Shown here piece by piece: positions 1-64,000 of a DNA stretch of 64,000 nucleotides (position 1 is its first letter; the number at the start of each line of letters is the position of its first letter). The stretch covers positions 101,763 to 165,762 of the forward strand of contig JAZRMF010000005.1 of assembly GCA_045647355.1 (NCBI GenBank). The letters run 5' to 3'. The translations under genes were made by a program, and so were the position numbers. This DNA comes from Candidatus Enterousia sp. GTDB lineage: Bacteria; Pseudomonadota; Alphaproteobacteria; Rs-D84. Below the pieces are notes generated by a model. The model did no database searches and was not told the DNA's origin. It saw only the letters and a list, made by a program, of their open reading frames with translations.

Positions 1-549
1 TGGGCTTTATCCCCACAGGCACGTGCAGATATGGTAAAAACGTTTGGGGTATCGTATCAAAGTGGTGCGTTATTTTCGTCTATGACAATTGCGGAAAATG
101 TTGCGTTGCCCATGGAATTAGAAACCAATATGACGGCCGCTGAAATCAAACGCAAGACCTATGATAAACTAAAAATCGTTGGGCTCGATAAATATGGCGA
201 TTTGTATCCATCCGAGGTTAGTGGCGGTATGGTCAAACGCGCAGCATTGGCTCGCGCAATGGCATTGGATCCGCGGATTCTTTTCTTTGACGAACCATCC
301 GCCGGGCTGGACCCAATACGTTCAATGGAATTAGATAGTTTAATTAAACAGATAAATCGCGATACTGGGGCAACGATTGTTATGGTTACACATGAATTAC
401 AAACGATAATGGATATTGCAAATAATTCCGTATATATTTATAATAGAACTGTCGGGGCCGTGGGCGCGCCACAGCAAATATTGGCAAACACCAAAAATCA
501 GGAAATCGTAGATTTCTTAACACGGGGACAAAAGAGAGGGAAAAAATGA
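1..549 (+). CDS. mlaF: ABC transporter ATP-binding protein, MlaF-like (5' end outside window)
   Basis: ABC signature LSGGMVKRAALARAMA, Walker B ILFFDEPSAGLD, H-loop VTHE; Walker A missing so truncated at window start; followed by MCE gene. Confidence 0.8.
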   Translation, partial: WALSPQARADMVKTFGVSYQSGALFSSMTIAENVALPMELETNMTAAEIKRKTYDKLKIVGLDKYGDLYPSEVSGGMVKRAALARAMALDPRILFFDEPSAGLDPIRSMELDSLIKQINRDTGATIVMVTHELQTIMDIANNSVYIYNRTVGAVGAPQQILANTKNQEIVDFLTRGQKRGKK

Positions 550-1322
550 TTCAACCAAACAAACACACTATTGGCATATTTTTGACGCTGGGGCTGGTCA
601 TGGTTGTTGGGGCTATTTTGTTCTTCTTTGGTCATCGTTTGGAACGTAATTATGTTAGCCCTGTGTTATTCTTTGAAGGTTCGGTCAAAGGGCTAACCGT
701 TGGTTCTAATGTTTACTTTCGTGGGGTACCAATCGGGCGCGTTGATAAAATTCAACTTATCCCGAACAGCGAAGCCAAAATGATTATTCCGGTCTATATT
801 CGAATTGATCCCAAGATGACCGCACAAAGAAAAGTATCACGTTCAAAACTTGAAGCATGGATAGAAGAATTGGTAAAACATGGTCTGAAAGGAAAATTGC
901 AAACGCAAAGTGTATTAACAGGACAAATGACAATTGAATTAGATTTCTATCCAAATTATCCGGTGCATTTTCAGGCGCAAAAATACGATATACACGACAT
1001 AGAAATTCCAACAATTCCATCTATGTTAGACGAGATTTCGCAGAATTTAGAGAAAATACCACTTTCGGATATATCACGTAATATGAACGGGTTATTGCAA
1101 AATCTTAACAACAATATTCCTGATTTATTGCAGCAATCGACCGCAGCGGTAACAAGTATAAATCGACTTGCCAATTCTATATCTGGACCAGGGGCAGACA
1201 CGGTATCAAACTTTAATAAAATGATACGCGATGTCAGTGATGCGGCAAAATCTGTATCAAGACTTAGCGATTATTTAGAACGCCATCCAGAGGCATTGTT
1301 AAAAGGTAAAGGGGGGTATTAA
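546..1322 (+). CDS. mlaD: MlaD-like MCE-domain protein (N-terminal TM anchor)
   Basis: TM helix then MCE-like segment FFEGSVKGLTVGSNVYFRGVPIGRV; start overlaps mlaF stop (ATGA). Confidence 0.75.
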   Translation: MIQPNKHTIGIFLTLGLVMVVGAILFFFGHRLERNYVSPVLFFEGSVKGLTVGSNVYFRGVPIGRVDKIQLIPNSEAKMIIPVYIRIDPKMTAQRKVSRSKLEAWIEELVKHGLKGKLQTQSVLTGQMTIELDFYPNYPVHFQAQKYDIHDIEIPTIPSMLDEISQNLEKIPLSDISRNMNGLLQNLNNNIPDLLQQSTAAVTSINRLANSISGPGADTVSNFNKMIRDVSDAAKSVSRLSDYLERHPEALLKGKGGY

Positions 1323-1323
1323 T

Positions 1324-1932
1324 ATGAGAATATATAACGTTATTTTGTTATTGGCGATAACTGGACTTGCCGCATGTGGGTTCGGTCATAGTAGCGAACC
1401 TTCACGCTTTTATGCGCTGACCACGCCAGAGGTGCAGCAGGTACGCGGTCCCGCAAAATCTGTAAATGTCGTTGTAGAAAATGTATCGGTACCGCAATCT
1501 GTGGACAGACCGCAAATCGTTGTTAAGCAGTCAAATTCTAATATGCTGATTGTGTCCGAATTCGATAGATGGATTGAAGAATTATCAAGCGCCCTGCCCG
1601 TTGCCATATCCGAAAATATGAACATGTACGCCAAGAATATCAACGCAAGACCGAAACGATTTGCCGCACTTTCTGGCAACACAAAATATATTGTTGCGGT
1701 TGACTTTGTTCGATTTGACACAGAAACGGATGGCAAAATAACTCTATCTGCATGGTGGACAGTGTCAAACAATCATGGCGACATGTTGGTTCAAAAAAAG
1801 ACAACACAAACAGCCGACACCCCAGATATGAATTCGGGTCGTCCCGACTATGACGCGATTGTATCAACCCAAAGTAAACTGATTGCAAAATTATCCTATA
1901 AAATTGCAGATGTAATCAGTGAATTAAAATAA
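1324..1932 (+). CDS. ABC-type transport auxiliary lipoprotein (PqiC/YmbA-like)
   Basis: lipobox LAACG after signal peptide; position immediately after MCE gene. Confidence 0.55.
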   Translation: MRIYNVILLLAITGLAACGFGHSSEPSRFYALTTPEVQQVRGPAKSVNVVVENVSVPQSVDRPQIVVKQSNSNMLIVSEFDRWIEELSSALPVAISENMNMYAKNINARPKRFAALSGNTKYIVAVDFVRFDTETDGKITLSAWWTVSNNHGDMLVQKKTTQTADTPDMNSGRPDYDAIVSTQSKLIAKLSYKIADVISELK

Positions 1933-1957
1933 AGAAGCACTAGATAATGTATCATAT

Positions 1958-1990
1958 AAAAAATCCCGCAGTGCGGGATTCTTTATTACT
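1958..1990. terminator. bidirectional rho-independent terminator
   Basis: hairpin atcccgcagtgcgggat flanked by A-run and T-run between convergent genes. Confidence 0.7.
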
Positions 1991-2001
1991 ACGTTTGGCT
2001 T

Positions 2002-3801
2002 TTAACCAACCAATTTACGCCACAGGCTTGGTTTCTTGCCTTTCTGTTGACGTTTACGCGTACGATGTGGTGCGTTCATGGTTGTCTTTTTCGCCTCGGT
2101 ATGCTGGGCATTTTTCTTTTTCGCATCCGTAGACGGTGCGTTTGCCATCAACAAATCATCGGTTTTCGCCTGTTCGGGTGCAACACGTTGAATTGAATAT
2201 TGATCGATATTCATCAAACTGTCGTCACCAACAATGACTATTTCCGTGCCAAATTCAGCCTCCATTGAATTTAATTCTGCACGTTTATGGTTCAGAATAT
2301 AAATTGCGATATCGGTTGGAACGGTCATTATTATCTTTTGTGCCGCCTTGGCCAGTAATTTTTCTTGCAAATGACGGAACAAGATAATAGATGCCGTTTG
2401 GATACTTGGAACGACACCCGCCCCCATACAGTGTGGACACGCAACATACGAAGATTCAATAAAGCTGCTGCGCAGACGTTGACGTGACAACATCAAAACC
2501 CCAAACGCATTTATTTTTGCAACCTGGGTACGGGCGCGGTCATGTTTCATAACTTCGCGCATTTTCATTTCCAATTTGCGATTGTTGCGTTCTTCTTCCA
2601 TATCGATAAAGTCAATTGCAACAATACCCGCCAAATCGCGCAGACGTAATTGCAAGGCGATTTCTTCGGCGGCCTCTAAATTAGTATTCAATGCGGTTTG
2701 TTCGATATCTTTTTCCTTGATAGCCCGGGACGAATTGACGTCGATTGTCACCATGGCCTCGGTTTGATTAATAACCAAAGAACCACCAGATGGCAACTGG
2801 ACATATGGTCCATGCAGACCTTCGAGTTGTTTTTCCACACCGGCCTTGACCATTAATGGAACCGCAGGGTCTTTATACAAAACCAATTGTTTGCGTGGTG
2901 CGCGACCATACATTTGTTGAAAATATGTTTTTGCCGCTTCGAACGCCTCTTCGCCCTGGATTGTAAGAATATCGTCTTTGTCGGACAAGAAATCACGAAC
3001 TACACGACGTAGCAGGGAATCTTCGGTATGGATGATAACCGGCGCCACAGATTCCAACGTTGTTTTACGGATTTCGTTCCATAAATTAACCAGGTAATCA
3101 TAATCCGCCGCCACATCTGCCGCGGTTGCACCAAATGCCGCCGTACGCAAAACAACCGTCATGCCCTTTGGTATTTTTAATGTGTGCAATATTTCGCGCA
3201 GACGCGCACGTTCGGCTTTATCCGAAATCTTTTTGGAAATACCATAACTGTTACGTTTACGTGAATTCGGCATCAGAACCGCAAAACGACCCGCCAATGA
3301 CAAATACGTTGTCATCGATGCGCCCTTTTGTCCGCGTTCTTCTTTGACACCCTGGACCAGCAAAATCTGCTTTGGTTTTATAACGTCCTGGATTTTGAAT
3401 TCGCGTGCACGTTTTGTAAATTCTTTGTTATCTTCACCGGCACTGTGGTCATCATAGTCGGTGACTTCGTCGGCCTCGTCATCGGGGTCGTCATCATCAT
3501 CAATGATGTTCGCGTGCGCAAGTTCGATAAGTTTCTTTTTCTGTTCAGGTGTGATTTGGTAATAGTCCGGATGGATTTCAGAAAACGGCAAAAAGCCATT
3601 TTTTCCGGTACCATAATCCACAAACGCGGCCTGGAGTGACGGTTCAACCCTTATAACCTTGGCCAGATAAATGTTCCCTTTTATCTGGGGTTTAGTGGTT
3701 GTTTCAACGTCAAAATCAGAAACGCGATTATTGGAGGAATCTACGACAACAACACGTGTTTCCTCCGGGTGGACTGCGTCCACATATATCTTTTTTGACA
3801 T
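2002..3801 (-). CDS. rne: ribonuclease E/G family endoribonuclease
   Basis: S1 domain, acidic insert, Zn-link CPHCMGAGVV motif; start moved to MSKKIYVDAV (RBS aaagga upstream) rather than ORF-track start at 3897. Confidence 0.8.
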   Translation of the reverse strand: MSKKIYVDAVHPEETRVVVVDSSNNRVSDFDVETTTKPQIKGNIYLAKVIRVEPSLQAAFVDYGTGKNGFLPFSEIHPDYYQITPEQKKKLIELAHANIIDDDDDPDDEADEVTDYDDHSAGEDNKEFTKRAREFKIQDVIKPKQILLVQGVKEERGQKGASMTTYLSLAGRFAVLMPNSRKRNSYGISKKISDKAERARLREILHTLKIPKGMTVVLRTAAFGATAADVAADYDYLVNLWNEIRKTTLESVAPVIIHTEDSLLRRVVRDFLSDKDDILTIQGEEAFEAAKTYFQQMYGRAPRKQLVLYKDPAVPLMVKAGVEKQLEGLHGPYVQLPSGGSLVINQTEAMVTIDVNSSRAIKEKDIEQTALNTNLEAAEEIALQLRLRDLAGIVAIDFIDMEEERNNRKLEMKMREVMKHDRARTQVAKINAFGVLMLSRQRLRSSFIESSYVACPHCMGAGVVPSIQTASIILFRHLQEKLLAKAAQKIIMTVPTDIAIYILNHKRAELNSMEAEFGTEIVIVGDDSLMNIDQYSIQRVAPEQAKTDDLLMANAPSTDAKKKNAQHTEAKKTTMNAPHRTRKRQQKGKKPSLWRKLVG

Positions 3802-4008
3802 TAAATAATCCTTTTGTGTTAAGCGCATATCTGTGGGCAATAACCCGTCCCCGTGGGGCGTCCAAGCCCATGCCAAGGGATAGCGCAACGATTGCAAAAA
3901 GCGCCCATCGGATTAGAGAAAGAAGTGATAATAAAAACACTTTACATATACCCCATAGTTATACTTGCACGATATTCTAACATGTGGGAAAATAATACGC
4001 AAGGTATT

Positions 4009-5034
4009 TTATTGTTCTTGGTTTTTATTCTTGAAATCACGCGAAAAATGGGGAATTTTTTGTTTGGCTTCGTCTATCCAACGACGCATACGCGCGCGCA
4101 ACCAACGTTCATAGATAAAGAATAACCCACCAACACCGATAAGTGGCAACACATAGTATATTATACGGTATGCCAATAATGCGCCGAAAATGCTCGCCTT
4201 GTCCGCGCCGTCTGGCAACGCCAACAAGAACACACTTTCAAATACGCCGATACCGCCGGGAACCTGGCTGAATACCCCTGTGGTTTGCGCCACAACGAAC
4301 AGCCCAATAAATGTTCCAAATGGCATATGAACAAACGGTATCATACAGAAATACAGAACCAATCCGGCCAAAACACTGTCTGTCATTCCAAGTAAAGTTT
4401 GCAAAAAAGCCATCTTGGTTGATGGAATATCAAACTTTAATTGCCCTATTCTGATACTTTTATTGCGAAAAAATACGGTTATTGCGAAATACGCCAATAA
4501 CGCCGCCAAACAGAATATAAACAGTGTATTCAACCCAACCGATGCACCAACCGATGCGGATATTATGTCAGATGGTATCAAGAAATACCCCACAACTGCG
4601 ATTGCCGTCGCCCCAAGGAAATATGTAAACCCATTTATGGTCACAATTTTAACAATATCACCGCCACGAATCCGCCAACGCGTATAAAGCCGGTAACGAA
4701 TTGCCCCACCACTAACCACCGCGTGACCGGCATTATTGCTGATTGCAAACCCCAACATCCCGGCCAGCATCCATTTCCACCATGAAACTTTACCACCCGC
4801 CCCGACATAATTTAATGCCAAGCAATCATACAAGGCCAACGCGACATATCCCGCCAAACATGCGACCGATGCCGCGACCAAATTAATAACAGGAATATCC
4901 AACAATGCCCGCGCGATATCATAAAACGAATAATTGCGCAATTGCCACCACAACATGAAGGCAGCCAAACAAAAGAATACTATCCCAGAATACCCTAGTA
5001 ACTTTTTGAACACTTTTTTGGTTTTAGTTGACAT
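4009..5034 (-). CDS. UPF0104 / lysyl-PG synthase TM-region-like (flippase-like) membrane protein
   Basis: multi-TM; motif ISNNAGHAVVSGGAIRYRLY typical of LPG_synthase_TM/YbhN family; start chosen at MSTKTKK with RBS aagaagga. Confidence 0.55.
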   Translation of the reverse strand: MSTKTKKVFKKLLGYSGIVFFCLAAFMLWWQLRNYSFYDIARALLDIPVINLVAASVACLAGYVALALYDCLALNYVGAGGKVSWWKWMLAGMLGFAISNNAGHAVVSGGAIRYRLYTRWRIRGGDIVKIVTINGFTYFLGATAIAVVGYFLIPSDIISASVGASVGLNTLFIFCLAALLAYFAITVFFRNKSIRIGQLKFDIPSTKMAFLQTLLGMTDSVLAGLVLYFCMIPFVHMPFGTFIGLFVVAQTTGVFSQVPGGIGVFESVFLLALPDGADKASIFGALLAYRIIYYVLPLIGVGGLFFIYERWLRARMRRWIDEAKQKIPHFSRDFKNKNQEQ

Positions 5035-5101
5035 AAAATCCTTCTTTACAGTGCATAAGCATAACACCATCCAAGTCAAAATGCAAGTAATGGATATATG
5101 T

Positions 5102-5872
5102 TTAAACCTTTAATAAGATATCAGCGACACGTGCCCTGGTGGCATGATAAGCAGCTTTTTCAACATCGGTACTCCCGACAAGATGGGCACCTGTGGCGGA
5201 ATTGTCCGACACAACCAATATTGCAGATGCGTTTTTACCAATATGGCTCATACAGGCGAAAAAGGTTGCAACCTCCATTTCCAATGCCTGGGCACCCATG
5301 TCCCGGAATTCATCCATGTGAATGTATTCCGCCGTCACGCTGTCCATTGATATAACGGGGACATTTAGCGTATTTATACCCTGCCCCATTGCGATATCTT
5401 TAATGTGTGCGGATAATTTCGAATCTGGGTACGTTTTTTCAAACAGGTTTTTCGCATCCAACCTGTCATGCAGGTACAATGTCACGCCATTGCCAGAAAT
5501 TGCATATTCGGGAATAATCATATCCCCGACGCGTATTCCCGGAACCAGCCCCCCAACCGAACCAATAAAGACGAAATTATCACAATTTGCCTTGTGACAC
5601 GCCAAACAGAATTCCCCCATAACTGGCGCGCCAATATACAATGTGATAAACAAATAATTCTTGCCATTATGTTTGATTCTGTATGTTTTGGCGTCACGCG
5701 TGCAGAACATTTCTTCTATATTTATTTCTGATGCACCAAATACTTTATCTTTGGTCCAAGATGGTGCAACAAATATGCAATCAAAGTGCTCTTCCACCGG
5801 TATTCCATAAATTGTATTCAACAAATCGCACGGCAGCGAATTTTGTTCAAATGTTTCCAATAGTTTGCTCAT
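5102..5872 (-). CDS. nucleoside phosphorylase / nucleosidase family protein (PNP_UDP_1 fold)
   Basis: FIGSVGGL and LEMEVATFFA motifs resembling MTA/SAH nucleosidase and purine nucleoside phosphorylase family. Confidence 0.5.
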   Translation of the reverse strand: MSKLLETFEQNSLPCDLLNTIYGIPVEEHFDCIFVAPSWTKDKVFGASEINIEEMFCTRDAKTYRIKHNGKNYLFITLYIGAPVMGEFCLACHKANCDNFVFIGSVGGLVPGIRVGDMIIPEYAISGNGVTLYLHDRLDAKNLFEKTYPDSKLSAHIKDIAMGQGINTLNVPVISMDSVTAEYIHMDEFRDMGAQALEMEVATFFACMSHIGKNASAILVVSDNSATGAHLVGSTDVEKAAYHATRARVADILLKV

Positions 5873-5975
5873 AATCTACCTCTTTGTGCTGATTGTAACA
5901 CAATATACGATAAAAATCTAGATTATAACCACACGATATGGTATAATAATCACATTGATTAAAGGGGATTTTTCA

Positions 5976-6515
5976 ATGATTCGTGCGGTAAAATTCAAAT
6001 TAAAAAACGGTAAAACAATCACTATTCGCCCATTACGGTTGGCCGATTATGATGCGCAAGAAAGTTATATCAAAAAATTTTCCAAAGGTCCGGGGGCAAT
6101 TCAGACACTGCAATACCCCGGTCGACCAAGACCACCCAAAGAGTACTTTCAAAAATTTCTGGCGAATAATTTCTTGTTGGGTGCATTTGATGGCGACACC
6201 ATAATTGGTACATGCAGTGTTAATTTGTTGCGCCATGATCATCCGTATTCTGGACATGCCGCGGGCATGGGGATGTCTGTGTTGCAAAAATACACGCATA
6301 ATGGAATTGGTGGAAAATTCTTTGAAATTGGCGAAAAATGGGCACGCGAAAATGGCGTTCATAAATTACAGGCCGAAATCCGCCACAACAATATTCCATC
6401 CATTGCAAATTGTATAAAACATGGATTTATAATCACGGGCATCAATTATGATGCGGCGTTTATAAATGGCAAATGGGTTCACGAATATATCGTTGAAAAA
6501 GTATTAGATAAATAA
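5976..6515 (+). CDS. GNAT family N-acetyltransferase
   Basis: acetyl-CoA binding-like segment HNGIGGKFFEIGEKWAREN; start at MIRAVKF with RBS aaagggga. Confidence 0.6.
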   Translation: MIRAVKFKLKNGKTITIRPLRLADYDAQESYIKKFSKGPGAIQTLQYPGRPRPPKEYFQKFLANNFLLGAFDGDTIIGTCSVNLLRHDHPYSGHAAGMGMSVLQKYTHNGIGGKFFEIGEKWARENGVHKLQAEIRHNNIPSIANCIKHGFIITGINYDAAFINGKWVHEYIVEKVLDK

Positions 6516-6525
6516 GTCAATACTT

Positions 6526-8301
6526 TTATTTCTTGCGCGTCTGTATGCGCCACAGTTTGCTATACTCACCGCCACGGCGCAACAGTTGATTATGCGTTCC
6601 GGTTTCAATAATTTTGCCATTTTTAATAACGACTATTCTATCCATATTTTGCAATGTCGCCAACCGATGCGCGATTACTAATGTGGTTTTGCCCGTCATC
6701 GCACTTTTCATTGATTTCTGAATTAACATCTCGTTTTCTGAATCAAGGGCTGATGTGGCTTCGTCCAATACCAAAATCGGCGCATTTTTCAATAATGCAC
6801 GCGCGATAGATACGCGTTGACGCTGGCCGCCGGACAATTTTATTCCGTTATTTCCGACAAGGGTGTTATATCCCTTTGGCAACCCCATTATAAATTCATG
6901 AATATTCGCTTTCTTGGCGGCATCTATCACTTCGGCACGTGTGGCATGTGGACGCGCATAGCGAATATTCTCTAAAATTGTACGATTGAACAATGTCGCC
7001 TCTTGCGGAACGTACGAAATATTACGGCGCAATGAATCCTGGGTGACATCACGAATATCGGTATCGTTTATCATGATTTTGCCACCTTGGACATCATACA
7101 TGCGCAATAGTAAATAGCATATTGTGGTCTTGCCCGCGCCCGATAGGCCGACAATTCCGACCTTTTCCGCCCGGTTAACTTTTAAGTTAAAGTGTTTGAA
7201 AATCGTATTTTTGCCATACGCAAAATCGATGTTTTGAAAATTAATTTCGGCATCGCGCACAGATAATTTTTTAGCATTTTCTTTATCTTGGACGACCCTA
7301 TCCATAATTATATTTTCATATGCCTTTTTAACCGTTGCAGATGTTCGTGTATATTGTTGCAATGTTCTGTTAATGTTGTTAAAGGCGTTGTTAATAGACC
7401 CCATAGACGCCATAACAAACACCGCATCCGATATACTTAACGTGCCATTTTTAATTAACAGAAAACAAAACAATAATATTCCCAACCGTGTTACATACCA
7501 AAGTACTAGTGATGGCGCCCATTTACAGCGTTCCAGGTAATAGTCACGTTTGACCAGCTGTATCAAATTCTGACGACCATTATAAATGTATTTATTTTCA
7601 TATTCGGTGTTCGCAAAATATTTCGCCGTTAATGCATTATTCAAACTATCACTACGCAGGCCCATATATTTTGAATCTTCGTTCTGTATCTGCCGACCGT
7701 TTTGAACAATTTTTTTCTGTATCATCCATTCCCAAAATACCTTTATTGCGCCATATACAAGTAAAACGACCAAGAACCATATATTCATTGTTGCCATTGC
7801 CCCAACAAGTGATAGAAAACCAAGCGCACTGCCCAGCACTTTACTGTAAAACAGATATGTTAACGAATTTAATTCACTGGAAACACGTTGCGCATCTGAT
7901 AATATGCGTCCGCCCGGCCGATCGATAAAAAACGAGATATCATTATCGTATATGCGCTTATATAATACATATATCTGATAACGACCGACATATTGCTGTT
8001 TATGTCCTTTGATAATTGAACGTATCCAATATACCGCCGTATCAAAAGCATATAAACCCGCCATATATATAAATACAGGCAATACCATCGCCCAATTTGC
8101 AGACATCGCATTTTCAAAAATCTGCATCATCCATTTTGATGTTAACGGAAAGAACACCATGCCTATAATGGTTGTAATAATTTCCAATGAAAAGACCGAC
8201 CCAAAATACCACGGAAAATGTTTTATAACCAACCAATAAAAGCCCTTGTATGTTTTTGGAAAATCGTCTTGCTGCATATTTTGCCCTTTGTTTCTACGCA
8301 A
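6526..8301 (-). CDS. ABC transporter, fused permease/ATP-binding exporter (MsbA-like)
   Basis: 6-TM N-terminal half; Walker A GLSGAGKTT, signature LSGGQRQRVSIARAL, Walker B ILVLDEATSALD. Confidence 0.85.
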   Translation of the reverse strand: MRRNKGQNMQQDDFPKTYKGFYWLVIKHFPWYFGSVFSLEIITTIIGMVFFPLTSKWMMQIFENAMSANWAMVLPVFIYMAGLYAFDTAVYWIRSIIKGHKQQYVGRYQIYVLYKRIYDNDISFFIDRPGGRILSDAQRVSSELNSLTYLFYSKVLGSALGFLSLVGAMATMNIWFLVVLLVYGAIKVFWEWMIQKKIVQNGRQIQNEDSKYMGLRSDSLNNALTAKYFANTEYENKYIYNGRQNLIQLVKRDYYLERCKWAPSLVLWYVTRLGILLFCFLLIKNGTLSISDAVFVMASMGSINNAFNNINRTLQQYTRTSATVKKAYENIIMDRVVQDKENAKKLSVRDAEINFQNIDFAYGKNTIFKHFNLKVNRAEKVGIVGLSGAGKTTICYLLLRMYDVQGGKIMINDTDIRDVTQDSLRRNISYVPQEATLFNRTILENIRYARPHATRAEVIDAAKKANIHEFIMGLPKGYNTLVGNNGIKLSGGQRQRVSIARALLKNAPILVLDEATSALDSENEMLIQKSMKSAMTGKTTLVIAHRLATLQNMDRIVVIKNGKIIETGTHNQLLRRGGEYSKLWRIQTRKK

Positions 8302-8355
8302 TTATATCATATTTTAGGAATAAAAAGAATATGAAATACATATACCCCATTAATA

Positions 8356-8386
8356 TAGGAATAAAAAACACCCCAAACGGGGTGCT
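8356..8386 (-). terminator. rho-independent terminator downstream of tRNA-Leu
   Basis: hairpin caccccaaacggggtg followed (minus strand) by T-run. Confidence 0.6.
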
Positions 8387-8395
8387 GTATATTTC

Positions 8396-8480
8396 TGGTG
8401 GCCCTGGTCGGACTTGAACCGACACTCCTTGCGGAACTTGATTTTGAGTCAAGCGCGTCTACCAATTCCACCACAGGGCC
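8396..8480 (-). tRNA. tRNA-Leu (anticodon CAA)
   Basis: minus-strand cloverleaf: acceptor GGCCCTG/CAGGGCC + A + CCA, anticodon loop CTCAAAA, long variable arm, T-loop GGTTCAAGTCC; 85 nt. Confidence 0.85.
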
Positions 8481-8492
8481 ATTGGCAAAGAA

Positions 8493-8861
8493 TTATTTAG
8501 ATTTCTTTGCTTCAACCTTTTTCACCAAACGCGCGCTGCGATTCGCTTTGTGAACTGGCTTTTTTGCCGGCTTTTCGGCCGCACCGTTCTTTTTGATAAT
8601 CGCGCGTTTGATTTCCGCCATTTCCGGCGTTAAACGTGATACCGGCTTTGCCATGACATATGCGTCCAACCCACCATGCTTGGTAAGTGTGCGCAAACCC
8701 GCCGCAGACAAACGCAACGAAAAGTCACGACCCAAAATATCACTGTGAAACTTTAATACATGCAAGTTCGGCAAGAATGTACGCTTTGTATGGCGTTCCG
8801 AGTGGGAAACATTCATACCGACTTCTGTTTTTTTACCTGTTACTTTACATACACGTGGCAT
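8493..8861 (-). CDS. rpmB: 50S ribosomal protein L28 with Lys-rich C-terminal extension
   Basis: MPRVCKVTGKKTEVGMNVSHSERHTKRTFLPNL matches L28 N-terminus; about 40 aa basic tail. Confidence 0.8.
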   Translation of the reverse strand: MPRVCKVTGKKTEVGMNVSHSERHTKRTFLPNLHVLKFHSDILGRDFSLRLSAAGLRTLTKHGGLDAYVMAKPVSRLTPEMAEIKRAIIKKNGAAEKPAKKPVHKANRSARLVKKVEAKKSK

Positions 8862-8940
8862 ATTTAAATCCTTTAATCACTGCGGCATAATTTATAACAA
8901 AAAAGCCAAAAAGTCAAGTGTTGTTTTATATTTTATTTAT

Positions 8941-10371
8941 TTAATCGTTATGCGCCGGTGTTAACAAATCGGCAATCGTCTTGACTGGGGTAAATGTTGT
9001 GCCAGGAACTTCGACAAAAATCGTGTTCCACCGCGCCATTGCGCCGTTCCACAATCCTGGGCGTTCCATCGCACGTATCGGATGCCCAGAATACGATTTG
9101 TCGGAAATAAAACCGGTATTTTCATCAATGAAATTAATCAAATTGAACTTATTGCCCGTATAGTCACAAACAGAACACACCAAATCAACCGGATTAAAGT
9201 GTGTTGATTTATTCATTATATCACGTGCGGCGGGCGCAATTTGCGAAGATTCAATGATTTGCAATCCCGACCCGCGTACCCAAAATGGTCCACCCCCAGG
9301 CGCCCCAGTATTTTTTACCATGCCGCATACACGCAAAGGACGGTTTAGTACGGCTTTTAATTCCGTTTTATTTGCTCCAACATCAATTCCAAACGTATCT
9401 TTGATAAAACGTGCAATATTATTTAAATCGGCCTTTTCATCGTCAATTTTGCGCAAGTATTCAAATATCTTTGATTGAATTGATATTAATACGCCCGCCA
9501 AAACCTGTTTATATTCAATGGTATCATCGGCCGCCGCCGCAGTGCATACATTATCTATGTTCTTGATAAAGATGATATCTGCATCAATATTATTCAGGTT
9601 ATTAATTAATGCACCATGCCCCGCCGGTCGGAATACCAATTTGCCATCTGGGGTACGAAAAGGTGTATTATCGGGATTTACCGCAATTGTATCAGTGGAC
9701 GTTTCTTGTTCAGACATTGTGATATTATACTTTACCCCAAAGCGCGATGCATATTCCGGGACGATTTTATCAAGCAATCTTTGAAAAGCATCATGATGTT
9801 CTGGGGACACCGTAAAGTGTATACTTACAGTGTTATCTTTTGACACAGCATATTTTGCGCCTTCAAACAAATGTTCGGCAACAGGTGTACGCACTTCGTC
9901 AATCCCATTATGTTCATGGTTGTACGTATGAAACGGCACCAGCCCCTTTGGCATATTACCGTATTTATTTACAATTGCGCGTGCAATATCAATATCGGTT
10001 GCATTCGCATCCAAATTTAATTCATCGTACATAGCAAGCATTTGCACATGTTCACAAACCTTTTTTGCAACATCGTTTAATTCGCCCGTATCTATAAATG
10101 TAAACAAATCACGCAGCATACGGGTTGCCGCCCCAGATGCCGGAACGAATTTTACAATTGCGTGATTTTTTGCGTATTCTTGATAAGTTTTTATATATTC
10201 TTGGCGTGCGGAATAATTTAATTCTTGGATGCCACCGTTGGCGATTGTTGCAGGTTCTACAATATCGGCATATGGGAACCCACGCACGAAGTCTGCAATT
10301 TGATTTTCTACGTCTTCAACCGTCAATCCATGTTTGATGATTTGTTGAATATCCTGGTCAGAAAAAGTCAT
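8941..10371 (-). CDS. DUF4301-like conserved protein (putative nucleotidyltransferase fold)
   Basis: N-terminus MTFSDQDIQQIIKHGLTVEDVENQIADFVRGFPY resembles DUF4301 family; no other motif recognised. Confidence 0.4.
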   Translation of the reverse strand: MTFSDQDIQQIIKHGLTVEDVENQIADFVRGFPYADIVEPATIANGGIQELNYSARQEYIKTYQEYAKNHAIVKFVPASGAATRMLRDLFTFIDTGELNDVAKKVCEHVQMLAMYDELNLDANATDIDIARAIVNKYGNMPKGLVPFHTYNHEHNGIDEVRTPVAEHLFEGAKYAVSKDNTVSIHFTVSPEHHDAFQRLLDKIVPEYASRFGVKYNITMSEQETSTDTIAVNPDNTPFRTPDGKLVFRPAGHGALINNLNNIDADIIFIKNIDNVCTAAAADDTIEYKQVLAGVLISIQSKIFEYLRKIDDEKADLNNIARFIKDTFGIDVGANKTELKAVLNRPLRVCGMVKNTGAPGGGPFWVRGSGLQIIESSQIAPAARDIMNKSTHFNPVDLVCSVCDYTGNKFNLINFIDENTGFISDKSYSGHPIRAMERPGLWNGAMARWNTIFVEVPGTTFTPVKTIADLLTPAHND

Positions 10372-10470
10372 ATTTTTGCCCCTTTGGGTTTGTTTTCCGT
10401 GGTCTTGAAAAACATTACGACCGCGACTATATATACGTTAACCAAGAACTATTATAAGAGGCAATGAATT

Positions 10471-12528
10471 ATGAATCCAGAAGAAATACAAGAAACACCG
10501 CAGCAAGCGATTGAAAAGTATACGACCGATTTTACTAAATTGGCCGCGGATGGAAAACTGGACCCGGTGATTGGGCGTGATGAAGAAATTCGCCGCACTA
10601 TCCAGGTTCTATCACGCCGGACGAAAAACAATCCGGTTCTTATTGGCAGCCCCGGTGTCGGTAAAACCGCAATTGTCGAAGGTTTGGCGGAACGTATCAT
10701 TTCACGTGATATTCCGGAAAACCTGCAGAACAAAAAATTGCTGTCGTTGGATATGGGCGCATTGATGGCGGGCGCGATGTTCCGCGGTCAATTTGAAGGC
10801 CGTTTTAAGGCGATTTTAAAAGCCGTCAAAGATTCCAATGGCGAAATTATCTTGTTCATTGATGAATTACACACGTTGGTTGGTGCCGGTAAAGGTGAAG
10901 GCAGTATGGATGCCGGGAACCTTATTAAGCCAATGTTGGCACGTGGGGAATTGCACTGTTTAGGGGCAACCACGTTGGATGAATATCGCCAATATATTGA
11001 AAAAGACCCTGCACTGGCGCGGCGTTTTCAACCGGTCTATATTGATGAACCGACCGTTGACGATACTATTTCCATCCTGCGTGGATTAAAAGAAAAATAC
11101 GAAGGTCACCATGGTGTGCGTATTGCCGATGCCGCATTGGTCGCGGCGGTGCGGTTATCTAATCGTTATATTACCGACCGGTTTTTGCCAGACAAGGCAA
11201 TAGACCTTATGGACGAAGCGGCCGCCCGCGTACGTATGGAGGTTGCGTCCAAACCCGAAGATTTGGATGAAGTCGATCGTCATATAATGCAGTTGAAAAT
11301 CGAACAACAAGCCTTAAAAAAAGAAAAAGACGAAGAATCTAAAAAACGTTTGGTGGAATTAGAAAAACTGATTGCGGGCTTGGAAGAAAAGTCCAAAAAG
11401 ATGACCGCCGACTGGCGCGCCGAACAAGATAAAATGCGTGCGCTGTCTGATGCAATGGCCGCATTGGATGCCGCCAAGGCCGAGGTCGCGTCCGCAATGC
11501 GTAATGGTGATTATGAAAAGGCATCTGCCTTGCAATATGGCAAGATTCCAAGTTTGGAAGAAAACATAAAAAAGATGAATACGGAATCGCGTGAGTACAA
11601 GACGGTTTTACCAGAACACATTGCCGCGGTCGTTAGCAAGTGGACTGGGGTCCCCGCCGATAAATTGAGTGCAACCGAACAATCAAAATTGTTAAATATC
11701 GAAGACGAACTGCGCAAACGTGTTGTTGGTCAAGACGAAGCATTGTCGGTTGTCGCGCGTGCAATACGTCGTTCACGTGCGGGGCTTTCCGACCCACGCA
11801 GACCATCGGGCAGTTTTATGTTCTTGGGGCCTACGGGCGTTGGTAAGACCGAAGTCGCCAAAGCATTGGCGGAATACCTGTTCAATGACGATACGGCAAT
11901 GACGCGTATTGATATGAGTGAATATATGGAACCGCATTCGGTTGCCCGTTTAATCGGCAGTCCCCCGGGATACGTCGGTTATGAACAGGGTGGTACACTG
12001 ACCGAAAGTGTACGTCGCCGCCCGTACCAGGTGTTACTGTTTGATGAAATTGAAAAGGCGCATCCAGATGTGTTCAATGTGTTCTTGCAGATACTGGACG
12101 ATGGGCGATTGACCGATGGCCAGGGGCACATTGTGAATTTCACAAATACAATTATCATTATGACAAGTAACTTGCCAAGTATGGATGCGGTTAAAAAGCA
12201 TTTCCGTCCAGAATTCATTAACCGTATTGATGAAATTGTATTCTTTAACCAGTTGGGCAAAGATGTTATGTCTGGCATTGTGGAAATTCAATTGCGAAAC
12301 CTGCGCGCACGTTTGGCAACGCGTCGAATTGAATTAGATGTAACGGACAAAGCAATCAAATGGTTGGCCGAAAACGGGTACGACCCGGTGTTTGGGGCGC
12401 GTCCATTGAAACGTCTTATTACATCGGCGGTCGAAGATAAAATCGCAGATTTGGTTTTATCAGACACCGTGACCGAAGGCTCAACCGTTTATGTCGATGT
12501 CCATGGCAAAGATTTAACCGTAAAATAA
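10471..12528 (+). CDS. clpB: ClpB-type AAA+ disaggregase lacking the N-terminal domain
   Basis: starts at NBD1 ([10 protein letters not shown], Walker A GSPGVGKT), coiled-coil M-domain, NBD2 GPTGVGKT, sensor-2 GARPLKR; 685 aa vs about 860 for full ClpB. Confidence 0.85.
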
Positions 12529-12548
12529 ATCATGATATTTTATAAAAC

Positions 12549-12576
12549 GCGCCCCGGCATAAACCGGGGCTTTTTA
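12549..12576 (+). terminator. rho-independent terminator after clpB
   Basis: gccccggcataaaccggggc + TTTTT. Confidence 0.8.
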
Positions 12577-12578
12577 AC

Positions 12579-12608
12579 TTGACACATTACAGCGATTTTT
12601 GTTAGAAT
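12579..12608 (+). promoter_or_regulatory. sigma70-like promoter (TTGACA, 17-18 nt spacer, TAGAAT) for leader copy 1
   Basis: near-consensus -35/-10; equivalent TTGAAA-17-TAGAAT/TAAAAT promoters precede leader copies 2 and 3. Confidence 0.6.
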
Positions 12609-12629
12609 CGCAAATGAACCAAATGGGAA

Positions 12630-12830
12630 TTTGGTTCGGGGCTGTCGAAAGCCTAAGTTAGCCGGTGCAAAGCATCGTAATATGTTATTTTACATGATTT
12701 TGCACCGTCATATATTCCCCGCGTTTTATGGTCGGGGTGCCGTTGGTGTATATATAAAGGCCACGGAATCTAAGCTAACTTGATTTTCGAACACCCCGAC
12801 CGTCAATTTCCGTTGACGGTTTATTTATGA
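12630..12830 (+). ncRNA. conserved structured 5' leader, copy 1 (candidate riboswitch/attenuator with terminator-like expression platform)
   Basis: shares GGTTCGGGG...CCGGTGCRAAGCATCGTAAT...TTTGCACCGT...TATGGTCGGGGTGCCGTTGG...CCCCGACCG + hairpin + T-run with copies at 40108-40313 and 46371-46582; stem covariation between copies. Confidence 0.6.
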
Positions 12831-12853
12831 AAAATGAATAGGGGGAATTTTTT

Positions 12854-13861
12854 ATGAATAAAAAACTAACAATAGCATCAGTTATTGCGGCAATAGTTGT
12901 AATGCCAACATTTGCGGTTGATGACCCGGTATCGGGTGATAAGCGCACAACGTCACAACCGTATGTTTATAACCGGATACAAGAAGAAACGCAGATAAAA
13001 ATTCCTGCGGCGAACCCGTCAAATACTAACATTGGTAATACGGTAATAACATATACCAATGTAGAGGGTGGCGGTGTAATTGGTGAACGCGAACTGTTTA
13101 CGGGTGGCGAATATGATGCGGATAGCGATTCTGGTAAACTGATTACGGCATCTGCCTTAAATAGTGCGTTTACGAACCTGCCGACGACGGATACGACCAA
13201 ATTGGTATGTGCGAACCAAGCGGACGGTTGTACATTATGGACAATCACGGACCAAACGGCATATGGTGAAACGATAACATTGCCCGAGGGATATACACAC
13301 CTTGCGTATATCGAATCCACTGGCACACAGTATATTGATACGGGAAACAAATTAAATACAAATACGGATGATATCGAAATCATTTTTCAAGCTGTTTCTG
13401 ATAGAACCCCTGTGCCAAATATGAACTTGTTTGGTGCGCGTGGTTCGACAACGTCTATGGCTTATACTCTTGGGGTAAATAGTGGAGGATGGCGTTTTGG
13501 TTGGGGAAATAGTTCACCAAGCGTGGGAACAGCAGATACAAATAAACATGCCGCAAAGATAGAACATAATAATGGTGTATTAAAAATAGATGGTGTAGCA
13601 ATTGATACGCGGGGTAATGTGTCAATTATAACCCCAACTACAGCGACCTTATTCGGGGTTCATGCAACTAGTTCTACTACCATGTACTATGGGAATTATA
13701 AGATTTATTCGTATAAGAAATGGACAGATGGCGAACTTGTTCAGAATTTCATTCCTGTTAAAAATTCCAGCAATGAAATCGGTATGTATGATACCGTCAG
13801 TGAACAATTCTTTAGGAACCGGGGAAGCGGCACATTTACCGCCGGTCCTGTGGTACAATAG
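12854..13861 (+). CDS. secreted protein (signal peptide) with about 190-aa beta-rich module shared with giant surface protein
   Basis: signal peptide MNKKLTIASVIAAIVVMPTFA; module YIESTGTQYIDTG...KIYSYKKW...IPVK...GMYD...F.N.GSGTF also present near C-terminus of ORF 59959-63993. Confidence 0.6.
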   Translation: MNKKLTIASVIAAIVVMPTFAVDDPVSGDKRTTSQPYVYNRIQEETQIKIPAANPSNTNIGNTVITYTNVEGGGVIGERELFTGGEYDADSDSGKLITASALNSAFTNLPTTDTTKLVCANQADGCTLWTITDQTAYGETITLPEGYTHLAYIESTGTQYIDTGNKLNTNTDDIEIIFQAVSDRTPVPNMNLFGARGSTTSMAYTLGVNSGGWRFGWGNSSPSVGTADTNKHAAKIEHNNGVLKIDGVAIDTRGNVSIITPTTATLFGVHATSSTTMYYGNYKIYSYKKWTDGELVQNFIPVKNSSNEIGMYDTVSEQFFRNRGSGTFTAGPVVQ

Positions 13862-13890
13862 TGATTTCCAGAATAATATAAAAAAGAACC

Positions 13891-14150
13891 GTCATCCCGA
13901 CGAAAGTCGGGATCTCTTTATACTCGTCGCGGACCAATCCATCCCCTTCGCTGGCGAAGGGGTACGGTGTGAAACATCGGGGGGTAGTGGTTAATATAAC
14001 ATACCCACAACAACTACCCCGTCGCATTCCATGCGCCACCCCTTCTTGGAAAGAAGGGGATGGTTCAATCTGGAACAAAAAAACGGTCGCAAACGCAACC
14101 GTTCCTTTTTGTCATGGCAATTTCATCCCCTTCGTTCAAGAAGGGGATAG
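13891..14150. repeat. cluster of short palindromic hairpin repeats (TCCCCTTC...GAAGGGGA x3 plus others) in convergent intergenic region
   Basis: hairpins at 13894-13913, 13943-13962, 13981-14020, 14039-14059, 14082-14111 (with T-run), 14125-14148. Confidence 0.6.
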
Positions 14151-14163
14151 AATCATACATTTT

Positions 14164-14376
14164 TTATTTCTTTTTTGTGCCTTTGGATGGCGTGCGTTTA
14201 TATTCGGTATGCAACGCCATAATGCATGCGTACCCAATCAACGCCGAAAACGCGGTGATAATACCACTAATCAAGCCGTCCGAGAACATCGCAAACAATA
14301 TAATTGCCAAAACCAACACAACCGTATAGCCAAGATTCTTGGCCAGTACAGATAATATTCTTTCAAGTGTTTTCAT
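14164..14376 (-). CDS. small 2-TM membrane protein, hypothetical
   Basis: 70-aa ORF with two hydrophobic helices and basic C-terminus; weak support. Confidence 0.35.
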   Translation of the reverse strand: MKTLERILSVLAKNLGYTVVLVLAIILFAMFSDGLISGIITAFSALIGYACIMALHTEYKRTPSKGTKKK

Positions 14377-14433
14377 TATTCTTCCTTTCGTTTATATGCA
14401 TGTATTATACCATATTTTTTGAAATATTAACAG

Positions 14434-14470
14434 CAAAAAAATACCACCGAAAATCGGTGGTATTTTTTTA
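14434..14470. terminator. bidirectional rho-independent terminator
   Basis: A7-ataccaccgaaaatcggtggtat-T7 perfect palindrome downstream of ORF 14485-15231. Confidence 0.8.
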
Positions 14471-14484
14471 CCAGAGTTCGCATA

Positions 14485-15231
14485 TTATAAAATCACCTGA
14501 CCGCCCACTTTTGCATTACGTGGGATTGGGCCAAATGAAGAACGAGGGGAAACGTAAATATTACCTTTGACGTTAAATTCCCCACAGAACTGTAAAATTC
14601 TTAAATCACGCAAGAACAAACTGCCATCAATTGTGACATTGCAAGGCAATACATATTTGTTCATACGTTGCAAATACAAATTGCCATGAATATGCATGCC
14701 ATTTTTAATCATGATGGCTTCGCCACGTGATTCAATGATAATATCGCCGTATAATTCACCATCTTTGTTGGCCTTTAATGTTGGATCCGTGGATGGTTTT
14801 GTCGGAACCACGGTGGCAACCGGCAATTCACCCTTGGTCGCATTACGACGATTTGGAATTGGAATAGATTTCTTTGCTTTTGTAAATTCAATCGGAACAT
14901 TTTTTGCCGGACCGTTAATAACAATTGGTTTGCGGCGACAATTTAAAATATCAAGAATTAACATAGAACATAAAACAATAATTGCAATCAATAATGCCAA
15001 ATTAATAAGGCCGACCAGGTTAATTCCACATAACACTGACCAAATCCAGTAACAGACCGCGCAGATTGTGTCCCATGTCCAACGAATCGCACGGGCGACC
15101 ATACGCAATGGCCACAATATTACACGACCCAGCCATGTGGCATTGGTTCGAATATAGTTCTTTTCCGCAGAAAAGTCCCGTTTTTGCTGTAAACGCTTTG
15201 CCGCGTACTTCATTTTTAATTTATCAAACAT
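14485..15231 (-). CDS. membrane-anchored hypothetical protein
   Basis: one central TM helix; no recognised domain; start taken at MFDKLK (alternative upstream ATG at 15270). Confidence 0.45.
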   Translation of the reverse strand: MFDKLKMKYAAKRLQQKRDFSAEKNYIRTNATWLGRVILWPLRMVARAIRWTWDTICAVCYWIWSVLCGINLVGLINLALLIAIIVLCSMLILDILNCRRKPIVINGPAKNVPIEFTKAKKSIPIPNRRNATKGELPVATVVPTKPSTDPTLKANKDGELYGDIIIESRGEAIMIKNGMHIHGNLYLQRMNKYVLPCNVTIDGSLFLRDLRILQFCGEFNVKGNIYVSPRSSFGPIPRNAKVGGQVIL

Positions 15232-15572
15232 ATTTGACCCTTTTGTTATTTGTCCTAAATATAATACCAAAATAAACTTTTGTCAAGTGTTTTTTTGATT
15301 TTTACATTTTTGGGAATATGGCCAAATATTTATCAGAAAATCAGATTTATCAATGGTCCCATGAACTTTATTGCCCATGCCACAAATATCAGTGCCAATA
15401 TTAACCCTGCCACACGCACCAGGTATGTTGATATCTTATATGCATTGGGTATCTTAGATTTTGTCATATTATTTCCATTTTTTATATATTCTAGTGCATT
15501 AATGTTGTGTTTTTAATTTGATTTTCTTCTTGTTTGGGGTTAAAATGGCACGATAAATCAAAGGGGGCGCCC

Positions 15573-16457
15573 ATGTTTGATACCGAAAAATTAAAGACTT
15601 TTTCATGGGTGAATGTCGGAAACCCTGATCATGACGATTTTGAAAAACTGCAAGAAGAATACAAAATTGACGAAGATACCATTTCCGATATTTTGGACCC
15701 CGATGAACAGCCACGTATCGAAATCGAAGACGATTACAAGGTTATAATCGTCCGATTCCCAATTGTAAACCGCGAAACAGATACTCAATGGCACACCGAA
15801 CCGCTGTCCATTATTTATTCTACGAACCGCGTTATTACCGTGTGTCGCAAACGCTGTGATTTGTTGGACAAGATTAAAAAGGACGAAAAGACATCGCGTG
15901 AAGAATTCATATTGAATATTATGTACTATATCGCGGAATCTTATCTGCGGTGCCTGAAAGAGTTAAACAAACGCGTTGTAGAATCCAAGAAAAACCTGCA
16001 ACAGCAAATTAGAAAACGCGAATTGCTGTCATTATTGGACGTTGAAAACAGTTATACATTATATATGACGGGGTTAAAGGGGAACCTGTCGGTGTTGGAT
16101 AAATTGGAAAAGGTTCGCGGTTTTGCGAAAACAGATGAATGTGTTGAACTGGTCGAAGATACACGTATTGAACTGTCCCAGGGGATAGAAGTCGTGACCA
16201 GTTATACAAAAATGCTGAAATCCATCAAGGAAACGTTTGAAAGCGTTATTAATATTGATTCTAACACGTACATTAACCGTCTTACTATGTGGAACATTAT
16301 TTTAATGTTACCGACATTGGTTGTGGGGTATTACGGGATGAACGTTGCCCTGCCCTTTGCAGAACATGCAGACACAGGTGTTATTATATTCCTGTTGATT
16401 ATGGCGTTGTTGGTCGGATACGCACTGTTCATTATTGTGCGGCGTCGTATTATTTAA
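15573..16457 (+). CDS. corA: CorA family magnesium/cobalt transporter
   Basis: C-terminal two TM helices with YGMN (GMN) signature; start at MFDTEKL with RBS aaaggggg. Confidence 0.8.
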   Translation: MFDTEKLKTFSWVNVGNPDHDDFEKLQEEYKIDEDTISDILDPDEQPRIEIEDDYKVIIVRFPIVNRETDTQWHTEPLSIIYSTNRVITVCRKRCDLLDKIKKDEKTSREEFILNIMYYIAESYLRCLKELNKRVVESKKNLQQQIRKRELLSLLDVENSYTLYMTGLKGNLSVLDKLEKVRGFAKTDECVELVEDTRIELSQGIEVVTSYTKMLKSIKETFESVINIDSNTYINRLTMWNIILMLPTLVVGYYGMNVALPFAEHADTGVIIFLLIMALLVGYALFIIVRRRII

Positions 16458-17008
16458 TCAAGTGCCGCACATACACGTCCAAAATTCACATTAAAATCCG
16501 CATCTGATGTATCAACATCGGCAAAACGCACACCATCCGCCGTGCGCAACCATTCTATGGCCGGCATAGTGGTTTTCCAGAAATTATCCAAACGACGGCG
16601 GACGATAGATGCATCTGCATCATCGGCGCGGCCGCCACCTTCGCGGATACGCTTTTCAATACGGGCAAGCATGATGTCTTCGGGTACATTTAGGTATATG
16701 ACCCGAATATCAAACTTGTCGGCATAGTTTTTCACAATCCATTGTGCCTGACCCAGGGTGCGTGGGAAACCGTCAACAATTATATCTGAATCTGTATTGA
16801 AATTAGATGCCAATAATTCAAACAAATCTTCATCTGGCACCAATTCGCCACGTGCAATAATTTTCGCCAATTTTGATTCCGCCGGCAGACTGCGCAGAAT
16901 TGCACCCGTTTCAATATAGCCGTACCCATCACGCGCAATTAACGCACGAGCATGCGTACCCTTGCCTACGCCTTGGCCACCCATCAAAAGAATCATTTTT
17001 GGTTTCAT
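16454..17008 (-). CDS. adk: adenylate kinase (short form)
   Basis: P-loop GGQGVGKGTHA, NMP-binding ETGAILR, DGFPRTLGQA motif. Confidence 0.7.
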   Translation of the reverse strand: MKPKMILLMGGQGVGKGTHARALIARDGYGYIETGAILRSLPAESKLAKIIARGELVPDEDLFELLASNFNTDSDIIVDGFPRTLGQAQWIVKNYADKFDIRVIYLNVPEDIMLARIEKRIREGGGRADDADASIVRRRLDNFWKTTMPAIEWLRTADGVRFADVDTSDADFNVNFGRVCAALD

Positions 17009-17038
17009 ATCTTTTCCTTTTTTTCAGATTATACCATA

Positions 17039-17075
17039 AAAAAATCCCCATAGCCATGGGGATTTTTTTTATTGT
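17039..17075. terminator. bidirectional terminator
   Basis: A-run atccccatagccatggggat T-run abutting stop of ORF 17069-18265. Confidence 0.7.
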
Positions 17076-18265
17076 CCGTATTTTTTGTTACGCAGCTCTT
17101 CAACAAACTTGTACACCAACGGATGTGTTTCATTCCTAAGTGGCAAAAAAAGCCTAAAACAGGTATCGTTTGCATTTGGCGCTTCGAATACACGTAATTT
17201 TTTTGCATTCAAAAACCAATTAGAACGAAGCTGCTTGACAGCTGGGAATCTTGCCTCTTCCAATCCTTCATTATATTCCAAGAAATTATCCCCTATTTCT
17301 TCGGCGACAGGTGCAGAAATACGTTTAAGTTTTGTGGCAAACGTTAAAACATCATCACGTATGTATTTGCAACTTGGCAAATCAATAGATTCCAAAATAC
17401 TGGCTTTAAAAAAGACACCCTTGTCTAAATACACCACCTTGGGCACCTTTACATCTATTAATTTTATGCAGTCAGCAAAACACCAGTCGTGGATTTCATG
17501 TGCCACGGGCGCATCAATTGTTGCAATATCAAGACATTCTTTAAAACACCGATCCCAAATGTATACAGCCGCCGGCAAATTAACGTGTTTAAGACCGGAC
17601 AAGTTACTAAATGCATCTGGCCCGATATGTGTTGCAGCCGGCAATGTGATTGTATCGGTGGTCATTGGCTGTCTCTTTGGAATACAGAATGAGTGTTGTG
17701 CAACCTCTTCCAACGCCGGCAGGTTTATTTCAGCACAGTGTGTTATTCCATCGCAGAAAGAAGCCGTACCAGTTTTTTTCAAACCTGGAAAATATATTTT
17801 GGTTAATTTATCTGGAACTTTGTTCAAGAATTTATTACCAGTTACCTGCAATTTTGGACAGTCTATGGACGACAAACCATTGTACGGATTCGACAGAAAA
17901 TTATCGCGTGCGGTTTGTAATTCTGGAAAAGATACTGATTCACATTGAACATCATCGCCATTAAACGATACATTGGTTTCGGTCATTTTTGGCAACACCA
18001 TCTTATCACGAAAAACATAATAATATGGATATTTCGTATCAGACGATGAGATATTATGTCTGTGCGGAACACGTACCAAGTGGAAACACAAACCATTATC
18101 CGCATTTACCCTGTAATCTGCGCCGAACATATCATATTCTACGTATATCTGTTCGCCCGCAATTTCGTTTAATATCGCCCATGTATATTCATGCGGGATA
18201 TTTTGCATTAATTCGCAGATTAAAGGATTAGTTGGTACTGGTATAGTATCTTTGATTGTGTGCAT
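17069..18265 (-). CDS. BspA-type leucine-rich repeat (LRR_5-like) protein, no signal peptide; effector-like
   Basis: repeated L.x.I.LP..V..I...F..C..L motifs (INLPALEEVAQHSFC, VNLPAAVYIWDRCFKEC, IDAPVAHEIHDWCFADC, IDLPSCKYIRDDV); paralog of next gene. Confidence 0.5.
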   Translation of the reverse strand: MHTIKDTIPVPTNPLICELMQNIPHEYTWAILNEIAGEQIYVEYDMFGADYRVNADNGLCFHLVRVPHRHNISSSDTKYPYYYVFRDKMVLPKMTETNVSFNGDDVQCESVSFPELQTARDNFLSNPYNGLSSIDCPKLQVTGNKFLNKVPDKLTKIYFPGLKKTGTASFCDGITHCAEINLPALEEVAQHSFCIPKRQPMTTDTITLPAATHIGPDAFSNLSGLKHVNLPAAVYIWDRCFKECLDIATIDAPVAHEIHDWCFADCIKLIDVKVPKVVYLDKGVFFKASILESIDLPSCKYIRDDVLTFATKLKRISAPVAEEIGDNFLEYNEGLEEARFPAVKQLRSNWFLNAKKLRVFEAPNANDTCFRLFLPLRNETHPLVYKFVEELRNKKYGQ

Positions 18266-18327
18266 ATTAATACCCTTGTTTAACTTTATTTTAACATACC
18301 CAAACCATTAAGATTGTCAAGTAATTT

Positions 18328-18356
18328 ATTAAAAAATCCCCGCTATTGCGGGGATT
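18328..18356 (-). terminator. rho-independent terminator
   Basis: atccccgctattgcggggat with A/T runs. Confidence 0.7.
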
Positions 18357-18381
18357 CCTTTCAGATTTATTGTTTTTGTAT

Positions 18382-19155
18382 TTATTTGGCACGATTTGCT
18401 TCAATCGCACTGTAAATCAACGGATGACAATTTATCCCTGCGGAATCCAAATTCGGTGCATATAACAAACCACCGCCGTTACTTCTTTTCATTGCTTCGG
18501 GGGTATTGCAATCCAAAACATTATTTTCCCAAAGGCATCCGCGCCCAACCTCAATTAAGTTTGGTGCTTTAAATAAATCCATTTTTTCATCACGGTAAAG
18601 GAAATAATCACCTGCACGAACCAATTCTGGACCTTTAAATTTCGGCAATTGTGAATAAGCCAATGCTTCGCGTCCCAGTCTCTTTAATTTTGGCACATAC
18701 AAGCTTTGTAAATCATAGGCACGATCCAAAAAGTAATCCCCACCATCTTCTAAATCCGGAAATTTTGCCCATAACGTATATTCATAATCATGCCCACAGA
18801 ACATATACGTGTCTTTCAGAGTTTTTATACCCGGCACACATATCTTCATAATATGGTTATTACGTATTTGCAGTAATAACATCCCCCCTGCATACACCGT
18901 ACAATTACCTGGGTTACCAGTTACGACCACAATTTGTGGTGATTCAACATTTTTATAAATAACTTTTGCCCATTCTTGAGCATCTTTGTCTGTATTAAAT
19001 GCTTTATTTACCCCAGCATCACAAATAAGCTTATAGAAACTAACAAAATCTGGCTTTTTAATTCCGAAACGACGCCCTAAATTGTTTTGGCGGTTCAATG
19101 TATATTCTTGTCTTTGCATTGTGTGTACCAATGGATAATATTTTTGTTTTTGCAT
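18382..19155 (-). CDS. LRR-like hypothetical protein, paralog of 17069-18265
   Basis: shared C-terminal motifs (FKAPNL.../HPLIYSAIEANR vs FEAPNA.../HPLVYKFVEELR); start at MQKQKYY with RBS aaaggga. Confidence 0.45.
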   Translation of the reverse strand: MQKQKYYPLVHTMQRQEYTLNRQNNLGRRFGIKKPDFVSFYKLICDAGVNKAFNTDKDAQEWAKVIYKNVESPQIVVVTGNPGNCTVYAGGMLLLQIRNNHIMKICVPGIKTLKDTYMFCGHDYEYTLWAKFPDLEDGGDYFLDRAYDLQSLYVPKLKRLGREALAYSQLPKFKGPELVRAGDYFLYRDEKMDLFKAPNLIEVGRGCLWENNVLDCNTPEAMKRSNGGGLLYAPNLDSAGINCHPLIYSAIEANRAK

Positions 19156-19221
19156 TGTCTGTCCCTTTGTTCTGATACTATAATTATAGACCAAAAGTTC
19201 TCATTGTCAAGTCTATTATTA

Positions 19222-19252
19222 ACAAATAAAAAATCCCCACAACCGTGGGGAC
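19222..19252 (-). terminator. rho-independent terminator after rpsA
   Basis: ccccacaaccgtgggg followed on minus strand by T-run. Confidence 0.7.
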
Positions 19253-19272
19253 TTTGGTTTGAAATCAACAAA

Positions 19273-20961
19273 TTATTTCTTGCTGTTTTCAATGGCGGCA
19301 CCAAGGATGTCACCCAAAACAGAACCGCTGTCTGCTTCGTTGGCATATTCTTTAACCGCCTGTTTTTCCAATGTGACCTGTAATGCACGGATGGACAATT
19401 TAACATTGTTCCCTTCAACAGACACCACAGATGCTTCGACCGTGTCACCAACCTTGAACTTGGATGTATCCTGTTCAGATTTTTCACGTGACAGATCGGT
19501 ACGACGAATTGTTCCTTTGATATCGTTTGGCAATTCCAAAATCAATTCGTCTGGGGTGACTTCGGATACAGTACCCGAAACAACCGCACCTTTCTTGATA
19601 GATGCCGCATTGTTATCCGCACCGGCGGTCAATTGTTTGATACCCAATGTGACGCGTTCTTTTTCCGGATTGATATCCAAAATCTTGGCGGTCACTTCTT
19701 GGCCACGAACGAATTTCTTTAATTCTTCTTCGTCCAAACGGTTCCAAGACAAATCAGAGATATGAACCATACCGTCTAATTCTGGGGTCAACGCAACGAA
19801 CAAACCGAATTCAGTTGTGTTCTTGATTGGGCCAGTGATAATGTCGCCAACGTTGTGTGTTTCGGCAAATTGCTTCCACGGATTTGGTTGCAATTGTTTA
19901 TAGCCCAACGAGATACGACGTTTTTCTTGGTCGATATCCAAAACCATAACATTGACTTCTTGGCCATTTTGCAAAACTTTCGATGGGTGAATATTTTTGT
20001 TTGTCCATGACAATTCAGACATATGAACCAAACCTTCGATATTGTTGCCCAAATCGATAAATGCACCATAATCGGTGACCGAAGAAACTTTCCCGGTAAC
20101 TGTATCGCCAACGTTGAATGCACGTGACGCAGTTTCCCATGGGTCTTCTTCTAATTGTTTTGCACCCAATGAAATGCGGTGTGATTCTGGGTCAAATTGA
20201 ATAACTTTGACTTTGATTTTTTCGCCGACATGAACCAATTCACGCGGGTGATTAACACGTTTCCAAGACAAATCGGTAACGTGTAACAAACCATCAATTC
20301 CGCCAAGGTCAATAAACACACCGTAATCGGTAATGTTCTTCACAGTACCTTCCAACACTGCGCCAAGTTCGATATTCTTTAACGCTTCTTTTTGGGCAGC
20401 AGCAATTGTGTCAGATTGAATCGCGCGACGTGAAACAATTGCGTTTGTACGCAAAGCATCCATCTTTAATACGCGGAATTTGTCTTTCAACCCAATCAGA
20501 GATTTCGCATCACGAACCGGTTTATGGTCAACCTGGGATGATGGCATAAATGCGAATACACCGTTAATATCAACGGTATAACCACCACGGACGACTTCGA
20601 TAATTGTACCTTCGGGATCAATACCTTCGGCAACAGTCTTTTCCAATTCTTTCCATGCCTTTTCTGCACGTGCCTTGGCATAGGACAGAACCGCCGTACC
20701 TTCGCGTGATTCATAGCGTTCAACAAAAACGTCAATGATATCACCAACGGCCGGCACAGATGCGCCAAATTCCTTTAATGGAACGCGACCTTCGGATTTA
20801 AGGCCGACATCGACCATCGCAAAGTCACCACGAATATCTTTCACAGTTCCCTTGGTCGCATAGCCTTGCAATGTTTCTTGTTTGCCATAGTTTTCATCAA
20901 ACATTTTGACGAAATCTTCGTTGGCGATTGGATTAAATAAATCTTTGGATAAATCTTTCAT
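19273..20961 (-). CDS. rpsA: 30S ribosomal protein S1
   Basis: six tandem S1 RNA-binding domains, 562 aa. Confidence 0.9.
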   Translation of the reverse strand: MKDLSKDLFNPIANEDFVKMFDENYGKQETLQGYATKGTVKDIRGDFAMVDVGLKSEGRVPLKEFGASVPAVGDIIDVFVERYESREGTAVLSYAKARAEKAWKELEKTVAEGIDPEGTIIEVVRGGYTVDINGVFAFMPSSQVDHKPVRDAKSLIGLKDKFRVLKMDALRTNAIVSRRAIQSDTIAAAQKEALKNIELGAVLEGTVKNITDYGVFIDLGGIDGLLHVTDLSWKRVNHPRELVHVGEKIKVKVIQFDPESHRISLGAKQLEEDPWETASRAFNVGDTVTGKVSSVTDYGAFIDLGNNIEGLVHMSELSWTNKNIHPSKVLQNGQEVNVMVLDIDQEKRRISLGYKQLQPNPWKQFAETHNVGDIITGPIKNTTEFGLFVALTPELDGMVHISDLSWNRLDEEELKKFVRGQEVTAKILDINPEKERVTLGIKQLTAGADNNAASIKKGAVVSGTVSEVTPDELILELPNDIKGTIRRTDLSREKSEQDTSKFKVGDTVEASVVSVEGNNVKLSIRALQVTLEKQAVKEYANEADSGSVLGDILGAAIENSKK

Positions 20962-21143
20962 TTAGAATTCATACAAAGTTTGCCATCGCAGCCATATTTT
21001 ATTAGAAAAACCGCGAGGTCTTGCGGGGTTAATCGGACTGATTCCATGCCCGCCCACGAAATCAGCACCGATTATATAGACTTTTTTGACAAAAATCAAG
21101 TATTATCATAAAAAATCTGTTTACAACCCTGCTCTTTTGTAAT

Positions 21144-21941
21144 ATGGTGTTTGGTATGAAAAGAATAATTATTATCACAGGGGCCAGTTCAGGTATGGGC
21201 GCAGAATTCGCCCGCCAGATTTATGCCCAAAAATCAACAAATGGCATGGAAATGTGGCTGATTGCGCGCGAAGCCGATAAATTGGCCGAATTCGCCGCAA
21301 CCCTTGCCGGTAAAAATATAACGGTGCGTACATTTGCGTTTGATTTGTCTGGGGCGGATGGTGCAAAACGCGTTAAAGAAATCTTGGATGCCGAAAAAGG
21401 CAAGTTTGTTGTAGATTTACTGATAAACAATGCTGGATTTGGAACATACGGACCATTTGCGGAAACCGACCCTGCGCGTGAAATGGCAATGATAGATTTA
21501 AATTGCACGTCATTGACGGGAATTTGCGGTTTCGTATTGCCACACATGCAACGTGGCTCTCATATAATAAACGTGGCAAGTTTGGCGGCATTTTTGCCAC
21601 TGGGGAATTTTGCGGTATATGCCGCGACAAAATCATACGTATTATCATTTAGCATGGCATTGGCCGCAGAATTAAAAGAAAGTGGCATATCGGTATGCGC
21701 ACTGTGTCCCGGCAGTGTCAGCACCAATTTCGCCAACGTTGCAAGTAATGGCAAACGGCGTGAGGTTCTGCACGGACGCGACCCGCGCAAAGTCGTGGCT
21801 CATTGTCTGCGCGCAAGTCGTCGCGGTCACAAGGTTGCACTGTGGGCACCAAAATGGAAAGTGACGGCATTTCTGTCGCGTTTCATCGGCCGGTATATTG
21901 GTGCACGTTTTACATACCTGTTCAACAAACGCCCACACTAG
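21144..21941 (+). CDS. SDR family short-chain dehydrogenase/reductase
   Basis: TGASSGMG cofactor motif, NNAG, catalytic YAATKSY. Confidence 0.8.
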   Translation: MVFGMKRIIIITGASSGMGAEFARQIYAQKSTNGMEMWLIAREADKLAEFAATLAGKNITVRTFAFDLSGADGAKRVKEILDAEKGKFVVDLLINNAGFGTYGPFAETDPAREMAMIDLNCTSLTGICGFVLPHMQRGSHIINVASLAAFLPLGNFAVYAATKSYVLSFSMALAAELKESGISVCALCPGSVSTNFANVASNGKRREVLHGRDPRKVVAHCLRASRRGHKVALWAPKWKVTAFLSRFIGRYIGARFTYLFNKRPH

Positions 21942-21943
21942 AA

Positions 21944-23395
21944 TTACATAGTTTTTTCAAATCGCCGAACCATTGGGTTCCATTTGACCACTTGGGTTCT
22001 GATACATTCTGCCTGGTATCTCAAAATACTTTCATACAATTCTTGAACGGACTTTGTTGGATTTTTGAACAAGCCATAAATATAATTTACATCCAAATTT
22101 TCGGCCTGGGCCAATTTCAGACAGCCTGCTTGTACCTGCTCGTTTTGATATTTTAATTCTGTAACGGTCATAAAATTATTAATCAATTTTTTCAAATCAT
22201 TATATATCGTTTGTATTTGGGCGCTCGGCTTTTTAAGTTGTTGATACATAGAATCTAATGTCATACCGTTGCCACCGAACCGATAATTTCTGCTGTTGCA
22301 TTCTTCCTTGAACGCGCAGAACAATGCCAACTGTTGAATTGCCGGTGTTTGGTATTTTATATCACCAATATTATCGGGGTGCGTAATTATCGCCTTGCGT
22401 TCAACCCTTTCACCGGGACTTGACGGGTTAATTATATGAATACCGTTTAAATCCTTATAGATTATTGGTTTTTTCGTATTTGTACTATCGTACATATATT
22501 TGATAGCGTGAATATTATCCGACCACCCGACTGCATTTAATCTGAATGTTTCTAATTCTTTTGGGGTTAAACAGGTGCGTTGTTCTTCAACTTTTTTCAC
22601 CAAATCTTCCAGAACCATTTGGGGCCAATAGTCATTAGCACCATAATCATTTTCTATCATGCGTTTTTTATTAATTTGTGACAAACGTAATACACCAAAA
22701 ATCAACGCTTCTACTTCTGCACGCAGTGTTCTATATTGTGGTTTGACCAACAAAATATCTTGGATACTATTTTTGCGTCTGGTATGTACGCATACCCTGT
22801 TCACGATATCTGGATCGGGTGCGTCAATATATTTAATTGCCCGTGGGTCTCTTTCACACACCGTAAATTGCAAGGATACCGATGGTTTCGCACACCGACT
22901 GATTAACCACGGTTTTTCATATAAAACCAATCGTATTTCGGCATCAGGCATTATATTTTCGGCCGGATTTGTTAACTTATTACATTCCAACATGCGTTTC
23001 GTCAAAAAATCCTGTAATTGCCGATATTGCGACATAAAATCTGCGGAATCCCGCATATCACGCAAAACATAAATATACCCATAAACCCTTAGGTCATTTG
23101 CACTATGTTCTGTTTTACATTTTTCAACCAAGTGATGATAATTATCCAAAAAATTTTGCATTTGAAAACAGAGTGCCGATGTGTCCAACTTTTCGGTCAG
23201 TTTGCCAGTTTGTCTGTTGGTTTCGTAAACTGTACACATACGCAATATATCTTTTATTAAATCGCGCAAATTACTATACTTAAAATATTCTTTTTTATCT
23301 GGAAAAACCTCTTTTACATACTCTTTGCGTCTCTCTTTCTCCCACCAGGTCAAATCATTGCTCATATTGGAATCCTTTTGATAGCCATAATTCAT
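21944..23395 (-). CDS. hypothetical protein (no recognisable domain)
   Basis: long ORF, coding-like composition; likely start further in at MSNDLTWW. Confidence 0.4.
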   Translation of the reverse strand: MNYGYQKDSNMSNDLTWWEKERRKEYVKEVFPDKKEYFKYSNLRDLIKDILRMCTVYETNRQTGKLTEKLDTSALCFQMQNFLDNYHHLVEKCKTEHSANDLRVYGYIYVLRDMRDSADFMSQYRQLQDFLTKRMLECNKLTNPAENIMPDAEIRLVLYEKPWLISRCAKPSVSLQFTVCERDPRAIKYIDAPDPDIVNRVCVHTRRKNSIQDILLVKPQYRTLRAEVEALIFGVLRLSQINKKRMIENDYGANDYWPQMVLEDLVKKVEEQRTCLTPKELETFRLNAVGWSDNIHAIKYMYDSTNTKKPIIYKDLNGIHIINPSSPGERVERKAIITHPDNIGDIKYQTPAIQQLALFCAFKEECNSRNYRFGGNGMTLDSMYQQLKKPSAQIQTIYNDLKKLINNFMTVTELKYQNEQVQAGCLKLAQAENLDVNYIYGLFKNPTKSVQELYESILRYQAECIRTQVVKWNPMVRRFEKTM

Positions 23396-23480
23396 AATAC
23401 ACTAAATGTGCAACTTGTCAATATTATCTTGATTTTTCACATAATGCACCTTAGAATGTACCTAACCCAAGGATGACATA

Positions 23481-24077
23481 ATGCCACACTATTATAACCA
23501 AAAGTATCCTTATTTACAGTACAGTTATTGTGATACGGATTGGTTCCATATAATGTTTTCGATTCCACCAAAGTTATTGGCGACCAAATTTGAACAGACG
23601 TTTGGATATGCCCCGAAAAGTTTTTTCGATTGTGGTGCGGCAACGGGTAAAATTGTTATGCTTGCACAAGAGTTGGGGATGGACGCACGCGGAATCGACA
23701 TAAAAGAATATCCACAGCAATCCGACATTCCAAGAGAATTATTTAAAACCGGCAAAATACAAATTAAATCGATACTTGATTGCGAACCGATAAAATCTGA
23801 TTTGGCGTTTTGCAACGGCACGTTAACATACTTTTCCGAAAACGAATTGCCGCATGTATTAGATAAATTCAAATACGTAAAAATGCTCTGTGCAATACAT
23901 AACACAACCGAAGATATTGTGGCGGCACGCAACAATGGTGATGAATTAACCGACCCCAAGAAACCCCGGCTTATTAAACCGCAACAATGGTGGATGGAAA
24001 CATTTGATAAAAATGGATTTAAAACAGAATACGATACTGCATTACAATGTTTCTGCGCCGTGCCACAATCACGATAA
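23481..24077 (+). CDS. putative class I SAM-dependent methyltransferase
   Basis: motif I-like FFDCGAATGKIVMLA; weak. Confidence 0.4.
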   Translation: MPHYYNQKYPYLQYSYCDTDWFHIMFSIPPKLLATKFEQTFGYAPKSFFDCGAATGKIVMLAQELGMDARGIDIKEYPQQSDIPRELFKTGKIQIKSILDCEPIKSDLAFCNGTLTYFSENELPHVLDKFKYVKMLCAIHNTTEDIVAARNNGDELTDPKKPRLIKPQQWWMETFDKNGFKTEYDTALQCFCAVPQSR

Positions 24078-24081
24078 ATGT

Positions 24082-24690
24082 TTATTTGTTATGCGCGGCA
24101 TCATATAACAAATTCAAAGTCCGCAACATGTCTGGCGTTGCCTCGACTGGTTGAAAAATTGCACATTGTGTGTCATTAGCCGCCAAAAGATAATTTATTT
24201 TATCAGTATCGGGCATATCGTAGGCAAACGGTATCTGGACAACCCCAGGTGCAACATTATACGCAATTGCGGGGAATCCATTATTATATTTTGAATCAGA
24301 TGGCAGAACCGCTATATTCACACCACCGTCTGTAAAGCACGTTGGGTATTGGGACGCCCAAGAAAATAAACCAGTTCCACGGGTCACAATATCACTGTAC
24401 AGACGCCCCGCCCTATCAGAAAGCGCATGCGGTGAAATGGTTTGCAAAATCGCATTAATTGCAACAGTGCTTGGTATCAACACATATGTTTGCCGTATTA
24501 TTGTCGTCCACGCTTGTTTGGCCAAGATGGTCCTATCCCAATTTACCTTTGGAAATATCTGCGAAACCTTTTGCACGTATTCCAATTTCATTTTGGTATT
24601 GGCGTCATTTATTTCTTGAATAAGCGTGATATTTGACATCTTGGCACATCCATTATCAATAAAATTAGCGTTTTTTCCCAAACGGTTCAT
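24082..24690 (-). CDS. hypothetical protein, paralog pair member
   Basis: shares C-terminal motif AYNVAPGVVQIPFAYD with next ORF (GGYNIAPGVVKIYIPTD). Confidence 0.4.
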   Translation of the reverse strand: MNRLGKNANFIDNGCAKMSNITLIQEINDANTKMKLEYVQKVSQIFPKVNWDRTILAKQAWTTIIRQTYVLIPSTVAINAILQTISPHALSDRAGRLYSDIVTRGTGLFSWASQYPTCFTDGGVNIAVLPSDSKYNNGFPAIAYNVAPGVVQIPFAYDMPDTDKINYLLAANDTQCAIFQPVEATPDMLRTLNLLYDAAHNK

Positions 24691-25438
24691 AAAATGGGAT
24701 GTTGCACCGCTGCGCCAATGCTTTATATTCGTCTTTCAATTTTGGCACAAATTCTATAACCGCCGCCCATGCCATAGATTGTGACACCAACTTTTCATCC
24801 AAAGCGCACGCATTTGCATTATCTGTCGGTATATATATCTTTACTACCCCGGGCGCAATATTATATCCCCCAACGGTCCAACCGTTATTAAGTTCGTTTT
24901 TACGACGATCTGTGGGATTCCACACAAATTTTTGCCCTTTGGGCGCAAAAAATAATTCATTTGCGCGCTGGTCAAAGGGCCTGAACCAGCGCCCCAAGTG
25001 TACAAAATTACATAAAAGGCTTGTCATATCTTCTTTATGGAGTTGTTTGTACAAAAACACTTGTGCCGCAATATTATATTCCATTTCGCGCTCTGTTCGT
25101 ACTCTGAAATCGCAGTAGTAACGGTTTTCTTCATCCCGTTTGCAATAGTAATTTTGATTATCTAATGAATAAAAGTCGGCCCGCGCAAAGGAACTGGCGA
25201 TATAGTGTATAGCATTTGGAACCCGGATAGCGTACAATTCCGAATTATTTTGGCCGCTTTTATCCGTGGAAACCATTTTCTCGATTTTTCTTATGATATA
25301 CGCCCATGGTTTTTTACATAATTCTTCTGGCTCATAATTACCCGGCAGAATATTTTTATTGGACATGATTTGCGTGAACATATACTTTTCGCGTTCACAC
25401 TCCGCATTAATCCGCTTTATGATATCATCGTTTGACAT
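24665..25438 (-). CDS. hypothetical protein, paralog pair member
   Basis: see previous; 26-nt overlap suggests co-translation. Confidence 0.4.
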   Translation of the reverse strand: MSNDDIIKRINAECEREKYMFTQIMSNKNILPGNYEPEELCKKPWAYIIRKIEKMVSTDKSGQNNSELYAIRVPNAIHYIASSFARADFYSLDNQNYYCKRDEENRYYCDFRVRTEREMEYNIAAQVFLYKQLHKEDMTSLLCNFVHLGRWFRPFDQRANELFFAPKGQKFVWNPTDRRKNELNNGWTVGGYNIAPGVVKIYIPTDNANACALDEKLVSQSMAWAAVIEFVPKLKDEYKALAQRCNIPFYEPFGKKR

Positions 25439-25523
25439 TTTGATGCCTTTGTTTTATAAAAACAATGCTGGAAACATTAACACAACATATAATAATGTCA
25501 ATAAAAATGCATATACCTTATCG

Positions 25524-25991
25524 TTAATCAGTTGCAGTGCCCTTGATAATTTGTTGAGCATAATATTCAAAACTGGTTGTTTTGCCGTCTTGTAATCTGA
25601 CATCACATTCTTGTTCGGTTTCTGGGTTCAAATACAGCGCCTTGACCATTAATAAATATGCCTTGTAAAACCATTGCCTGGTTTCCGCATCCGGATGCTT
25701 AAACCCGATAATTTCACAACAATAACAAATATGCATATAGAAATGCACCGGGTATTTATTGCGTAATTTTGCAAAGACCGCAACCGCATCTAATGGAATA
25801 TCATCCTGCATAAATTTCGTTTTATCATCGGCGGCATTATTCAATATCGTACAGCGAATTTTTCTAATAACTGTTTTTGACACATCATCATTATAACTGC
25901 CGTCACCACCACGAAGCGCAGTTAAAAGTATACTCTGTTGTTTCATACTGATATTATCATTGAACACCCAGTTTTGTATTACAGAAGCCAT
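25524..25991 (-). CDS. hypothetical protein (last gene of packed operon)
   Basis: starts 1 nt after GT9 gene stop. Confidence 0.4.
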   Translation of the reverse strand: MASVIQNWVFNDNISMKQQSILLTALRGGDGSYNDDVSKTVIRKIRCTILNNAADDKTKFMQDDIPLDAVAVFAKLRNKYPVHFYMHICYCCEIIGFKHPDAETRQWFYKAYLLMVKALYLNPETEQECDVRLQDGKTTSFEYYAQQIIKGTATD

Positions 25992-25992
25992 T

Positions 25993-27513
25993 TTATTTAA
26001 CCTTTTTATAACATGTTAATTTGTGTTTTGCCCCCAAACACTTGCTCAACCAGGCTAAACGTATATTGTGAATTAACGAAAAATGCCATGAACAAAAGTT
26101 GTATGGTATTTTGGGCAGATGATAATTTGGCGATTGAATAAAACGTATAATATCCAATACAGACTTAAAATCTTGCTTCACGTGGCATGGTATTACAACC
26201 GGTAATTGGCATGGGTTGGAACTGCAAAAAGACAACGGAGATTCTGCGGCAAGAGATTGTATAGATAAAGCATCCCAAAAGCCAGATTTAAAAATCACAA
26301 TATTTTTAATGCCGCACTTTGTTGCCACATGCGTCAGTGCGGTATCAGGCGTCACTATTAAATCAATATTATTTAATTGTATCTGATTGATTAAATCATA
26401 AAAGCCATCATCTTTTAATCTTTCCAATTTCAAGACTTTTGACACATTGGCACTAAAATCTTTGGTTTGCGCATCGTGTCCAAACGGAATAATTATACCA
26501 AGATTATTAAAATGCGCCCTAAGTTGTTGAACAAGACAATCCAATTCTGAAATTGACAAACTTTTTTGATCAGAGGAAGAAAATGGATTTATGTAAATAC
26601 GTTTGATTTTGTTTGCCGTTATGTTTCGTGCATGATGCGGGAATATTGGCTTTACCAGGGACGAAACACACCGTTTCATATAAGGGAATATGTTTCCCTC
26701 AGCCAGTAAAACATCCGGAATATTTTTCATTGCAAAATACTGAATAGAATTACCCCGACGAACAAAAAAATAATTACGACTGTTTACTATATATATACCA
26801 TCCTTTGCATAATTGACGGCAAAATCATGAAGCCACGCATCATCTATATCTAACAAATCAGAAAAAACATATATACCATTATCTGGGATGCGCGCCCATG
26901 CATCTAAATCCTTGGCATCATAAAAACCCGATAATTGCCGAAATTGTTTTGATAGCACAACCTTTTTCTTTACGTTAAAAGACCGTGCAAAAACATCCAA
27001 CATATATGTACTTAGAAAAGAATCCCCTATGAAACGGTATAAATCAATATAATATAAAACGTCATGGTTGATGTTTTTTAATTCGCGAGCCAAGGCATGC
27101 CTTAGCCCATATTTGGTTTTGTAAAATTTGGCAACAAAATTCGTATTCTTTTGCAATTTTTGTATTAGATTTGCACGTTGTGCCAATCTTAACTTACCGC
27201 CCCGAATATAATATGATACTTGGAATCCTTGGTATGAAGTTTCAGAACAAATCTTGGTTATAATCGGGAAAGGGTATCCTAAACACATATAATTGTGTGC
27301 ATCTGATGATTTCCGTATTGTGATTACATAGTCAGTTCCAACGGTTATCAAACGGTAATCTATACGATTCTTTTTCATATATCGTACCGCTCGATCACTA
27401 ATACCTATTAACGTTGGTAATTTTTGCTCTAAACAAACAAAAAGCTCCCTGACCTGTTTATCAGACAGAGAGCTTTGTTCGAATTTAGAAACGTTTACGT
27501 GAAACCTAGACAT
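25993..27513 (-). CDS. glycosyltransferase family 9 (heptosyltransferase-like) domain protein with extended N-terminus
   Basis: C-terminal DLIVTPDTALTHVATKCGIKNIVIF and CSSNPCQLPVVIPCH resemble GT9 donor-binding and Cys cluster. Confidence 0.55.
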   Translation of the reverse strand: MSRFHVNVSKFEQSSLSDKQVRELFVCLEQKLPTLIGISDRAVRYMKKNRIDYRLITVGTDYVITIRKSSDAHNYMCLGYPFPIITKICSETSYQGFQVSYYIRGGKLRLAQRANLIQKLQKNTNFVAKFYKTKYGLRHALARELKNINHDVLYYIDLYRFIGDSFLSTYMLDVFARSFNVKKKVVLSKQFRQLSGFYDAKDLDAWARIPDNGIYVFSDLLDIDDAWLHDFAVNYAKDGIYIVNSRNYFFVRRGNSIQYFAMKNIPDVLLAEGNIFPYMKRCVSSLVKPIFPHHARNITANKIKRIYINPFSSSDQKSLSISELDCLVQQLRAHFNNLGIIIPFGHDAQTKDFSANVSKVLKLERLKDDGFYDLINQIQLNNIDLIVTPDTALTHVATKCGIKNIVIFKSGFWDALSIQSLAAESPLSFCSSNPCQLPVVIPCHVKQDFKSVLDIIRFIQSPNYHLPKIPYNFCSWHFSLIHNIRLAWLSKCLGAKHKLTCYKKVK

Positions 27514-28225
27514 TATTGACCAACTTTATAAATTCTTCTTTGGTATATTCTATATCTGGTTGAAAATCCGCATGTGAACCGTTATGAAAAACATAATATG
27601 GTCTGGTGCCAATAACTTTGACCGTGTCACCATTTATATACAGGCTGTCTTCTTCGGGTAATGCCAACACAGGTGTATTTTTTGAATATTCCGTTAAATA
27701 GTCCGTTGCTTTTTTGGTCTTTTCGGCATCTTTGTTTGTATAGTGCGCGGTAAAAGAGAAACCAAAAACGGCATTAAATCCACTGGTATTTGCCAATTTA
27801 ACGTTATTTTCATCCATGTACAAGCAAGAATCTATATCTTGACCAAAAATAATTGCACCCGCACTGCACCCATAAATCACGCCGCCAGCGTTCATATATT
27901 CTGTTAACCAATCAAACGCAGGGCTTGCTTTCAATTCTTGTAATAATTTATACGTATTACCACCGCCAATGAACACACCACCAAAATCAGATATATTTTT
28001 CTCAGATATATCAGACGCAGAACGCAATACCACAATTTCCCCATGCTTTATATTTTTGAATTCGCCCTCTAGCCATGTTTTACAACTTTCATAATTATCA
28101 GTACCGCAATCCCGCGCCAAAGGGATATACAAAAGAGGTTTTGATGCATCCACCAATGATTCAAACAATTTGTTTGGTATAACCGTTTTTTCGGCCCAAC
28201 CGCCACCACATAAAATTAATTTCAT
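27506..28225 (-). CDS. peptidase S51 (dipeptidase E / cyanophycinase-like) family protein
   Basis: GGGNTYKLL and catalytic-Ser context IYGCSAGAII. Confidence 0.6.
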   Translation of the reverse strand: MKLILCGGGWAEKTVIPNKLFESLVDASKPLLYIPLARDCGTDNYESCKTWLEGEFKNIKHGEIVVLRSASDISEKNISDFGGVFIGGGNTYKLLQELKASPAFDWLTEYMNAGGVIYGCSAGAIIFGQDIDSCLYMDENNVKLANTSGFNAVFGFSFTAHYTNKDAEKTKKATDYLTEYSKNTPVLALPEEDSLYINGDTVKVIGTRPYYVFHNGSHADFQPDIEYTKEEFIKLVNNV

Positions 28226-29115
28226 AATATCTCCTTTATACTTTCAGAAAACATTTTAGCCTTGTTTATATAATATTCCACCCTTTTATTAATTTGATAA
28301 TTATTTTTTTCATACCTAAACCACAAATCATACAGCATATAAATAATTGCGTAATTTTTTATGGTTTCCATATCATTATCATTTACGGCACCGATTTGTC
28401 GCATCATATTAAATATTTTCGGACGCGCATATAAAAAACTTGCCGCATCATATAACGGATCAAATGCAATGGGATGATCAATATCTATTACACCTGCCAA
28501 TTTATCGTTGGCATTAAATATGTAATTCTTTTCGTTAGGGTCTAAAATTAAAAACCTGGCATTATCTGTATAGCGGTACTTGTTTGCAAAATATTTTATG
28601 GCAGAATCGATATCAATATCTATTTCGAATAATTTTTGTACTTCGCGGGCTTTCATAACCAGATGTTCCAAATATTCCTGCCATGTATCCACCTGTAATT
28701 TTGTGTCAGCAATCGGTCCAAAAAAATTCAGTTTTATATTATGTGCCAATTTAAAAACGGACATCATTGCAGATACATGATTTGTTGTTAAATCCTCAAC
28801 CGAATAATTATTTCCATATATTCTTTTTTCCGCCAGCACACAATAATTCGGGACAAGTTCCCCAGGACCATATATATGCACAACAGATGCAACCGGCACC
28901 CCAACATTTGCCACCAATTGCAACATATCAGATTCAAATTGAAATCTAGATTTATTTAAGTCTAATCCAAAAGATGAACGCAAAATCTTGTAAATAATTC
29001 CGTCTTTTTCAAATATAGCATGCATATACCCATGCCCAAAATATGTATAGCCATTATCAATGAAATAGCGATAATAAGGTTCCACGGATGGGCTATAAAC
29101 GGAATCTATCGACAT
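28222..29115 (-). CDS. APH/ChoK-like phosphotransferase (kinase-like fold)
   Basis: ILDPNEKN catalytic-loop-like and VIDIDH (DxD) motifs. Confidence 0.45.
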   Translation of the reverse strand: MSIDSVYSPSVEPYYRYFIDNGYTYFGHGYMHAIFEKDGIIYKILRSSFGLDLNKSRFQFESDMLQLVANVGVPVASVVHIYGPGELVPNYCVLAEKRIYGNNYSVEDLTTNHVSAMMSVFKLAHNIKLNFFGPIADTKLQVDTWQEYLEHLVMKAREVQKLFEIDIDIDSAIKYFANKYRYTDNARFLILDPNEKNYIFNANDKLAGVIDIDHPIAFDPLYDAASFLYARPKIFNMMRQIGAVNDNDMETIKNYAIIYMLYDLWFRYEKNNYQINKRVEYYINKAKMFSESIKEIL

Positions 29116-30041
29116 TTGGCAAACGCCTCTTGTACCAAAGGTTTAATATCCGAACCATAATCAGGATACATGGCTTGTATATAAAAATCGATAAGAGCTG
29201 AATAGTCACTAATTTTTGCGTTCATTTCACCATGTATTTTATCGACTGCTTTTATATACTTTTTTAATGTTCTGCCATCCATATGAGATGAATTCGGCAT
29301 AATATTGGAATGTAACATTTCAGATACACATGATATACAATCATAATATTTTAATTCAATTGGTGTATTCGCAACATAAAAATCGTTCAATGGCGATACA
29401 GACATTGTATTTTTTAACGCATATTTTTCCATCAATAGCACTTGCAAAGTTGAAGAACTTTCAATTGCCAAATCTGTACCATTATTTACATATATTGATA
29501 GTACGCATATATTGTTATTTGCATAATAAAATCTGATATTTCTGCCGGTTAGTAAAAAATCGCCACATTGACCAAATTTATTTCTGCACGCATCATCTAC
29601 TATCTGGACATTTTTATACGGTGCCAGAACTTTCAAGAAATCAGCATCGTTACGGTTGACTTTGATTGACAATTTATCAGGGTCAAATTTTACAATATTG
29701 ATAAAAAAATCGTATTGATCCTTTACTATATCTTGCAAGCCCCACAGGTCTTTTAATAATCCGATATTTGTGTATGAAGACGCGTATCGCCCTATTCCGG
29801 GGTCAGTGATATCTGGCAAATATTTTGAATTAACAGATGCTTGAACCAACATGTGCCCGGCATCAGAAATTGGTTTCCCTAGCAAAAATTGTTTAAATAC
29901 ATTCGTGCAAGAACCAATAACAAAAACAGTTGGATCTATTTTTGAATTTAATGGAACGGAAGGTTCTAATGCATAACCACGATTTCCAAAGAAATTCACA
30001 AAATCATCTTGTAATTGATGGTATCTTGCTGTGTATTCCAT
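29106..30041 (-). CDS. alanyl-tRNA synthetase catalytic-domain paralog (standalone, 311 aa)
   Basis: FVNFFGNRGYALEPSVPLNSKIDPTVFVIGSCTNVFKQFLLG parallels AlaRS N-terminus FLDFF.SKGH..V.SSSLVP.NDPTLLFTNAGMNQFK..FLG. Confidence 0.55.
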   Translation of the reverse strand: MEYTARYHQLQDDFVNFFGNRGYALEPSVPLNSKIDPTVFVIGSCTNVFKQFLLGKPISDAGHMLVQASVNSKYLPDITDPGIGRYASSYTNIGLLKDLWGLQDIVKDQYDFFINIVKFDPDKLSIKVNRNDADFLKVLAPYKNVQIVDDACRNKFGQCGDFLLTGRNIRFYYANNNICVLSIYVNNGTDLAIESSSTLQVLLMEKYALKNTMSVSPLNDFYVANTPIELKYYDCISCVSEMLHSNIMPNSSHMDGRTLKKYIKAVDKIHGEMNAKISDYSALIDFYIQAMYPDYGSDIKPLVQEAFAKCR

Positions 30042-30042
30042 A

Positions 30043-30720
30043 CTACATTGCCCCTTGTATTTCCTGTTTTAATATGGAGAAAAATGTTGCCATGCGTTCC
30101 AGACGCAATTTTGCAATTTGTTTTGCGGTTTCTGTAAACATCTTGTCTGGGATATTTACATTTTTTGTTGCAAATTCTATATTCGGTGTATGTTTAGAAA
30201 TATCTATTATTTTGCCAGATGCGGTTCCACCAACCAAATTTGTTTTTATATATTCATCAATATCGCAGTCATTATATATTTCTTGTTTTTGTTCCCCTGC
30301 TATCATATAAGAACGTGCGATTCCTATATTACCTATGACATCCAATTTGTCCGCATCAAACAAAATTTTGGCTTCCATACTTTCTGGAACCAATCCACCC
30401 CTAAAACGGTGTGTTCTGATTGCGGCAGCAACGGCCTGTGCAAACGATGTTGGTTTACCCAAAGATTCCAATATGTCCTGAGCCTGTTGCGCCCCCAATA
30501 TGGCATGATCTATTTTTTGACCATCATGTGGCATATCTTCTTCGGGACGCGCAATATCATGTAACAATGCCGCCGCCTTTAAAACATCCATGTCTACAAT
30601 ACAATTTGGTTCTGTTTGCGCAATTTTTATACAGTTATTATACACCCTAAATGTATGTGACAGGTCGTGAGATGACGATTGTAATTTGTTTTTTACTATG
30701 ACAACTAGTTCATCAAACAT
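30043..30720 (-). CDS. HD-domain phosphohydrolase
   Basis: H...LLHDIARP...H...D metal-binding pattern. Confidence 0.65.
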   Translation of the reverse strand: MFDELVVIVKNKLQSSSHDLSHTFRVYNNCIKIAQTEPNCIVDMDVLKAAALLHDIARPEEDMPHDGQKIDHAILGAQQAQDILESLGKPTSFAQAVAAAIRTHRFRGGLVPESMEAKILFDADKLDVIGNIGIARSYMIAGEQKQEIYNDCDIDEYIKTNLVGGTASGKIIDISKHTPNIEFATKNVNIPDKMFTETAKQIAKLRLERMATFFSILKQEIQGAM

Positions 30721-30736
30721 AGACTTCCCCTTTTTA

Positions 30737-31660
30737 TTATCGCGTTCGTTTTCTTGCCTCTAGCATTGGATATATAGCACAATCTGTACAGCAAGGGCAA
30801 GGTTCTTGTTCCCCAACGACAATTGATTGTCCTGTCAACAACTGTTCTGGTGTTATTTGTTGTGTACTGTATAAACATGGTGAAATTACTCCATTTGGAT
30901 GGACGAAAACGAACGTTTTGCCAGCAAGGCATTTATTTTCGCCATTTTGCATCAACAAATCCAAATGTCCAGTATCTATAAATTGCTTTAAACACATCAG
31001 AAATTCATTATCGCCACAATGTGTCGCAATAAATCTAGAAACTTCTTGCTTTTGCTTTACCGGCACAGATAAATCCATGTCCATATTTTTGTAATATGTA
31101 GATGATTTATCTGCTAGTCTAAAACTAAACATTGCGTTATTTTTGTGCGCAATATCATATACGTGTTGCAGATTTTGCATATTTGCGTTTTCTCTCGATA
31201 ATGTCATGGACAAAGACAAATTAAGATTTGGAATATGCGCCATACGACCCAATACATCTATAACACAATCATAATTGTCTATTCCGCGTAATTTGTTATG
31301 AGTTTCTTTGGTACCTTCAATTGATACACTTAAAATCACCTGTTCAAACATTTTGGCGGCATAGACGCAAATACGATTGATGACATCGGGACGCGTTGCA
31401 TTTGTATTTAAAAACAACCGTTGTAATTTTGGCATACACCCTTTAAGAACCTGGATTATATCAATTAAATCGTTGCGTAAAAAGGGTTCACCCCCCGTTA
31501 AACTTATCGTATCCACCTGGGCAAAACATTGATGCGAAAATAATTTTTCTATTTCTGCGACAGACATTTCGCCATAGAAAGATTTTTCTTTCCATATGTT
31601 ACACATTGTGCAATGGCTGTTACATCTGTTGGTTACCGAAAAAGAAACATTATTTACCAT
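30737..31660 (-). CDS. radical SAM enzyme with C-terminal Cys-rich (SPASM/twitch-like) region
   Basis: CNSHCTMCN (CxxxCxxC), GGEP motif, C-terminal EPCPCCTDC. Confidence 0.75.
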   Translation of the reverse strand: MVNNVSFSVTNRCNSHCTMCNIWKEKSFYGEMSVAEIEKLFSHQCFAQVDTISLTGGEPFLRNDLIDIIQVLKGCMPKLQRLFLNTNATRPDVINRICVYAAKMFEQVILSVSIEGTKETHNKLRGIDNYDCVIDVLGRMAHIPNLNLSLSMTLSRENANMQNLQHVYDIAHKNNAMFSFRLADKSSTYYKNMDMDLSVPVKQKQEVSRFIATHCGDNEFLMCLKQFIDTGHLDLLMQNGENKCLAGKTFVFVHPNGVISPCLYSTQQITPEQLLTGQSIVVGEQEPCPCCTDCAIYPMLEARKRTR

Positions 31661-32771
31661 GTTGCTTTTCCCAATTTAAATTATTTTGCCACACGTATTC
31701 TCTCTGATACGGCTTAAATGAAAAGCATAATGGGCAATAATCACCGCAATTCATACTCTTGCTTTGGTTTGTACATGGGGTTGGATTATCCATATCATGA
31801 TCTGATAATTCGTTCAAATACCCCTCTTCCCATACAATTTTGTCATCATAATATTTTGCGACACAATATTTTGAACTGATTAATCCGGAACAGATTCTAA
31901 TCTGGCCATCAGGATGTATCAACACACGTTCACCCAGTTTTGCTGGACAATATCCATAATATTTTGGATTGCTATCAAATTCTTCTTTCGTCACAAAGTG
32001 GTACGGAATTCGAACGTGGACACCGAATTTGCCTGCGGCAACCTTATCCGCCAAAATATCACGCGCAATTATCCAATCTTCTGGCTTAACAGCGGTGTCT
32101 TCGGTCCATGTATCCATTGGGAAACCATGTTTGAACAACACATGAAAGTTGATATTTCTGACACCAAGATCCTGGGCAAAAAGAATCATATTTTCTATTT
32201 CCAACTGACCGTTTTTATCTTTTTGTAACAACATTGGATGTATACAAGATGTTATGTCAACCGTATACCCCAAATCAACGGCCCGTTTTATATTCTTTTG
32301 ACACTTGTCAAATGCACCCGGTCCACGCAGAAAATCGTTTATTTCTGGACGATGACCATCTATGCTGAACGACACTTCATCTAATGCCTTGATATCATCC
32401 AAATTCAGCATATCGTCTTCAAATTGTCCATTTGTATCCATACGAACATATGAATAACCAATTTGTTTCAATTTTTGTATAAACGTTCCCAAATCTTTGT
32501 GTTCTGGGTCACCATATTTGGATGGTTCGCCACCCATAATTGTTGCCTTACGTGCCCCTAATGTATGCACATCTTCCGCCAAATTGCACATCTGATCCAG
32601 TGGAATTTGCCGTCTGTTATTCATTTTGAAAACCAAATTGGGTTTATACAAGCACTGTTTACAACGCAGATGGCATTCTTCGGTGGTATAAAAGAACACC
32701 TGTTTAACCCGACCATCAAAATAATTAATAAATTTATCTGATATATCATAATGGTATTTTTTATTTGGCAT
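31650..32771 (-). CDS. radical SAM / SPASM-domain enzyme
   Basis: CHLRCKQC (CxxxCxxC), GGEP, C-terminal CTNQSKSMNCGDYCPLC. Confidence 0.75.
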   Translation of the reverse strand: MPNKKYHYDISDKFINYFDGRVKQVFFYTTEECHLRCKQCLYKPNLVFKMNNRRQIPLDQMCNLAEDVHTLGARKATIMGGEPSKYGDPEHKDLGTFIQKLKQIGYSYVRMDTNGQFEDDMLNLDDIKALDEVSFSIDGHRPEINDFLRGPGAFDKCQKNIKRAVDLGYTVDITSCIHPMLLQKDKNGQLEIENMILFAQDLGVRNINFHVLFKHGFPMDTWTEDTAVKPEDWIIARDILADKVAAGKFGVHVRIPYHFVTKEEFDSNPKYYGYCPAKLGERVLIHPDGQIRICSGLISSKYCVAKYYDDKIVWEEGYLNELSDHDMDNPTPCTNQSKSMNCGDYCPLCFSFKPYQREYVWQNNLNWEKQHGK

Positions 32772-32902
32772 ATTGTATCCTTATGTAATTAAAAAAGACT
32801 AACCGACCCCATGTCGAATTAGTCTCCTTTTCTTCTTTGACGTATCATATTCTAGACAAACAAACACGAAATGTCAATAAATTAATACCTATCGAGGCAA
32901 AA

Positions 32903-33226
32903 TCATTTGCGCGCAATTACGGCATGCACCACCTTTAACAGCACCTTTTCATTGTGCAATTCGGAATATTTGTTTTTAACATCCAAACCGATTGTTGTAA
33001 TATACCGACATATAGCCCTGTATTTACGGATGCTTTCTTCGGCATCGCGACCGACTTTCGTCATGTATCGGTCTAGGCCCTGACCTATGGTTGGTATTCG
33101 CGGGCACATTGCAGATTGACCATGCGATAGTTCCCGCACCAGTTTGACCAATATCTGCTGTTGCCGGCATATTTTTCTTTCGATTTCGATTATGCGTTTT
33201 TCGCGTTCTGCGATTGATAATGTCAT
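32903..33226 (-). CDS. hypothetical protein
   Basis: start at MTLSIAE with RBS aaagggg. Confidence 0.4.
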   Translation of the reverse strand: MTLSIAEREKRIIEIERKICRQQQILVKLVRELSHGQSAMCPRIPTIGQGLDRYMTKVGRDAEESIRKYRAICRYITTIGLDVKNKYSELHNEKVLLKVVHAVIARK

Positions 33227-33377
33227 GGTTTGCCCCTTTGTTGTATTAAGTACAACCTTATCAGGCAATATTGGATAATCTAATATTTATTGCCCCCCAC
33301 AAATGCCACACGTGGTAATTGGCAATTTTTTCTACGATAATTCCGAAAAACAGGTGCCGATTGGCACCCGTTTATTT

Positions 33378-33707
33378 TTACTTGTTATAATCAAATCGTT
33401 CTTTATGAAATACGAACAGGTCTTTGCCTTCGTATTTTTTATAGATTTCATAGATTGTTTTAAATTCATCCATAGTAATGGCATGATCGCCAACAACTTG
33501 TGCATATGCTACACCTGGACGACCAAGCGCATACAATTTTTGTTTGATGTTTATGAATATCCAATTACATCCCCAGCATCCACTGTATGAAGTCGATTTA
33601 AAGCCTTGTGATCGTAACCATTTTGTAACCTCGGAATCATGCTGCTTCAAGCTATCGTCACAAACCAAGAAACAACCATAATCTGATAAACGTAATTTTT
33701 GTTCCAT
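33378..33707 (-). CDS. hypothetical small Cys/Trp-rich protein
   Basis: start at MEQKLRL with RBS aaggggg; SYSGCWGCNW motif. Confidence 0.4.
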   Translation of the reverse strand: MEQKLRLSDYGCFLVCDDSLKQHDSEVTKWLRSQGFKSTSYSGCWGCNWIFINIKQKLYALGRPGVAYAQVVGDHAITMDEFKTIYEIYKKYEGKDLFVFHKERFDYNK

Positions 33708-33717
33708 TTTAACCCCC

Positions 33718-34737
33718 TTATTTATTATTTGGCAAAATACCTGATATTCCCATGCCACATAATTTGGTATATACTGGACGATTCAACCCCAAGTATTTGC
33801 TAAGGGTGGACGGTTTTTGGTTACACCATAAATCATGATAGGAAACGTTGCCGTTTTTAATCGTCTTTATCAGGCCACTTGGCAATTCGGTGCGCCCGAT
33901 GCACGAAGACAGGTAAACAAAGCACTCGTCATTATCGCCCAAATGTTCACATGCCAATATGCGCGCGTACACGTTCAGTGTTAAATCGGCCTTGCTGGCG
34001 TCTTTGGTCCATGGGCTGCCCCCGCCAATTGGGCACGCGGTGGAATAAAAATCGCACGCCAATTTACGTCCGGTCACACCACAATCGGCAATTGGTCCAT
34101 GATGGGTATAACGCCCCGTGCCGTTTACGATGATATTGGTCGGCCGTGCACCCAAAATATCCTCGATAGCCCCCGTCAGGTCTTCGTCCCGCAACATAGG
34201 AATCGCGACAATCGCGGTTTCTATTTTATCATCGTTCAATGTGATTTGCGTTTTGATATCTAACCCCAGGTTATCTGATTCACGCGCCAATTCATATAGG
34301 GCGTTGTTTAGTTTTTTTGCCAAAAACAGTTTCCTGTTTATTTTGCCCTCACCTTGGCACGCGTATCCAACAAACACACCTTGGTCGCCCCAGCCGTTAT
34401 TATCAACCCCACGGGCAATATCCGCCGATTGCATTCCAATAAGGTTGATTATCTCGATTTTATCCGGCTTAATCGCACAATCCCCCCATATTTTGGCATA
34501 ACGTTCGTCATAGCCGATTTCGGCCAATGCCTGTTTCACATACGTGCCTAAATCGCCGATTGTGGCGTGGCTGGTTATCTCTCCGCCCAGGACAACTGTG
34601 TTGCCCTTGATCATAACCTCGACAGCATATCGAACATTTGGATCTTTGGTAATCATGCGGTCCAAAATAAAGCTTGAAATATAATCGGCTGTTTTATCTG
34701 GGTGTCCCAAAGACACCGCTTCTGCTGTTCTTTGCAT
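33718..34737 (-). CDS. divergent S-adenosylmethionine synthetase (MetK) paralog, 339 aa
   Basis: SLGHPDKTAD, GGEITS, GWGDQGVFVGYA, GPIADCGVTGRK, GGGSPWTKDASK align to MetK motifs but phosphate-loop residues altered and protein about 45 aa shorter. Confidence 0.65.
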   Translation of the reverse strand: MQRTAEAVSLGHPDKTADYISSFILDRMITKDPNVRYAVEVMIKGNTVVLGGEITSHATIGDLGTYVKQALAEIGYDERYAKIWGDCAIKPDKIEIINLIGMQSADIARGVDNNGWGDQGVFVGYACQGEGKINRKLFLAKKLNNALYELARESDNLGLDIKTQITLNDDKIETAIVAIPMLRDEDLTGAIEDILGARPTNIIVNGTGRYTHHGPIADCGVTGRKLACDFYSTACPIGGGSPWTKDASKADLTLNVYARILACEHLGDNDECFVYLSSCIGRTELPSGLIKTIKNGNVSYHDLWCNQKPSTLSKYLGLNRPVYTKLCGMGISGILPNNK

Positions 34738-34956
34738 AATTCACTCCTTTGGTTTCTGCGAACATAACCAAAGGTGGATTCTTATGGCTACCGACACAGG
34801 CACAAAAGTGCTGTGCAAAATGCGGCATAAAATACAGGAAAAATTGCATAACAATAACTCCTTGTTTAGTCCGTTTAGAGGTAGGACAAGTCAGGTTAAA
34901 TCCACCTTAGTTAGTGTAAATAATATCAGCATTTATACAAAAAATCAAGACACCAA

Positions 34957-35349
34957 TTAAAATTTACTGTTACGCTTTACTAATACCTGTGAAATTATCA
35001 AATCAGCCGGTAATTGCGGATGTTGCAATAAATCTGTTAAGTTCACCCATTTTTGTTGATCATGTACTTTCAATGTTATATCGCTGGCATAATCCAAAAC
35101 TTCATACGCGTACAGTTCTAATTCTTTACCGGAATCCAATCGCAGTTTTGCAACGGTTATTAACTCGCCTATGTTGGCATCAATCCCTAATTCTTCTTTT
35201 AATTCACGATGCAGACAAACGGGGCCGTCTTCGCCATCTTCAAATTTACCGCCGGGGTATTCCCATTCGCCTGCCAATGGTTCTGTCGGCGCACGCCGCA
35301 TCAACAATACAGAATCATCCTTTCTAAATATTCCCGCCGTTACTTTCAT
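34957..35349 (-). CDS. NUDIX hydrolase
   Basis: Nudix box GGKFEDGEDGPVCLHRELKEELGI. Confidence 0.8.
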   Translation of the reverse strand: MKVTAGIFRKDDSVLLMRRAPTEPLAGEWEYPGGKFEDGEDGPVCLHRELKEELGIDANIGELITVAKLRLDSGKELELYAYEVLDYASDITLKVHDQQKWVNLTDLLQHPQLPADLIISQVLVKRNSKF

Positions 35350-35505
35350 AAGTTTCCTTTATCCCCATTTACATATTTGCTGTATCTTGATAATTTAATA
35401 GAACCACGGGCGCCCGATTTTTTGTTCTCTGTGCTTTTTGATTTGGCTATACAGAACAATATGCCATTTTTTGAACAAATAAATGGATAAGCACCGAAAC
35501 CTCTA

Positions 35506-36258
35506 TCAACGATGTTTTCTGAATAATACCGATGGGCGATGTCCGGATCCAGAACGCATTTTATTGGTTGACACAACTTTGTTTGCTATTGTCCTGCGAA
35601 ATGCCGCAGGAAGCAATTTACGACCCAAAATTATTTCATAAACCTGTTGTAATTCACCCAATGTAAATTCGCTTGGCATCATGTCAAACACTATGTCTGT
35701 GTATTCAATTTTGTTGCGCAAACGTTCTATGCCAGCCTTTATAATGATTGCATGATCAAATGCCAAATCTGCCTCGGCCAAAGTTAAATCTTCGTTATGC
35801 AACAATAATTTGCCGTTATTATACTCTATGCTGAACCATTTTGCATCGTGATTGCCAGAATAATGCAGTTTATTTTTGTTTATCAACGCCATATGCGCAA
35901 TCGAAAAAACACGCGTTCTGGGATCACGATTTGGCGCATCAAATGTGTATAACTGTTCCAAATATATGTTACCGGTTGCGCCTGTTTCATTACGCAATAT
36001 GCGATATGCCGCATCAAGCGCAGTTTCCTGAATTCCTATAAAACCGCCAGGCAAATTCCACTTGCCTTTTTGTGGATAATCATCGCGATGTACCAATAAA
36101 ACACTGAATAATTGTTTATCTGCTTTGCGCCAATTTTCTGCTGCACTGTTTGACACAGAAAATATCAACACATCAGATGTAACCGATGGGCGGTCAAATT
36201 TTGATGCATCGTATGCAGCCAAGAATTCTGCTTCAGATGAAAATTCGTGTTTTAGCAT
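35506..36258 (-). CDS. nrtR: NrtR-like Nudix-related transcriptional regulator
   Basis: N-terminal Nudix fold (PGGFIGIQETALDAAYRILRNETG) + C-terminal wHTH FTLGELQQVYEIILGRKLLPAAFRR typical of NrtR; start at MLKHEF with RBS aggaaagg. Confidence 0.55.
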   Translation of the reverse strand: MLKHEFSSEAEFLAAYDASKFDRPSVTSDVLIFSVSNSAAENWRKADKQLFSVLLVHRDDYPQKGKWNLPGGFIGIQETALDAAYRILRNETGATGNIYLEQLYTFDAPNRDPRTRVFSIAHMALINKNKLHYSGNHDAKWFSIEYNNGKLLLHNEDLTLAEADLAFDHAIIIKAGIERLRNKIEYTDIVFDMMPSEFTLGELQQVYEIILGRKLLPAAFRRTIANKVVSTNKMRSGSGHRPSVLFRKHR

Positions 36259-36332
36259 ACCTTTCCTACTTTGTTTTATATTTTTGTATTTTGGCAATAA
36301 TCAATAGCATTGTCAAATCTTTGATTTTCCCT

Positions 36333-36641
36333 TTATCTTGTTTGTTCCACGACCAAGCCATTTCTACGCCAGGTATACAACCATTCTTCATATAGTTTTG
36401 ATTTTTTTCCCAACATTCGCTGTTCTGACTTTGGTAAAAAAAATTTCCCGGAATTATAACGAATATAACTTGCGTCATCTAACATTAGCCCAGCAATTTC
36501 ATAATTATGCTCAATTGCACTATGTAATTCAGCCCATTCTGGATAAACACTTTTTACCCGTTCAGCAAAATCTGCCACCCAGGCATTGTAATTTCCGTTG
36601 AATTTATCCTCAACAATAGTAGATAATGGTCCAAGGCTCAT
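36333..36641 (-). CDS. hypothetical protein
   Basis: ORF only. Confidence 0.35.
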   Translation of the reverse strand: MSLGPLSTIVEDKFNGNYNAWVADFAERVKSVYPEWAELHSAIEHNYEIAGLMLDDASYIRYNSGKFFLPKSEQRMLGKKSKLYEEWLYTWRRNGLVVEQTR

Positions 36642-36646
36642 TTTTA

Positions 36647-37462
36647 TTACCTTTTGTTCTGCAATTGTTTGGCTGTCGTCAATTGAATATTAAAGTGTGA
36701 AAAATCAAATAATTTGACGACCTGGTCGATTTCTTGATTTATTCCACGACAAAGGTCTTGTACAACCGTCACAGAATAGCCCTTGCATAAATATCCCCAA
36801 ATCGCATATTTTACGCAGAAATCACTCGCAACGCCCATAATATAAACATCTGTATTTTTCGGTTCAAATCCGGTCAGGGCTTTTTGTATTGCACGCGGAT
36901 CCGCCCACACATCATACACATTTTTTAATATTCTGTCATATTTATCCAATCGTATTGCTAATTTCCATCCATTTGTTCCGTACAAACAATGCGGCGGAAA
37001 ATCTCTTGATTCTGATGTGTTGTTATATGTTGCGCGATAATGCGTATCAAATGTTGCTATAGTTTTATCGAATTTAACTTTACGCAAAAAATCATTTGCT
37101 GGCTCAATCAAAGATTCTGCACCGGCAACAGGCAGTTTACCATTTGCCATCACAAAATCTTTTTGCATGTCAACAATGTGTAAAAGTGTTTTGTTCGTTT
37201 TTTTATTGTCTTCTACTTTTGGACTTTTGTATTTTTTCACTAACTTTATCACATCACTAACGGTCTGAATTTTGTCTTGTTCGCTATCAGGAATAATAAC
37301 TTCTAAATCTCTTTCGACATCCATTAATAATTCGACTTTATCCAAGGAATCTGCACCCAAATCGTCTTCAAAAAATGCATTTGGGGTTATTTCACTTGCA
37401 TCAACATCTAATCGTTCCAAAATAATTGGACGAATTTGTTCAAGTATTTGCTTGTCTGACAT
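36647..37462 (-). CDS. acyl-carrier-protein domain fused to isochorismatase-family cysteine hydrolase (nicotinamidase-like)
   Basis: ACP motif DLGADSLDKVELLMDVE; C-terminal IVDMQKDF...GVASDFCV...V.DLCRGI cysteine-hydrolase motifs. Confidence 0.6.
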   Translation of the reverse strand: MSDKQILEQIRPIILERLDVDASEITPNAFFEDDLGADSLDKVELLMDVERDLEVIIPDSEQDKIQTVSDVIKLVKKYKSPKVEDNKKTNKTLLHIVDMQKDFVMANGKLPVAGAESLIEPANDFLRKVKFDKTIATFDTHYRATYNNTSESRDFPPHCLYGTNGWKLAIRLDKYDRILKNVYDVWADPRAIQKALTGFEPKNTDVYIMGVASDFCVKYAIWGYLCKGYSVTVVQDLCRGINQEIDQVVKLFDFSHFNIQLTTAKQLQNKR

Positions 37463-37696
37463 TTTTTATCCTTTTAGTTTTATCTGGTTTTTGTTATTTA
37501 CAAAATGATAATAACATAATAATATTATCATTGTCAAGATGTTATTATCAAAATATTTAAAACACAATAAAACCATATACGGATAAAACTCTAGAGACTT
37601 TTTCAGTTTTTAATATTTTACGTTTTACACGTGGTCTACACGAAGCCATTTTTTGCCTGAAAGGGCGGATTCTGGCGGCGTGCGAATTTTCTTTAC

Positions 37697-37793
37697 AAAA
37701 TGTTTATAAAGTCCTTGACTTATAGGGAGTTTAGGTATAATACAAGCGCTGTTATTCGGGCATAGTTCAGTCGGTAGAACAACGGACTGTTAA
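37697..37793 (+). repeat. direct repeat A: tRNA-Asn promoter + 5' 38 nt of tRNA-Asn (through anticodon loop), degenerate tRNA remnant
   Basis: identical to 50029-50066 then diverges after CTGTTAA; 3' acceptor-like GCCCGAGCA follows after 4 nt. Confidence 0.8.
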
Positions 37794-37920
37794 CGGCGCC
37801 CGAGCACCCTCCCTAACAGACGATAATTGTGAAAGAATGCGCTAATAACCGCTGCTTATTAAGAAAAGAAATTTGACCGTTTACGCTAAAAGTCTATCAA
37901 TATATGGTTTAACTCCAGAT

Positions 37921-38060
37921 AACGTTTTACACGTGGTTTACACAGAATGTGTTTACACACAGTTTACACCACCTTTTCAACCCCGCAAAATGCCGTAACG
38001 CCGTTCCGTTGTCCTTGCTACACACGGTTTACACACCGGCTACACACAAAAGTGATTTAC
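37921..38060. repeat. iteron-like TTTACAC/CTACAC direct repeats
   Basis: cgttttacacgtggtNtacac also at 37621-37641 and 39598-39618; YTACAC motifs recur near 56015-56150. Confidence 0.5.
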
Positions 38061-38110
38061 ATGGTCAAAAAAGATGAGGAACACGAATTCTTGGTCCCCT
38101 GTTCTAAGCA

Positions 38111-38557
38111 TTATAAATGTACGATTTCAATATCTGGGATTTGGCTTGCGATGTATTCAGCTGCTAGCCGTCTGTGACACATATCGGCTGTCTTTTCTGT
38201 GCAAAGTAAACATATCCTGTCTAGTTTATGAGTATCAAAATTTCGCAGCGGGTTGCGCGCGTTTAACAATTCGCGATATTTCTGCTCGAACTCTGCCCAA
38301 GCAAGTTTTTTATCTTTATAATCGGCCAAAAATTCTCCGCTTGGTGCAAATTCTGGATGGTATTCATAACGGCTACCAAGCACCAACGCCAAATTATCGC
38401 CATTATAATATGGCACATAAGTGCTCGTCCGCCAAAGCCGAATGTCCCACACACAACTTATGCGTGCCGCTGACAGCACTTCCAGAAAAACTTCTGGTTT
38501 TTTGCCACTAAAACCAATCGTAAATATCTTTGTCATATCAGTATAAAAATAGCCCAT
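38111..38557 (-). CDS. DUF488 family protein
   Basis: IFTIGFSGKKPEVFLEVLSAARISCVWDIR matches DUF488 N-terminal pattern. Confidence 0.5.
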   Translation of the reverse strand: MGYFYTDMTKIFTIGFSGKKPEVFLEVLSAARISCVWDIRLWRTSTYVPYYNGDNLALVLGSRYEYHPEFAPSGEFLADYKDKKLAWAEFEQKYRELLNARNPLRNFDTHKLDRICLLCTEKTADMCHRRLAAEYIASQIPDIEIVHL

Positions 38558-38620
38558 TCAATATCAAATAGCAATGACAAACTATTTATGATACAATTTT
38601 ATGAAAGGATTCTATTAAAC

Positions 38621-39568
38621 ATGAATATTTCAACAGATAAATTGTTACACAATATCGTGATTGATTCGCGACAACAATATGCATTGTACCTTAAAACTAG
38701 GCAAGGTGTGATCGAACAATATGGCGGCAAAAGGACCAGTGATTACACGAATTTTCGTATGGCATCTGTAACAAAACAATTTATATCATTTTGTATTTTA
38801 TTTCTTATACAATCTCGACATATCGGCATAAACACACGATTATCACAAATCTTTGACGACATACCAGAATACATGAAAAGCATCACTATTCGTCATTTAC
38901 TAACTCATACATCTGGCCTTATTGATTACGAAGACAGACCCAAAATCAGCCGCAAACAAATAACAGATAAAAAAGTATTTGAGTATCTAAAAACTTTAAA
39001 ACATGCATATTTTAAACCAGGCACAAAATACAGATACAGTAATAGCGGCTATATTATATTGGGACAAATTATAGAAAAAATATCCAAAAAGAAATTGCCG
39101 GTTTTTGTTCACAACACTATATTAGCTCCCGCGCGTATGCACAACTCTCTCATATACACCCAAGACGTTTCTGTGATAAAAAATCGTGCATATGGACATA
39201 AAATAGACAAAAACAATCGGATAATTATTTGTGATCAAGGTCCTAATACAGCAACCCAGGGCGATGGCGGTCTTTATTCTTCCATACATGATTTGAAAAA
39301 ATACCTATATTTTATTCAGCACAACCCATTGGCATCAAAAATGTTTGTACCGAATATATTACCAAACAGTAAAAACACAGGATACGGATTTGGTTTACGA
39401 ATAATAAAGCACAAGAATTACAAAATTATATACCATTGTGGTGGAACAATAGGAACAAACACTATTGTTGGTTTTATACCACGTTTAGACATTGAATTCG
39501 CATTTATGACATCACTCGACGGCATAGATACTGAAATATTTTTAAGAAATCTTTTGCATTGTTTCTAG
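38621..39568 (+). CDS. serine hydrolase, beta-lactamase/PBP transpeptidase-fold family
   Basis: S-x-x-K motif ASVTKQF, YSN-like YSNSGY; start at MNISTDK with RBS aaagga. Confidence 0.65.
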   Translation: MNISTDKLLHNIVIDSRQQYALYLKTRQGVIEQYGGKRTSDYTNFRMASVTKQFISFCILFLIQSRHIGINTRLSQIFDDIPEYMKSITIRHLLTHTSGLIDYEDRPKISRKQITDKKVFEYLKTLKHAYFKPGTKYRYSNSGYIILGQIIEKISKKKLPVFVHNTILAPARMHNSLIYTQDVSVIKNRAYGHKIDKNNRIIICDQGPNTATQGDGGLYSSIHDLKKYLYFIQHNPLASKMFVPNILPNSKNTGYGFGLRIIKHKNYKIIYHCGGTIGTNTIVGFIPRLDIEFAFMTSLDGIDTEIFLRNLLHCF

Positions 39569-39672
39569 ACAAACAAATATTTTATCTTAATTTTTGCGTT
39601 TTACACGTGGTTTACACGAAGCCATTTTTTGCCCCAAAATGCGGATTTCTGGGACAGACAATTTTTATTTGC

Positions 39673-39769
39673 AAAATGTTCAGAAAGTCCTTGACTTGTG
39701 CGGATTTTAGAGTTATTATATCGCCTGTTATTCGGGCATAGTTCAGTCGGTAGAACAACGGACTGTTAA
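39673..39769 (+). repeat. direct repeat B: tRNA-Asn promoter + 5' 38 nt of tRNA-Asn
   Basis: as repeat A; followed by 275-bp segment shared with repeat C flank. Confidence 0.8.
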
Positions 39770-40045
39770 AATACCGGAAGTTCTTAGCAAAACCGTTTGA
39801 ACCCACCACAAAAAACCGCAGATTTCCGCGGATTTTTTTAACTCAAAATTTTTCAATTCTGATATCATATATGATATCTATGACATAGCATATTAGGGCG
39901 ATAAGTGGCAATAACTAGCACCTAATTTTGATAAAAACACATATTGACATACGGAGTCCATCGGTCATACGAAAAACATACCCAAAAACACCCCCGATTT
40001 TTCATATCCGAAATCAATAATGATATCATACGTGAAATTGTATTT
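39770..40045 (+). repeat. about 275-bp repeat following tRNA fragment (also 43887-44162), contains terminator and 19-bp palindrome
   Basis: aaaaaaccgcagatttccgcggattttttt terminator; tgatatcatatatgatatc palindrome. Confidence 0.8.
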
Positions 40046-40057
40046 GATTTTACACCA

Positions 40058-40086
40058 TTGAAATTTGATAAAAAGTATGTTAGAAT
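40058..40086 (+). promoter_or_regulatory. sigma70-like promoter TTGAAA-17-TAGAAT for leader copy 2
   Basis: conserved with copy 3 promoter. Confidence 0.55.
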
Positions 40087-40107
40087 TCCTAATGAATCCA
40101 AGAGATT

Positions 40108-40313
40108 GGGTTCGGGGCATGCTAAGCCCACTTCATTCGGTGCGAAAGCATCGTAATCTGATGTTATCGGTGTCTTTTGCACCGTTATCATCCCTGACTT
40201 ATGGTCGGGGGTTCGTTGGTGATACAACAGGGGTAACCCGAAAGCCACGAAATCAATAATGAAGTGATTTAGCAACTCCCCGACCGCCAATTTCCTTGGC
40301 GGTTCAATTTTTA
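40108..40313 (+). ncRNA. conserved structured 5' leader, copy 2
   Basis: see copy 1; terminator-like hairpin accgccaa-tttcc-ttggcggt + T-run immediately before RBS aggaga. Confidence 0.6.
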
Positions 40314-40327
40314 TAGGAGAGAATACC

Positions 40328-41272
40328 ATGAAAAGATGTTTAATTTTCGTATCAATATTAGCACTGGCAGCATGTACAACAGATAGTGGTGGTGGCAGCA
40401 GTGGCGGTTCGTATAATCATGGCATATCTGGAGGGTATAGCGGTACCACTACGAACAATAATACAAATGGTGGCAATAGCGGAGGTAATACTGGTGGTAA
40501 TACCAATAATCAACAAAACAATCAAGTGGTACATTATACAAACTTTAAACAATACTTTGATAATGTGTTACAACAAAATACAAATGGAGTGTATACAGAT
40601 TTTGTTGAAACTACACAAAGTTGGCCTTCCCAAGGAGGGTATAAACATTATGGATACAATGTAAACTCATCTACGGGTACACAACATAGCATATCGAAAT
40701 ATGTTGTTGAAGAAAAAGAAATGCAGCTCGCAAATTATGGTGTTCAAAATTATACTTATAAGCAGGATTTTGATAACGAATTCCATGATGCTAGCGAATA
40801 TTCTGCAACGGCATATGCACATAATCGTGAGGGTGTCGGGGCAAATTTATATACGCCACAAGAAAACACAGTTTTTAGTGGAGGAACGCTTGCTTATTTA
40901 GACACAAGCGGTCAACAAGCAGATATGTTCTTAAAAGGGAATGCCACATACACGTACAATTCAACCAACCCAGAATTGTTAATCGCATATGATAATTATT
41001 ATACATTCAATATAGTGAAAGGCGATGGTAACAGTGAAACCACGACTGTATCTGGTACAAATAATACAGGAAATGCTTATTACGATGTTACACCAGGAAC
41101 ATACACAGATAATTATGGGTATGATGCCACTTTCACACCAAATCACTTAAAAAAGGGGAATATAGAGGAAGCTGTTGGCACGTATCAACTAAATTTTGGT
41201 ACTGGGGATATTGGTGGTAACACAACAAACAATTTCTTTATACATGGTGCATTTGGTGGCGCAAAGCAGTAA
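40328..41272 (+). CDS. surface lipoprotein candidate (Gly/Ser/Asn-rich linker after lipobox Cys)
   Basis: lipobox LAAC then TTDSGGGSSGG; followed by TPR+barrel gene. Confidence 0.6.
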   Translation: MKRCLIFVSILALAACTTDSGGGSSGGSYNHGISGGYSGTTTNNNTNGGNSGGNTGGNTNNQQNNQVVHYTNFKQYFDNVLQQNTNGVYTDFVETTQSWPSQGGYKHYGYNVNSSTGTQHSISKYVVEEKEMQLANYGVQNYTYKQDFDNEFHDASEYSATAYAHNREGVGANLYTPQENTVFSGGTLAYLDTSGQQADMFLKGNATYTYNSTNPELLIAYDNYYTFNIVKGDGNSETTTVSGTNNTGNAYYDVTPGTYTDNYGYDATFTPNHLKKGNIEEAVGTYQLNFGTGDIGGNTTNNFFIHGAFGGAKQ

Positions 41273-41275
41273 ACA

Positions 41276-42640
41276 ATGCATAATAACATGCGTATTTTAG
41301 TTGGAATATGCACTGCGTTATTTATGTGGGTGTCTGCTGGATTCGCCGAACAAGTACAAACATTAGAACTAGATGATAAACAAGCGCTGGCATTGGCTAA
41401 CGATCTAGTAAATAAAGGCGATTTAAAGTCTGCTACAAATATTTTAGATGCTGTTATAAAAAGCGAGGATGAAAATGCACGTACAGTCGCATTATTTGAA
41501 ATGGGACGAGTGGCATTGGCTAGACACGATTATGCAACAGCAGAGCAAAATTTTCTGACCATATTGAATTGGTACCCAGAGGCAACATTTGTTCGTATGG
41601 AACTAGCCAAAACTTATTTTGCTGCTGGACAATACAGTAGCGCAGATTTTAATTTCCGTTTGGTACTGGCAGATAAGAGTTTATCTGACAATGAACAAAA
41701 ACTTGTACGGAACTATTTGAATTTAATTCGTAAACAAAGAAATTGGGATGTGTTTGCCAGTTTTTCTGTAGTTCCAGATTCAAACCTTAACTATGCCACA
41801 GGCAGAAGAGAAGAATGTATAAACACGATAGCAGGTACACTTTGTCGTGACTTAGAAGACAAATCGTCTGGGATTGGGTTGCAGTACAGTTTAGGTGGCG
41901 ATTATTACCTTAAATTGACCGACCATTTCGGTATAAAAACCAGTGCAGCTTTATATGCGTTGGATTTTCCAACATCAAAATTTGATGATTACATGTTTTA
42001 TGTGGCCGCAGGACCTCGTTACATAATAGATGGAATTGGCGAATTCAGTATCCAGCCATTTGCACAATTGCGCTGGTACGGCGACGAATATTATGACACT
42101 ATGCCAGGCATACGGGCTGATGCAGATTTTGATTTAACAAAGCGGTTGCATTTGTCTCTAGGGGGATCGTATAGCAGGGATATGTATCGTGACGATTCCT
42201 TGAATAGAATTTTGGGTGGCAACGAATATTCGATATACGTTCAGCCACGTTATTATATCAACAATAAAAGTTTCGTATTTGTAGGTACTGCTTATACGAA
42301 TGTCACAGCAAAACAAAAATCATACGGTAACCATGGGTTAAATTATTCCCTGGGATATTTCGCAGAATTGCCATTGACTTTGACTCTGCTTGCTAGGTTG
42401 GATCTGATACAAACAAGGTATAAAAAATCACAGTATTTTATAATGGAAGACAGTAACCTAGAATACTTCACAAGACGTGATACAACATACAGAACTTGTA
42501 TACGGCTATCAAGTCGTTATTTAGAATACAAGAGGCTTTATCCATCGATAAGCTATACTTACACCAGGCGCAACTCAAATGCTCCTATATACGAATTTGA
42601 CAAGCACAGATTTCAAATAGAGATGAACTACCGTTTTTAA
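41276..42640 (+). CDS. TPR + C-terminal beta-barrel outer-membrane protein, Slam/DUF560-like
   Basis: signal peptide, N-terminal TPR-like helices, C-terminal alternating beta pattern ending ...EMNYRF; about 70% identical paralog at 47313-48650. Confidence 0.5.
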   Translation: MHNNMRILVGICTALFMWVSAGFAEQVQTLELDDKQALALANDLVNKGDLKSATNILDAVIKSEDENARTVALFEMGRVALARHDYATAEQNFLTILNWYPEATFVRMELAKTYFAAGQYSSADFNFRLVLADKSLSDNEQKLVRNYLNLIRKQRNWDVFASFSVVPDSNLNYATGRREECINTIAGTLCRDLEDKSSGIGLQYSLGGDYYLKLTDHFGIKTSAALYALDFPTSKFDDYMFYVAAGPRYIIDGIGEFSIQPFAQLRWYGDEYYDTMPGIRADADFDLTKRLHLSLGGSYSRDMYRDDSLNRILGGNEYSIYVQPRYYINNKSFVFVGTAYTNVTAKQKSYGNHGLNYSLGYFAELPLTLTLLARLDLIQTRYKKSQYFIMEDSNLEYFTRRDTTYRTCIRLSSRYLEYKRLYPSISYTYTRRNSNAPIYEFDKHRFQIEMNYRF

Positions 42641-42655
42641 CCGAAAGGGCTGTAA

Positions 42656-43474
42656 ATGAAAATTGTGAAACAAATAAATGAAGAACTTATACAAGACGTA
42701 TTATGTGTTCCGCCATATCCAATAATAAATGGTGAATTTATCCAAAATTACTTAAAGCAACCAAAAAATCGAAGAAAATTCTTTATAACGAAAGAAATCA
42801 TTTCGCCTATTAGACGTGCTTCGTATGCGACATATCATTACAGAGAATTAGACATTTTTAAAGAAGTACGCATCGTTATAGAATATGCGATTATTGCTTT
42901 TTATGATAATAACCCAATATGCTCTTATTTAAGTTTATTGGCTGTAATAGAAACACTATTGTGGAATTGGCACAAAGAAATCTCAAATACAAATAGACAA
43001 CGGCTGAAAGTAGCAACTCACGATATATCAATATATATCAAATCCAAAATTTCAGACAATTCCGAATATAATCAAAGAATATTGTTACTTACGGATTACT
43101 TGGAAGAAGCAATTAACATAGGATGGAGTCAAGGCAATAATGCACCAAAGAAAGAATTTAATAGGAACCTTTCATTACATTATCTGCAAAATGCTAATAA
43201 ATATGACATAAACTTACTAAATAACTGTAGAGCTTTGCTTATCATTGATGTTATTGCTGACTTATATTGCAGAACCCACTCAGACAAGTATAAGAAAATG
43301 CAATCTTTATATGACCTAGAATATAACCACTCGCTATTTGAGTTATATGCCAAATATTATCAAAAACTAAGTGTTCGAATGCTTGAAGGTGCACAAGGTA
43401 ATTTTATCCAAAACGTACTGTTGAAAGATAATATCACAAAAGCAGAAACAAAACATATCATGAGTCTTATGTAG
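42656..43474 (+). CDS. hypothetical protein
   Basis: ORF only. Confidence 0.4.
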   Translation: MKIVKQINEELIQDVLCVPPYPIINGEFIQNYLKQPKNRRKFFITKEIISPIRRASYATYHYRELDIFKEVRIVIEYAIIAFYDNNPICSYLSLLAVIETLLWNWHKEISNTNRQRLKVATHDISIYIKSKISDNSEYNQRILLLTDYLEEAINIGWSQGNNAPKKEFNRNLSLHYLQNANKYDINLLNNCRALLIIDVIADLYCRTHSDKYKKMQSLYDLEYNHSLFELYAKYYQKLSVRMLEGAQGNFIQNVLLKDNITKAETKHIMSLM

Positions 43475-43559
43475 TCCCACAGAATACAACACGTACAAAT
43501 AATCATACGAAACGACATACAGTCAGTTCGTCCGTTGTTTTTTTATAGCATGAAATCAT

Positions 43560-43886
43560 CATTGATTTCGACTGTGATTTTACTAAAAACGACACACAGA
43601 ATATTCTGTGTGTCCCTGTTAGCACTTTACACATGGTCACGCACAAAAAATACACAACAAACAACAAGTTATATTTTACAGGAATCAGGTGCTAATTTTC
43701 ACTTTTTGCTTTCGTGTACGTATATGTGAAAAAATCACACAAAATCACACGCAAGCCGCAGAAAACTGACCCCAAAATTTGTAGTATAAAATATTCAGAA
43801 AGTCCTTGACTTGTGCGGATTTTAGGTATAATATAGGGTCTGTTATTCGGGCATAGTTCAGTCGGTAGAACAACGGACTGTTAAAA
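43560..43886 (+). repeat. direct repeat C: about 330-bp tRNA-Asn upstream region + promoter + 5' 38 nt of tRNA
   Basis: about 90% identical to 49740-50066. Confidence 0.8.
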
Positions 43887-44157
43887 TACCGGAAGTTCTT
43901 AGCAAAACCGTTTGGACCCATCGCAAAAAACCGCAGATTTCCGCGGATTTTTTTAACTCAAAATTTTTCAATTCTGATATCATATATGATATCTATGACG
44001 TAGCATATTAGGGCGATAACTGGCAATAACTAGCACCAAATTTTGATAAAAACACATATTGACATACGGAGTCCATCGGTCATACGAAAAACATACCCAA
44101 AAACACCCCCGATTTTTCATGTCCGAAATCAATGATGATATCATACATGAAATCTGG

Positions 44158-44520
44158 TTAATTATGCTTGATTTCATGAGTGGCAATATACTTGTTCAAT
44201 TCACTAACAACATCTTTTGCGGATTCAATAGATGCCACACGCAGAAAGTCCGATAATTTTTGCTGAATATGTGCTTCTTGTAATAACAAGATACATTGCT
44301 TTAACACGACCAAAAAATTATTTGGTAACACGCACCCACCAACCTGTTTAAACTTGTTAATATAGTCGTTTAAAATCCATTTCGCCAATACGGCGGCACA
44401 ATTTAACTGATGCTGCTTGTCGTCATTATTGTCAACGGGCAAAAATCGCCTTAACCAACCATATAAAGCGATATCTTGCATATTTACATCTTCATACATA
44501 ATAAATCCTTTTGGTTTCAT
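44158..44520 (-). CDS. hypothetical protein
   Basis: ORF only. Confidence 0.35.
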   Translation of the reverse strand: MKPKGFIMYEDVNMQDIALYGWLRRFLPVDNNDDKQHQLNCAAVLAKWILNDYINKFKQVGGCVLPNNFLVVLKQCILLLQEAHIQQKLSDFLRVASIESAKDVVSELNKYIATHEIKHN

Positions 44521-44703
44521 TATATGGATTATAAACTAAAACACAAATTAAAAACATGCCCAAAATACTGCAATAAAAAATGCTAGGTTTCTGGGTGTTT
44601 GCTGCTATTCTATGAACTTTTTATGAATAAATTAAAATGAATAAATAACTGGACTTTCGCCGAAAGATATTGATGAATACGACAACCTTAAAAAGGATTG
44701 TCG

Positions 44704-44910
44704 ATGAAGTATAAACATTTTCGGGAAATTGAGCCCAATAACAAGACAGATTTTATTATGCTCTACTTCGCAGCATGCCGATCGTTACACGAATTAGAGA
44801 ACGCTATACGCAGAACAAACAATGGTAATTTAACCTGCAAACAGACATGGCTGTTTCGCCGCTTGTACCGCAAACTATTCCAAATGGCAGCATCGTGGAA
44901 AACACAATAG
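44704..44910 (+). CDS. small conserved basic protein (paralog at 50439-50657)
   Basis: two copies about 80% identical, each with RBS; located at cassette edges. Confidence 0.5.
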   Translation: MKYKHFREIEPNNKTDFIMLYFAACRSLHELENAIRRTNNGNLTCKQTWLFRRLYRKLFQMAASWKTQ

Positions 44911-44997
44911 AGTTAAAAATGCCTTTGCCCCCTTGATTTTTTATAAAATATATCTATATATTCCTACAACAAATATTAAGAATTGAAGGTATACGGA

Positions 44998-46089
44998 ATG
45001 ACAGCAGAAATTGTTATAATGAATAAAAGGGGTGTGGCAGCGTCTGCAGACAGTGCGGCGACGGTTGGTAAAAAAACTTTTAATGGTGCTAATAAATTAT
45101 TCCAACTTATAAAAAATAAACCTGTTGGTGTTTTAATTTTTAATAATTCTGAAATAAATGGAATACCTGTCGAGTTGGTAATCAAAGAATATGGAACAAC
45201 CAGACAGAATAAAAAGCTAGATTCGTTAAAAGATTATGTGGATGACTTTAAAGGTTTTTTAAAAAATTTTGTCAAACAACACATGGGTACATGGGATCCA
45301 CTACTTGGGGCATTTGATGATTTCTTAATAGTATCAAATGGATTAGCTGATTTAAATTTACTAAAAGAAACATTGTCATCTAATCGTAATGTTTTGAATA
45401 TGCGATGCACCAAAGATTTAAAAAAGAGAATACAAAAATATTTAGATTTAAGAAAAGTATATTTGTCACCAACATTAGATTTTTCAAATTTAAATATTGA
45501 TGAAATTATTAACATGTTTTTACTTTTTGTAAATAGGTGTGATTTTTCCCCTGCAATGACAGGATTCGCCATATTTGGTTATGGAGACAAAGACATATAC
45601 CCTAAAACGTATGTATTTCACTCTGTTGGTTTTGTAAATGATAAAATTTTTAAATTTTTCTCCGAAGAAGCTCATGAAACAGACCAGGATATAATCCAAC
45701 TAGCACAGAGAGATATGAGTGATATGTTTATATTCGGGTTGCCATACCACTTAAAAAAAAGCATAACAACAATTTATAATGATGTTATTGCAAAATTATT
45801 TATATCAATCGGTGGGAACACACCAGAAGTAAAAAACATTATAGAAAATGCTCTTGCTAATTGTGCTAAAGAGGTAGATAAAAATATAACAGGTAGCAGA
45901 TTGTATAATTTACAACAATCTTTGCCTCATCTACCCCTAGAAGATTTGTCAAATTTATCTGCTACCCTGATAAGATTGGAATGTTTGAAAAACAGGGCTT
46001 CTCTGGATATGGAAAGTGTTGGTGGAGAAGTAAAAACAGCCATCATATCAAAACATGAAGGATTTCGTTGGAAAAACGATAAAAAATAG
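44998..46089 (+). CDS. hypothetical protein
   Basis: ORF only. Confidence 0.4.
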   Translation: MTAEIVIMNKRGVAASADSAATVGKKTFNGANKLFQLIKNKPVGVLIFNNSEINGIPVELVIKEYGTTRQNKKLDSLKDYVDDFKGFLKNFVKQHMGTWDPLLGAFDDFLIVSNGLADLNLLKETLSSNRNVLNMRCTKDLKKRIQKYLDLRKVYLSPTLDFSNLNIDEIINMFLLFVNRCDFSPAMTGFAIFGYGDKDIYPKTYVFHSVGFVNDKIFKFFSEEAHETDQDIIQLAQRDMSDMFIFGLPYHLKKSITTIYNDVIAKLFISIGGNTPEVKNIIENALANCAKEVDKNITGSRLYNLQQSLPHLPLEDLSNLSATLIRLECLKNRASLDMESVGGEVKTAIISKHEGFRWKNDKK

Positions 46090-46327
46090 GTTATAATATA
46101 AAAAACAGGAGATTTTATGCAAAATTGTATTTCTTGCTCTTTCGCAAAGGTGAAAGTTGCACAGGATCTTAGATCTATTGCTAGTGGTATAGCATCAAAG
46201 GCGATAGAGGAGTTAAAGGCTACAAAACGTTCTACTAATAATAGAGATAAGAAAAAAATTTAATGTAAAAAAAACAACAAAGTTTTAAAGGTCGGTATTT
46301 CAATACCGACCTTTTTCAATAAGAAAA

Positions 46328-46356
46328 TTGAAATTTTATAAAAAGTATGTTAAAAT
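46328..46356 (+). promoter_or_regulatory. sigma70-like promoter TTGAAA-17-TAAAAT for leader copy 3
   Basis: conserved with copy 2. Confidence 0.55.
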
Positions 46357-46370
46357 TCCTCATGAATCCA

Positions 46371-46582
46371 AGAGATTGGGTTCGGGGTCTTTACAAACCC
46401 GCTTTATCCGGTGCGAAAGCATCGTAATCTGATGTTATCGGTGTCTTTTGCACCGTTATCATCCCTGACTTATGGTCGGGGTGCCGTTAGCGATAAAACA
46501 GGGGCAACCCGAAAGCGCGGGGTCAATGATAAAGCGACTGTAAACACTCCCGACCGCTCTTTCTTGGGCGGTTTTAATTTAT
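46371..46582 (+). ncRNA. conserved structured 5' leader, copy 3
   Basis: see copy 1. Confidence 0.6.
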
Positions 46583-46601
46583 TCAACAAAGGGGGCACCC
46601 C

Positions 46602-47309
46602 ATGAAACCATTTGTCGTTTTATTATCCATCTTGTCTTTAACTGCTTGCGGTGGTGGTAGTGGTGGTAGTTCCCCCTCTAATCCTGGTCCAGTTAACCCA
46701 GGCAACCCGAACGTTCCGGGTATAGATGATGAATTAACCGCAGCGGAACAATTGTTTGGTCAAGGTAATGGCACAGGTGCTACACCAACAGCATTGTTAG
46801 CAAGGACCGATAATTTAGGGTTTGATTATTTATCTTTTGGGGCTTGGGGTAATATTTATAATTTGAAGGAATCCGATACAACAAAATTACTTAAAATACT
46901 TGTTCCTGGCGAACCAACATACAATGCGTTTATTAGCGGTAACCATCTTGAATTTACGACCCAACAATTAGAAACAATGCAAAATTGGACGCATACAAAA
47001 GATAGTCGTGTAGCAGAAGCAACATATACGGGGCCAGCCATTATGTATTATATGCCATTTAATCCATCTGGTGCTGTGACAGAATCAGACCATGGAACAA
47101 TGCAACTCAGTTTTGGGCAAGATATAGCAAATTCTGTTTTGAATTTTGTTATGCATAATCCGTCAAACAACATATCTCTCAATTCTGCCGATGATGTTTA
47201 TAGCACAAATTTCTCTGAAGATATGAATAATGTGGTAGTTGTGTATGGTATGTGGGAAAATAATGCTCACAACCTTAGGGTTTATCATGGCTACGGGTCA
47301 AAACAATAA
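46602..47309 (+). CDS. surface lipoprotein candidate
   Basis: lipobox LTAC then GGGSGGSSPSNPG linker. Confidence 0.6.
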   Translation: MKPFVVLLSILSLTACGGGSGGSSPSNPGPVNPGNPNVPGIDDELTAAEQLFGQGNGTGATPTALLARTDNLGFDYLSFGAWGNIYNLKESDTTKLLKILVPGEPTYNAFISGNHLEFTTQQLETMQNWTHTKDSRVAEATYTGPAIMYYMPFNPSGAVTESDHGTMQLSFGQDIANSVLNFVMHNPSNNISLNSADDVYSTNFSEDMNNVVVVYGMWENNAHNLRVYHGYGSKQ

Positions 47310-47312
47310 CTC

Positions 47313-48650
47313 ATGAAAAAAACTTTTTGTGTTTTGTTATTTTTGATTCCCACACTTGTAGTTGCACAAACAACTGATGTCACATATAACGATTCCTTGG
47401 AGTTTGCAAAAAAGCAAATTGTTGGTGGAAATTATGCACAAGCAGAAAAAACTTTGCGAAATTTAAATGGCACCAAAAACACCCAAGAAGAAATAGAAAA
47501 ATGGTTTCTGCTTGGTCAAGTTTATATGGCACAAGGTGACTTTAATACTGCAATAAAGATTTACAGAAAAATCTTAGATAAACAACCCGACTTGTCCAGA
47601 GTCCGTTTAGAATTAGCAAGGGCATTGTTTTTTAATAAACAGTATCAAGAAGCAGAAAATAATTTTTTGTTTGTTCGAGCCGACCACAATACCCCAAATG
47701 AAGTTGTGCAAAAAATTAACTTATTTTTGACCGCTATCAGACAACAAAGAAACTGGTATGCTAATTTTTCGTTTGGTATTGTTCCTGATTCAAACCTTAA
47801 TTATGCCACTGGACGACGTGAAGAATGTATAAATACAATGTTTGGTATTTTGTGTCGTGAATTGGATGACAAATCATCTGGTGTTGGCCTTCAGTATGGA
47901 CTTGGTGGGGATTATTATATAAAAATGACAGATAATTTCGGCATCAAAACCAGTGCATCGTTATATGCCCTTGATTTTTCAAATTCCACATTTGATGATT
48001 ATATGCTGTATATGGCAGCAGGTCCTAGATATGTCCTGGGCGGTATTGGCGAAATCAGTGTTCAACCGTTCACTCAATTACGTTGGTACGGTGGAGAGTA
48101 TTATAATACTGTCCCCGGTGTGCGTGCAGACATAGATTTGGATTTATCAAAACGTATTCGATTATCATTTGGTGGTTCATATAGTAAAGATATGTACCAC
48201 GACGATGATTTAGACGATATTTTACGTGGGGACGAATACACAACCTATATTCAGCCTAGATATTACATAAACAACAAAAGTTTTACATTTGTCGGTTTGT
48301 CTTATACAACCAACACAGCAAAATTAAAATCATATGGCAGTAATAGTATGTATTATTCTATTGGTTATTTTGGTGAATTGCCTTGGACCCTATCATTGTA
48401 TGCCAGGTTAGATTTAACACAAACAAAATACAAAGATTCACAATTCTTTATAATGGATGATTACACAGTAAATAAATTTACACGACGTGACATCGGTTAT
48501 CGTGCATATTTACGTCTATCCAGTCGTTATTTGGAATACAAACGATTGTATCCTGCAATCAGTTACACATACACTAAACGTGATTCAAATGCTCCTGCGT
48601 ATGATTTTGATAAGCATAGATTTCAAATCGAAATGAATTATAGATTTTAG
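47313..48650 (+). CDS. TPR + beta-barrel outer-membrane protein, Slam/DUF560-like (paralog)
   Basis: see 41276-42640; ends ...EMNYRF. Confidence 0.5.
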   Translation: MKKTFCVLLFLIPTLVVAQTTDVTYNDSLEFAKKQIVGGNYAQAEKTLRNLNGTKNTQEEIEKWFLLGQVYMAQGDFNTAIKIYRKILDKQPDLSRVRLELARALFFNKQYQEAENNFLFVRADHNTPNEVVQKINLFLTAIRQQRNWYANFSFGIVPDSNLNYATGRREECINTMFGILCRELDDKSSGVGLQYGLGGDYYIKMTDNFGIKTSASLYALDFSNSTFDDYMLYMAAGPRYVLGGIGEISVQPFTQLRWYGGEYYNTVPGVRADIDLDLSKRIRLSFGGSYSKDMYHDDDLDDILRGDEYTTYIQPRYYINNKSFTFVGLSYTTNTAKLKSYGSNSMYYSIGYFGELPWTLSLYARLDLTQTKYKDSQFFIMDDYTVNKFTRRDIGYRAYLRLSSRYLEYKRLYPAISYTYTKRDSNAPAYDFDKHRFQIEMNYRF

Positions 48651-48772
48651 TAATAAAAACACTTCATTTTACCGTTTACACCGTGGTATTTTGGTATTAT
48701 AATACTATATACAGTGGGACGATGTGTAAATTTTCACTCGTCTCTTTTTATTAAAAAATATTGGTAAAGGAC

Positions 48773-49537
48773 TTACTTTTTATCAGTTTTTTGTTCCATT
48801 ATACGCTTAACAAATTCATCTCCAACAACCTTGCAATTATTGATTTCAAACTTCTTTATCAACTTATCATCAAGTTCCATGACATTATTATACAAAACAT
48901 CAATAACATTATTTAAATATTCAGGTTCTATATCTTTTCTGTTCCCAAGAAGATTTTCGTTTAACTGTAATTTGTTGATATATCTTCTGTTAATAACACA
49001 ATCATTATGAACAGATATATTTCTGATTTCAATTGCTTCCCTTACGATGCTTTTATTGCTTTCGTCAATAATTTTTACTCCTAATCTTTTATCAAAAAAA
49101 TCAAACAAATCGTCAAAAGACGAATACGATAATTCGTTTACTTTTTTTTCTGTTAATTCTGTAACAAAATCATCCATTGTTTTATATTTCAAAACCTCAT
49201 CTAGTTTTACCACTTCTGATGATTTTAAAATTTGTGGGCAACATAAAAAAACATCTTTAAGGATAGACGACAAATAATTTTCATAACATTCTACCAAACG
49301 ACACAGCCACAGTTCCAATATTAGTCCGAAATATTTTTTCAATTTATCTGTTGCCGCATGTTTTAATTCTTCTTTTGCTGGTTCTTGTTCGTGTATCTTA
49401 GCCAATGCTTTGACGGCACAAATTCTCATTTCATCAACTTGTTGTGTGGTACAAATTATGTAATAAAAAAATTCAGCCAGATGATTTGTGTTCTCAAAAA
49501 AATGTGCACAGGCATTCGTAACTTTTATTTTTACCAT
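48773..49537 (-). CDS. hypothetical protein
   Basis: ORF only. Confidence 0.4.
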   Translation of the reverse strand: MVKIKVTNACAHFFENTNHLAEFFYYIICTTQQVDEMRICAVKALAKIHEQEPAKEELKHAATDKLKKYFGLILELWLCRLVECYENYLSSILKDVFLCCPQILKSSEVVKLDEVLKYKTMDDFVTELTEKKVNELSYSSFDDLFDFFDKRLGVKIIDESNKSIVREAIEIRNISVHNDCVINRRYINKLQLNENLLGNRKDIEPEYLNNVIDVLYNNVMELDDKLIKKFEINNCKVVGDEFVKRIMEQKTDKK

Positions 49538-49985
49538 ATTTGACCTTTCTTTATTATACGTATAGAAGTATGATATAGTGCCTTGTGTAAATCAACAAAT
49601 TTTATTAAATTACCCATTTGCGACCCAAACCATACATTCCAAATAGGAGGTGCGTTTGGTGGACCAAAACAATAGTTAAATATTACCCACAAAAAAGCAA
49701 CGGACGATTTGTCCGCTGTTTTTTGCTTAACCTAAAATCAACATTGATTTCAATTGTGATTCTGCTAAAAACGACATATAGAATATTCTGTGTGTCGCTG
49801 TTAGCACTTTACATATGGTCACGCACAAAAAACACACAACAAACAACAAGTTATATTCCAAAGGAATCAGGTGCTAATTTTCACTTTTTGCTTTCGTGTA
49901 CGTATATGTGAAAAAAACACACAAAATCATACGAAAGCCGCAGAAAACTGACCCCAAAATTTATAGCATAAAATATTCAGAAAGT

Positions 49986-50015
49986 CCTTGACTTGTGCGG
50001 ATTTTAGGTATAATA
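49986..50015 (+). promoter_or_regulatory. tRNA-Asn promoter (TTGACT ... TATAAT)
   Basis: -35/-10 about 7 nt upstream of mature tRNA 5' end; duplicated in repeats A-C. Confidence 0.6.
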
Positions 50016-50028
50016 TAGGGTTCGTTAT

Positions 50029-50104
50029 TCGGGCATAGTTCAGTCGGTAGAACAACGGACTGTTAATCCGTATGTCACTGGTTCGAGTCCAGTTGCCCGA
50101 GCCA
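50029..50104 (+). tRNA. tRNA-Asn (anticodon GTT)
   Basis: acceptor TCGGGCA/TGCCCGA + G + CCA, anticodon loop CTGTTAA, T-loop GGTTCGAGTCC; 76 nt. Confidence 0.9.
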
Positions 50105-50109
50105 CAAAT

Positions 50110-50142
50110 TAGCCGTAATTCCTTGGAATTACGGCATTTTCT
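50110..50142 (+). terminator. rho-independent terminator after tRNA-Asn
   Basis: agccgtaattccttggaattacggc + TTTTCTTTT. Confidence 0.8.
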
Positions 50143-50438
50143 TTTATTTTTGTCTATGGCAATTTGTTCTGGTATAAAATGCAAAAAAGTGTTAAAAATC
50201 GCAAATAATTATACCAGAGTTATACACGGCTTGTAGAAAAAACGCCTATAAAAACGATTGCAAAACCAGTATTTACAAGCCTCTCAGAAGATTATATGCC
50301 CCTGAGAACAACGGAACGAAGTCCGTATATCTGCTTGTATACAAAATGTATACATTTTTAATTATCAGATTTCCAAGAAACGACTGGACTTTTGTTAAAA
50401 GATAAGGACAAATACAACAACTTTTAAAGGGGTTGTAC

Positions 50439-50657
50439 ATGAAATACAAACATTTTCAAGAAATTGAGCCGAGCAATAAAACTGATTTTATTATGCTCTA
50501 CTTCGCGGCGTGTAGATCATTACGCGAATTGGAATCGAATGTACGATACAAACAAAACGGAAATCTAACCTGCAAACAGGCATGGCTATTCCGCCGTTTG
50601 TATCACAAATTATTTCAAATGGCTGCATTATGGAAAAACGACGATGATCGCCCATAA
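50439..50657 (+). CDS. small conserved basic protein (paralog of 44704-44910)
   Basis: RBS aaagggg; about 80% identity to other copy. Confidence 0.5.
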   Translation: MKYKHFQEIEPSNKTDFIMLYFAACRSLRELESNVRYKQNGNLTCKQAWLFRRLYHKLFQMAALWKNDDDRP

Positions 50658-50678
50658 CAAATAAACGCTTGCGATAAA

Positions 50679-52133
50679 CTATTTTAGAGATGTGAGATCT
50701 AATTTTTTCAATAGCTCCCCTTCATCTTGTAACATAAATTCTATCAATGGGCTAAGATTTGCAACAAATGTGTCACAATCCGAAGGCGTTGCGCTAACCT
50801 TGTCGTTATGAATAATTTGCTGAATGTTATCAATATTAAAAGAAGAAAAAGCTCTCTTCATACTCAACTCTGAAATTAGTTTTGTAAACAATTCGGACAA
50901 TACGGCAAAATCCGTAAAAGGCTTTTTGGTCCCTTTCTTTGTTCTAAAAGCATCATTAAAATATTCATAACTAGACAATTTCTTATCTTGGTATTTTGTG
51001 TTGTCTAAAACCCATTTCAAAGTACATTCAAACACTATTCTTATCATAGCCATCTTCGCATTAGGAACCTGCTGACTATTGAGTTTCATGAACAATTCAT
51101 CTATTTTGTATTCAAGAGATTTAGAACGATTTTTTCTTGTCAAAACCGGTTTTTTTTGAACAGAACCTCGTAAACTTTTGTTTTTTGGGCTATCTACACC
51201 TTTTTCAGGTGCCGCGACAACATCTGGCAAAACACCATCGTACTTTTTTTCATTCCCCATACTCAAATTTGATTCATTTTTAGAATTGAAACTCAACCCC
51301 AATTCCGGCTGAGAACTACCTGTTTCTGTTATTTCTATTTTACGCAGAAAATCTTGCTGTTGTTCCGGCTTATCTACATCATAATATGATGCGTCTGGAT
51401 TTTTTTGTAAATATTCAACTACATTATTGATATATTTTTTAAACAACTTATTATCAGTTATTATCAATTTATATTTTTCGTTTTTACCCCCGAAATCGTA
51501 TCCACAAATTTTTCTGGACCGAAACAATCTCTCTAAGAAAGCTAATTTTCCACCTTTCTTTCCAGAGCTTCTAACCAATTCCTTAAAATTTTCTCCGCCA
51601 TGTTTTACAGCCTCATAGTAAAAATTTGCGATTTTCATAAAATCTCCGACATTAGAATCAATCGCCTGAATATCATCACTCGATGCTCCCGCAATAAACA
51701 ATCGGTGTATTTCTAAAGCTTTTGCTATACGACTCCATGCCCTAAACGATGGAGTCGCATGTTTTTCCCTTATTCTTTTTTCCAACAAACGTTCATCGTC
51801 ATAAATTATAGCAGGTAACTCTTGTATGTCAAACTTATCAACATTTAATCCAAAAACATCTGGATTTGATAACGCAACTACGGCCGCAGCTCGCCTATTT
51901 CCTTCTTTTACAAGATACGAACCATCATGTTGTTTTACCACCCACAAAGCTTCGTCAGGATAATATTCGTGTTTATCTAGTATATTATCAACTATTTCAT
52001 GTGCATTTTCTTCATTAAGTAAATATAAAATAATTTCTTTTTGTGTGGTACCAGAATATAGGTCCGCAAATCTAGGATTGTGCGAATCCAATACCAAATT
52101 CTCTCTTTTTACATACTCTATTTTATGCTTCAT
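50679..52133 (-). CDS. ParB/Srx-fold N-terminal domain protein (defence-island associated)
   Basis: ParB-N-like LVLDSHNPRF...VKEGNRRAAAV; long uncharacterised C-terminus. Confidence 0.5.
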   Translation of the reverse strand: MKHKIEYVKRENLVLDSHNPRFADLYSGTTQKEIILYLLNEENAHEIVDNILDKHEYYPDEALWVVKQHDGSYLVKEGNRRAAAVVALSNPDVFGLNVDKFDIQELPAIIYDDERLLEKRIREKHATPSFRAWSRIAKALEIHRLFIAGASSDDIQAIDSNVGDFMKIANFYYEAVKHGGENFKELVRSSGKKGGKLAFLERLFRSRKICGYDFGGKNEKYKLIITDNKLFKKYINNVVEYLQKNPDASYYDVDKPEQQQDFLRKIEITETGSSQPELGLSFNSKNESNLSMGNEKKYDGVLPDVVAAPEKGVDSPKNKSLRGSVQKKPVLTRKNRSKSLEYKIDELFMKLNSQQVPNAKMAMIRIVFECTLKWVLDNTKYQDKKLSSYEYFNDAFRTKKGTKKPFTDFAVLSELFTKLISELSMKRAFSSFNIDNIQQIIHNDKVSATPSDCDTFVANLSPLIEFMLQDEGELLKKLDLTSLK

Positions 52134-52202
52134 TATAAACCGCCTTTATCTAACAGATAATACTTGATAACCTGTGCCATTTTAACGAACTTTTTTTATT
52201 TT

Positions 52203-53096
52203 TCAACATATTAAGTCAGTATCAGGTATATTAAGAATTTTGTCTGAAAAGAACAATATTTCTTTTCCTCGTTTTCCTGTGGCTCTTAAACAATACTGTA
52301 AATCAAATTCTTGTTTGGCTTCATCATCTACCCAATCATATAAATTCCGAATCTCTTGCACATTATCATAACTAAGAATCCATTTACATTTAAGTTTTCT
52401 TATTGCTTCAGAAATGTCCTTATGGTCTTTTGGTTTATACCAATTCTGATATAGTTGTGGGCCTTTCTTAAAGTAGGGAGGGTCTAAATAAAGTAAGCAA
52501 TTTCCTCTTAATACCTTTAACATCGATCTATCAGTTAACAACTTTAATGCATCTACGGAGGAAATATGTATTTTATCCTTGAATTCAGATATTCTTCTTA
52601 TTTTATTTATTAACTCATTTTTGTTAAACCGACAATCTATTTTATATTTCCCCATCTGCGATTTTCCACCTATAACCCCCCCCTTCAATATACCGGAATG
52701 GTTACATCTATTTAAATAAAAAGCGGCAAAGCCCAAATCAAATTTTTGTTTATCGGATTCGTGCAAATTTGCCTTATATATTTTTGTTTGTTTTTCCCAT
52801 TCTTCTATGGTCACTTCTATTCTTTTTATTTTGCCAATAAATTTATTTGTATTATTCACAATATTGTACCAGAAACAATATATTGAAGGATCCGCATCAT
52901 TTATATATATCTCTGAAACATACCCTTCTATTAACAAACCCAATGCAACAGCTCCCCCGCCTGCATAAAGCTCCACATAACAAGGTTTGACATTGTCAGG
53001 AAAATTAGATTTTATGGTTTCTTTCATAAAATCTAATATTCTTGCTTTTCCACCAGGATATCGTAAAGGCGAATTATTTTTTGACATCTTTTGCAA
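52203..53096 (-). CDS. Dam-family (D12 class) N6-adenine DNA methyltransferase
   Basis: LRYPGGK motif, ELYAGGGAV, catalytic DPPY. Confidence 0.75.
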   Translation of the reverse strand: MQKMSKNNSPLRYPGGKARILDFMKETIKSNFPDNVKPCYVELYAGGGAVALGLLIEGYVSEIYINDADPSIYCFWYNIVNNTNKFIGKIKRIEVTIEEWEKQTKIYKANLHESDKQKFDLGFAAFYLNRCNHSGILKGGVIGGKSQMGKYKIDCRFNKNELINKIRRISEFKDKIHISSVDALKLLTDRSMLKVLRGNCLLYLDPPYFKKGPQLYQNWYKPKDHKDISEAIRKLKCKWILSYDNVQEIRNLYDWVDDEAKQEFDLQYCLRATGKRGKEILFFSDKILNIPDTDLIC

Positions 53097-53156
53097 AAAA
53101 CCTTCTAATTTTATATTTAGAATAATACAACATAAAACGCTTCACAAAAACAAACC

Positions 53157-53876
53157 TTATTTTTTATATTTAATATATCCAGCAACCTTTTCTATAAAAC
53201 TTTCAAAATTATTGATTACAACCCCAGATTGAAAACGGTCTTTAAATTCGTCATCAAGGCCAAGATCCTTATCTCTAAAAAATTCGTTATATTCAGCTTT
53301 ATTGTTAATATTATTATCTGCAATAGACTCCGATAATGTTACTACATAAATCAACGTCTGGGTCGGTGTGTGAAGAAGCAGTTCTATATTATCTTCTGAT
53401 AATTTAATATACTTACGCAAATTATGTTCGTTAATGTGTTCTACTCTAATGATCTTGTTATTCTTATTATAATAAGGTAATTCTTTTAACAAAACCAAAA
53501 CCTGAAAATAAGGAATATTGTTACATCTTATATTAGCGGTCTCCCCCAACATATTTTCAAAATAATTATTAGAATTTTGTTGATAATTACTCATAACAAA
53601 TTTGAAGCCTATCGCCGCTAAAACAACGTTACCTTTGCATACCGCAATATCCACATTCTTGTCCATGTATCTACCAGCAATTGACATTTCGCCACCACGT
53701 TGTCCCGGTCTCAAAGAACAAAAAGTCAACTCAGGATCGTTCAATTTCGTTTTTAAAGAATCCGATATAAAAGAATGTATCGGTTTTAACTTTTCATTGC
53801 TGCGCGAACCGGTACTTAAATATAAACGAAAAGATTCTTTCACCTTATCCAAAAAGGCGCAATTGACGTTTGGCAT
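53157..53876 (-). CDS. putative type II restriction endonuclease
   Basis: sandwiched between two MTase genes with 32-nt overlap; PD-(D/E)xK-like DIAVCK / IGFKF segments; weak. Confidence 0.4.
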   Translation of the reverse strand: MPNVNCAFLDKVKESFRLYLSTGSRSNEKLKPIHSFISDSLKTKLNDPELTFCSLRPGQRGGEMSIAGRYMDKNVDIAVCKGNVVLAAIGFKFVMSNYQQNSNNYFENMLGETANIRCNNIPYFQVLVLLKELPYYNKNNKIIRVEHINEHNLRKYIKLSEDNIELLLHTPTQTLIYVVTLSESIADNNINNKAEYNEFFRDKDLGLDDEFKDRFQSGVVINNFESFIEKVAGYIKYKK

Positions 53877-55308
53877 CTTGTGTATCTCCTTTTAACATAT
53901 AGGTCAAATACTTTTCCAATTCTAGCGAAGAAAATGTAAAGTATCCACCACTTTTATATTTCTTTAATGCTTTTACATATTTTATAAATTTAGGGTCATA
54001 AATAACACGCTTTATATCATCAAAACTATAATCTGACAATATGTATAAACCACTATACACACCAGAACCAGCAGGAACATTTATTAGTTTTATACTGCTT
54101 TCATCTTTAATTAACGTGTTAATAGATACTTTATTTTTGAAAACATCTTTGATTCCTTGGCTTCTTCCAAACAAATACCAATGCCCAGCAAAATCAATAG
54201 CTCGTTTTTCTAATTTATCTTTAAACGATTGCAAATGTGTGTATGCGGACATAAAATTTTGCTTTATAAAAGATTCTTCCATAGGCACACCAGGAAAAAC
54301 ATATGGGAACAAGCATTTTGTCCATTTGCCGGTAGAAGCTTTTACAACATCAATATATATGTTCTCTGATGATTTAAAATCTTGAATAAAACACGTATCT
54401 GCCAATGTAGCAAAACCATTCTTTACAACTATGCTACGTTTTACCTGATCTTTGTAAAAAGAATCTATGTCCGATAATAACTTTAACGTGTCTTCATCAT
54501 CAAAGGACATTGTGCCATGCTTAAAAACAGTATCATACGGCAAATTAAAACTATCCTTTGTACTATGTTCTACATACTGGATCTCATCGTGTGTTATCCC
54601 GTTGTCAAACAAAGTAATAGCTGTATATGCCGATATACCATCAAACACTTGTTCTTGACCTAAATCAACAACCATTGATAATTTTTTGTTTTTATTTATA
54701 CATGCTCGGCAATTTTTACCAGACTTACTAGTCATAAATGAACTGGGGGTAATCAAACACATTTTTCCGCTTTTATTGAGCTGCTTTAATCCAAGTTCAA
54801 TAAAAACTAAATACAAGTCGATCATACCATCTTGTGCAAATGAGAATTTTTTTGCCAAATCATAATTTTCCAAATTGTGAACTCTAACGTAAGGCGGATT
54901 TCCAACAACAAAATCCATTTTATGATCGTACTTACTTACAATTAAAGCATCTTCATTCACAATATCCCATGCTACATTTTGTATACCATATTGAAGAACA
55001 ATGGTATCCAAACGTTTTATACATTTTGTGTATTCATTTTTATCTAATTCAATACCATGAATGTATGTTTCTAAATCGTGTTTCAAACGGCTTATATCAT
55101 TATTTGCAATAGAAACGAAAGCATCACAATATCTGTGAACGATTTCGGACAAAAACGCGCCATCGCCACAACTGTTTTCCATTATATGTTTTGATAAGAT
55201 ATCTTTGCCACTGAATGCCAAATAATCCAGCATTTCCTGCACGATGCTGAACGGGGTATAAACGCCTCCCATATTCTTTACCCTATGTTGCTTGGCTATT
55301 ACTTCCAT
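53845..55308 (-). CDS. N6-adenine DNA methyltransferase (gamma-class, Eco57I/HsdM-like)
   Basis: GGVYTP motif, SAM-binding ENSCGDGAFL, catalytic NPPY. Confidence 0.75.
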   Translation of the reverse strand: MEVIAKQHRVKNMGGVYTPFSIVQEMLDYLAFSGKDILSKHIMENSCGDGAFLSEIVHRYCDAFVSIANNDISRLKHDLETYIHGIELDKNEYTKCIKRLDTIVLQYGIQNVAWDIVNEDALIVSKYDHKMDFVVGNPPYVRVHNLENYDLAKKFSFAQDGMIDLYLVFIELGLKQLNKSGKMCLITPSSFMTSKSGKNCRACINKNKKLSMVVDLGQEQVFDGISAYTAITLFDNGITHDEIQYVEHSTKDSFNLPYDTVFKHGTMSFDDEDTLKLLSDIDSFYKDQVKRSIVVKNGFATLADTCFIQDFKSSENIYIDVVKASTGKWTKCLFPYVFPGVPMEESFIKQNFMSAYTHLQSFKDKLEKRAIDFAGHWYLFGRSQGIKDVFKNKVSINTLIKDESSIKLINVPAGSGVYSGLYILSDYSFDDIKRVIYDPKFIKYVKALKKYKSGGYFTFSSLELEKYLTYMLKGDTQDAKRQLRLFG

Positions 55309-55399
55309 ATATCCTTTCCCTTAATAAAAACTTAGCCCAAAACAATGTATAAAGTCAAGTAGAACAATTAAAAAACGGGGGGCCGCACAAAAATATAAG

Positions 55400-55840
55400 C
55401 TACTGCAACTTTTCTTTTATTCCCAATTCTTGACGCATCTTAGTCGCTAGTTTTACTATTTTATCTGCCATTTCATTTGATTTTGCCTCTATCTGCTTTT
55501 GACTATGCATTGTATCGTAACAATTACATATTTCTGTATCCAACGCATAGTATGCATCGTAAATCTTTTTAGATGCATATATCAACATTTGCCCCTGCAA
55601 TGCATTAAACATTGTTTTACATTTCTTTGACCATTCATGGGAACGACGATACTTTTCATGTTCCATTAAAACCTGGCACACATTGATATATAACTCTTCT
55701 CGTTTTTGTTTTATATAAAGTTCCCTGTCACGTTTGCTTTTTAAGAAGTCCACAAACCATGTAAAACCAGCTGTCAATAATGCCCCAAGAATAATTCCAA
55801 ATAATTGAGACGAAAAGAAATCAGACCACGTCATTATCAT
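55400..55840 (-). CDS. hypothetical membrane protein
   Basis: N-terminal TM helix, coiled-coil remainder. Confidence 0.4.
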   Translation of the reverse strand: MIMTWSDFFSSQLFGIILGALLTAGFTWFVDFLKSKRDRELYIKQKREELYINVCQVLMEHEKYRRSHEWSKKCKTMFNALQGQMLIYASKKIYDAYYALDTEICNCYDTMHSQKQIEAKSNEMADKIVKLATKMRQELGIKEKLQ

Positions 55841-56177
55841 CTACCTCTTTAAATTATTTCTTTCACATTCAACATAATAAAAAATTACGTTTTTCGCAAC
55901 AGGATTTCTGTTAATAAATAAAGTGAATTTTTAAATAAAAATCTACACTATCTTTATACAGTCACATCCAGTCAAATCGGGCTTTGTAAGGCTTTTTTGC
56001 TATCTTAAAAAAGGTCTACACAGAGGTTATATTTTGGGACAATTTTAGAACAAATTTTTGTGTCATTTTAAGTCAAACCTAAACAAAATCAAATCCGGCA
56101 ACGCCACAGCATCTGTGGCATACAAGGCGTTAGGTTTACACTCAAGCGCATTAAAATAAATATTCATTGAGGGGCAG

Positions 56178-56194
56178 CTGTTAATCCGTATGTC
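56178..56194 (+). repeat. 17-bp direct repeat of tRNA-Asn anticodon-loop region (att core-like)
   Basis: ctgttaatccgtatgtc identical to 50061-50077 within tRNA-Asn; bounds defence island. Confidence 0.7.
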
Positions 56195-56417
56195 GGGTGG
56201 GTGGGTGTGGGGGAGGAGTGAAAATTGCGGAGAGATGGCGGGAATCATGCATTTGTTTAAGATTTTTGAAATTCAAAAAAGGGTGCGTTGTTATCCATAA
56301 CATACAGAAACACACGAATCAGTTCGTTTGTTGCGGCGAACGAGCCAACGAACCGCGCGGAAAATGGGCGCGGTCGTCCGTGTGTCGGTGACACAGAATA
56401 TAACACGATACTATATT

Positions 56418-57098
56418 TTATATACGGAAACGGGCGCCAAGTCTGATAGTACTGAACACATTAAGGCCATCGCCTTCGGTCGGCGCATAAACACGTCTAT
56501 AGCCCAAATCCAATGTGGTTACATCGGAATATTTATAACCGACCCCGGCATGCAACGCATAAATCACACCATCGTCATCGATAGAATCACTGTAATCTAT
56601 GTCTTTGATTGTGACTTCTTCCTTGCCGAAACTGTACCCTATTCCCAGTCCGACGTACGGAACAACGCTGTCGATTTTGAAATCTGCGTATCCATTGGCC
56701 AGCAAGAAGAAATGATCGTATTTTATTTCCACGTCATGTTTTACGACGTAATTTTCTTTTAACTTGCCATCTTCGCGGTAATTATTATACCCCGCTTCAG
56801 CTTCTAGCCGCAGATGGAACCAATCATACGGATTCTTTTTAACATACATTTTGCCCGGCGACCAATCGAGGCCAACGGCGACAGAACCTTCCCACAAAAA
56901 ACCGGAATTACTGTATCTATAATGTGCGCCATCCAATGCATTGAATGTATCGACCAAATAATCGCCCACCTTGGTATCACCATCAACATATATGGTTGTG
57001 TCACCACCACCCAGTTTTGCCGACACATAGTATTCGGTTTGTGCGCGTGCGGTATCAGTAATCAAAACCATAGCGGCCAGTACAAGAATCTTCTTCAT
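56418..57098 (-). CDS. outer-membrane beta-barrel protein (OmpA/Omp25-like 8-strand barrel family)
   Basis: signal peptide ...ARA, alternating aromatic beta-strands, C-terminal ...GARFRI. Confidence 0.6.
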   Translation of the reverse strand: MKKILVLAAMVLITDTARAQTEYYVSAKLGGGDTTIYVDGDTKVGDYLVDTFNALDGAHYRYSNSGFLWEGSVAVGLDWSPGKMYVKKNPYDWFHLRLEAEAGYNNYREDGKLKENYVVKHDVEIKYDHFFLLANGYADFKIDSVVPYVGLGIGYSFGKEEVTIKDIDYSDSIDDDGVIYALHAGVGYKYSDVTTLDLGYRRVYAPTEGDGLNVFSTIRLGARFRI

Positions 57099-57285
57099 AT
57101 AATCCCCCTTTCAGACAAAGACAATTATAATAATACTGCGGAATTATTTCAACAACAATTCATCGAATTACCCAACAAAAAACACAAAACATAAAAGTCA
57201 AGCATTAATTTTATCTTTATCTTTATCAGATTATTTGTCTTGCGTATATTTTTATGATATAATATAGCGCGAGAGAGGTACATAG

Positions 57286-57969
57286 TTGTATCAAAAAAGG
57301 CTGTTTTTGGCGGTTATATTGATGGCCGGCGGGGTTGTTGTCCACCCGTCTGGGGCCGCGCCTGCCGTAAAAAATTTTAGTGGTGCGACCAGCAGCAGTA
57401 CCTATAGCAATTTCAATCGTGGCACGCCGACAAAATTATCGGCCACGACCAAGGGTGCATCATCCGCACGTGCATTAAGTTTGACAACCAAACCAACGAC
57501 CAAGGCATCAACCGCCGGCAACACCAGTGGCACCAGTGTTTCAACACCAAAGACAACGGGGTATGCCACGTCTGCACGTTTACCGGGGGCGCATGGGAAT
57601 CTGTTCAAGGGGATTGGGAAAAAAATCTCGACAAATTACGCATCACAACCTGGTGGTGGGGGCAACACGTCTGATTTGGAACAGCGCATAGCGGCCTTGG
57701 AATCTGAAATGAATACCAAGCAAGATATATTGGAATCCGGCGATGGCATTGCCATTTCTGGGAACACAATCAGTTTGGACGCCGATTTGGGTGCGTTACC
57801 GGAACGCGTGGATGAATTAAGCCAAGCCATAGATAATCTGGGCGAACAAACACAGGAATATATGGAAACGACTTATTATACCAAGGAAGAAATAGATAAT
57901 GTTGTTGGTCAATTAACACCGCCAAACGTGGTGAGTGAATTTGACCCGGGATTTTTATTAAATCCGTAA
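57286..57969 (+). CDS. secreted repeat protein family member (C-terminal NPGFLLNP)
   Basis: signal peptide; Ser/Thr-rich; SGDGIAISGNTISLD motif; coiled coil. Confidence 0.5.
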   Translation: MYQKRLFLAVILMAGGVVVHPSGAAPAVKNFSGATSSSTYSNFNRGTPTKLSATTKGASSARALSLTTKPTTKASTAGNTSGTSVSTPKTTGYATSARLPGAHGNLFKGIGKKISTNYASQPGGGGNTSDLEQRIAALESEMNTKQDILESGDGIAISGNTISLDADLGALPERVDELSQAIDNLGEQTQEYMETTYYTKEEIDNVVGQLTPPNVVSEFDPGFLLNP

Positions 57970-58023
57970 CATTGATAACGAGATAACAAAAATAAAAAAC
58001 GAAAACAAAGGAGAGGCAGTAAA

Positions 58024-58563
58024 ATGAAGAAAAGTTTTGTATACGGTTTGGTGATGTCCGTATCCATCTTTGCAATCAACGCATACGCGGATCCTGTTGC
58101 CGATGCCAGTGCGTCGGCCGTAACGACCAAGGGTTATGTGGATGCCGGTTTGAAATATGTGTACGATGTTGCGACCGGCGAATCGGCGGGTGCGGTCAAA
58201 ACGTTGCAACAAAACGTTAGCGATTTGTCTGACAAAATCGGTGCCAAAGGCACAGGCGGTGCCGCAGGAACCGGTTTGGCCGGCGATGTCCAAAGTTTGG
58301 AAAAGACAATCGGTGATGCAAACAGCGGATTGGTTAAAAAGGTAAACGATTTGGCGGCGTCCAGTAACGTTTACGAGGCGGGCGATGGTATCGTTGTTAC
58401 CCCAGGTGCAAATAACGACCCGGCGACAATTGGAATTGCATTGCCGAACAATGCCGAGAATGGTGTACAGTACGTTTTCCAATCAGATGGTAATGGCGGC
58501 GGTTCATGGGTTGCATTAGAGGTAGAGAACAGTTGGAACCCGGGATTTTTGACAAACCCATAA
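58024..58563 (+). CDS. secreted repeat protein family member (C-terminal NPGFLTNP)
   Basis: signal peptide; TKGYVD motif; AGDGIVVTPG motif. Confidence 0.5.
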   Translation: MKKSFVYGLVMSVSIFAINAYADPVADASASAVTTKGYVDAGLKYVYDVATGESAGAVKTLQQNVSDLSDKIGAKGTGGAAGTGLAGDVQSLEKTIGDANSGLVKKVNDLAASSNVYEAGDGIVVTPGANNDPATIGIALPNNAENGVQYVFQSDGNGGGSWVALEVENSWNPGFLTNP

Positions 58564-58647
58564 AAAAAAATTAAAAACAATGCATTATGTTGTTAAAAAG
58601 GGGGACTTTTTATGATATAATGTAACCGAATAAAGCAACAAACAAAC

Positions 58648-59514
58648 ATGGAGAGAAGAATGAAAAAACTTTTAAATATATCAGTTATCGCGGCATTGGC
58701 AGTATTGCCATTGGCGGCGAATGCGGCACCGGAATATGCATCTGCGATTCCGGCAGAGCCAGTTACTGCAACAGCAAACACAAAAGTGGCAACGACATCC
58801 TATGTACAAGGTGCATATAATGCCGCCATTGCAGTTGCCAATAAGGAAAGCCAACGTGCATCGGCCGCAGAAGGTGATTTAACAACTTTGACAACGACGA
58901 CAAAAACTTCTTTGGTTGGCGCTATTAATGAAATCAATACCACAGCAGGCAATGCGGCTAATCAAGCATTAAGTAATATAACCACAGCTGGTGAAAATGT
59001 TATTAAAGGTTTAGCTGCAGATGGTGCTTATGATAATACAGATTCTGGTTTGACTGCTACAACTCTCCAAGACGCTATCGATGAAGTTGCTACCACAGCT
59101 GGTGGTGCGGCTAATCAAGCATTAAGTAATATAACCACAGCCGGTGAAAATGTTATTAAAGGTTTAGCTGCAGATGGTGCTTATGATAATACAGATTCTG
59201 GTTTGACTGCTACAACCATCCAAGACGCTATCGATGAAGTTGCAGCCACAGCAGGCAATGCTGCAGATCAAGATTTAAGTAATCTGTCTGCAACTGGCAC
59301 GGGAGTTATTACTAGCGCAGTTACAAGTGGGGCTGCTGGTGGTACATATTCAAATACAACTTCTGGTTTGACGGCCACAACCATCCAAGGTGCTATCGAT
59401 GAAGTTGCAGGTAGTGTTGCTACTCAAGGTGCAAAAGTGTTAAAGGTTTATACAACTTGGAATACAGATACAAACCAAGAAATAACATTGACCGCACCAA
59501 CACAAGGTAGCTAA
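58648..59514 (+). CDS. secreted protein with three tandem about 40-aa repeats
   Basis: signal peptide; TTSYVQGAY; repeat TTAGNAANQALSNITTAGENVIKGLAADGAYDNTDSGLTATT.QDAIDEVA x3. Confidence 0.55.
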   Translation: MERRMKKLLNISVIAALAVLPLAANAAPEYASAIPAEPVTATANTKVATTSYVQGAYNAAIAVANKESQRASAAEGDLTTLTTTTKTSLVGAINEINTTAGNAANQALSNITTAGENVIKGLAADGAYDNTDSGLTATTLQDAIDEVATTAGGAANQALSNITTAGENVIKGLAADGAYDNTDSGLTATTIQDAIDEVAATAGNAADQDLSNLSATGTGVITSAVTSGAAGGTYSNTTSGLTATTIQGAIDEVAGSVATQGAKVLKVYTTWNTDTNQEITLTAPTQGS

Positions 59515-59604
59515 TAATAAAATCTCAGATTTTGGTCTGGACAATTTTATCAATATTGTGTATAATAGCATGAGATAAAATTTCCAGACATTTTATTTTG
59601 GAAG

Positions 59605-59898
59605 ATGAGAGTGATATTTGGCATTTTTGTTGGAATTCTGATGGTCGTACCGGCGGTTGCCGAAGTTGTGCCCAATACAAAAGTAGTGACAAAGTCCTAT
59701 GTTGAAGGCGCTTATGATACAATGGATGCCGCAAAGCAGGATAAATTAACATCAACAAATGTTGTTGAATCGGGGAATGGCCCGGTTGTGACGGCCGTCA
59801 CCGCCAGTAACGGGACCGTTACCGTATCCAAGGGCGAAGTTACAATTCCCGTTGGTGCAACGACCAGTAGTACCCGTGCAACAATTTGGTTTGAATAA
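59605..59898 (+). CDS. small secreted family member
   Basis: signal peptide; TKSYVEGAY; ESGNGPVVTAV motif. Confidence 0.45.
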   Translation: MRVIFGIFVGILMVVPAVAEVVPNTKVVTKSYVEGAYDTMDAAKQDKLTSTNVVESGNGPVVTAVTASNGTVTVSKGEVTIPVGATTSSTRATIWFE

Positions 59899-59929
59899 AC
59901 AAAAATCTAATATCTAATTTTTCGGCCGA

Positions 59930-59958
59930 TTTTTAATCACCCATGGGTGATTTTTTAT
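59930..59958. terminator. bidirectional terminator
   Basis: atcacccatgggtgat + T-run between convergent genes. Confidence 0.7.

Positions 59959-64000: not shown

Follow-up and report, generated by a model that had tools for sequence, protein, structure and literature searches.

The 64,000-nt window that we analysed, the whole stretch of DNA from an uncultured Candidatus Enterousia-like gut alphaproteobacterium of the order Rs-D84 with a reduced genome, contains a lipoprotein gene directly followed by a gene for a TPR and beta-barrel protein. Both lie behind a conserved leader and between fragments of a tRNA gene, which raises the question of what this pair does, how it is controlled and how it is carried. 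The best joint explanation of genes, leader and islet is, with high confidence, that the pair forms a Slam or type 11 secretion system (T11SS) module consisting of an outer-membrane protein and its lipoprotein cargo, and chance is excluded for the module by the HMM E-values, the repeat identities and the covariation statistics. The export module itself is already of a known kind; its structured RNA leader appears to be undescribed. The module begins with the -35 hexamer at 40058 and comprises the following features.

40058–40086, + strand: sigma-70-like promoter (TTGAAA, 17-nt spacer, TAGAAT, with TG upstream)
40089–40318, + strand: structured 5' leader RNA of ~230 nt (nhmmer 230 bits, MFE z-score -6.9)
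40282–40314, + strand: terminator-like hairpin (GACCGCC...GGCGGTT) with an interrupted T-run, helix 10 of the leader, in all copies
40315–40320, + strand: ribosome-binding site AGGAGA, 7 nt 5' of the cargo ATG
40328–41272, + strand: surface-lipoprotein cargo, 314 aa, with lipobox LAAC (Cys16), tether at residues 17–64 and a predicted all-beta handle-plus-barrel at 65–314
41276–42640, + strand: Slam/T11SS outer-membrane protein, 454 aa, with signal peptide, TPR-like periplasmic domain at residues 34–154 and predicted 14-strand barrel at 157–453
42656–43474, + strand: ORF of 272 aa with no assigned function, 16 nt past the Slam stop codon

The 454-aa protein starts with a hydrophobic signal (…ALFMWVSAGFA/EQ), continues with helices to about residue 154 and then strands, and ends in NYRF, in agreement with the sequence-only reading of a signal peptide, TPR-like helices and a C-terminal barrel closing on F. 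The profile of PF04575 (DUF560/SlipAM) is matched from end to end (positions 1–288 of 288, Slam residues 157–454) at an E-value of 1.3e-33 and 117.2 bits against a cut-off of 22. Among the TPR models, TPR_19 passes (25.5 bits, cut-off 25) and TPR_Slam stays under its cut-off in this copy (24.7 vs 35.2 bits). The AlphaFold model (pLDDT 90.1) places seven helices across residues 34–154 and predicts 14 long strands at residues 157–453, the number that had been anticipated, with a short extra hairpin at residues 179–192 that represents a Cys-Cys hairpin insertion in the barrel; POTRA domains, which would have pointed away from a Slam fold, are absent from the model. A 14-stranded barrel with a TPR domain is the arrangement described for T11SS proteins (PMC8406197). 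A PDB sequence search with the Slam protein returned weak TPR matches only, and the best Foldseek superpositions of the barrel were with the 14-strand OmpG (TM-score normalised to target 0.68–0.73) and with FadL, the TPR-plus-barrel exporters BcsC and PelB being matched as well.

The upstream gene encodes a protein with the N-terminus MKRCLIFVSILALAAC, in which a lipobox L-A-A-C with Cys16, read by eye from the sequence as a signal peptidase II signal, runs straight into the Gly/Ser/Asn-rich tether that had been pointed out before, and with the C-terminus ...GAFGGAKQ. Cys16 is kept in 25 of 28 aligned cargo sequences, two of the three exceptions being N-terminally truncated. In the AlphaFold model, residues 1–64 are disordered (pLDDT <50) and most of residues 65–314 exceed a pLDDT of 90, the predicted fold being a handle domain followed by a C-terminal beta-barrel of eight strands, as in known Slam cargo and as had been expected of the C-lobe. 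An eight-strand C-terminal barrel defines T11SS cargo, and mobile islands co-occur with cluster 1 T11SS (PMC12282271). The cargo matches no Pfam family at E-values up to 0.1, TbpBBD (PF01298) included, nothing meaningful in NCBIfam and no PDB sequence; its assignment is based on the predicted fold and the adjacency to the Slam gene. The family is small and restricted to the lineage, with ~35 full-length representatives among 1.8 billion clusters, and a profile search of these 1.8 billion representatives with the cargo alignment found no bridge to known cargo families, its matches arising mostly from the tether motif (profile positions ~20–68). In some members of the family, the tether contains a tail-fibre-like motif, SAYQIWLxxGNTGTEQDFLDSL. 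The stop codon of the cargo gene (TAA, 41270–41272) and the Slam start codon (ATG, 41276) are separated by 3 nt, correcting the 4 nt given earlier, and this spacing suggests that the two genes are translationally coupled.

Both proteins can be set beside named systems. With Slam1 and Slam2 of Neisseria meningitidis and the T11SS proteins NilB, HsmA and HrpB, the 454-aa protein shares the full-length PF04575 match, the signal peptide, the periplasmic TPR domain, the predicted 14-strand barrel, the aromatic last residue and a gene placed directly beside that of a lipoprotein with a C-terminal barrel on a mobile island. It differs from them in its Rs-D84 host, in an identity of just ~40% to the named relatives, in the structured RNA leader that precedes it, in the Cys-Cys insertion at residues 179–192 and in the lack of TonB, TonB-dependent receptor or haem genes nearby; no other function-hinting partner was found near the module either. 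Classical Slam systems are iron/Fur-regulated. Like the cargo proteins TbpB (C-lobe), fHbp, NHBA, HpuA, hemophilin HphA and PmSLP-1/fIbp, the 314-aa protein combines a lipobox with a flexible tether, has a C-terminus of the ...FGGxKQ type and diverges fast relative to its translocon; unlike them, it shows no detectable sequence similarity to known cargo (structural alignments give 7–16% identity) and no TbpBBD match. The adjoining genes were thus correctly recognized as a Slam/DUF560 translocon and its surface-lipoprotein substrate, with the full PF04575 match, TPR_19, the 14 strands and the cargo fold all in agreement. Slam is, however, not limited to Neisseria and its relatives: T11SS proteins are on record from many Proteobacteria, among them Sphingomonadaceae and Rhodobacteraceae, and co-occurrence with mobile islands has been reported (PMC8406197, PMC12282271).

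The Foldseek matches raise the alternative that the pair serves exopolysaccharide export, with the TPR-plus-barrel protein as a porin of the PgaA/BcsC/PelB type and the lipoprotein as a PelC-like accessory periplasmic partner. BcsC and PelBC give the top Foldseek E-values, and PF04575 takes in some PgaA homologues (PMC8406197), but these structural matches have low TM-scores (0.34–0.38) and high rmsd, the long strands predicted number 14 rather than 16, and PF04575 aligns over the whole model. Moreover, the islet lacks glycosyltransferase, synthase and deacetylase genes, and the adjoining lipoprotein has the predicted fold of a Slam cargo. We therefore consider an exopolysaccharide porin highly improbable.

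The Slam module is not confined to a single site, since a second lipoprotein and Slam pair, again behind a leader, occupies the next islet, and the window holds a third leader copy.

46327–48650, + strand: second module, with the leader repeat at 46327–46601 (leader copy 2 itself 46359–46589), lipoprotein (46602–47309, 235 aa) and Slam (47313–48650, 445 aa)
12612–12834, + strand: third leader copy, located outside the island and preceding an unrelated secreted protein of 335 aa (12854–13861)

The second Slam protein matches PF04575 at 1e-33 (117.6 bits) and TPR_Slam at 8.6e-14 (52.3 bits). The two Slam proteins of the window are 58% identical, and their two cargo lipoproteins are unrelated. 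Lipoprotein and Slam pairs also occur in the related metagenome loci L001–L016, L027, L070 and L073, and the gene adjacency is repeated in L009/L010, L011, L016, L027, L070 and L073. Comparison with related loci gave identities of 43% for the cargo versus 89% for the translocon and of 44% versus 76%, indicating that cargo diverges faster. The 272-aa ORF downstream is probably co-transcribed with the Slam gene; it has no match in Pfam, NCBIfam, PADLOC or PHROG, and its homologue is absent from the related loci, so it is not conserved beside Slam genes elsewhere.

The leader is a genuine structured RNA. Copies found with nhmmer are present in 70 loci, all of them in MAGs, whose labels are with few exceptions gut or rumen Alphaproteobacteria. 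The leader is an element found throughout the lineage of Rs-D84 (Enterousia-like) gut alphaproteobacteria. Besides the P1 hairpin and a terminal hairpin, its structure comprises three internal hairpins and a multi-helix domain that is closed by GGGG/CCCC and by two long-range helices. In an alignment of 68 copies, 27 of 50 pairs covary, and none of 500 shuffles attains the observed score; 96.6% of cells are paired, a figure that falls to 38–54% if partners are slid by 1–3 columns, and 367 cells show double changes compared to 107 +/- 9.5 after shuffling. G-U is in many cases among the dominant pairs, which is sensible on the transcribed strand only. Conservation begins at the transcription start and exceeds that of the coding sequences behind; upstream, the -35/-10 pair lies at a constant distance from the start of P1 in 66 copies while other sequence differs. 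No Rfam 15 family reaches its gathering score for the leader, the window and 18 leader loci yielding tRNAs only. Two other readings of the element were rejected: a peptide-coding sequence, since the initial ATG is not conserved and indels are not multiples of three, and a DNA repeat or attC-like site, given the strand-specific dominant G-U pairs and the onset of conservation at the transcription start.

For the 3' part of the leader, two mutually exclusive folds can be proposed. The 5' arm of the terminator-like hairpin overlaps CCCCGACC, for which GGTCGGGG at 40203–40210 is an alternative partner; across the 68 copies, this second helix could form in 543 of 543 cells, and it shows no covariation of its own. 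The terminator activity of the last hairpin is uncertain because the T-run is interrupted. The 3' sub-domain (40203–40293) also aligns to the entire model of sRNA-Xcc1 (RF02221), with which it has in common an outer GGUCGGGG/CCCCGACC helix and two hairpins, an inner one with AUACAA...GAAA loops and another. The three window copies score 38.2, 23.3 and 21.2 bits, short of the gathering score of 53, and the 18 further leader loci gave no sRNA-Xcc1 match at the gathering level; sRNA-Xcc1 was the only family that Rfam searches with relaxed thresholds returned. Like the leader, sRNA-Xcc1 is found ahead of cargo genes on mobile DNA, in its case in integron cassettes and phages (10.1101/2025.06.18.660453; 10.1101/2020.03.17.996009). 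In contrast to sRNA-Xcc1, the leader is ~2.5 times longer, its inner hairpin is missing in many copies, and its covariation favours other partners for the two strands that form the outer helix.

One of three islets in tandem carries the module; their borders are 5' halves of a tRNA-Asn gene cut exactly after the anticodon loop.

39732–39769, + strand: truncated tRNA-Asn copy 2, a 5' half identical to that of the gene at 50029–50104; left islet border
39770–40056, + strand: left arm of the islet, a repeat family with a bidirectional terminator hairpin at 39816–39831
43538–43884, + strand: right end of the islet, with the tRNA-Asn upstream region, promoter and 5' half copy 3; 92% identical to 49720–50066
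50029–50104, + strand: intact tRNA-Asn (GTT), right anchor of the three tandem islets, with the sole 3' half in the window

The 5' halves at 37756–37793, 39732–39769 and 43847–43884 match that of the intact gene exactly, and each of them stops after CTGTTAA, copy 3 being truncated at 43884, and the linkage to a tRNA gene proposed earlier is confirmed by these three halves and the intact tRNA-Asn that bound the islets. A copy of the tRNA promoter (TTGACT-17-TATTAT, 39691–39719) precedes truncated copy 2, at which the Rfam tRNA model scores 14.3 bits only. The left arm (39770–39972) and the beginning of the next islet (43885–44087) share 95% identity. A displaced 3' half was sought in the window and is absent, the single one being at 50078–50100, and no integrase or recombinase family was found among the island ORFs or flanks within the 64-kb window. 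Loci L025 and L031, from other genomes, show this truncation too. This anatomy resembles tRNA-gene arrays of the CIME type, in which islets are separated by partial-tRNA direct repeats with one intact tRNA at the end, successive islets have related arms, and the cargo consists of defence and surface genes. It differs from them in that the repeat is a promoter plus tRNA 5' half, with the presumed crossover where the anticodon loop ends on its 3' side, and in that the islets are without an integrase in 64 kb. The usual repeat in tRNA integration is the tRNA 3' end.

The sequence-only reading had spoken of riboswitch-like control; the structured, conserved leader stands, but it is generic to the accessory genes of the lineage and not specific for Slam. 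The first genes after 52 copies belong to unrelated classes, most without any family, and the leader also heads DNA methyltransferases, LPS-modifying enzymes, outer-membrane proteins and giant autotransporters. A metabolite or second-messenger riboswitch specific for the Slam module would fit the size, conservation and strong covariation of the structure, the terminator-like hairpin, an alternative helix that could break the 5' arm of that hairpin in 68 of 68 copies, and the lack of an Rfam match. We nevertheless find it doubtful, since the downstream genes share no function (they include C5, N6/N4 and Eco57I methyltransferases, a ResIII helicase, a GT8 glycosyltransferase, an acyltransferase, outer-membrane proteins, autotransporters and many genes without a family) and point to no ligand, and since the leader is missing at Slam loci L001–L008, L011 and L016. 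A response to a global signal, e.g., a second messenger, is possible. A leader that needs no small-molecule ligand is a serious candidate, though we would stop short of calling it probable: it could dock a protein (a NusG paralogue or RAT-type antiterminator) or act in cis as a put/EAR-like antitermination or stabilising RNA, and would let AT-rich, horizontally acquired genes escape termination. The leader's position at the extreme 5' end of accessory-gene transcripts only, including genes of 1000–1700 codons, agrees with such a role, as does an RNA conserved from the transcription start on despite a separate promoter for each copy, and sRNA-Xcc1 is the best, sub-threshold Rfam match of the 3' sub-domain in all three window copies; on the other hand, its scores (38, 23 and 21 bits) all lie below 53, and no partner protein was identified. 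Finally, the repeated leader and tRNA halves could be function-less remnants of a recent segmental duplication, given the 85% identity of leaders 1 and 2 and the 92–95% identity of the islet arms. This is scarcely credible for an RNA that is present in 70 MAG loci, whose helices are maintained by compensatory changes, whose many dominant G-U pairs are meaningful on the transcribed strand only and which is better conserved than the coding sequences that follow, and for a tRNA truncation point that is identical in independent genomes. In a more far-reaching reading, for which the chances are somewhat below even, the leader would represent a new class of cis-regulatory RNA, either a global-signal riboswitch or a factor-dependent or self-acting antiterminator. 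As a common switch in Rs-D84 it would then control T11SS modules and autotransporters together with outer-membrane proteins, LPS-modifying enzymes and restriction-modification methyltransferases.

A working model for the Slam module can be drawn from these results. Both proteins would be exported by Sec; the 314-aa protein would be lipidated at Cys16 and then transported to the outer membrane, into which the 454-aa protein would insert its 14-strand barrel, its TPR domain lying in the periplasm. The Slam barrel protein would recognise the C-terminal barrel of the cargo and move the cargo to the cell surface, where it would be suspended from its lipid anchor by a flexible Gly/Ser/Asn tether of ~50 residues. 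Since cargo diverges far faster than translocon, it most likely binds a host or partner-cell component and is itself under diversifying selection. The operon would be transcribed from its own promoter through the ~230-nt leader with its terminator-like hairpin, and the leader probably sets the amount of read-through into the genes, because two mutually exclusive folds can be drawn. Its conserved sequence may double as a 5' homology anchor for the exchange of cassettes between strains. The 4.1-kb islet that carries the module has no integrase; the three islets are presumed to have been stacked via site-specific recombination in the tRNA-Asn anticodon loop, each islet supplying a new promoter and tRNA 5' half.

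These findings add an uncultured gut lineage with reduced genomes (Candidatus Enterousia/Rs-D84) to those that have type 11 secretion. In genomes of this lineage no standard sugar, amino acid or peptide transporters were found, and hypothetical membrane proteins have been proposed to serve in transport or cell-cell interaction (PMC12306168); with standard transporters missing and membrane proteins hypothetical, its lifestyle is largely inferred. The retention of two Slam modules on stacked mobile islets in a genome of ~1 Mb, together with cargo that diverges faster than its translocon, suggests strong selection on the cell surface. The cargo adds a family that is invisible to sequence models and was revealed by fold comparison only. 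The leader, which is large, strongly covarying, present in several copies per small genome and not in Rfam 15, is a testable candidate for a new class of regulatory RNA, and it heads both surface and restriction-modification genes. If the proposed common switch is real, it would amount to an RNA-based regulon for "contingency" genes, which are elsewhere phase-variable in host-adapted bacteria.

The sequence-only reading had placed a lipoprotein gene and a TPR/beta-barrel gene together under a conserved leader, and this arrangement is borne out: both open reading frames (ORFs) are present, and the order of leader, lipoprotein and TPR-plus-barrel protein is repeated at 46327-48650. The sole correction to the observation concerns the gap between the genes, which is 3 nt (stop codon end at 41272, next start at 41276) rather than 4 nt. 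The features of the first copy are:

40058-40086, sigma-70-like promoter upstream of the lipoprotein ORF
40282-40304, terminator-like hairpin upstream of the lipoprotein ORF
7 nt 5' of the lipoprotein ATG, ribosome-binding site AGGAGA
40328-41272, lipoprotein ORF, 314 aa, starting MKRCLIFVSILALAAC (signal peptide and lipobox L-A-A-C)
41276-42640, Slam ORF, 454 aa, with a hydrophobic N-terminus and the C-terminal end NYRF

Assignment of the 454-aa protein to the Slam/DUF560 family was confirmed by a full-length Pfam match to PF04575 (residues 157-454, model positions 1-288 of 288, E 1.3e-33) and by TPR_19 above its cut-off; TPR_Slam was slightly under the cut-off in copy 1 and over it in copy 2. 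An AlphaFold model with 43 homologues as input (mean pLDDT 90.1) contains a signal helix, seven helices in residues 34-154 and 14 long strands in residues 157-453, in agreement with the predicted barrel of about 14 strands, and places the two invariant cysteines on a short hairpin (residues 179-192). This model has no POTRA domains, and a TpsB/Omp85 fold, which had been named as an example of what would speak against a Slam, is therefore not what is found. There is no solved Slam structure in the PDB, where the nearest structures are the TPR-plus-barrel exporters BcsC and PelBC and the 14-strand barrels OmpG and FadL. We conclude that the 454-aa protein is a Slam, the outer-membrane protein of a type 11 secretion system (T11SS).

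The 314-aa lipoprotein, in which a Gly-, Ser- and Asn-rich segment of ~50 residues directly follows the lipobox, has no Pfam match, no meaningful NCBIfam match and no PDB sequence match. Each of its 27 homologues is an unnamed metagenome protein, and they share the lipobox and a C-terminal ...GAFGG(T/S)KQ. The AlphaFold model shows disorder up to residue 64 and an all-beta domain from residue 65 to residue 314, most of which has pLDDT >90. Its fold relatives are fHbp (score 10.7), two hemophilins (10.5 and 10.0), the Slam-dependent PmSLP-1 (9.9), a haemophore (9.8), fIbp (9.7) and the TbpB C-lobe (9.6), followed at lower rank by LbpB and HpuA, and all of these are known Slam/T11SS substrates. 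T11SS cargo is defined by its C-terminal barrel (PMC12282271), and the C-terminal barrel predicted for the 314-aa lipoprotein is exactly this one. The lipoprotein is a Slam-type cargo whose sequence family is new. When 1.8 billion cluster representatives were searched with a profile, about 35 full-length relatives came up, all other matches being restricted to a tail-fibre-like tether motif that is absent from the 314-aa lipoprotein. Many cargo homologues (P0063, P0064, P0068 and P0073-P0085) carry the motif PGKSAYQIWLDQGNTGTEQDFLDSLV in the tether, where the 314-aa lipoprotein has plain Gly/Ser/Asn; among the library representatives, the motif's matches are long proteins with many repeats, reaching 2782 aa.

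The two Slam proteins of the window are 58% identical, whereas the likeness of its two cargo proteins is limited to the signal peptide. Comparison with related metagenome loci gave 89% identity for the second Slam versus 43% for its cargo (L012), and 76% for the first Slam versus 44% for its cargo (L009). The loci L001-L008 have several cargo genes ahead of a single Slam gene, and L025 and L076 have leader-headed cargo without an adjacent Slam. We infer diversifying selection on surface-exposed proteins, for which such a pattern would be expected.

Among named assemblies, Enterousia GCA_045614245.1 has the closest Slam (P0005, 76% identity), and the host is assigned to this lineage by relatedness. 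Enterousia belongs to the uncultured order Rs-D84 and has genomes of about 0.7-1.6 Mb without a TCA cycle or respiratory chains (PMC12306168). Two Slam homologues at ~40% identity (P0031 and P0032) bear labels outside Proteobacteria (metagenome-assembled genomes, or MAGs, of Endomicrobiia and Elusimicrobiota), which could reflect horizontal transfer or mis-binning. The sequence-only reading had described Slam systems as belonging mainly to Neisseria and related Proteobacteria, and had considered one under riboswitch-like control inside a tRNA-linked cassette to be unusual. T11SS are already known from many Proteobacteria, Sphingomonadaceae and Rhodobacteraceae among them, and are found together with mobile islands (PMC8406197, PMC12282271); the module is therefore no taxonomic surprise.

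The conserved leader ahead of the module does recur in the window. The copies ahead of the two Slam modules are 85% identical, and a third lies outside the island:

12612-12834, third leader copy, 5' of an unrelated secreted protein ORF (12854-13861, 335 aa)
59959-63993, minus strand, 1344-aa ORF without a Pfam family, possibly a large surface protein

The 335-aa protein has no Pfam family; its C-terminal part resembles leader-headed proteins in three other loci (L028, L078 and L085) and also part of the 1344-aa ORF.

The leader is genuinely a structured RNA. Single-sequence folds gave z-scores of -6.9 and -6.0, and RNAalifold on 68 distinct copies returned 50 pairs, 27 of which show compensatory changes, with 96.6% of cells paired. 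Double-change cells numbered 367 versus 107 +/- 9.5 under shuffling, no observed measure was reached in any of 500 shuffles, and sliding the partners by 1-3 columns reduced pairing to 38-54%. In the two long-range helices (alignment columns 58-62/241-245 and 71-77/222-231), no position is invariant. G-U is the dominant pair in several places and would be an A-C mismatch on the opposite strand, and the structure therefore belongs to the gene-strand transcript. Because every copy is preceded by a separate -35/-10 pair, which ends 7-9 nt 5' of the first helix, and the sequence farther upstream differs, conservation starts at the transcription start.

The last hairpin of the leader (GACCGCC...GGCGGTT with an interrupted T-run) begins right behind the closing CCCC strand of the main domain. 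In the conserved fold GGUCGGGG (40203-40210) pairs with the upstream CCCUGAC; its alternative partner is CCCCGACC (40278-40285), a helix that is pairable in 543/543 alignment cells and has no covariation of its own in this alignment. If formed, the alternative helix would disrupt three elements at once: the closing helix, hairpin P6 and the terminator's 5' arm. This is the anatomy of a putative attenuator, whose trigger might be a small molecule, a protein or just the RNA itself. Rfam 15 gave no family at its gathering score for the leader copies of the window, nor for 18 other leader loci. The sole recurrent weak match, sRNA-Xcc1 to the 3' sub-domain (38.2, 23.3 and 21.2 bits versus a gathering score of 53), is a lead rather than a membership; in integron cassettes and APSE phages, sRNA-Xcc1 precedes cargo genes (10.1101/2025.06.18.660453; 10.1101/2020.03.17.996009).

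A strict leader-derived pattern, searched against 185,579 species-representative genomes, matched 70 loci, all in MAGs. Nearly all are from gut or rumen and labeled Candidatus Enterousia sp., Alphaproteobacteria bacterium or uncultured proteobacterium, a few being labeled Clostridia, Oscillospiraceae, Gastranaerophilales or Rickettsiales. The first ORF usually starts about 100-130 nt beyond the pattern, and about three quarters of 52 first genes have no Pfam family. Leader-headed genes include lipoprotein-Slam modules (twice in the window, and in L009/L010, L012, L027, L070 and L073). Others encode giant proteins whose ends look like those of autotransporters, outer-membrane barrels, proteins with Listeria-Bacteroides repeats, one protein with ankyrin repeats, a glycosyltransferase (GT8), an acyltransferase (Acyl_transf_3), DNA methyltransferases (C5, N6/N4 of the type III Mod kind, and Eco57I) and a ResIII helicase. 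The leader is missing from the Slam loci L001-L008, L011 and L016. The leader is not Slam-specific. By analogy, the genes behind the leader are reminiscent of the 'contingency' loci known from host-adapted bacteria (Neisseria, Haemophilus, Helicobacter), which comprise surface structures and restriction-modification.

The linkage of the cassette to a tRNA also stood. The promoter and 5' half of tRNA-Asn occur four times in the window and the 3' half once:

37756-37793, truncated tRNA-Asn 5' half
39732-39769, truncated tRNA-Asn 5' half
43847-43884, truncated tRNA-Asn 5' half
50029-50104, intact tRNA-Asn

All three truncated copies end exactly after the anticodon loop CTGTTAA, a truncation point identical in L025 and L031 from other genomes. 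The islets starting at 39770 and 43885 share an opening arm (95% identity over about 200 nt) and each carry one leader-lipoprotein-Slam module. The islets are most simply read as the result of site-specific integration, repeated at the anticodon loop, in which the integrating elements would bring the promoter and 5' half, so that the newest islet would adjoin the intact tRNA-Asn. The crossover point is at the loop's 3' edge, and what the elements bring along is the promoter with the tRNA 5' half, the reverse of usual tRNA-targeted elements, which carry the tRNA 3' end. No recombinase was found in the 64-kb window, and the islets are therefore non-autonomous or fossil. Behind tRNA-Asn copies 2 and 3 lie a degenerate tRNA-like 3' part and a terminator, and a short RNA may still be made from them.

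The islets have defence-type neighbours, namely those for DUF488 (PDC-M45C), a PD-Lambda-5_A-like protein, D12 and Eco57I methyltransferases and a HEPN-like protein. The first islet (37794-39731) encodes the DUF488 protein (PADLOC candidate PDC-M45C, 2.8e-32) and, divergently, a serine beta-lactamase/PBP-fold protein (PF00144, 5e-40). To the right of tRNA-Asn, a low-GC block (31-35%, 50679-55840) looks like a defence island; it encodes a PD-Lambda-5_A-like protein, a D12 adenine methyltransferase and an Eco57I/N6 methyltransferase, along with unknown ORFs. A 368-aa ORF (44983-46089) matches phrog_5990 (function unknown, 7e-59), and a 92%-identical copy adjoins a leader-driven Dcm methyltransferase in a horse-faeces MAG (L018, 4076-5176). 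Downstream of tRNA-Asn copies lies a conserved ORF of 70-74 aa (44698-44910 and 50433-50657, 81% identical) with no Pfam or PHROG family; it is also found in 14 leader-bearing loci of other genomes, where it usually lies 0.05-3 kb 5' of the leader in the same orientation, and could be a hotspot border gene or a regulator. In other genomes too, tRNA genes or arrays adjoin leader-headed cassettes (L012, 6524-7009; L017, 5254-5481; L027, 1851-1924), which suggests that tRNA loci generally are insertion hotspots for such cassettes.

The module, rightly identified by the sequence-only reading, is a Slam/T11SS system with its cargo, of a kind already known. Its new features are the lineage of the host, a cargo family that sequence models do not see and its placement on stacked tRNA-Asn islets. 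Real potential for novelty lies in the leader, a lineage-wide, multi-copy, strongly covarying RNA missing from Rfam 15 that heads many kinds of accessory gene.

Follow-up and report, generated by a model that had tools for sequence, protein, structure and literature searches.

Paired lipoprotein and Slam genes with exchanged cargo and attenuator-like leaders at a tRNA-Asn island: a probable type 11 secretion locus

Introduction

Do a lipoprotein gene and the TPR/beta-barrel gene next to it form a secretion operon whose cargo changes while the translocon is kept, and what does the leader in front of them do? Positions 46328-48650 of a 64,000-nucleotide stretch of DNA (the window) raise this question. 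The host is probably a low-GC gut or rumen alphaproteobacterium with a reduced genome, related to Candidatus Enterousia. An initial annotation had described the segment as a Slam-like module with its own leader copy, the second of two, in which a conserved translocon is paired with diversifying cargo.

Known pairs of Slam and cargo are Neisseria Slam1 with TbpB, LbpB and fHbp, Neisseria Slam2 with HpuA, the Pasteurella pair PM1515-PmSLP and the Xenorhabdus pair NilB-NilC. Slams are found in all clades of Proteobacteria (PMC5449769). Cargo of the type 11 secretion system (T11SS) consists of a variable N-terminal part followed by a C-terminal barrel of 8 strands; T11SS of cluster 1 co-occur with mobile islands (PMC12282271). 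We consider it probable that the region is a Slam (type 11 secretion) operon of lipoprotein and Slam, present as two modules with exchanged cargo, attenuator leaders and a location on tRNA islands (Table 1).

Table 1. Features of module 2 and of related elements in the window
Feature	Position	Strand	Description
Third, more diverged leader copy	12604..12853	+	nhmmer E = 9.5e-50; upstream of 12854-13861
Module 1 (paralogue)	40058..42640	+	promoter, leader 40094-40327, SLP1 40328-41272, Slam1 41276-42640
Truncated tRNA-Asn	43847..43884	+	promoter copy and 5' half to the anticodon loop; left boundary of the module 2 cassette
Promoter-like site, module 2	46328..46356	+	TTGAAA, 17 nt, TG-TAAAAT; consensus scan 10 of 12, extended -10 TG
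Structured leader RNA (5' UTR), module 2	46364..46601	+	several hairpins, long-range helix, terminator; ends at the ribosome-binding site
sRNA-Xcc1-like 3' domain	46474..46563	+	outer stem GGUCGGGG / CCCGACC around two hairpins; proposed antiterminator fold
Intrinsic terminator	46552..46583	+	GACCGCUC-UUUCUU-GGGCGGUU plus U-rich tail; ~20 nt before the start codon
Cargo lipoprotein SLP2	46602..47309	+	235 aa; lipobox LTAC, Gly/Ser/Pro tether, all-beta domain ending HGYGSKQ
Slam / type 11 secretion outer-membrane protein (Slam2)	47313..48650	+	445 aa; signal peptide, TPR domain, DUF560 barrel
Intact tRNA-Asn (GTT)	50029..50104	+	ARAGORN, Rfam tRNA 74 bits; right boundary of the cassette array

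Results

The Slam protein of module 2 matched SlipAM (PF04575) with E = 1e-33 and 117.6 bits (cut-off 22). Its residues 148-445 spanned positions 1-288 of the 288 in the profile, which identifies a C-terminal DUF560 barrel. Slam1 also matched this family over the full profile (E = 1.3e-33). The label 'Slam-like' was therefore apt, the family matched being Slam itself and not an unrelated family of outer-membrane proteins. TPR_Slam (PF24575) matched Slam2 with 52.3 bits (cut-off 35.2), indicating an N-terminal periplasmic TPR domain, as did several generic TPR families; Slam1 scored 24.7 bits, under the TPR_Slam cut-off, and passed for TPR_19. A Sec signal peptide in Slam2, MKKTFCVLLFLIPTLVVA followed by QTTD, was recognised by reading the sequence alone. 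On its profile matches, this protein belongs to the Slam family. Both ORFs of the module were confirmed at the coordinates given in the initial annotation. The slam gene starts 3 nt past the stop codon of the lipoprotein gene, so that a candidate cargo gene is directly adjacent.

The two Slams were 58% identical in BLASTP (255/443 residues, E = 0.0). Since the barrels were 72% identical and the N-terminal TPR parts 25%, the identity of about 70% stated in the initial annotation is true of the barrel only. Judged by these values, the TPR domain diverges along with the cargo.

SLP2 begins with MKPFVVLLSILSLTAC followed by GGGSGGSS, i.e., lipobox LTAC and then a Gly/Ser linker; the residues after LTAC (GGGSGGSSPSNPGP) would form a flexible N-terminal tether. 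The AlphaFold2 model of SLP2 (pLDDT 80.9) had a disordered tether to about residue 42 (residues 1-42, pLDDT <50), and residues 43-235 were mostly above 90. It comprised a 6-strand part, then 8 strands at residues 141-234. The model of SLP1 (pLDDT 78.8) was also all-beta, and both cargos were modelled with about six strands followed by about eight. Both cargo families thus share a predicted all-beta architecture of a 'handle plus about 8 strands'. Foldseek gave TbpB as the best match of SLP2 (E = 0.016, probability 0.93) and a match of SLP2 to the C-domain of NHBA (probability 0.75). SLP1 matched NHBA and fHbp with a probability of 0.98 and target TM-scores of 0.52-0.54. None of the matches of SLP1 or SLP2 reached the significance limit of E <= 0.001.

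Neither cargo belonged to a known family in Pfam, NCBIfam, PHROGs or PDB sequences, searched with single sequences and with profiles. The Pfam domains TbpBBD and lipoprotein C did not match either cargo, and a 35-residue C-terminal cargo peptide had no match in the PDB. Searching 1.84 billion cluster representatives with a profile of the SLP2 family returned only 19 relatives and did not reach known cargo families. In BLASTP, SLP1 and SLP2 aligned over 16 residues, in the signal peptide only. With hhalign, nothing aligned between the two family profiles beyond signal peptide and linker, and the folded parts alone gave a probability below 1%. Homology between the lipoproteins was thus undetectable by BLASTP and hhalign, and the claim that they are unrelated save for the tether holds for sequence. 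It does not extend to the predicted all-beta fold or to the C-terminus, where SLP1 and SLP2 both terminate in G-x-G-x-KQ. All relatives in both families end in this motif or in G-x-F-G-G-S-H. We take the terminal KQ motif to resemble the C-termini of TbpB and fHbp. Members of each family were 30-50% identical across MAGs, and an N-terminal motif, SAYELWLAQGHTGTEQDFLDWL, was shuffled between the two families. The cassette with module 2 contained neither a gene for a TonB-dependent receptor nor one for another partner, and no haem or metal genes were found near the modules.

A lipoprotein gene lay directly upstream of slam, with a gap of 0-6 nt, in 11/11 related loci, counting those with upstream DNA available. 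In a related locus, L001, the Slam was 90% identical to Slam2 (96-100% past residue 60), whereas the adjoining lipoprotein was only 50% identical to SLP2. The DNA was 93.5% identical from 47439 onward, with a sharp breakpoint at about that position, inside slam. The cargo was therefore replaced against a retained translocon. Comparison with relatives shows that the barrel is kept while recombination swaps the cargo gene together with the 5' end of slam. Relative to module 1, loci L008 and L009 had a Slam of 75% and a lipoprotein of 45% identity. Together with the constant gene order, these loci uphold the claim of a conserved translocon with changing cargo. The Slams of L004 and L005 (49% and 36% identical) had diverged as much as the cargo (50% and 49%) or more, a pattern that reads as mosaic recombination, not as uniformly faster evolution of the cargo. 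The L001 boundary and the shuffled SAYELWLAQGHTGTEQDFLDWL indicate active module exchange and do not prove selection. An SLP2 allele from another sample carried one synonymous change in 708 nt. Close cargo alleles were nearly identical, and distant alleles were saturated. In L166, about 15 real differences were present in the leader versus 1 in the coding sequence; a leader identity of 87% was rejected for this locus, as it was produced partly by masked N runs.

Each module was preceded by a promoter-like site (40058-40086 in module 1), the -10 box of which was kept across 51 aligned leader copies. The structured RNA that follows was about 210-240 nt long. The leader regions of module 2 (46327-46573) and module 1 (40057-40304) were 85% identical over 250 nt (E = 4e-72) and their cores 91-95%, confirming that module 2 has a leader copy of its own. 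The product encoded behind the third copy in the window is a signal-peptide protein which is not Slam-related and for which no family match was found. About 55 homologous copies were detected with nhmmer.

The leader of module 2 had a minimum free energy (MFE) of -97.2 kcal/mol (z = -5.7). In the 51-sequence alignment, 96.2% of the predicted pair cells were paired and 29 pairs had double changes; 0/500 shuffles reached the observed value, and slid controls gave 32-46%. The long-range helix was hypervariable: each of its five main pairs had 21-28 double changes. The terminator, which had 8 pairs in the terminator scan (46552-46573, with a U-rich tract behind it), contained four covarying pairs (e.g., GC:37 / AU:14). 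Most copies were retrieved by an exact 16-mer from one hairpin, and the invariance of that hairpin is therefore partly forced; it was also kept in 9/10 copies obtained without the 16-mer. A same-strand ORF directly followed the leader in 41/42 copies, most commonly about 19 nt past the terminator, and was preceded by a purine-rich ribosome-binding site. These data establish the conservation of the RNA structure and its linkage in cis to downstream genes. The genes behind it were heterogeneous in function (surface proteins, lipoproteins, GmrSD). Besides the Slam modules, the leader precedes numerous further accessory genes of uncultured bacteria from gut and rumen.

In its 3' domain, the leader resembles sRNA-Xcc1 (RF02221), a small RNA of Xanthomonas integron cassettes, Xylella islands and the APSE phage that has been described as trans-acting. 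All scored leader copies covered the whole model (positions 1-87), including the outer stem around two hairpins and the C-rich and U-rich tail. The scores were 23.3 bits in module 2, 38.2 bits in module 1 (40203-40293) and, for further copies, 39-49 bits; all were under the gathering score of 53 bits. In the outer stem, 97.8% of cells were paired; 6/6 pairs covaried in the first inner hairpin, and 90% of cells were paired in the second. Like sRNA-Xcc1, the leader occurs on mobile DNA of the accessory genome and immediately precedes an accessory gene. It differs in having two further parts. One is a conserved domain of about 130 nt at the 5' end, with three or four hairpins, a segment competing for the outer stem and a linker pairing with the second hairpin loop; the other is a full intrinsic terminator overlapping that stem. 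Apart from this sub-threshold sRNA-Xcc1, Rfam at permissive thresholds gave no riboswitch or leader family.

The outer stem, GGUCGGGG:CCCGACC, is also the alternative pairing. It overlaps the 5' arm of the terminator by GACC, and the two are thus mutually exclusive, as expected for antiterminator and terminator. CCCCGACC stands in place of CCCGACC in most copies, and one copy (L040) had matching changes in all three segments. The off fold was the unconstrained MFE structure in 31/51 copies and had a median advantage of 9.6 kcal/mol over the on fold, the latter scored without its pseudoknot. Covariation cannot choose between the competing helices because both are almost invariant. A conserved leader peptide was not found among the copies. 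Leader-peptide attenuation was rejected, since the 5' ATG lacks conservation, and indels in loops put the copies out of frame with one another.

Three truncated tRNA-Asn copies, each consisting of the promoter and the 5' half, lay upstream of the intact gene: the one at the left boundary of the module 2 cassette and two sister copies at about 37756-37793 and 39732-39769 (by alignment). Module 1 was located between copies 2 and 3 and module 2 between copy 3 and the intact gene, just as the initial annotation had placed them, in successive cassettes at a tRNA-Asn hotspot. The GC content of the island was 35%, compared to 40% in its flanks. In relatives, the module adjoins tRNA-Val, tRNA-Arg or tRNA-Gly, with a P4-type integrase in two cases. 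The modules are cargo of AT-rich islands at tRNA genes. Such an island, next to a tRNA gene and edged by repeated tRNA fragments, is similar to those of tRNA-targeting P4-type integrases, and in relatives a P4-type integrase element next to tRNA-Val carries this module at its end. It differs in that no integrase was found in the window from 26 to 64 kb, and in that the fragments are 5' halves with promoter that precede the intact gene, whereas islands of this kind usually have 3' fragments downstream of it.

Discussion

Slam2 probably puts the lipoprotein on the cell surface. SLP2 would be exported by Sec, lipidated at Cys16 and carried to the outer membrane, from where the co-encoded Slam, with its TPR domain and DUF560 barrel, would move it to the cell surface. 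Recognition would probably occur through the C-terminal beta domain with the last strand ending G-x-G-x-KQ. Translocation and recognition signal are thus what we infer, and the operon anatomy, cargo divergence and mosaicism are what the alignments directly support. The modules resemble known Slam systems in the architecture of the outer-membrane protein, with its signal peptide, its TPR domain and its DUF560 barrel, and in the cargo gene directly next to it. The cargo likewise has a lipobox, a flexible tether and a predicted all-beta body whose C-terminal domain would have about 8 strands; paralogous modules occur several to a genome, and the modules are associated with mobile islands (PMC12282271). 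They differ in their cargos, which are very rare and by sequence match neither TbpBBD nor lipoprotein C nor anything else in Pfam or PDB, in the lack of nearby TonB receptor, haem or metal genes, in the conserved structured leader with terminator on each operon, and in the host, an uncultured low-GC gut or rumen alphaproteobacterium.

The missing TbpBBD and lipoprotein C domains and the non-significant structural matches would also fit a lipoprotein that is not cargo at all, but a periplasm-facing accessory or unrelated protein next to a Slam exporting something encoded elsewhere. We regard this as very unlikely, given the lipoprotein-then-Slam order in every informative locus despite different lipoprotein families, the C-terminal motif and all-beta C-terminal domain common to both families, and the adjacency of Slam and cargo that is the rule in characterised systems (PMC5449769, PMC12282271). 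The difference between the two cargos might reflect the acquisition of separate ancient families and neutral drift instead of diversifying selection on surface-exposed antigens. Both families are indeed old, as shown by the identities between their members, the Slams of L004 and L005 have diverged at least as far as their cargo, and the allele from another sample had a single, synonymous change. Against this stand the mosaic boundary of L001, with a near-identical Slam beside a half-identical cargo, and the shuffling of SAYELWLAQGHTGTEQDFLDWL between the families, and we consider drift alone a somewhat unlikely account.

For the leader, we hypothesize a default-off transcription attenuator, probably undescribed so far. 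Each module would be transcribed from its own promoter through the structured leader. In the off state, CCCUGAC would pair with GGUCGGGG, and the long-range helix and the terminator would form just before the ribosome-binding site. In the on state, GGUCGGGG would pair with CCCGACC, or with CCCCGACC in most copies, giving the sRNA-Xcc1-like fold and taking away the 5' arm of the terminator. The leader shares several features with riboswitch and attenuator platforms: three overlapping complementary segments, a terminator just before the ribosome-binding site, a conserved structured domain upstream and a terminated fold as the default. The leader is unlike them in matching no Rfam riboswitch, in having no conserved leader peptide and in its heterogeneous genes; this functional mix argues against a metabolite of a single pathway as the signal.

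Tentatively, this leader could represent a new class among cis-regulatory RNAs, a portable promoter, sensor of about 210 nt and terminator that holds acquired cassettes off until a signal stabilises the sRNA-Xcc1-like antiterminator fold; we see this as a real possibility that falls short of being probable. In gut alphaproteobacteria with reduced genomes, the cassettes under such control would include operons of surface lipoprotein and Slam, defence genes such as GmrSD and further secreted proteins. A free-standing, trans-acting small RNA gene of the sRNA-Xcc1 type, with the downstream operon expressed independently, seems unlikely, even though Rfam classes RF02221 as a small RNA gene and the 3' domain fits the full model, the element has its own promoter-like site and terminator, and an RNA of about 210 nt would accumulate with the terminated fold as the thermodynamic default. 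Random orientation would place a same-strand ORF behind only about half of the copies, not behind nearly all of them. No room is left for a separate promoter between terminator and ribosome-binding site, and sRNA-Xcc1 is itself directly upstream of a gene in Xanthomonas and the APSE phage (bioRxiv 10.1101/2025.06.18.660453, 10.1101/2020.03.17.996009). A role as a trans-acting small RNA and a role as a cis leader are not mutually exclusive.

Taken alone, the lipoprotein-Slam pair is an ordinary operon of a known secretion family, and the conserved leader with its terminator is of more interest. The pair nevertheless extends the Slam family to two cargo families without sequence relatives among characterised cargo, and to an uncultured gut and rumen lineage. 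Genomes of this lineage are reported to be smaller than 1 Mb and without standard transporters (PMC12306168), and surface lipoproteins may be central to the interaction of such reduced cells with a host or partner. In the L001 mosaic, the exchange of cargo next to a retained translocon can be seen in a concrete case. For a family of dozens of copies, the leader supplies an RNA structure that is well supported, and it ties surface-protein and defence cassettes to one control element. It also offers a testable cis-regulatory explanation for the sRNA-Xcc1-like RNAs of mobile elements: if the proposed class is real, the long-known sRNA-Xcc1 family of integron cassettes, islands and phages would form the core of an antitermination element that acts in cis and is widespread, and would not be a trans-acting small RNA.

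Two lipoprotein–Slam modules in the window

Two diverged lipoprotein–Slam modules were present, module 1 at 40058-42640 and module 2 at 46328-48650, with a Slam-family outer-membrane protein sharing an operon with a lipoprotein gene. The ORF positions given in the initial annotation were confirmed. Both barrel proteins covered the entire Pfam SlipAM (DUF560) profile (1e-33 and 1.3e-33) and matched the Slam-specific TPR family, Slam2 over the curated cut-off and Slam1 under it. By sequence, both are outer-membrane proteins of the Slam / type 11 secretion (T11SS) family. Slam2 and Slam1 shared 58% identity over 443 residues (BLASTP, E = 0.0), with 72% in the barrel and 25% in the N-terminal TPR part; the identity of about 70% proposed initially thus applies to the barrel, but not to the full length or the TPR part.

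Features of the two modules and of the tRNA-Asn island (window coordinates)
Feature	Position	Description
Truncated tRNA-Asn copies (three)	~37756-37793, 39732-39769, 43847-43884	upstream of the intact gene
Leftmost cassette	38111-39568	DUF488 protein (minus strand); beta-lactamase-fold protein (PF00144, 5e-40)
Module 1 cassette		module 1; 272-aa ORF
SLP1	40328-41272	module 1 lipoprotein
Slam1	41276-42640	module 1 barrel/TPR protein
Module 2 cassette		module 2; three functionally unassigned ORFs, one matching a functionally unassigned PHROG and one weakly a HEPN model
Module 2 promoter-like site (leader)	46328-46356	TTGAAA-17-TGnTAAAAT
Module 2 intrinsic terminator	46552-46573	plus U-rich tail; ends ~20 nt ahead of the start codon
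SLP2	46602-47309	235 aa; N-terminus MKPFVVLLSILSLTAC (lipobox), then GGGSGGSS, a Gly/Ser/Pro tether
Slam2	47313-48650	445 aa; cleavable signal peptide; first base 3 nt past the lipoprotein stop codon
Intact tRNA-Asn	50029-50104
Genes directly right of tRNA-Asn	50679-55308 (minus)	PD-Lambda-5_A-like protein (E = 9e-22); D12-class adenine methylase; Eco57I-type methylase

Cargo lipoproteins and their exchange

The upstream lipoproteins had been described as unrelated apart from the Gly/Ser tether, and at the sequence level this was borne out: SLP2 and SLP1 (314 aa) aligned only in their signal peptides by BLASTP, their family profiles aligned only in the signal peptide and tether, and profile–profile comparison of the folded parts gave an hhalign probability of <1%. 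Neither lipoprotein had a match in Pfam, NCBIfam, PHROG or PDB sequences in single-sequence or family-profile searches. Both families were small, with 16 SLP2 homologues among 5.8 billion clusters, 19 SLP2-related representatives among 1.84 billion and 27 SLP1 homologues.

AlphaFold2 models made with the homologue alignments were confident beyond the tethers (pLDDT 80.9 for SLP2 and 78.8 for SLP1; folded parts mostly >90). Both were all-beta, that of SLP2 having approximately six strands followed by eight in residues 141-234. Foldseek searches of the PDB gave no match at E ≤ 0.001 for either model. The weak top-ranked matches of SLP2 were to TbpB (E = 0.016, probability 0.93) and, at probability 0.75, to the NHBA C-domain; those of SLP1 were to NHBA and fHbp (probability 0.98, target TM-scores 0.52–0.54). 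TbpB, NHBA and fHbp are classic Slam cargo barrels, and the top-ranked model matches are suggestive of this type of cargo. The contents of the module cassettes held no pointer to binding of iron, haem or complement by the cargo. The motif SAYELWLAQGHTGTEQDFLDWL occurred near the N-terminus in members of both cargo families, which suggests that N-terminal modules were shuffled between otherwise unrelated cargo. Motifs of this type, which we take to resemble a phage tail-fibre motif, were located after the tether in related loci (L006:5023-5997, L007:4988-5998, L011:4016-5995) and in proteins P0015 and P0016.

The lipoprotein gene preceded the Slam gene in all 11 informative homologue-bearing loci; in L011, two lipoproteins preceded one Slam. 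Compared with module 2, the Slam and lipoprotein identities were 90% and 50% in the related locus L001, 49% and 50% in L004, and 36% and 49% in L005; compared with module 1, they were 75% and 45% in L008/L009. The L001 Slam was 96–100% identical to Slam2 past residue 60 (DNA 93.5% identical from window position 47439 to the end), and the C-terminal two-thirds of its lipoprotein were merely 23–56% identical to those of SLP2. This places a recombination breakpoint between L001 and module 2 within the 5' end of slam. In L004 and L005, SLP2-type cargo was partnered with far more diverged Slams. Cargo has been exchanged through recombination, and the overall pattern of identities is one of mosaic exchange, not merely faster evolution of the cargo. 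An allele from another sample (L166) differed by a single synonymous change in 708 nt, leaving the protein identical, and had a different neighbouring gene ahead of it in the same cassette type. In L001, a 72-aa ORF (5769-5987) separated the leader from the lipoprotein, so leader and cargo gene are not always adjacent.

A structured leader RNA ahead of the modules

Each module was preceded by a conserved, structured and cis-linked leader with a terminator. The leader copy expected upstream of module 2 was recovered at 46327-46573 (85% identity to 40057-40304 over 250 nt, E = 4e-72). Searching with a ten-copy profile brought the total to approximately 55, three of them in the window (12604, 40081 and 46351) and the others in related loci and rumen/gut metagenome contigs. 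Every copy had a conserved -10 box, an RNA portion of ~210 nt and an intrinsic terminator; a conserved leader peptide was not found among the copies. A same-strand ORF followed in 41 of the 42 copies with enough flanking DNA, most often ~19 nt past the terminator. These ORFs encode lipoproteins, other proteins with or without a signal peptide and, once, a GmrSD restriction enzyme.

The last of these, a type IV enzyme (GmrSD_N 1.7e-37, GmrSD_C 7e-25), directly followed the leader at L083:309-569, so the leader is not specific to surface proteins. On L144, an IMG/VR contig classed as viral, a copy (13214-13462, minus strand) preceded a 228-aa lipoprotein. The third, more diverged copy in the window (12604-12853) preceded a 335-aa Sec signal-peptide protein (12854-13861), which was not a lipoprotein, matched no family and had no adjacent Slam; over its C-terminal 57 residues it was 39% identical to 61195-61365 (minus strand).

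In a 51-sequence alignment, RNAalifold predicted 52 pairs, 28 of them with compensatory changes. A structure that we specified had 96.2% of cells paired and double changes at 29 pairs; none of 500 shuffles reached it, and slid controls gave 32–46%. It was assigned to the transcribed strand on the basis of G-U pairs. Most striking was a 7-bp long-range helix that paired a 5'-domain linker with the final hairpin's loop region; the helix sequence varied in nearly every copy, nearly always with compensation (21–28 double changes per pair in the five main pairs). Most copies were fetched with an exact 16-mer of one hairpin, so the invariance of that hairpin is partly by construction; the covariation of the 7-bp helix also held in eight distinct copies retrieved without this probe.

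Three leader segments could form two alternative pairings: CCCUGAC with GGUCGGGG (98.6% of cells paired), and GGUCGGGG with CCCCGACC (97.8%), the latter being the Xcc1 outer stem and overlapping the terminator's 5' arm. Module 2 has UCCCGACC where others have CCCCGACC, giving one G-U pair, and one copy (L040) had matching changes in all three segments. Folding without constraints gave the terminated form as the minimum in 31 of 51 copies, and this fold was more stable than the alternative, scored without its pseudoknot, by a median of 9.6 kcal/mol. The leader 3' domain covered the full Rfam sRNA-Xcc1 model (RF02221) and shared its architecture, but reached only 23 and 38 bits in the window and at most 49 elsewhere, against a gathering score of 53; the leader adds a large 5' domain and the terminator. 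In Xanthomonas cassettes sRNA-Xcc1 immediately precedes symE, and in APSE phage it likewise precedes an ORF6N-domain gene (bioRxiv 10.1101/2025.06.18.660453, 10.1101/2020.03.17.996009), a placement compatible with a cis role. No description of the leader was found in Rfam 15 or the literature searched. We infer that the leader would act as a default-off attenuator with the Xcc1-like fold as antiterminator; the 5' domain would either hold the off state or sense an input.

The tRNA-Asn island

Each truncated tRNA-Asn kept the tRNA promoter and ran as far as the anticodon loop, covering the 5' half. The segments between the copies had related ends (left 95%, right 92% identity) and behave as cassettes. 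Island integration at a tRNA gene usually leaves a 3' fragment on the downstream side, whereas here 5' halves were located upstream of the intact gene, an unusual polarity. The GC content was 35% in the island and 40% in the flanks, and no integrase was found in window positions 26-64 kb. With defence genes right of the tRNA, the locus combines these with surface-protein cassettes. A 263-nt segment with a small ORF (70–74 aa, starting MSMKYKHFREIEPNNKTDF) occurred within the module 2 cassette (44640-44902) and just right of the intact tRNA-Asn (50375-50637; 76% identity), as well as at L166:7389-7556; the ORF had no match in PHROGs or PADLOC.

Modules of relatives adjoined tRNA-Val, tRNA-Arg or tRNA-Gly. 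In L004 (1682-8130) and L010, leader, lipoprotein and Slam were the last cargo of an element with a P4-type integrase; on these Enterousia-like contigs the element also encoded an AlpA-like small protein and an AAA_25 protein, and ended ~175 nt before tRNA-Val. The nearest Slam loci were in MAGs labelled Candidatus Enterousia, Alphaproteobacteria and rumen 'RUG' bins. The window probably belongs to this group. Enterousia (order Rs-D84) genomes are <1 Mb and without standard transporters (PMC12306168).

Implications for Slam systems

The lipoprotein–Slam pair showed the testable defining features of the Slam / T11SS family. By analogy with Neisseria Slam systems, for which the route is established (PMC5449769, PMC12282271), the lipoprotein would be exported by Sec and lipidated, then carried to the outer membrane by Lol, with Slam completing its translocation to the surface. 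Cargo and the divergent TPR domain may co-adapt. Slams are known from all clades of Proteobacteria (PMC5449769), and earlier work has described both their link to mobile islands and variable cargo that shares a C-terminal barrel (PMC12282271). The pair adds new cargo families and a new host lineage to Slam / T11SS. The leader is more than a repeat, and the main upside of the finding is this RNA.
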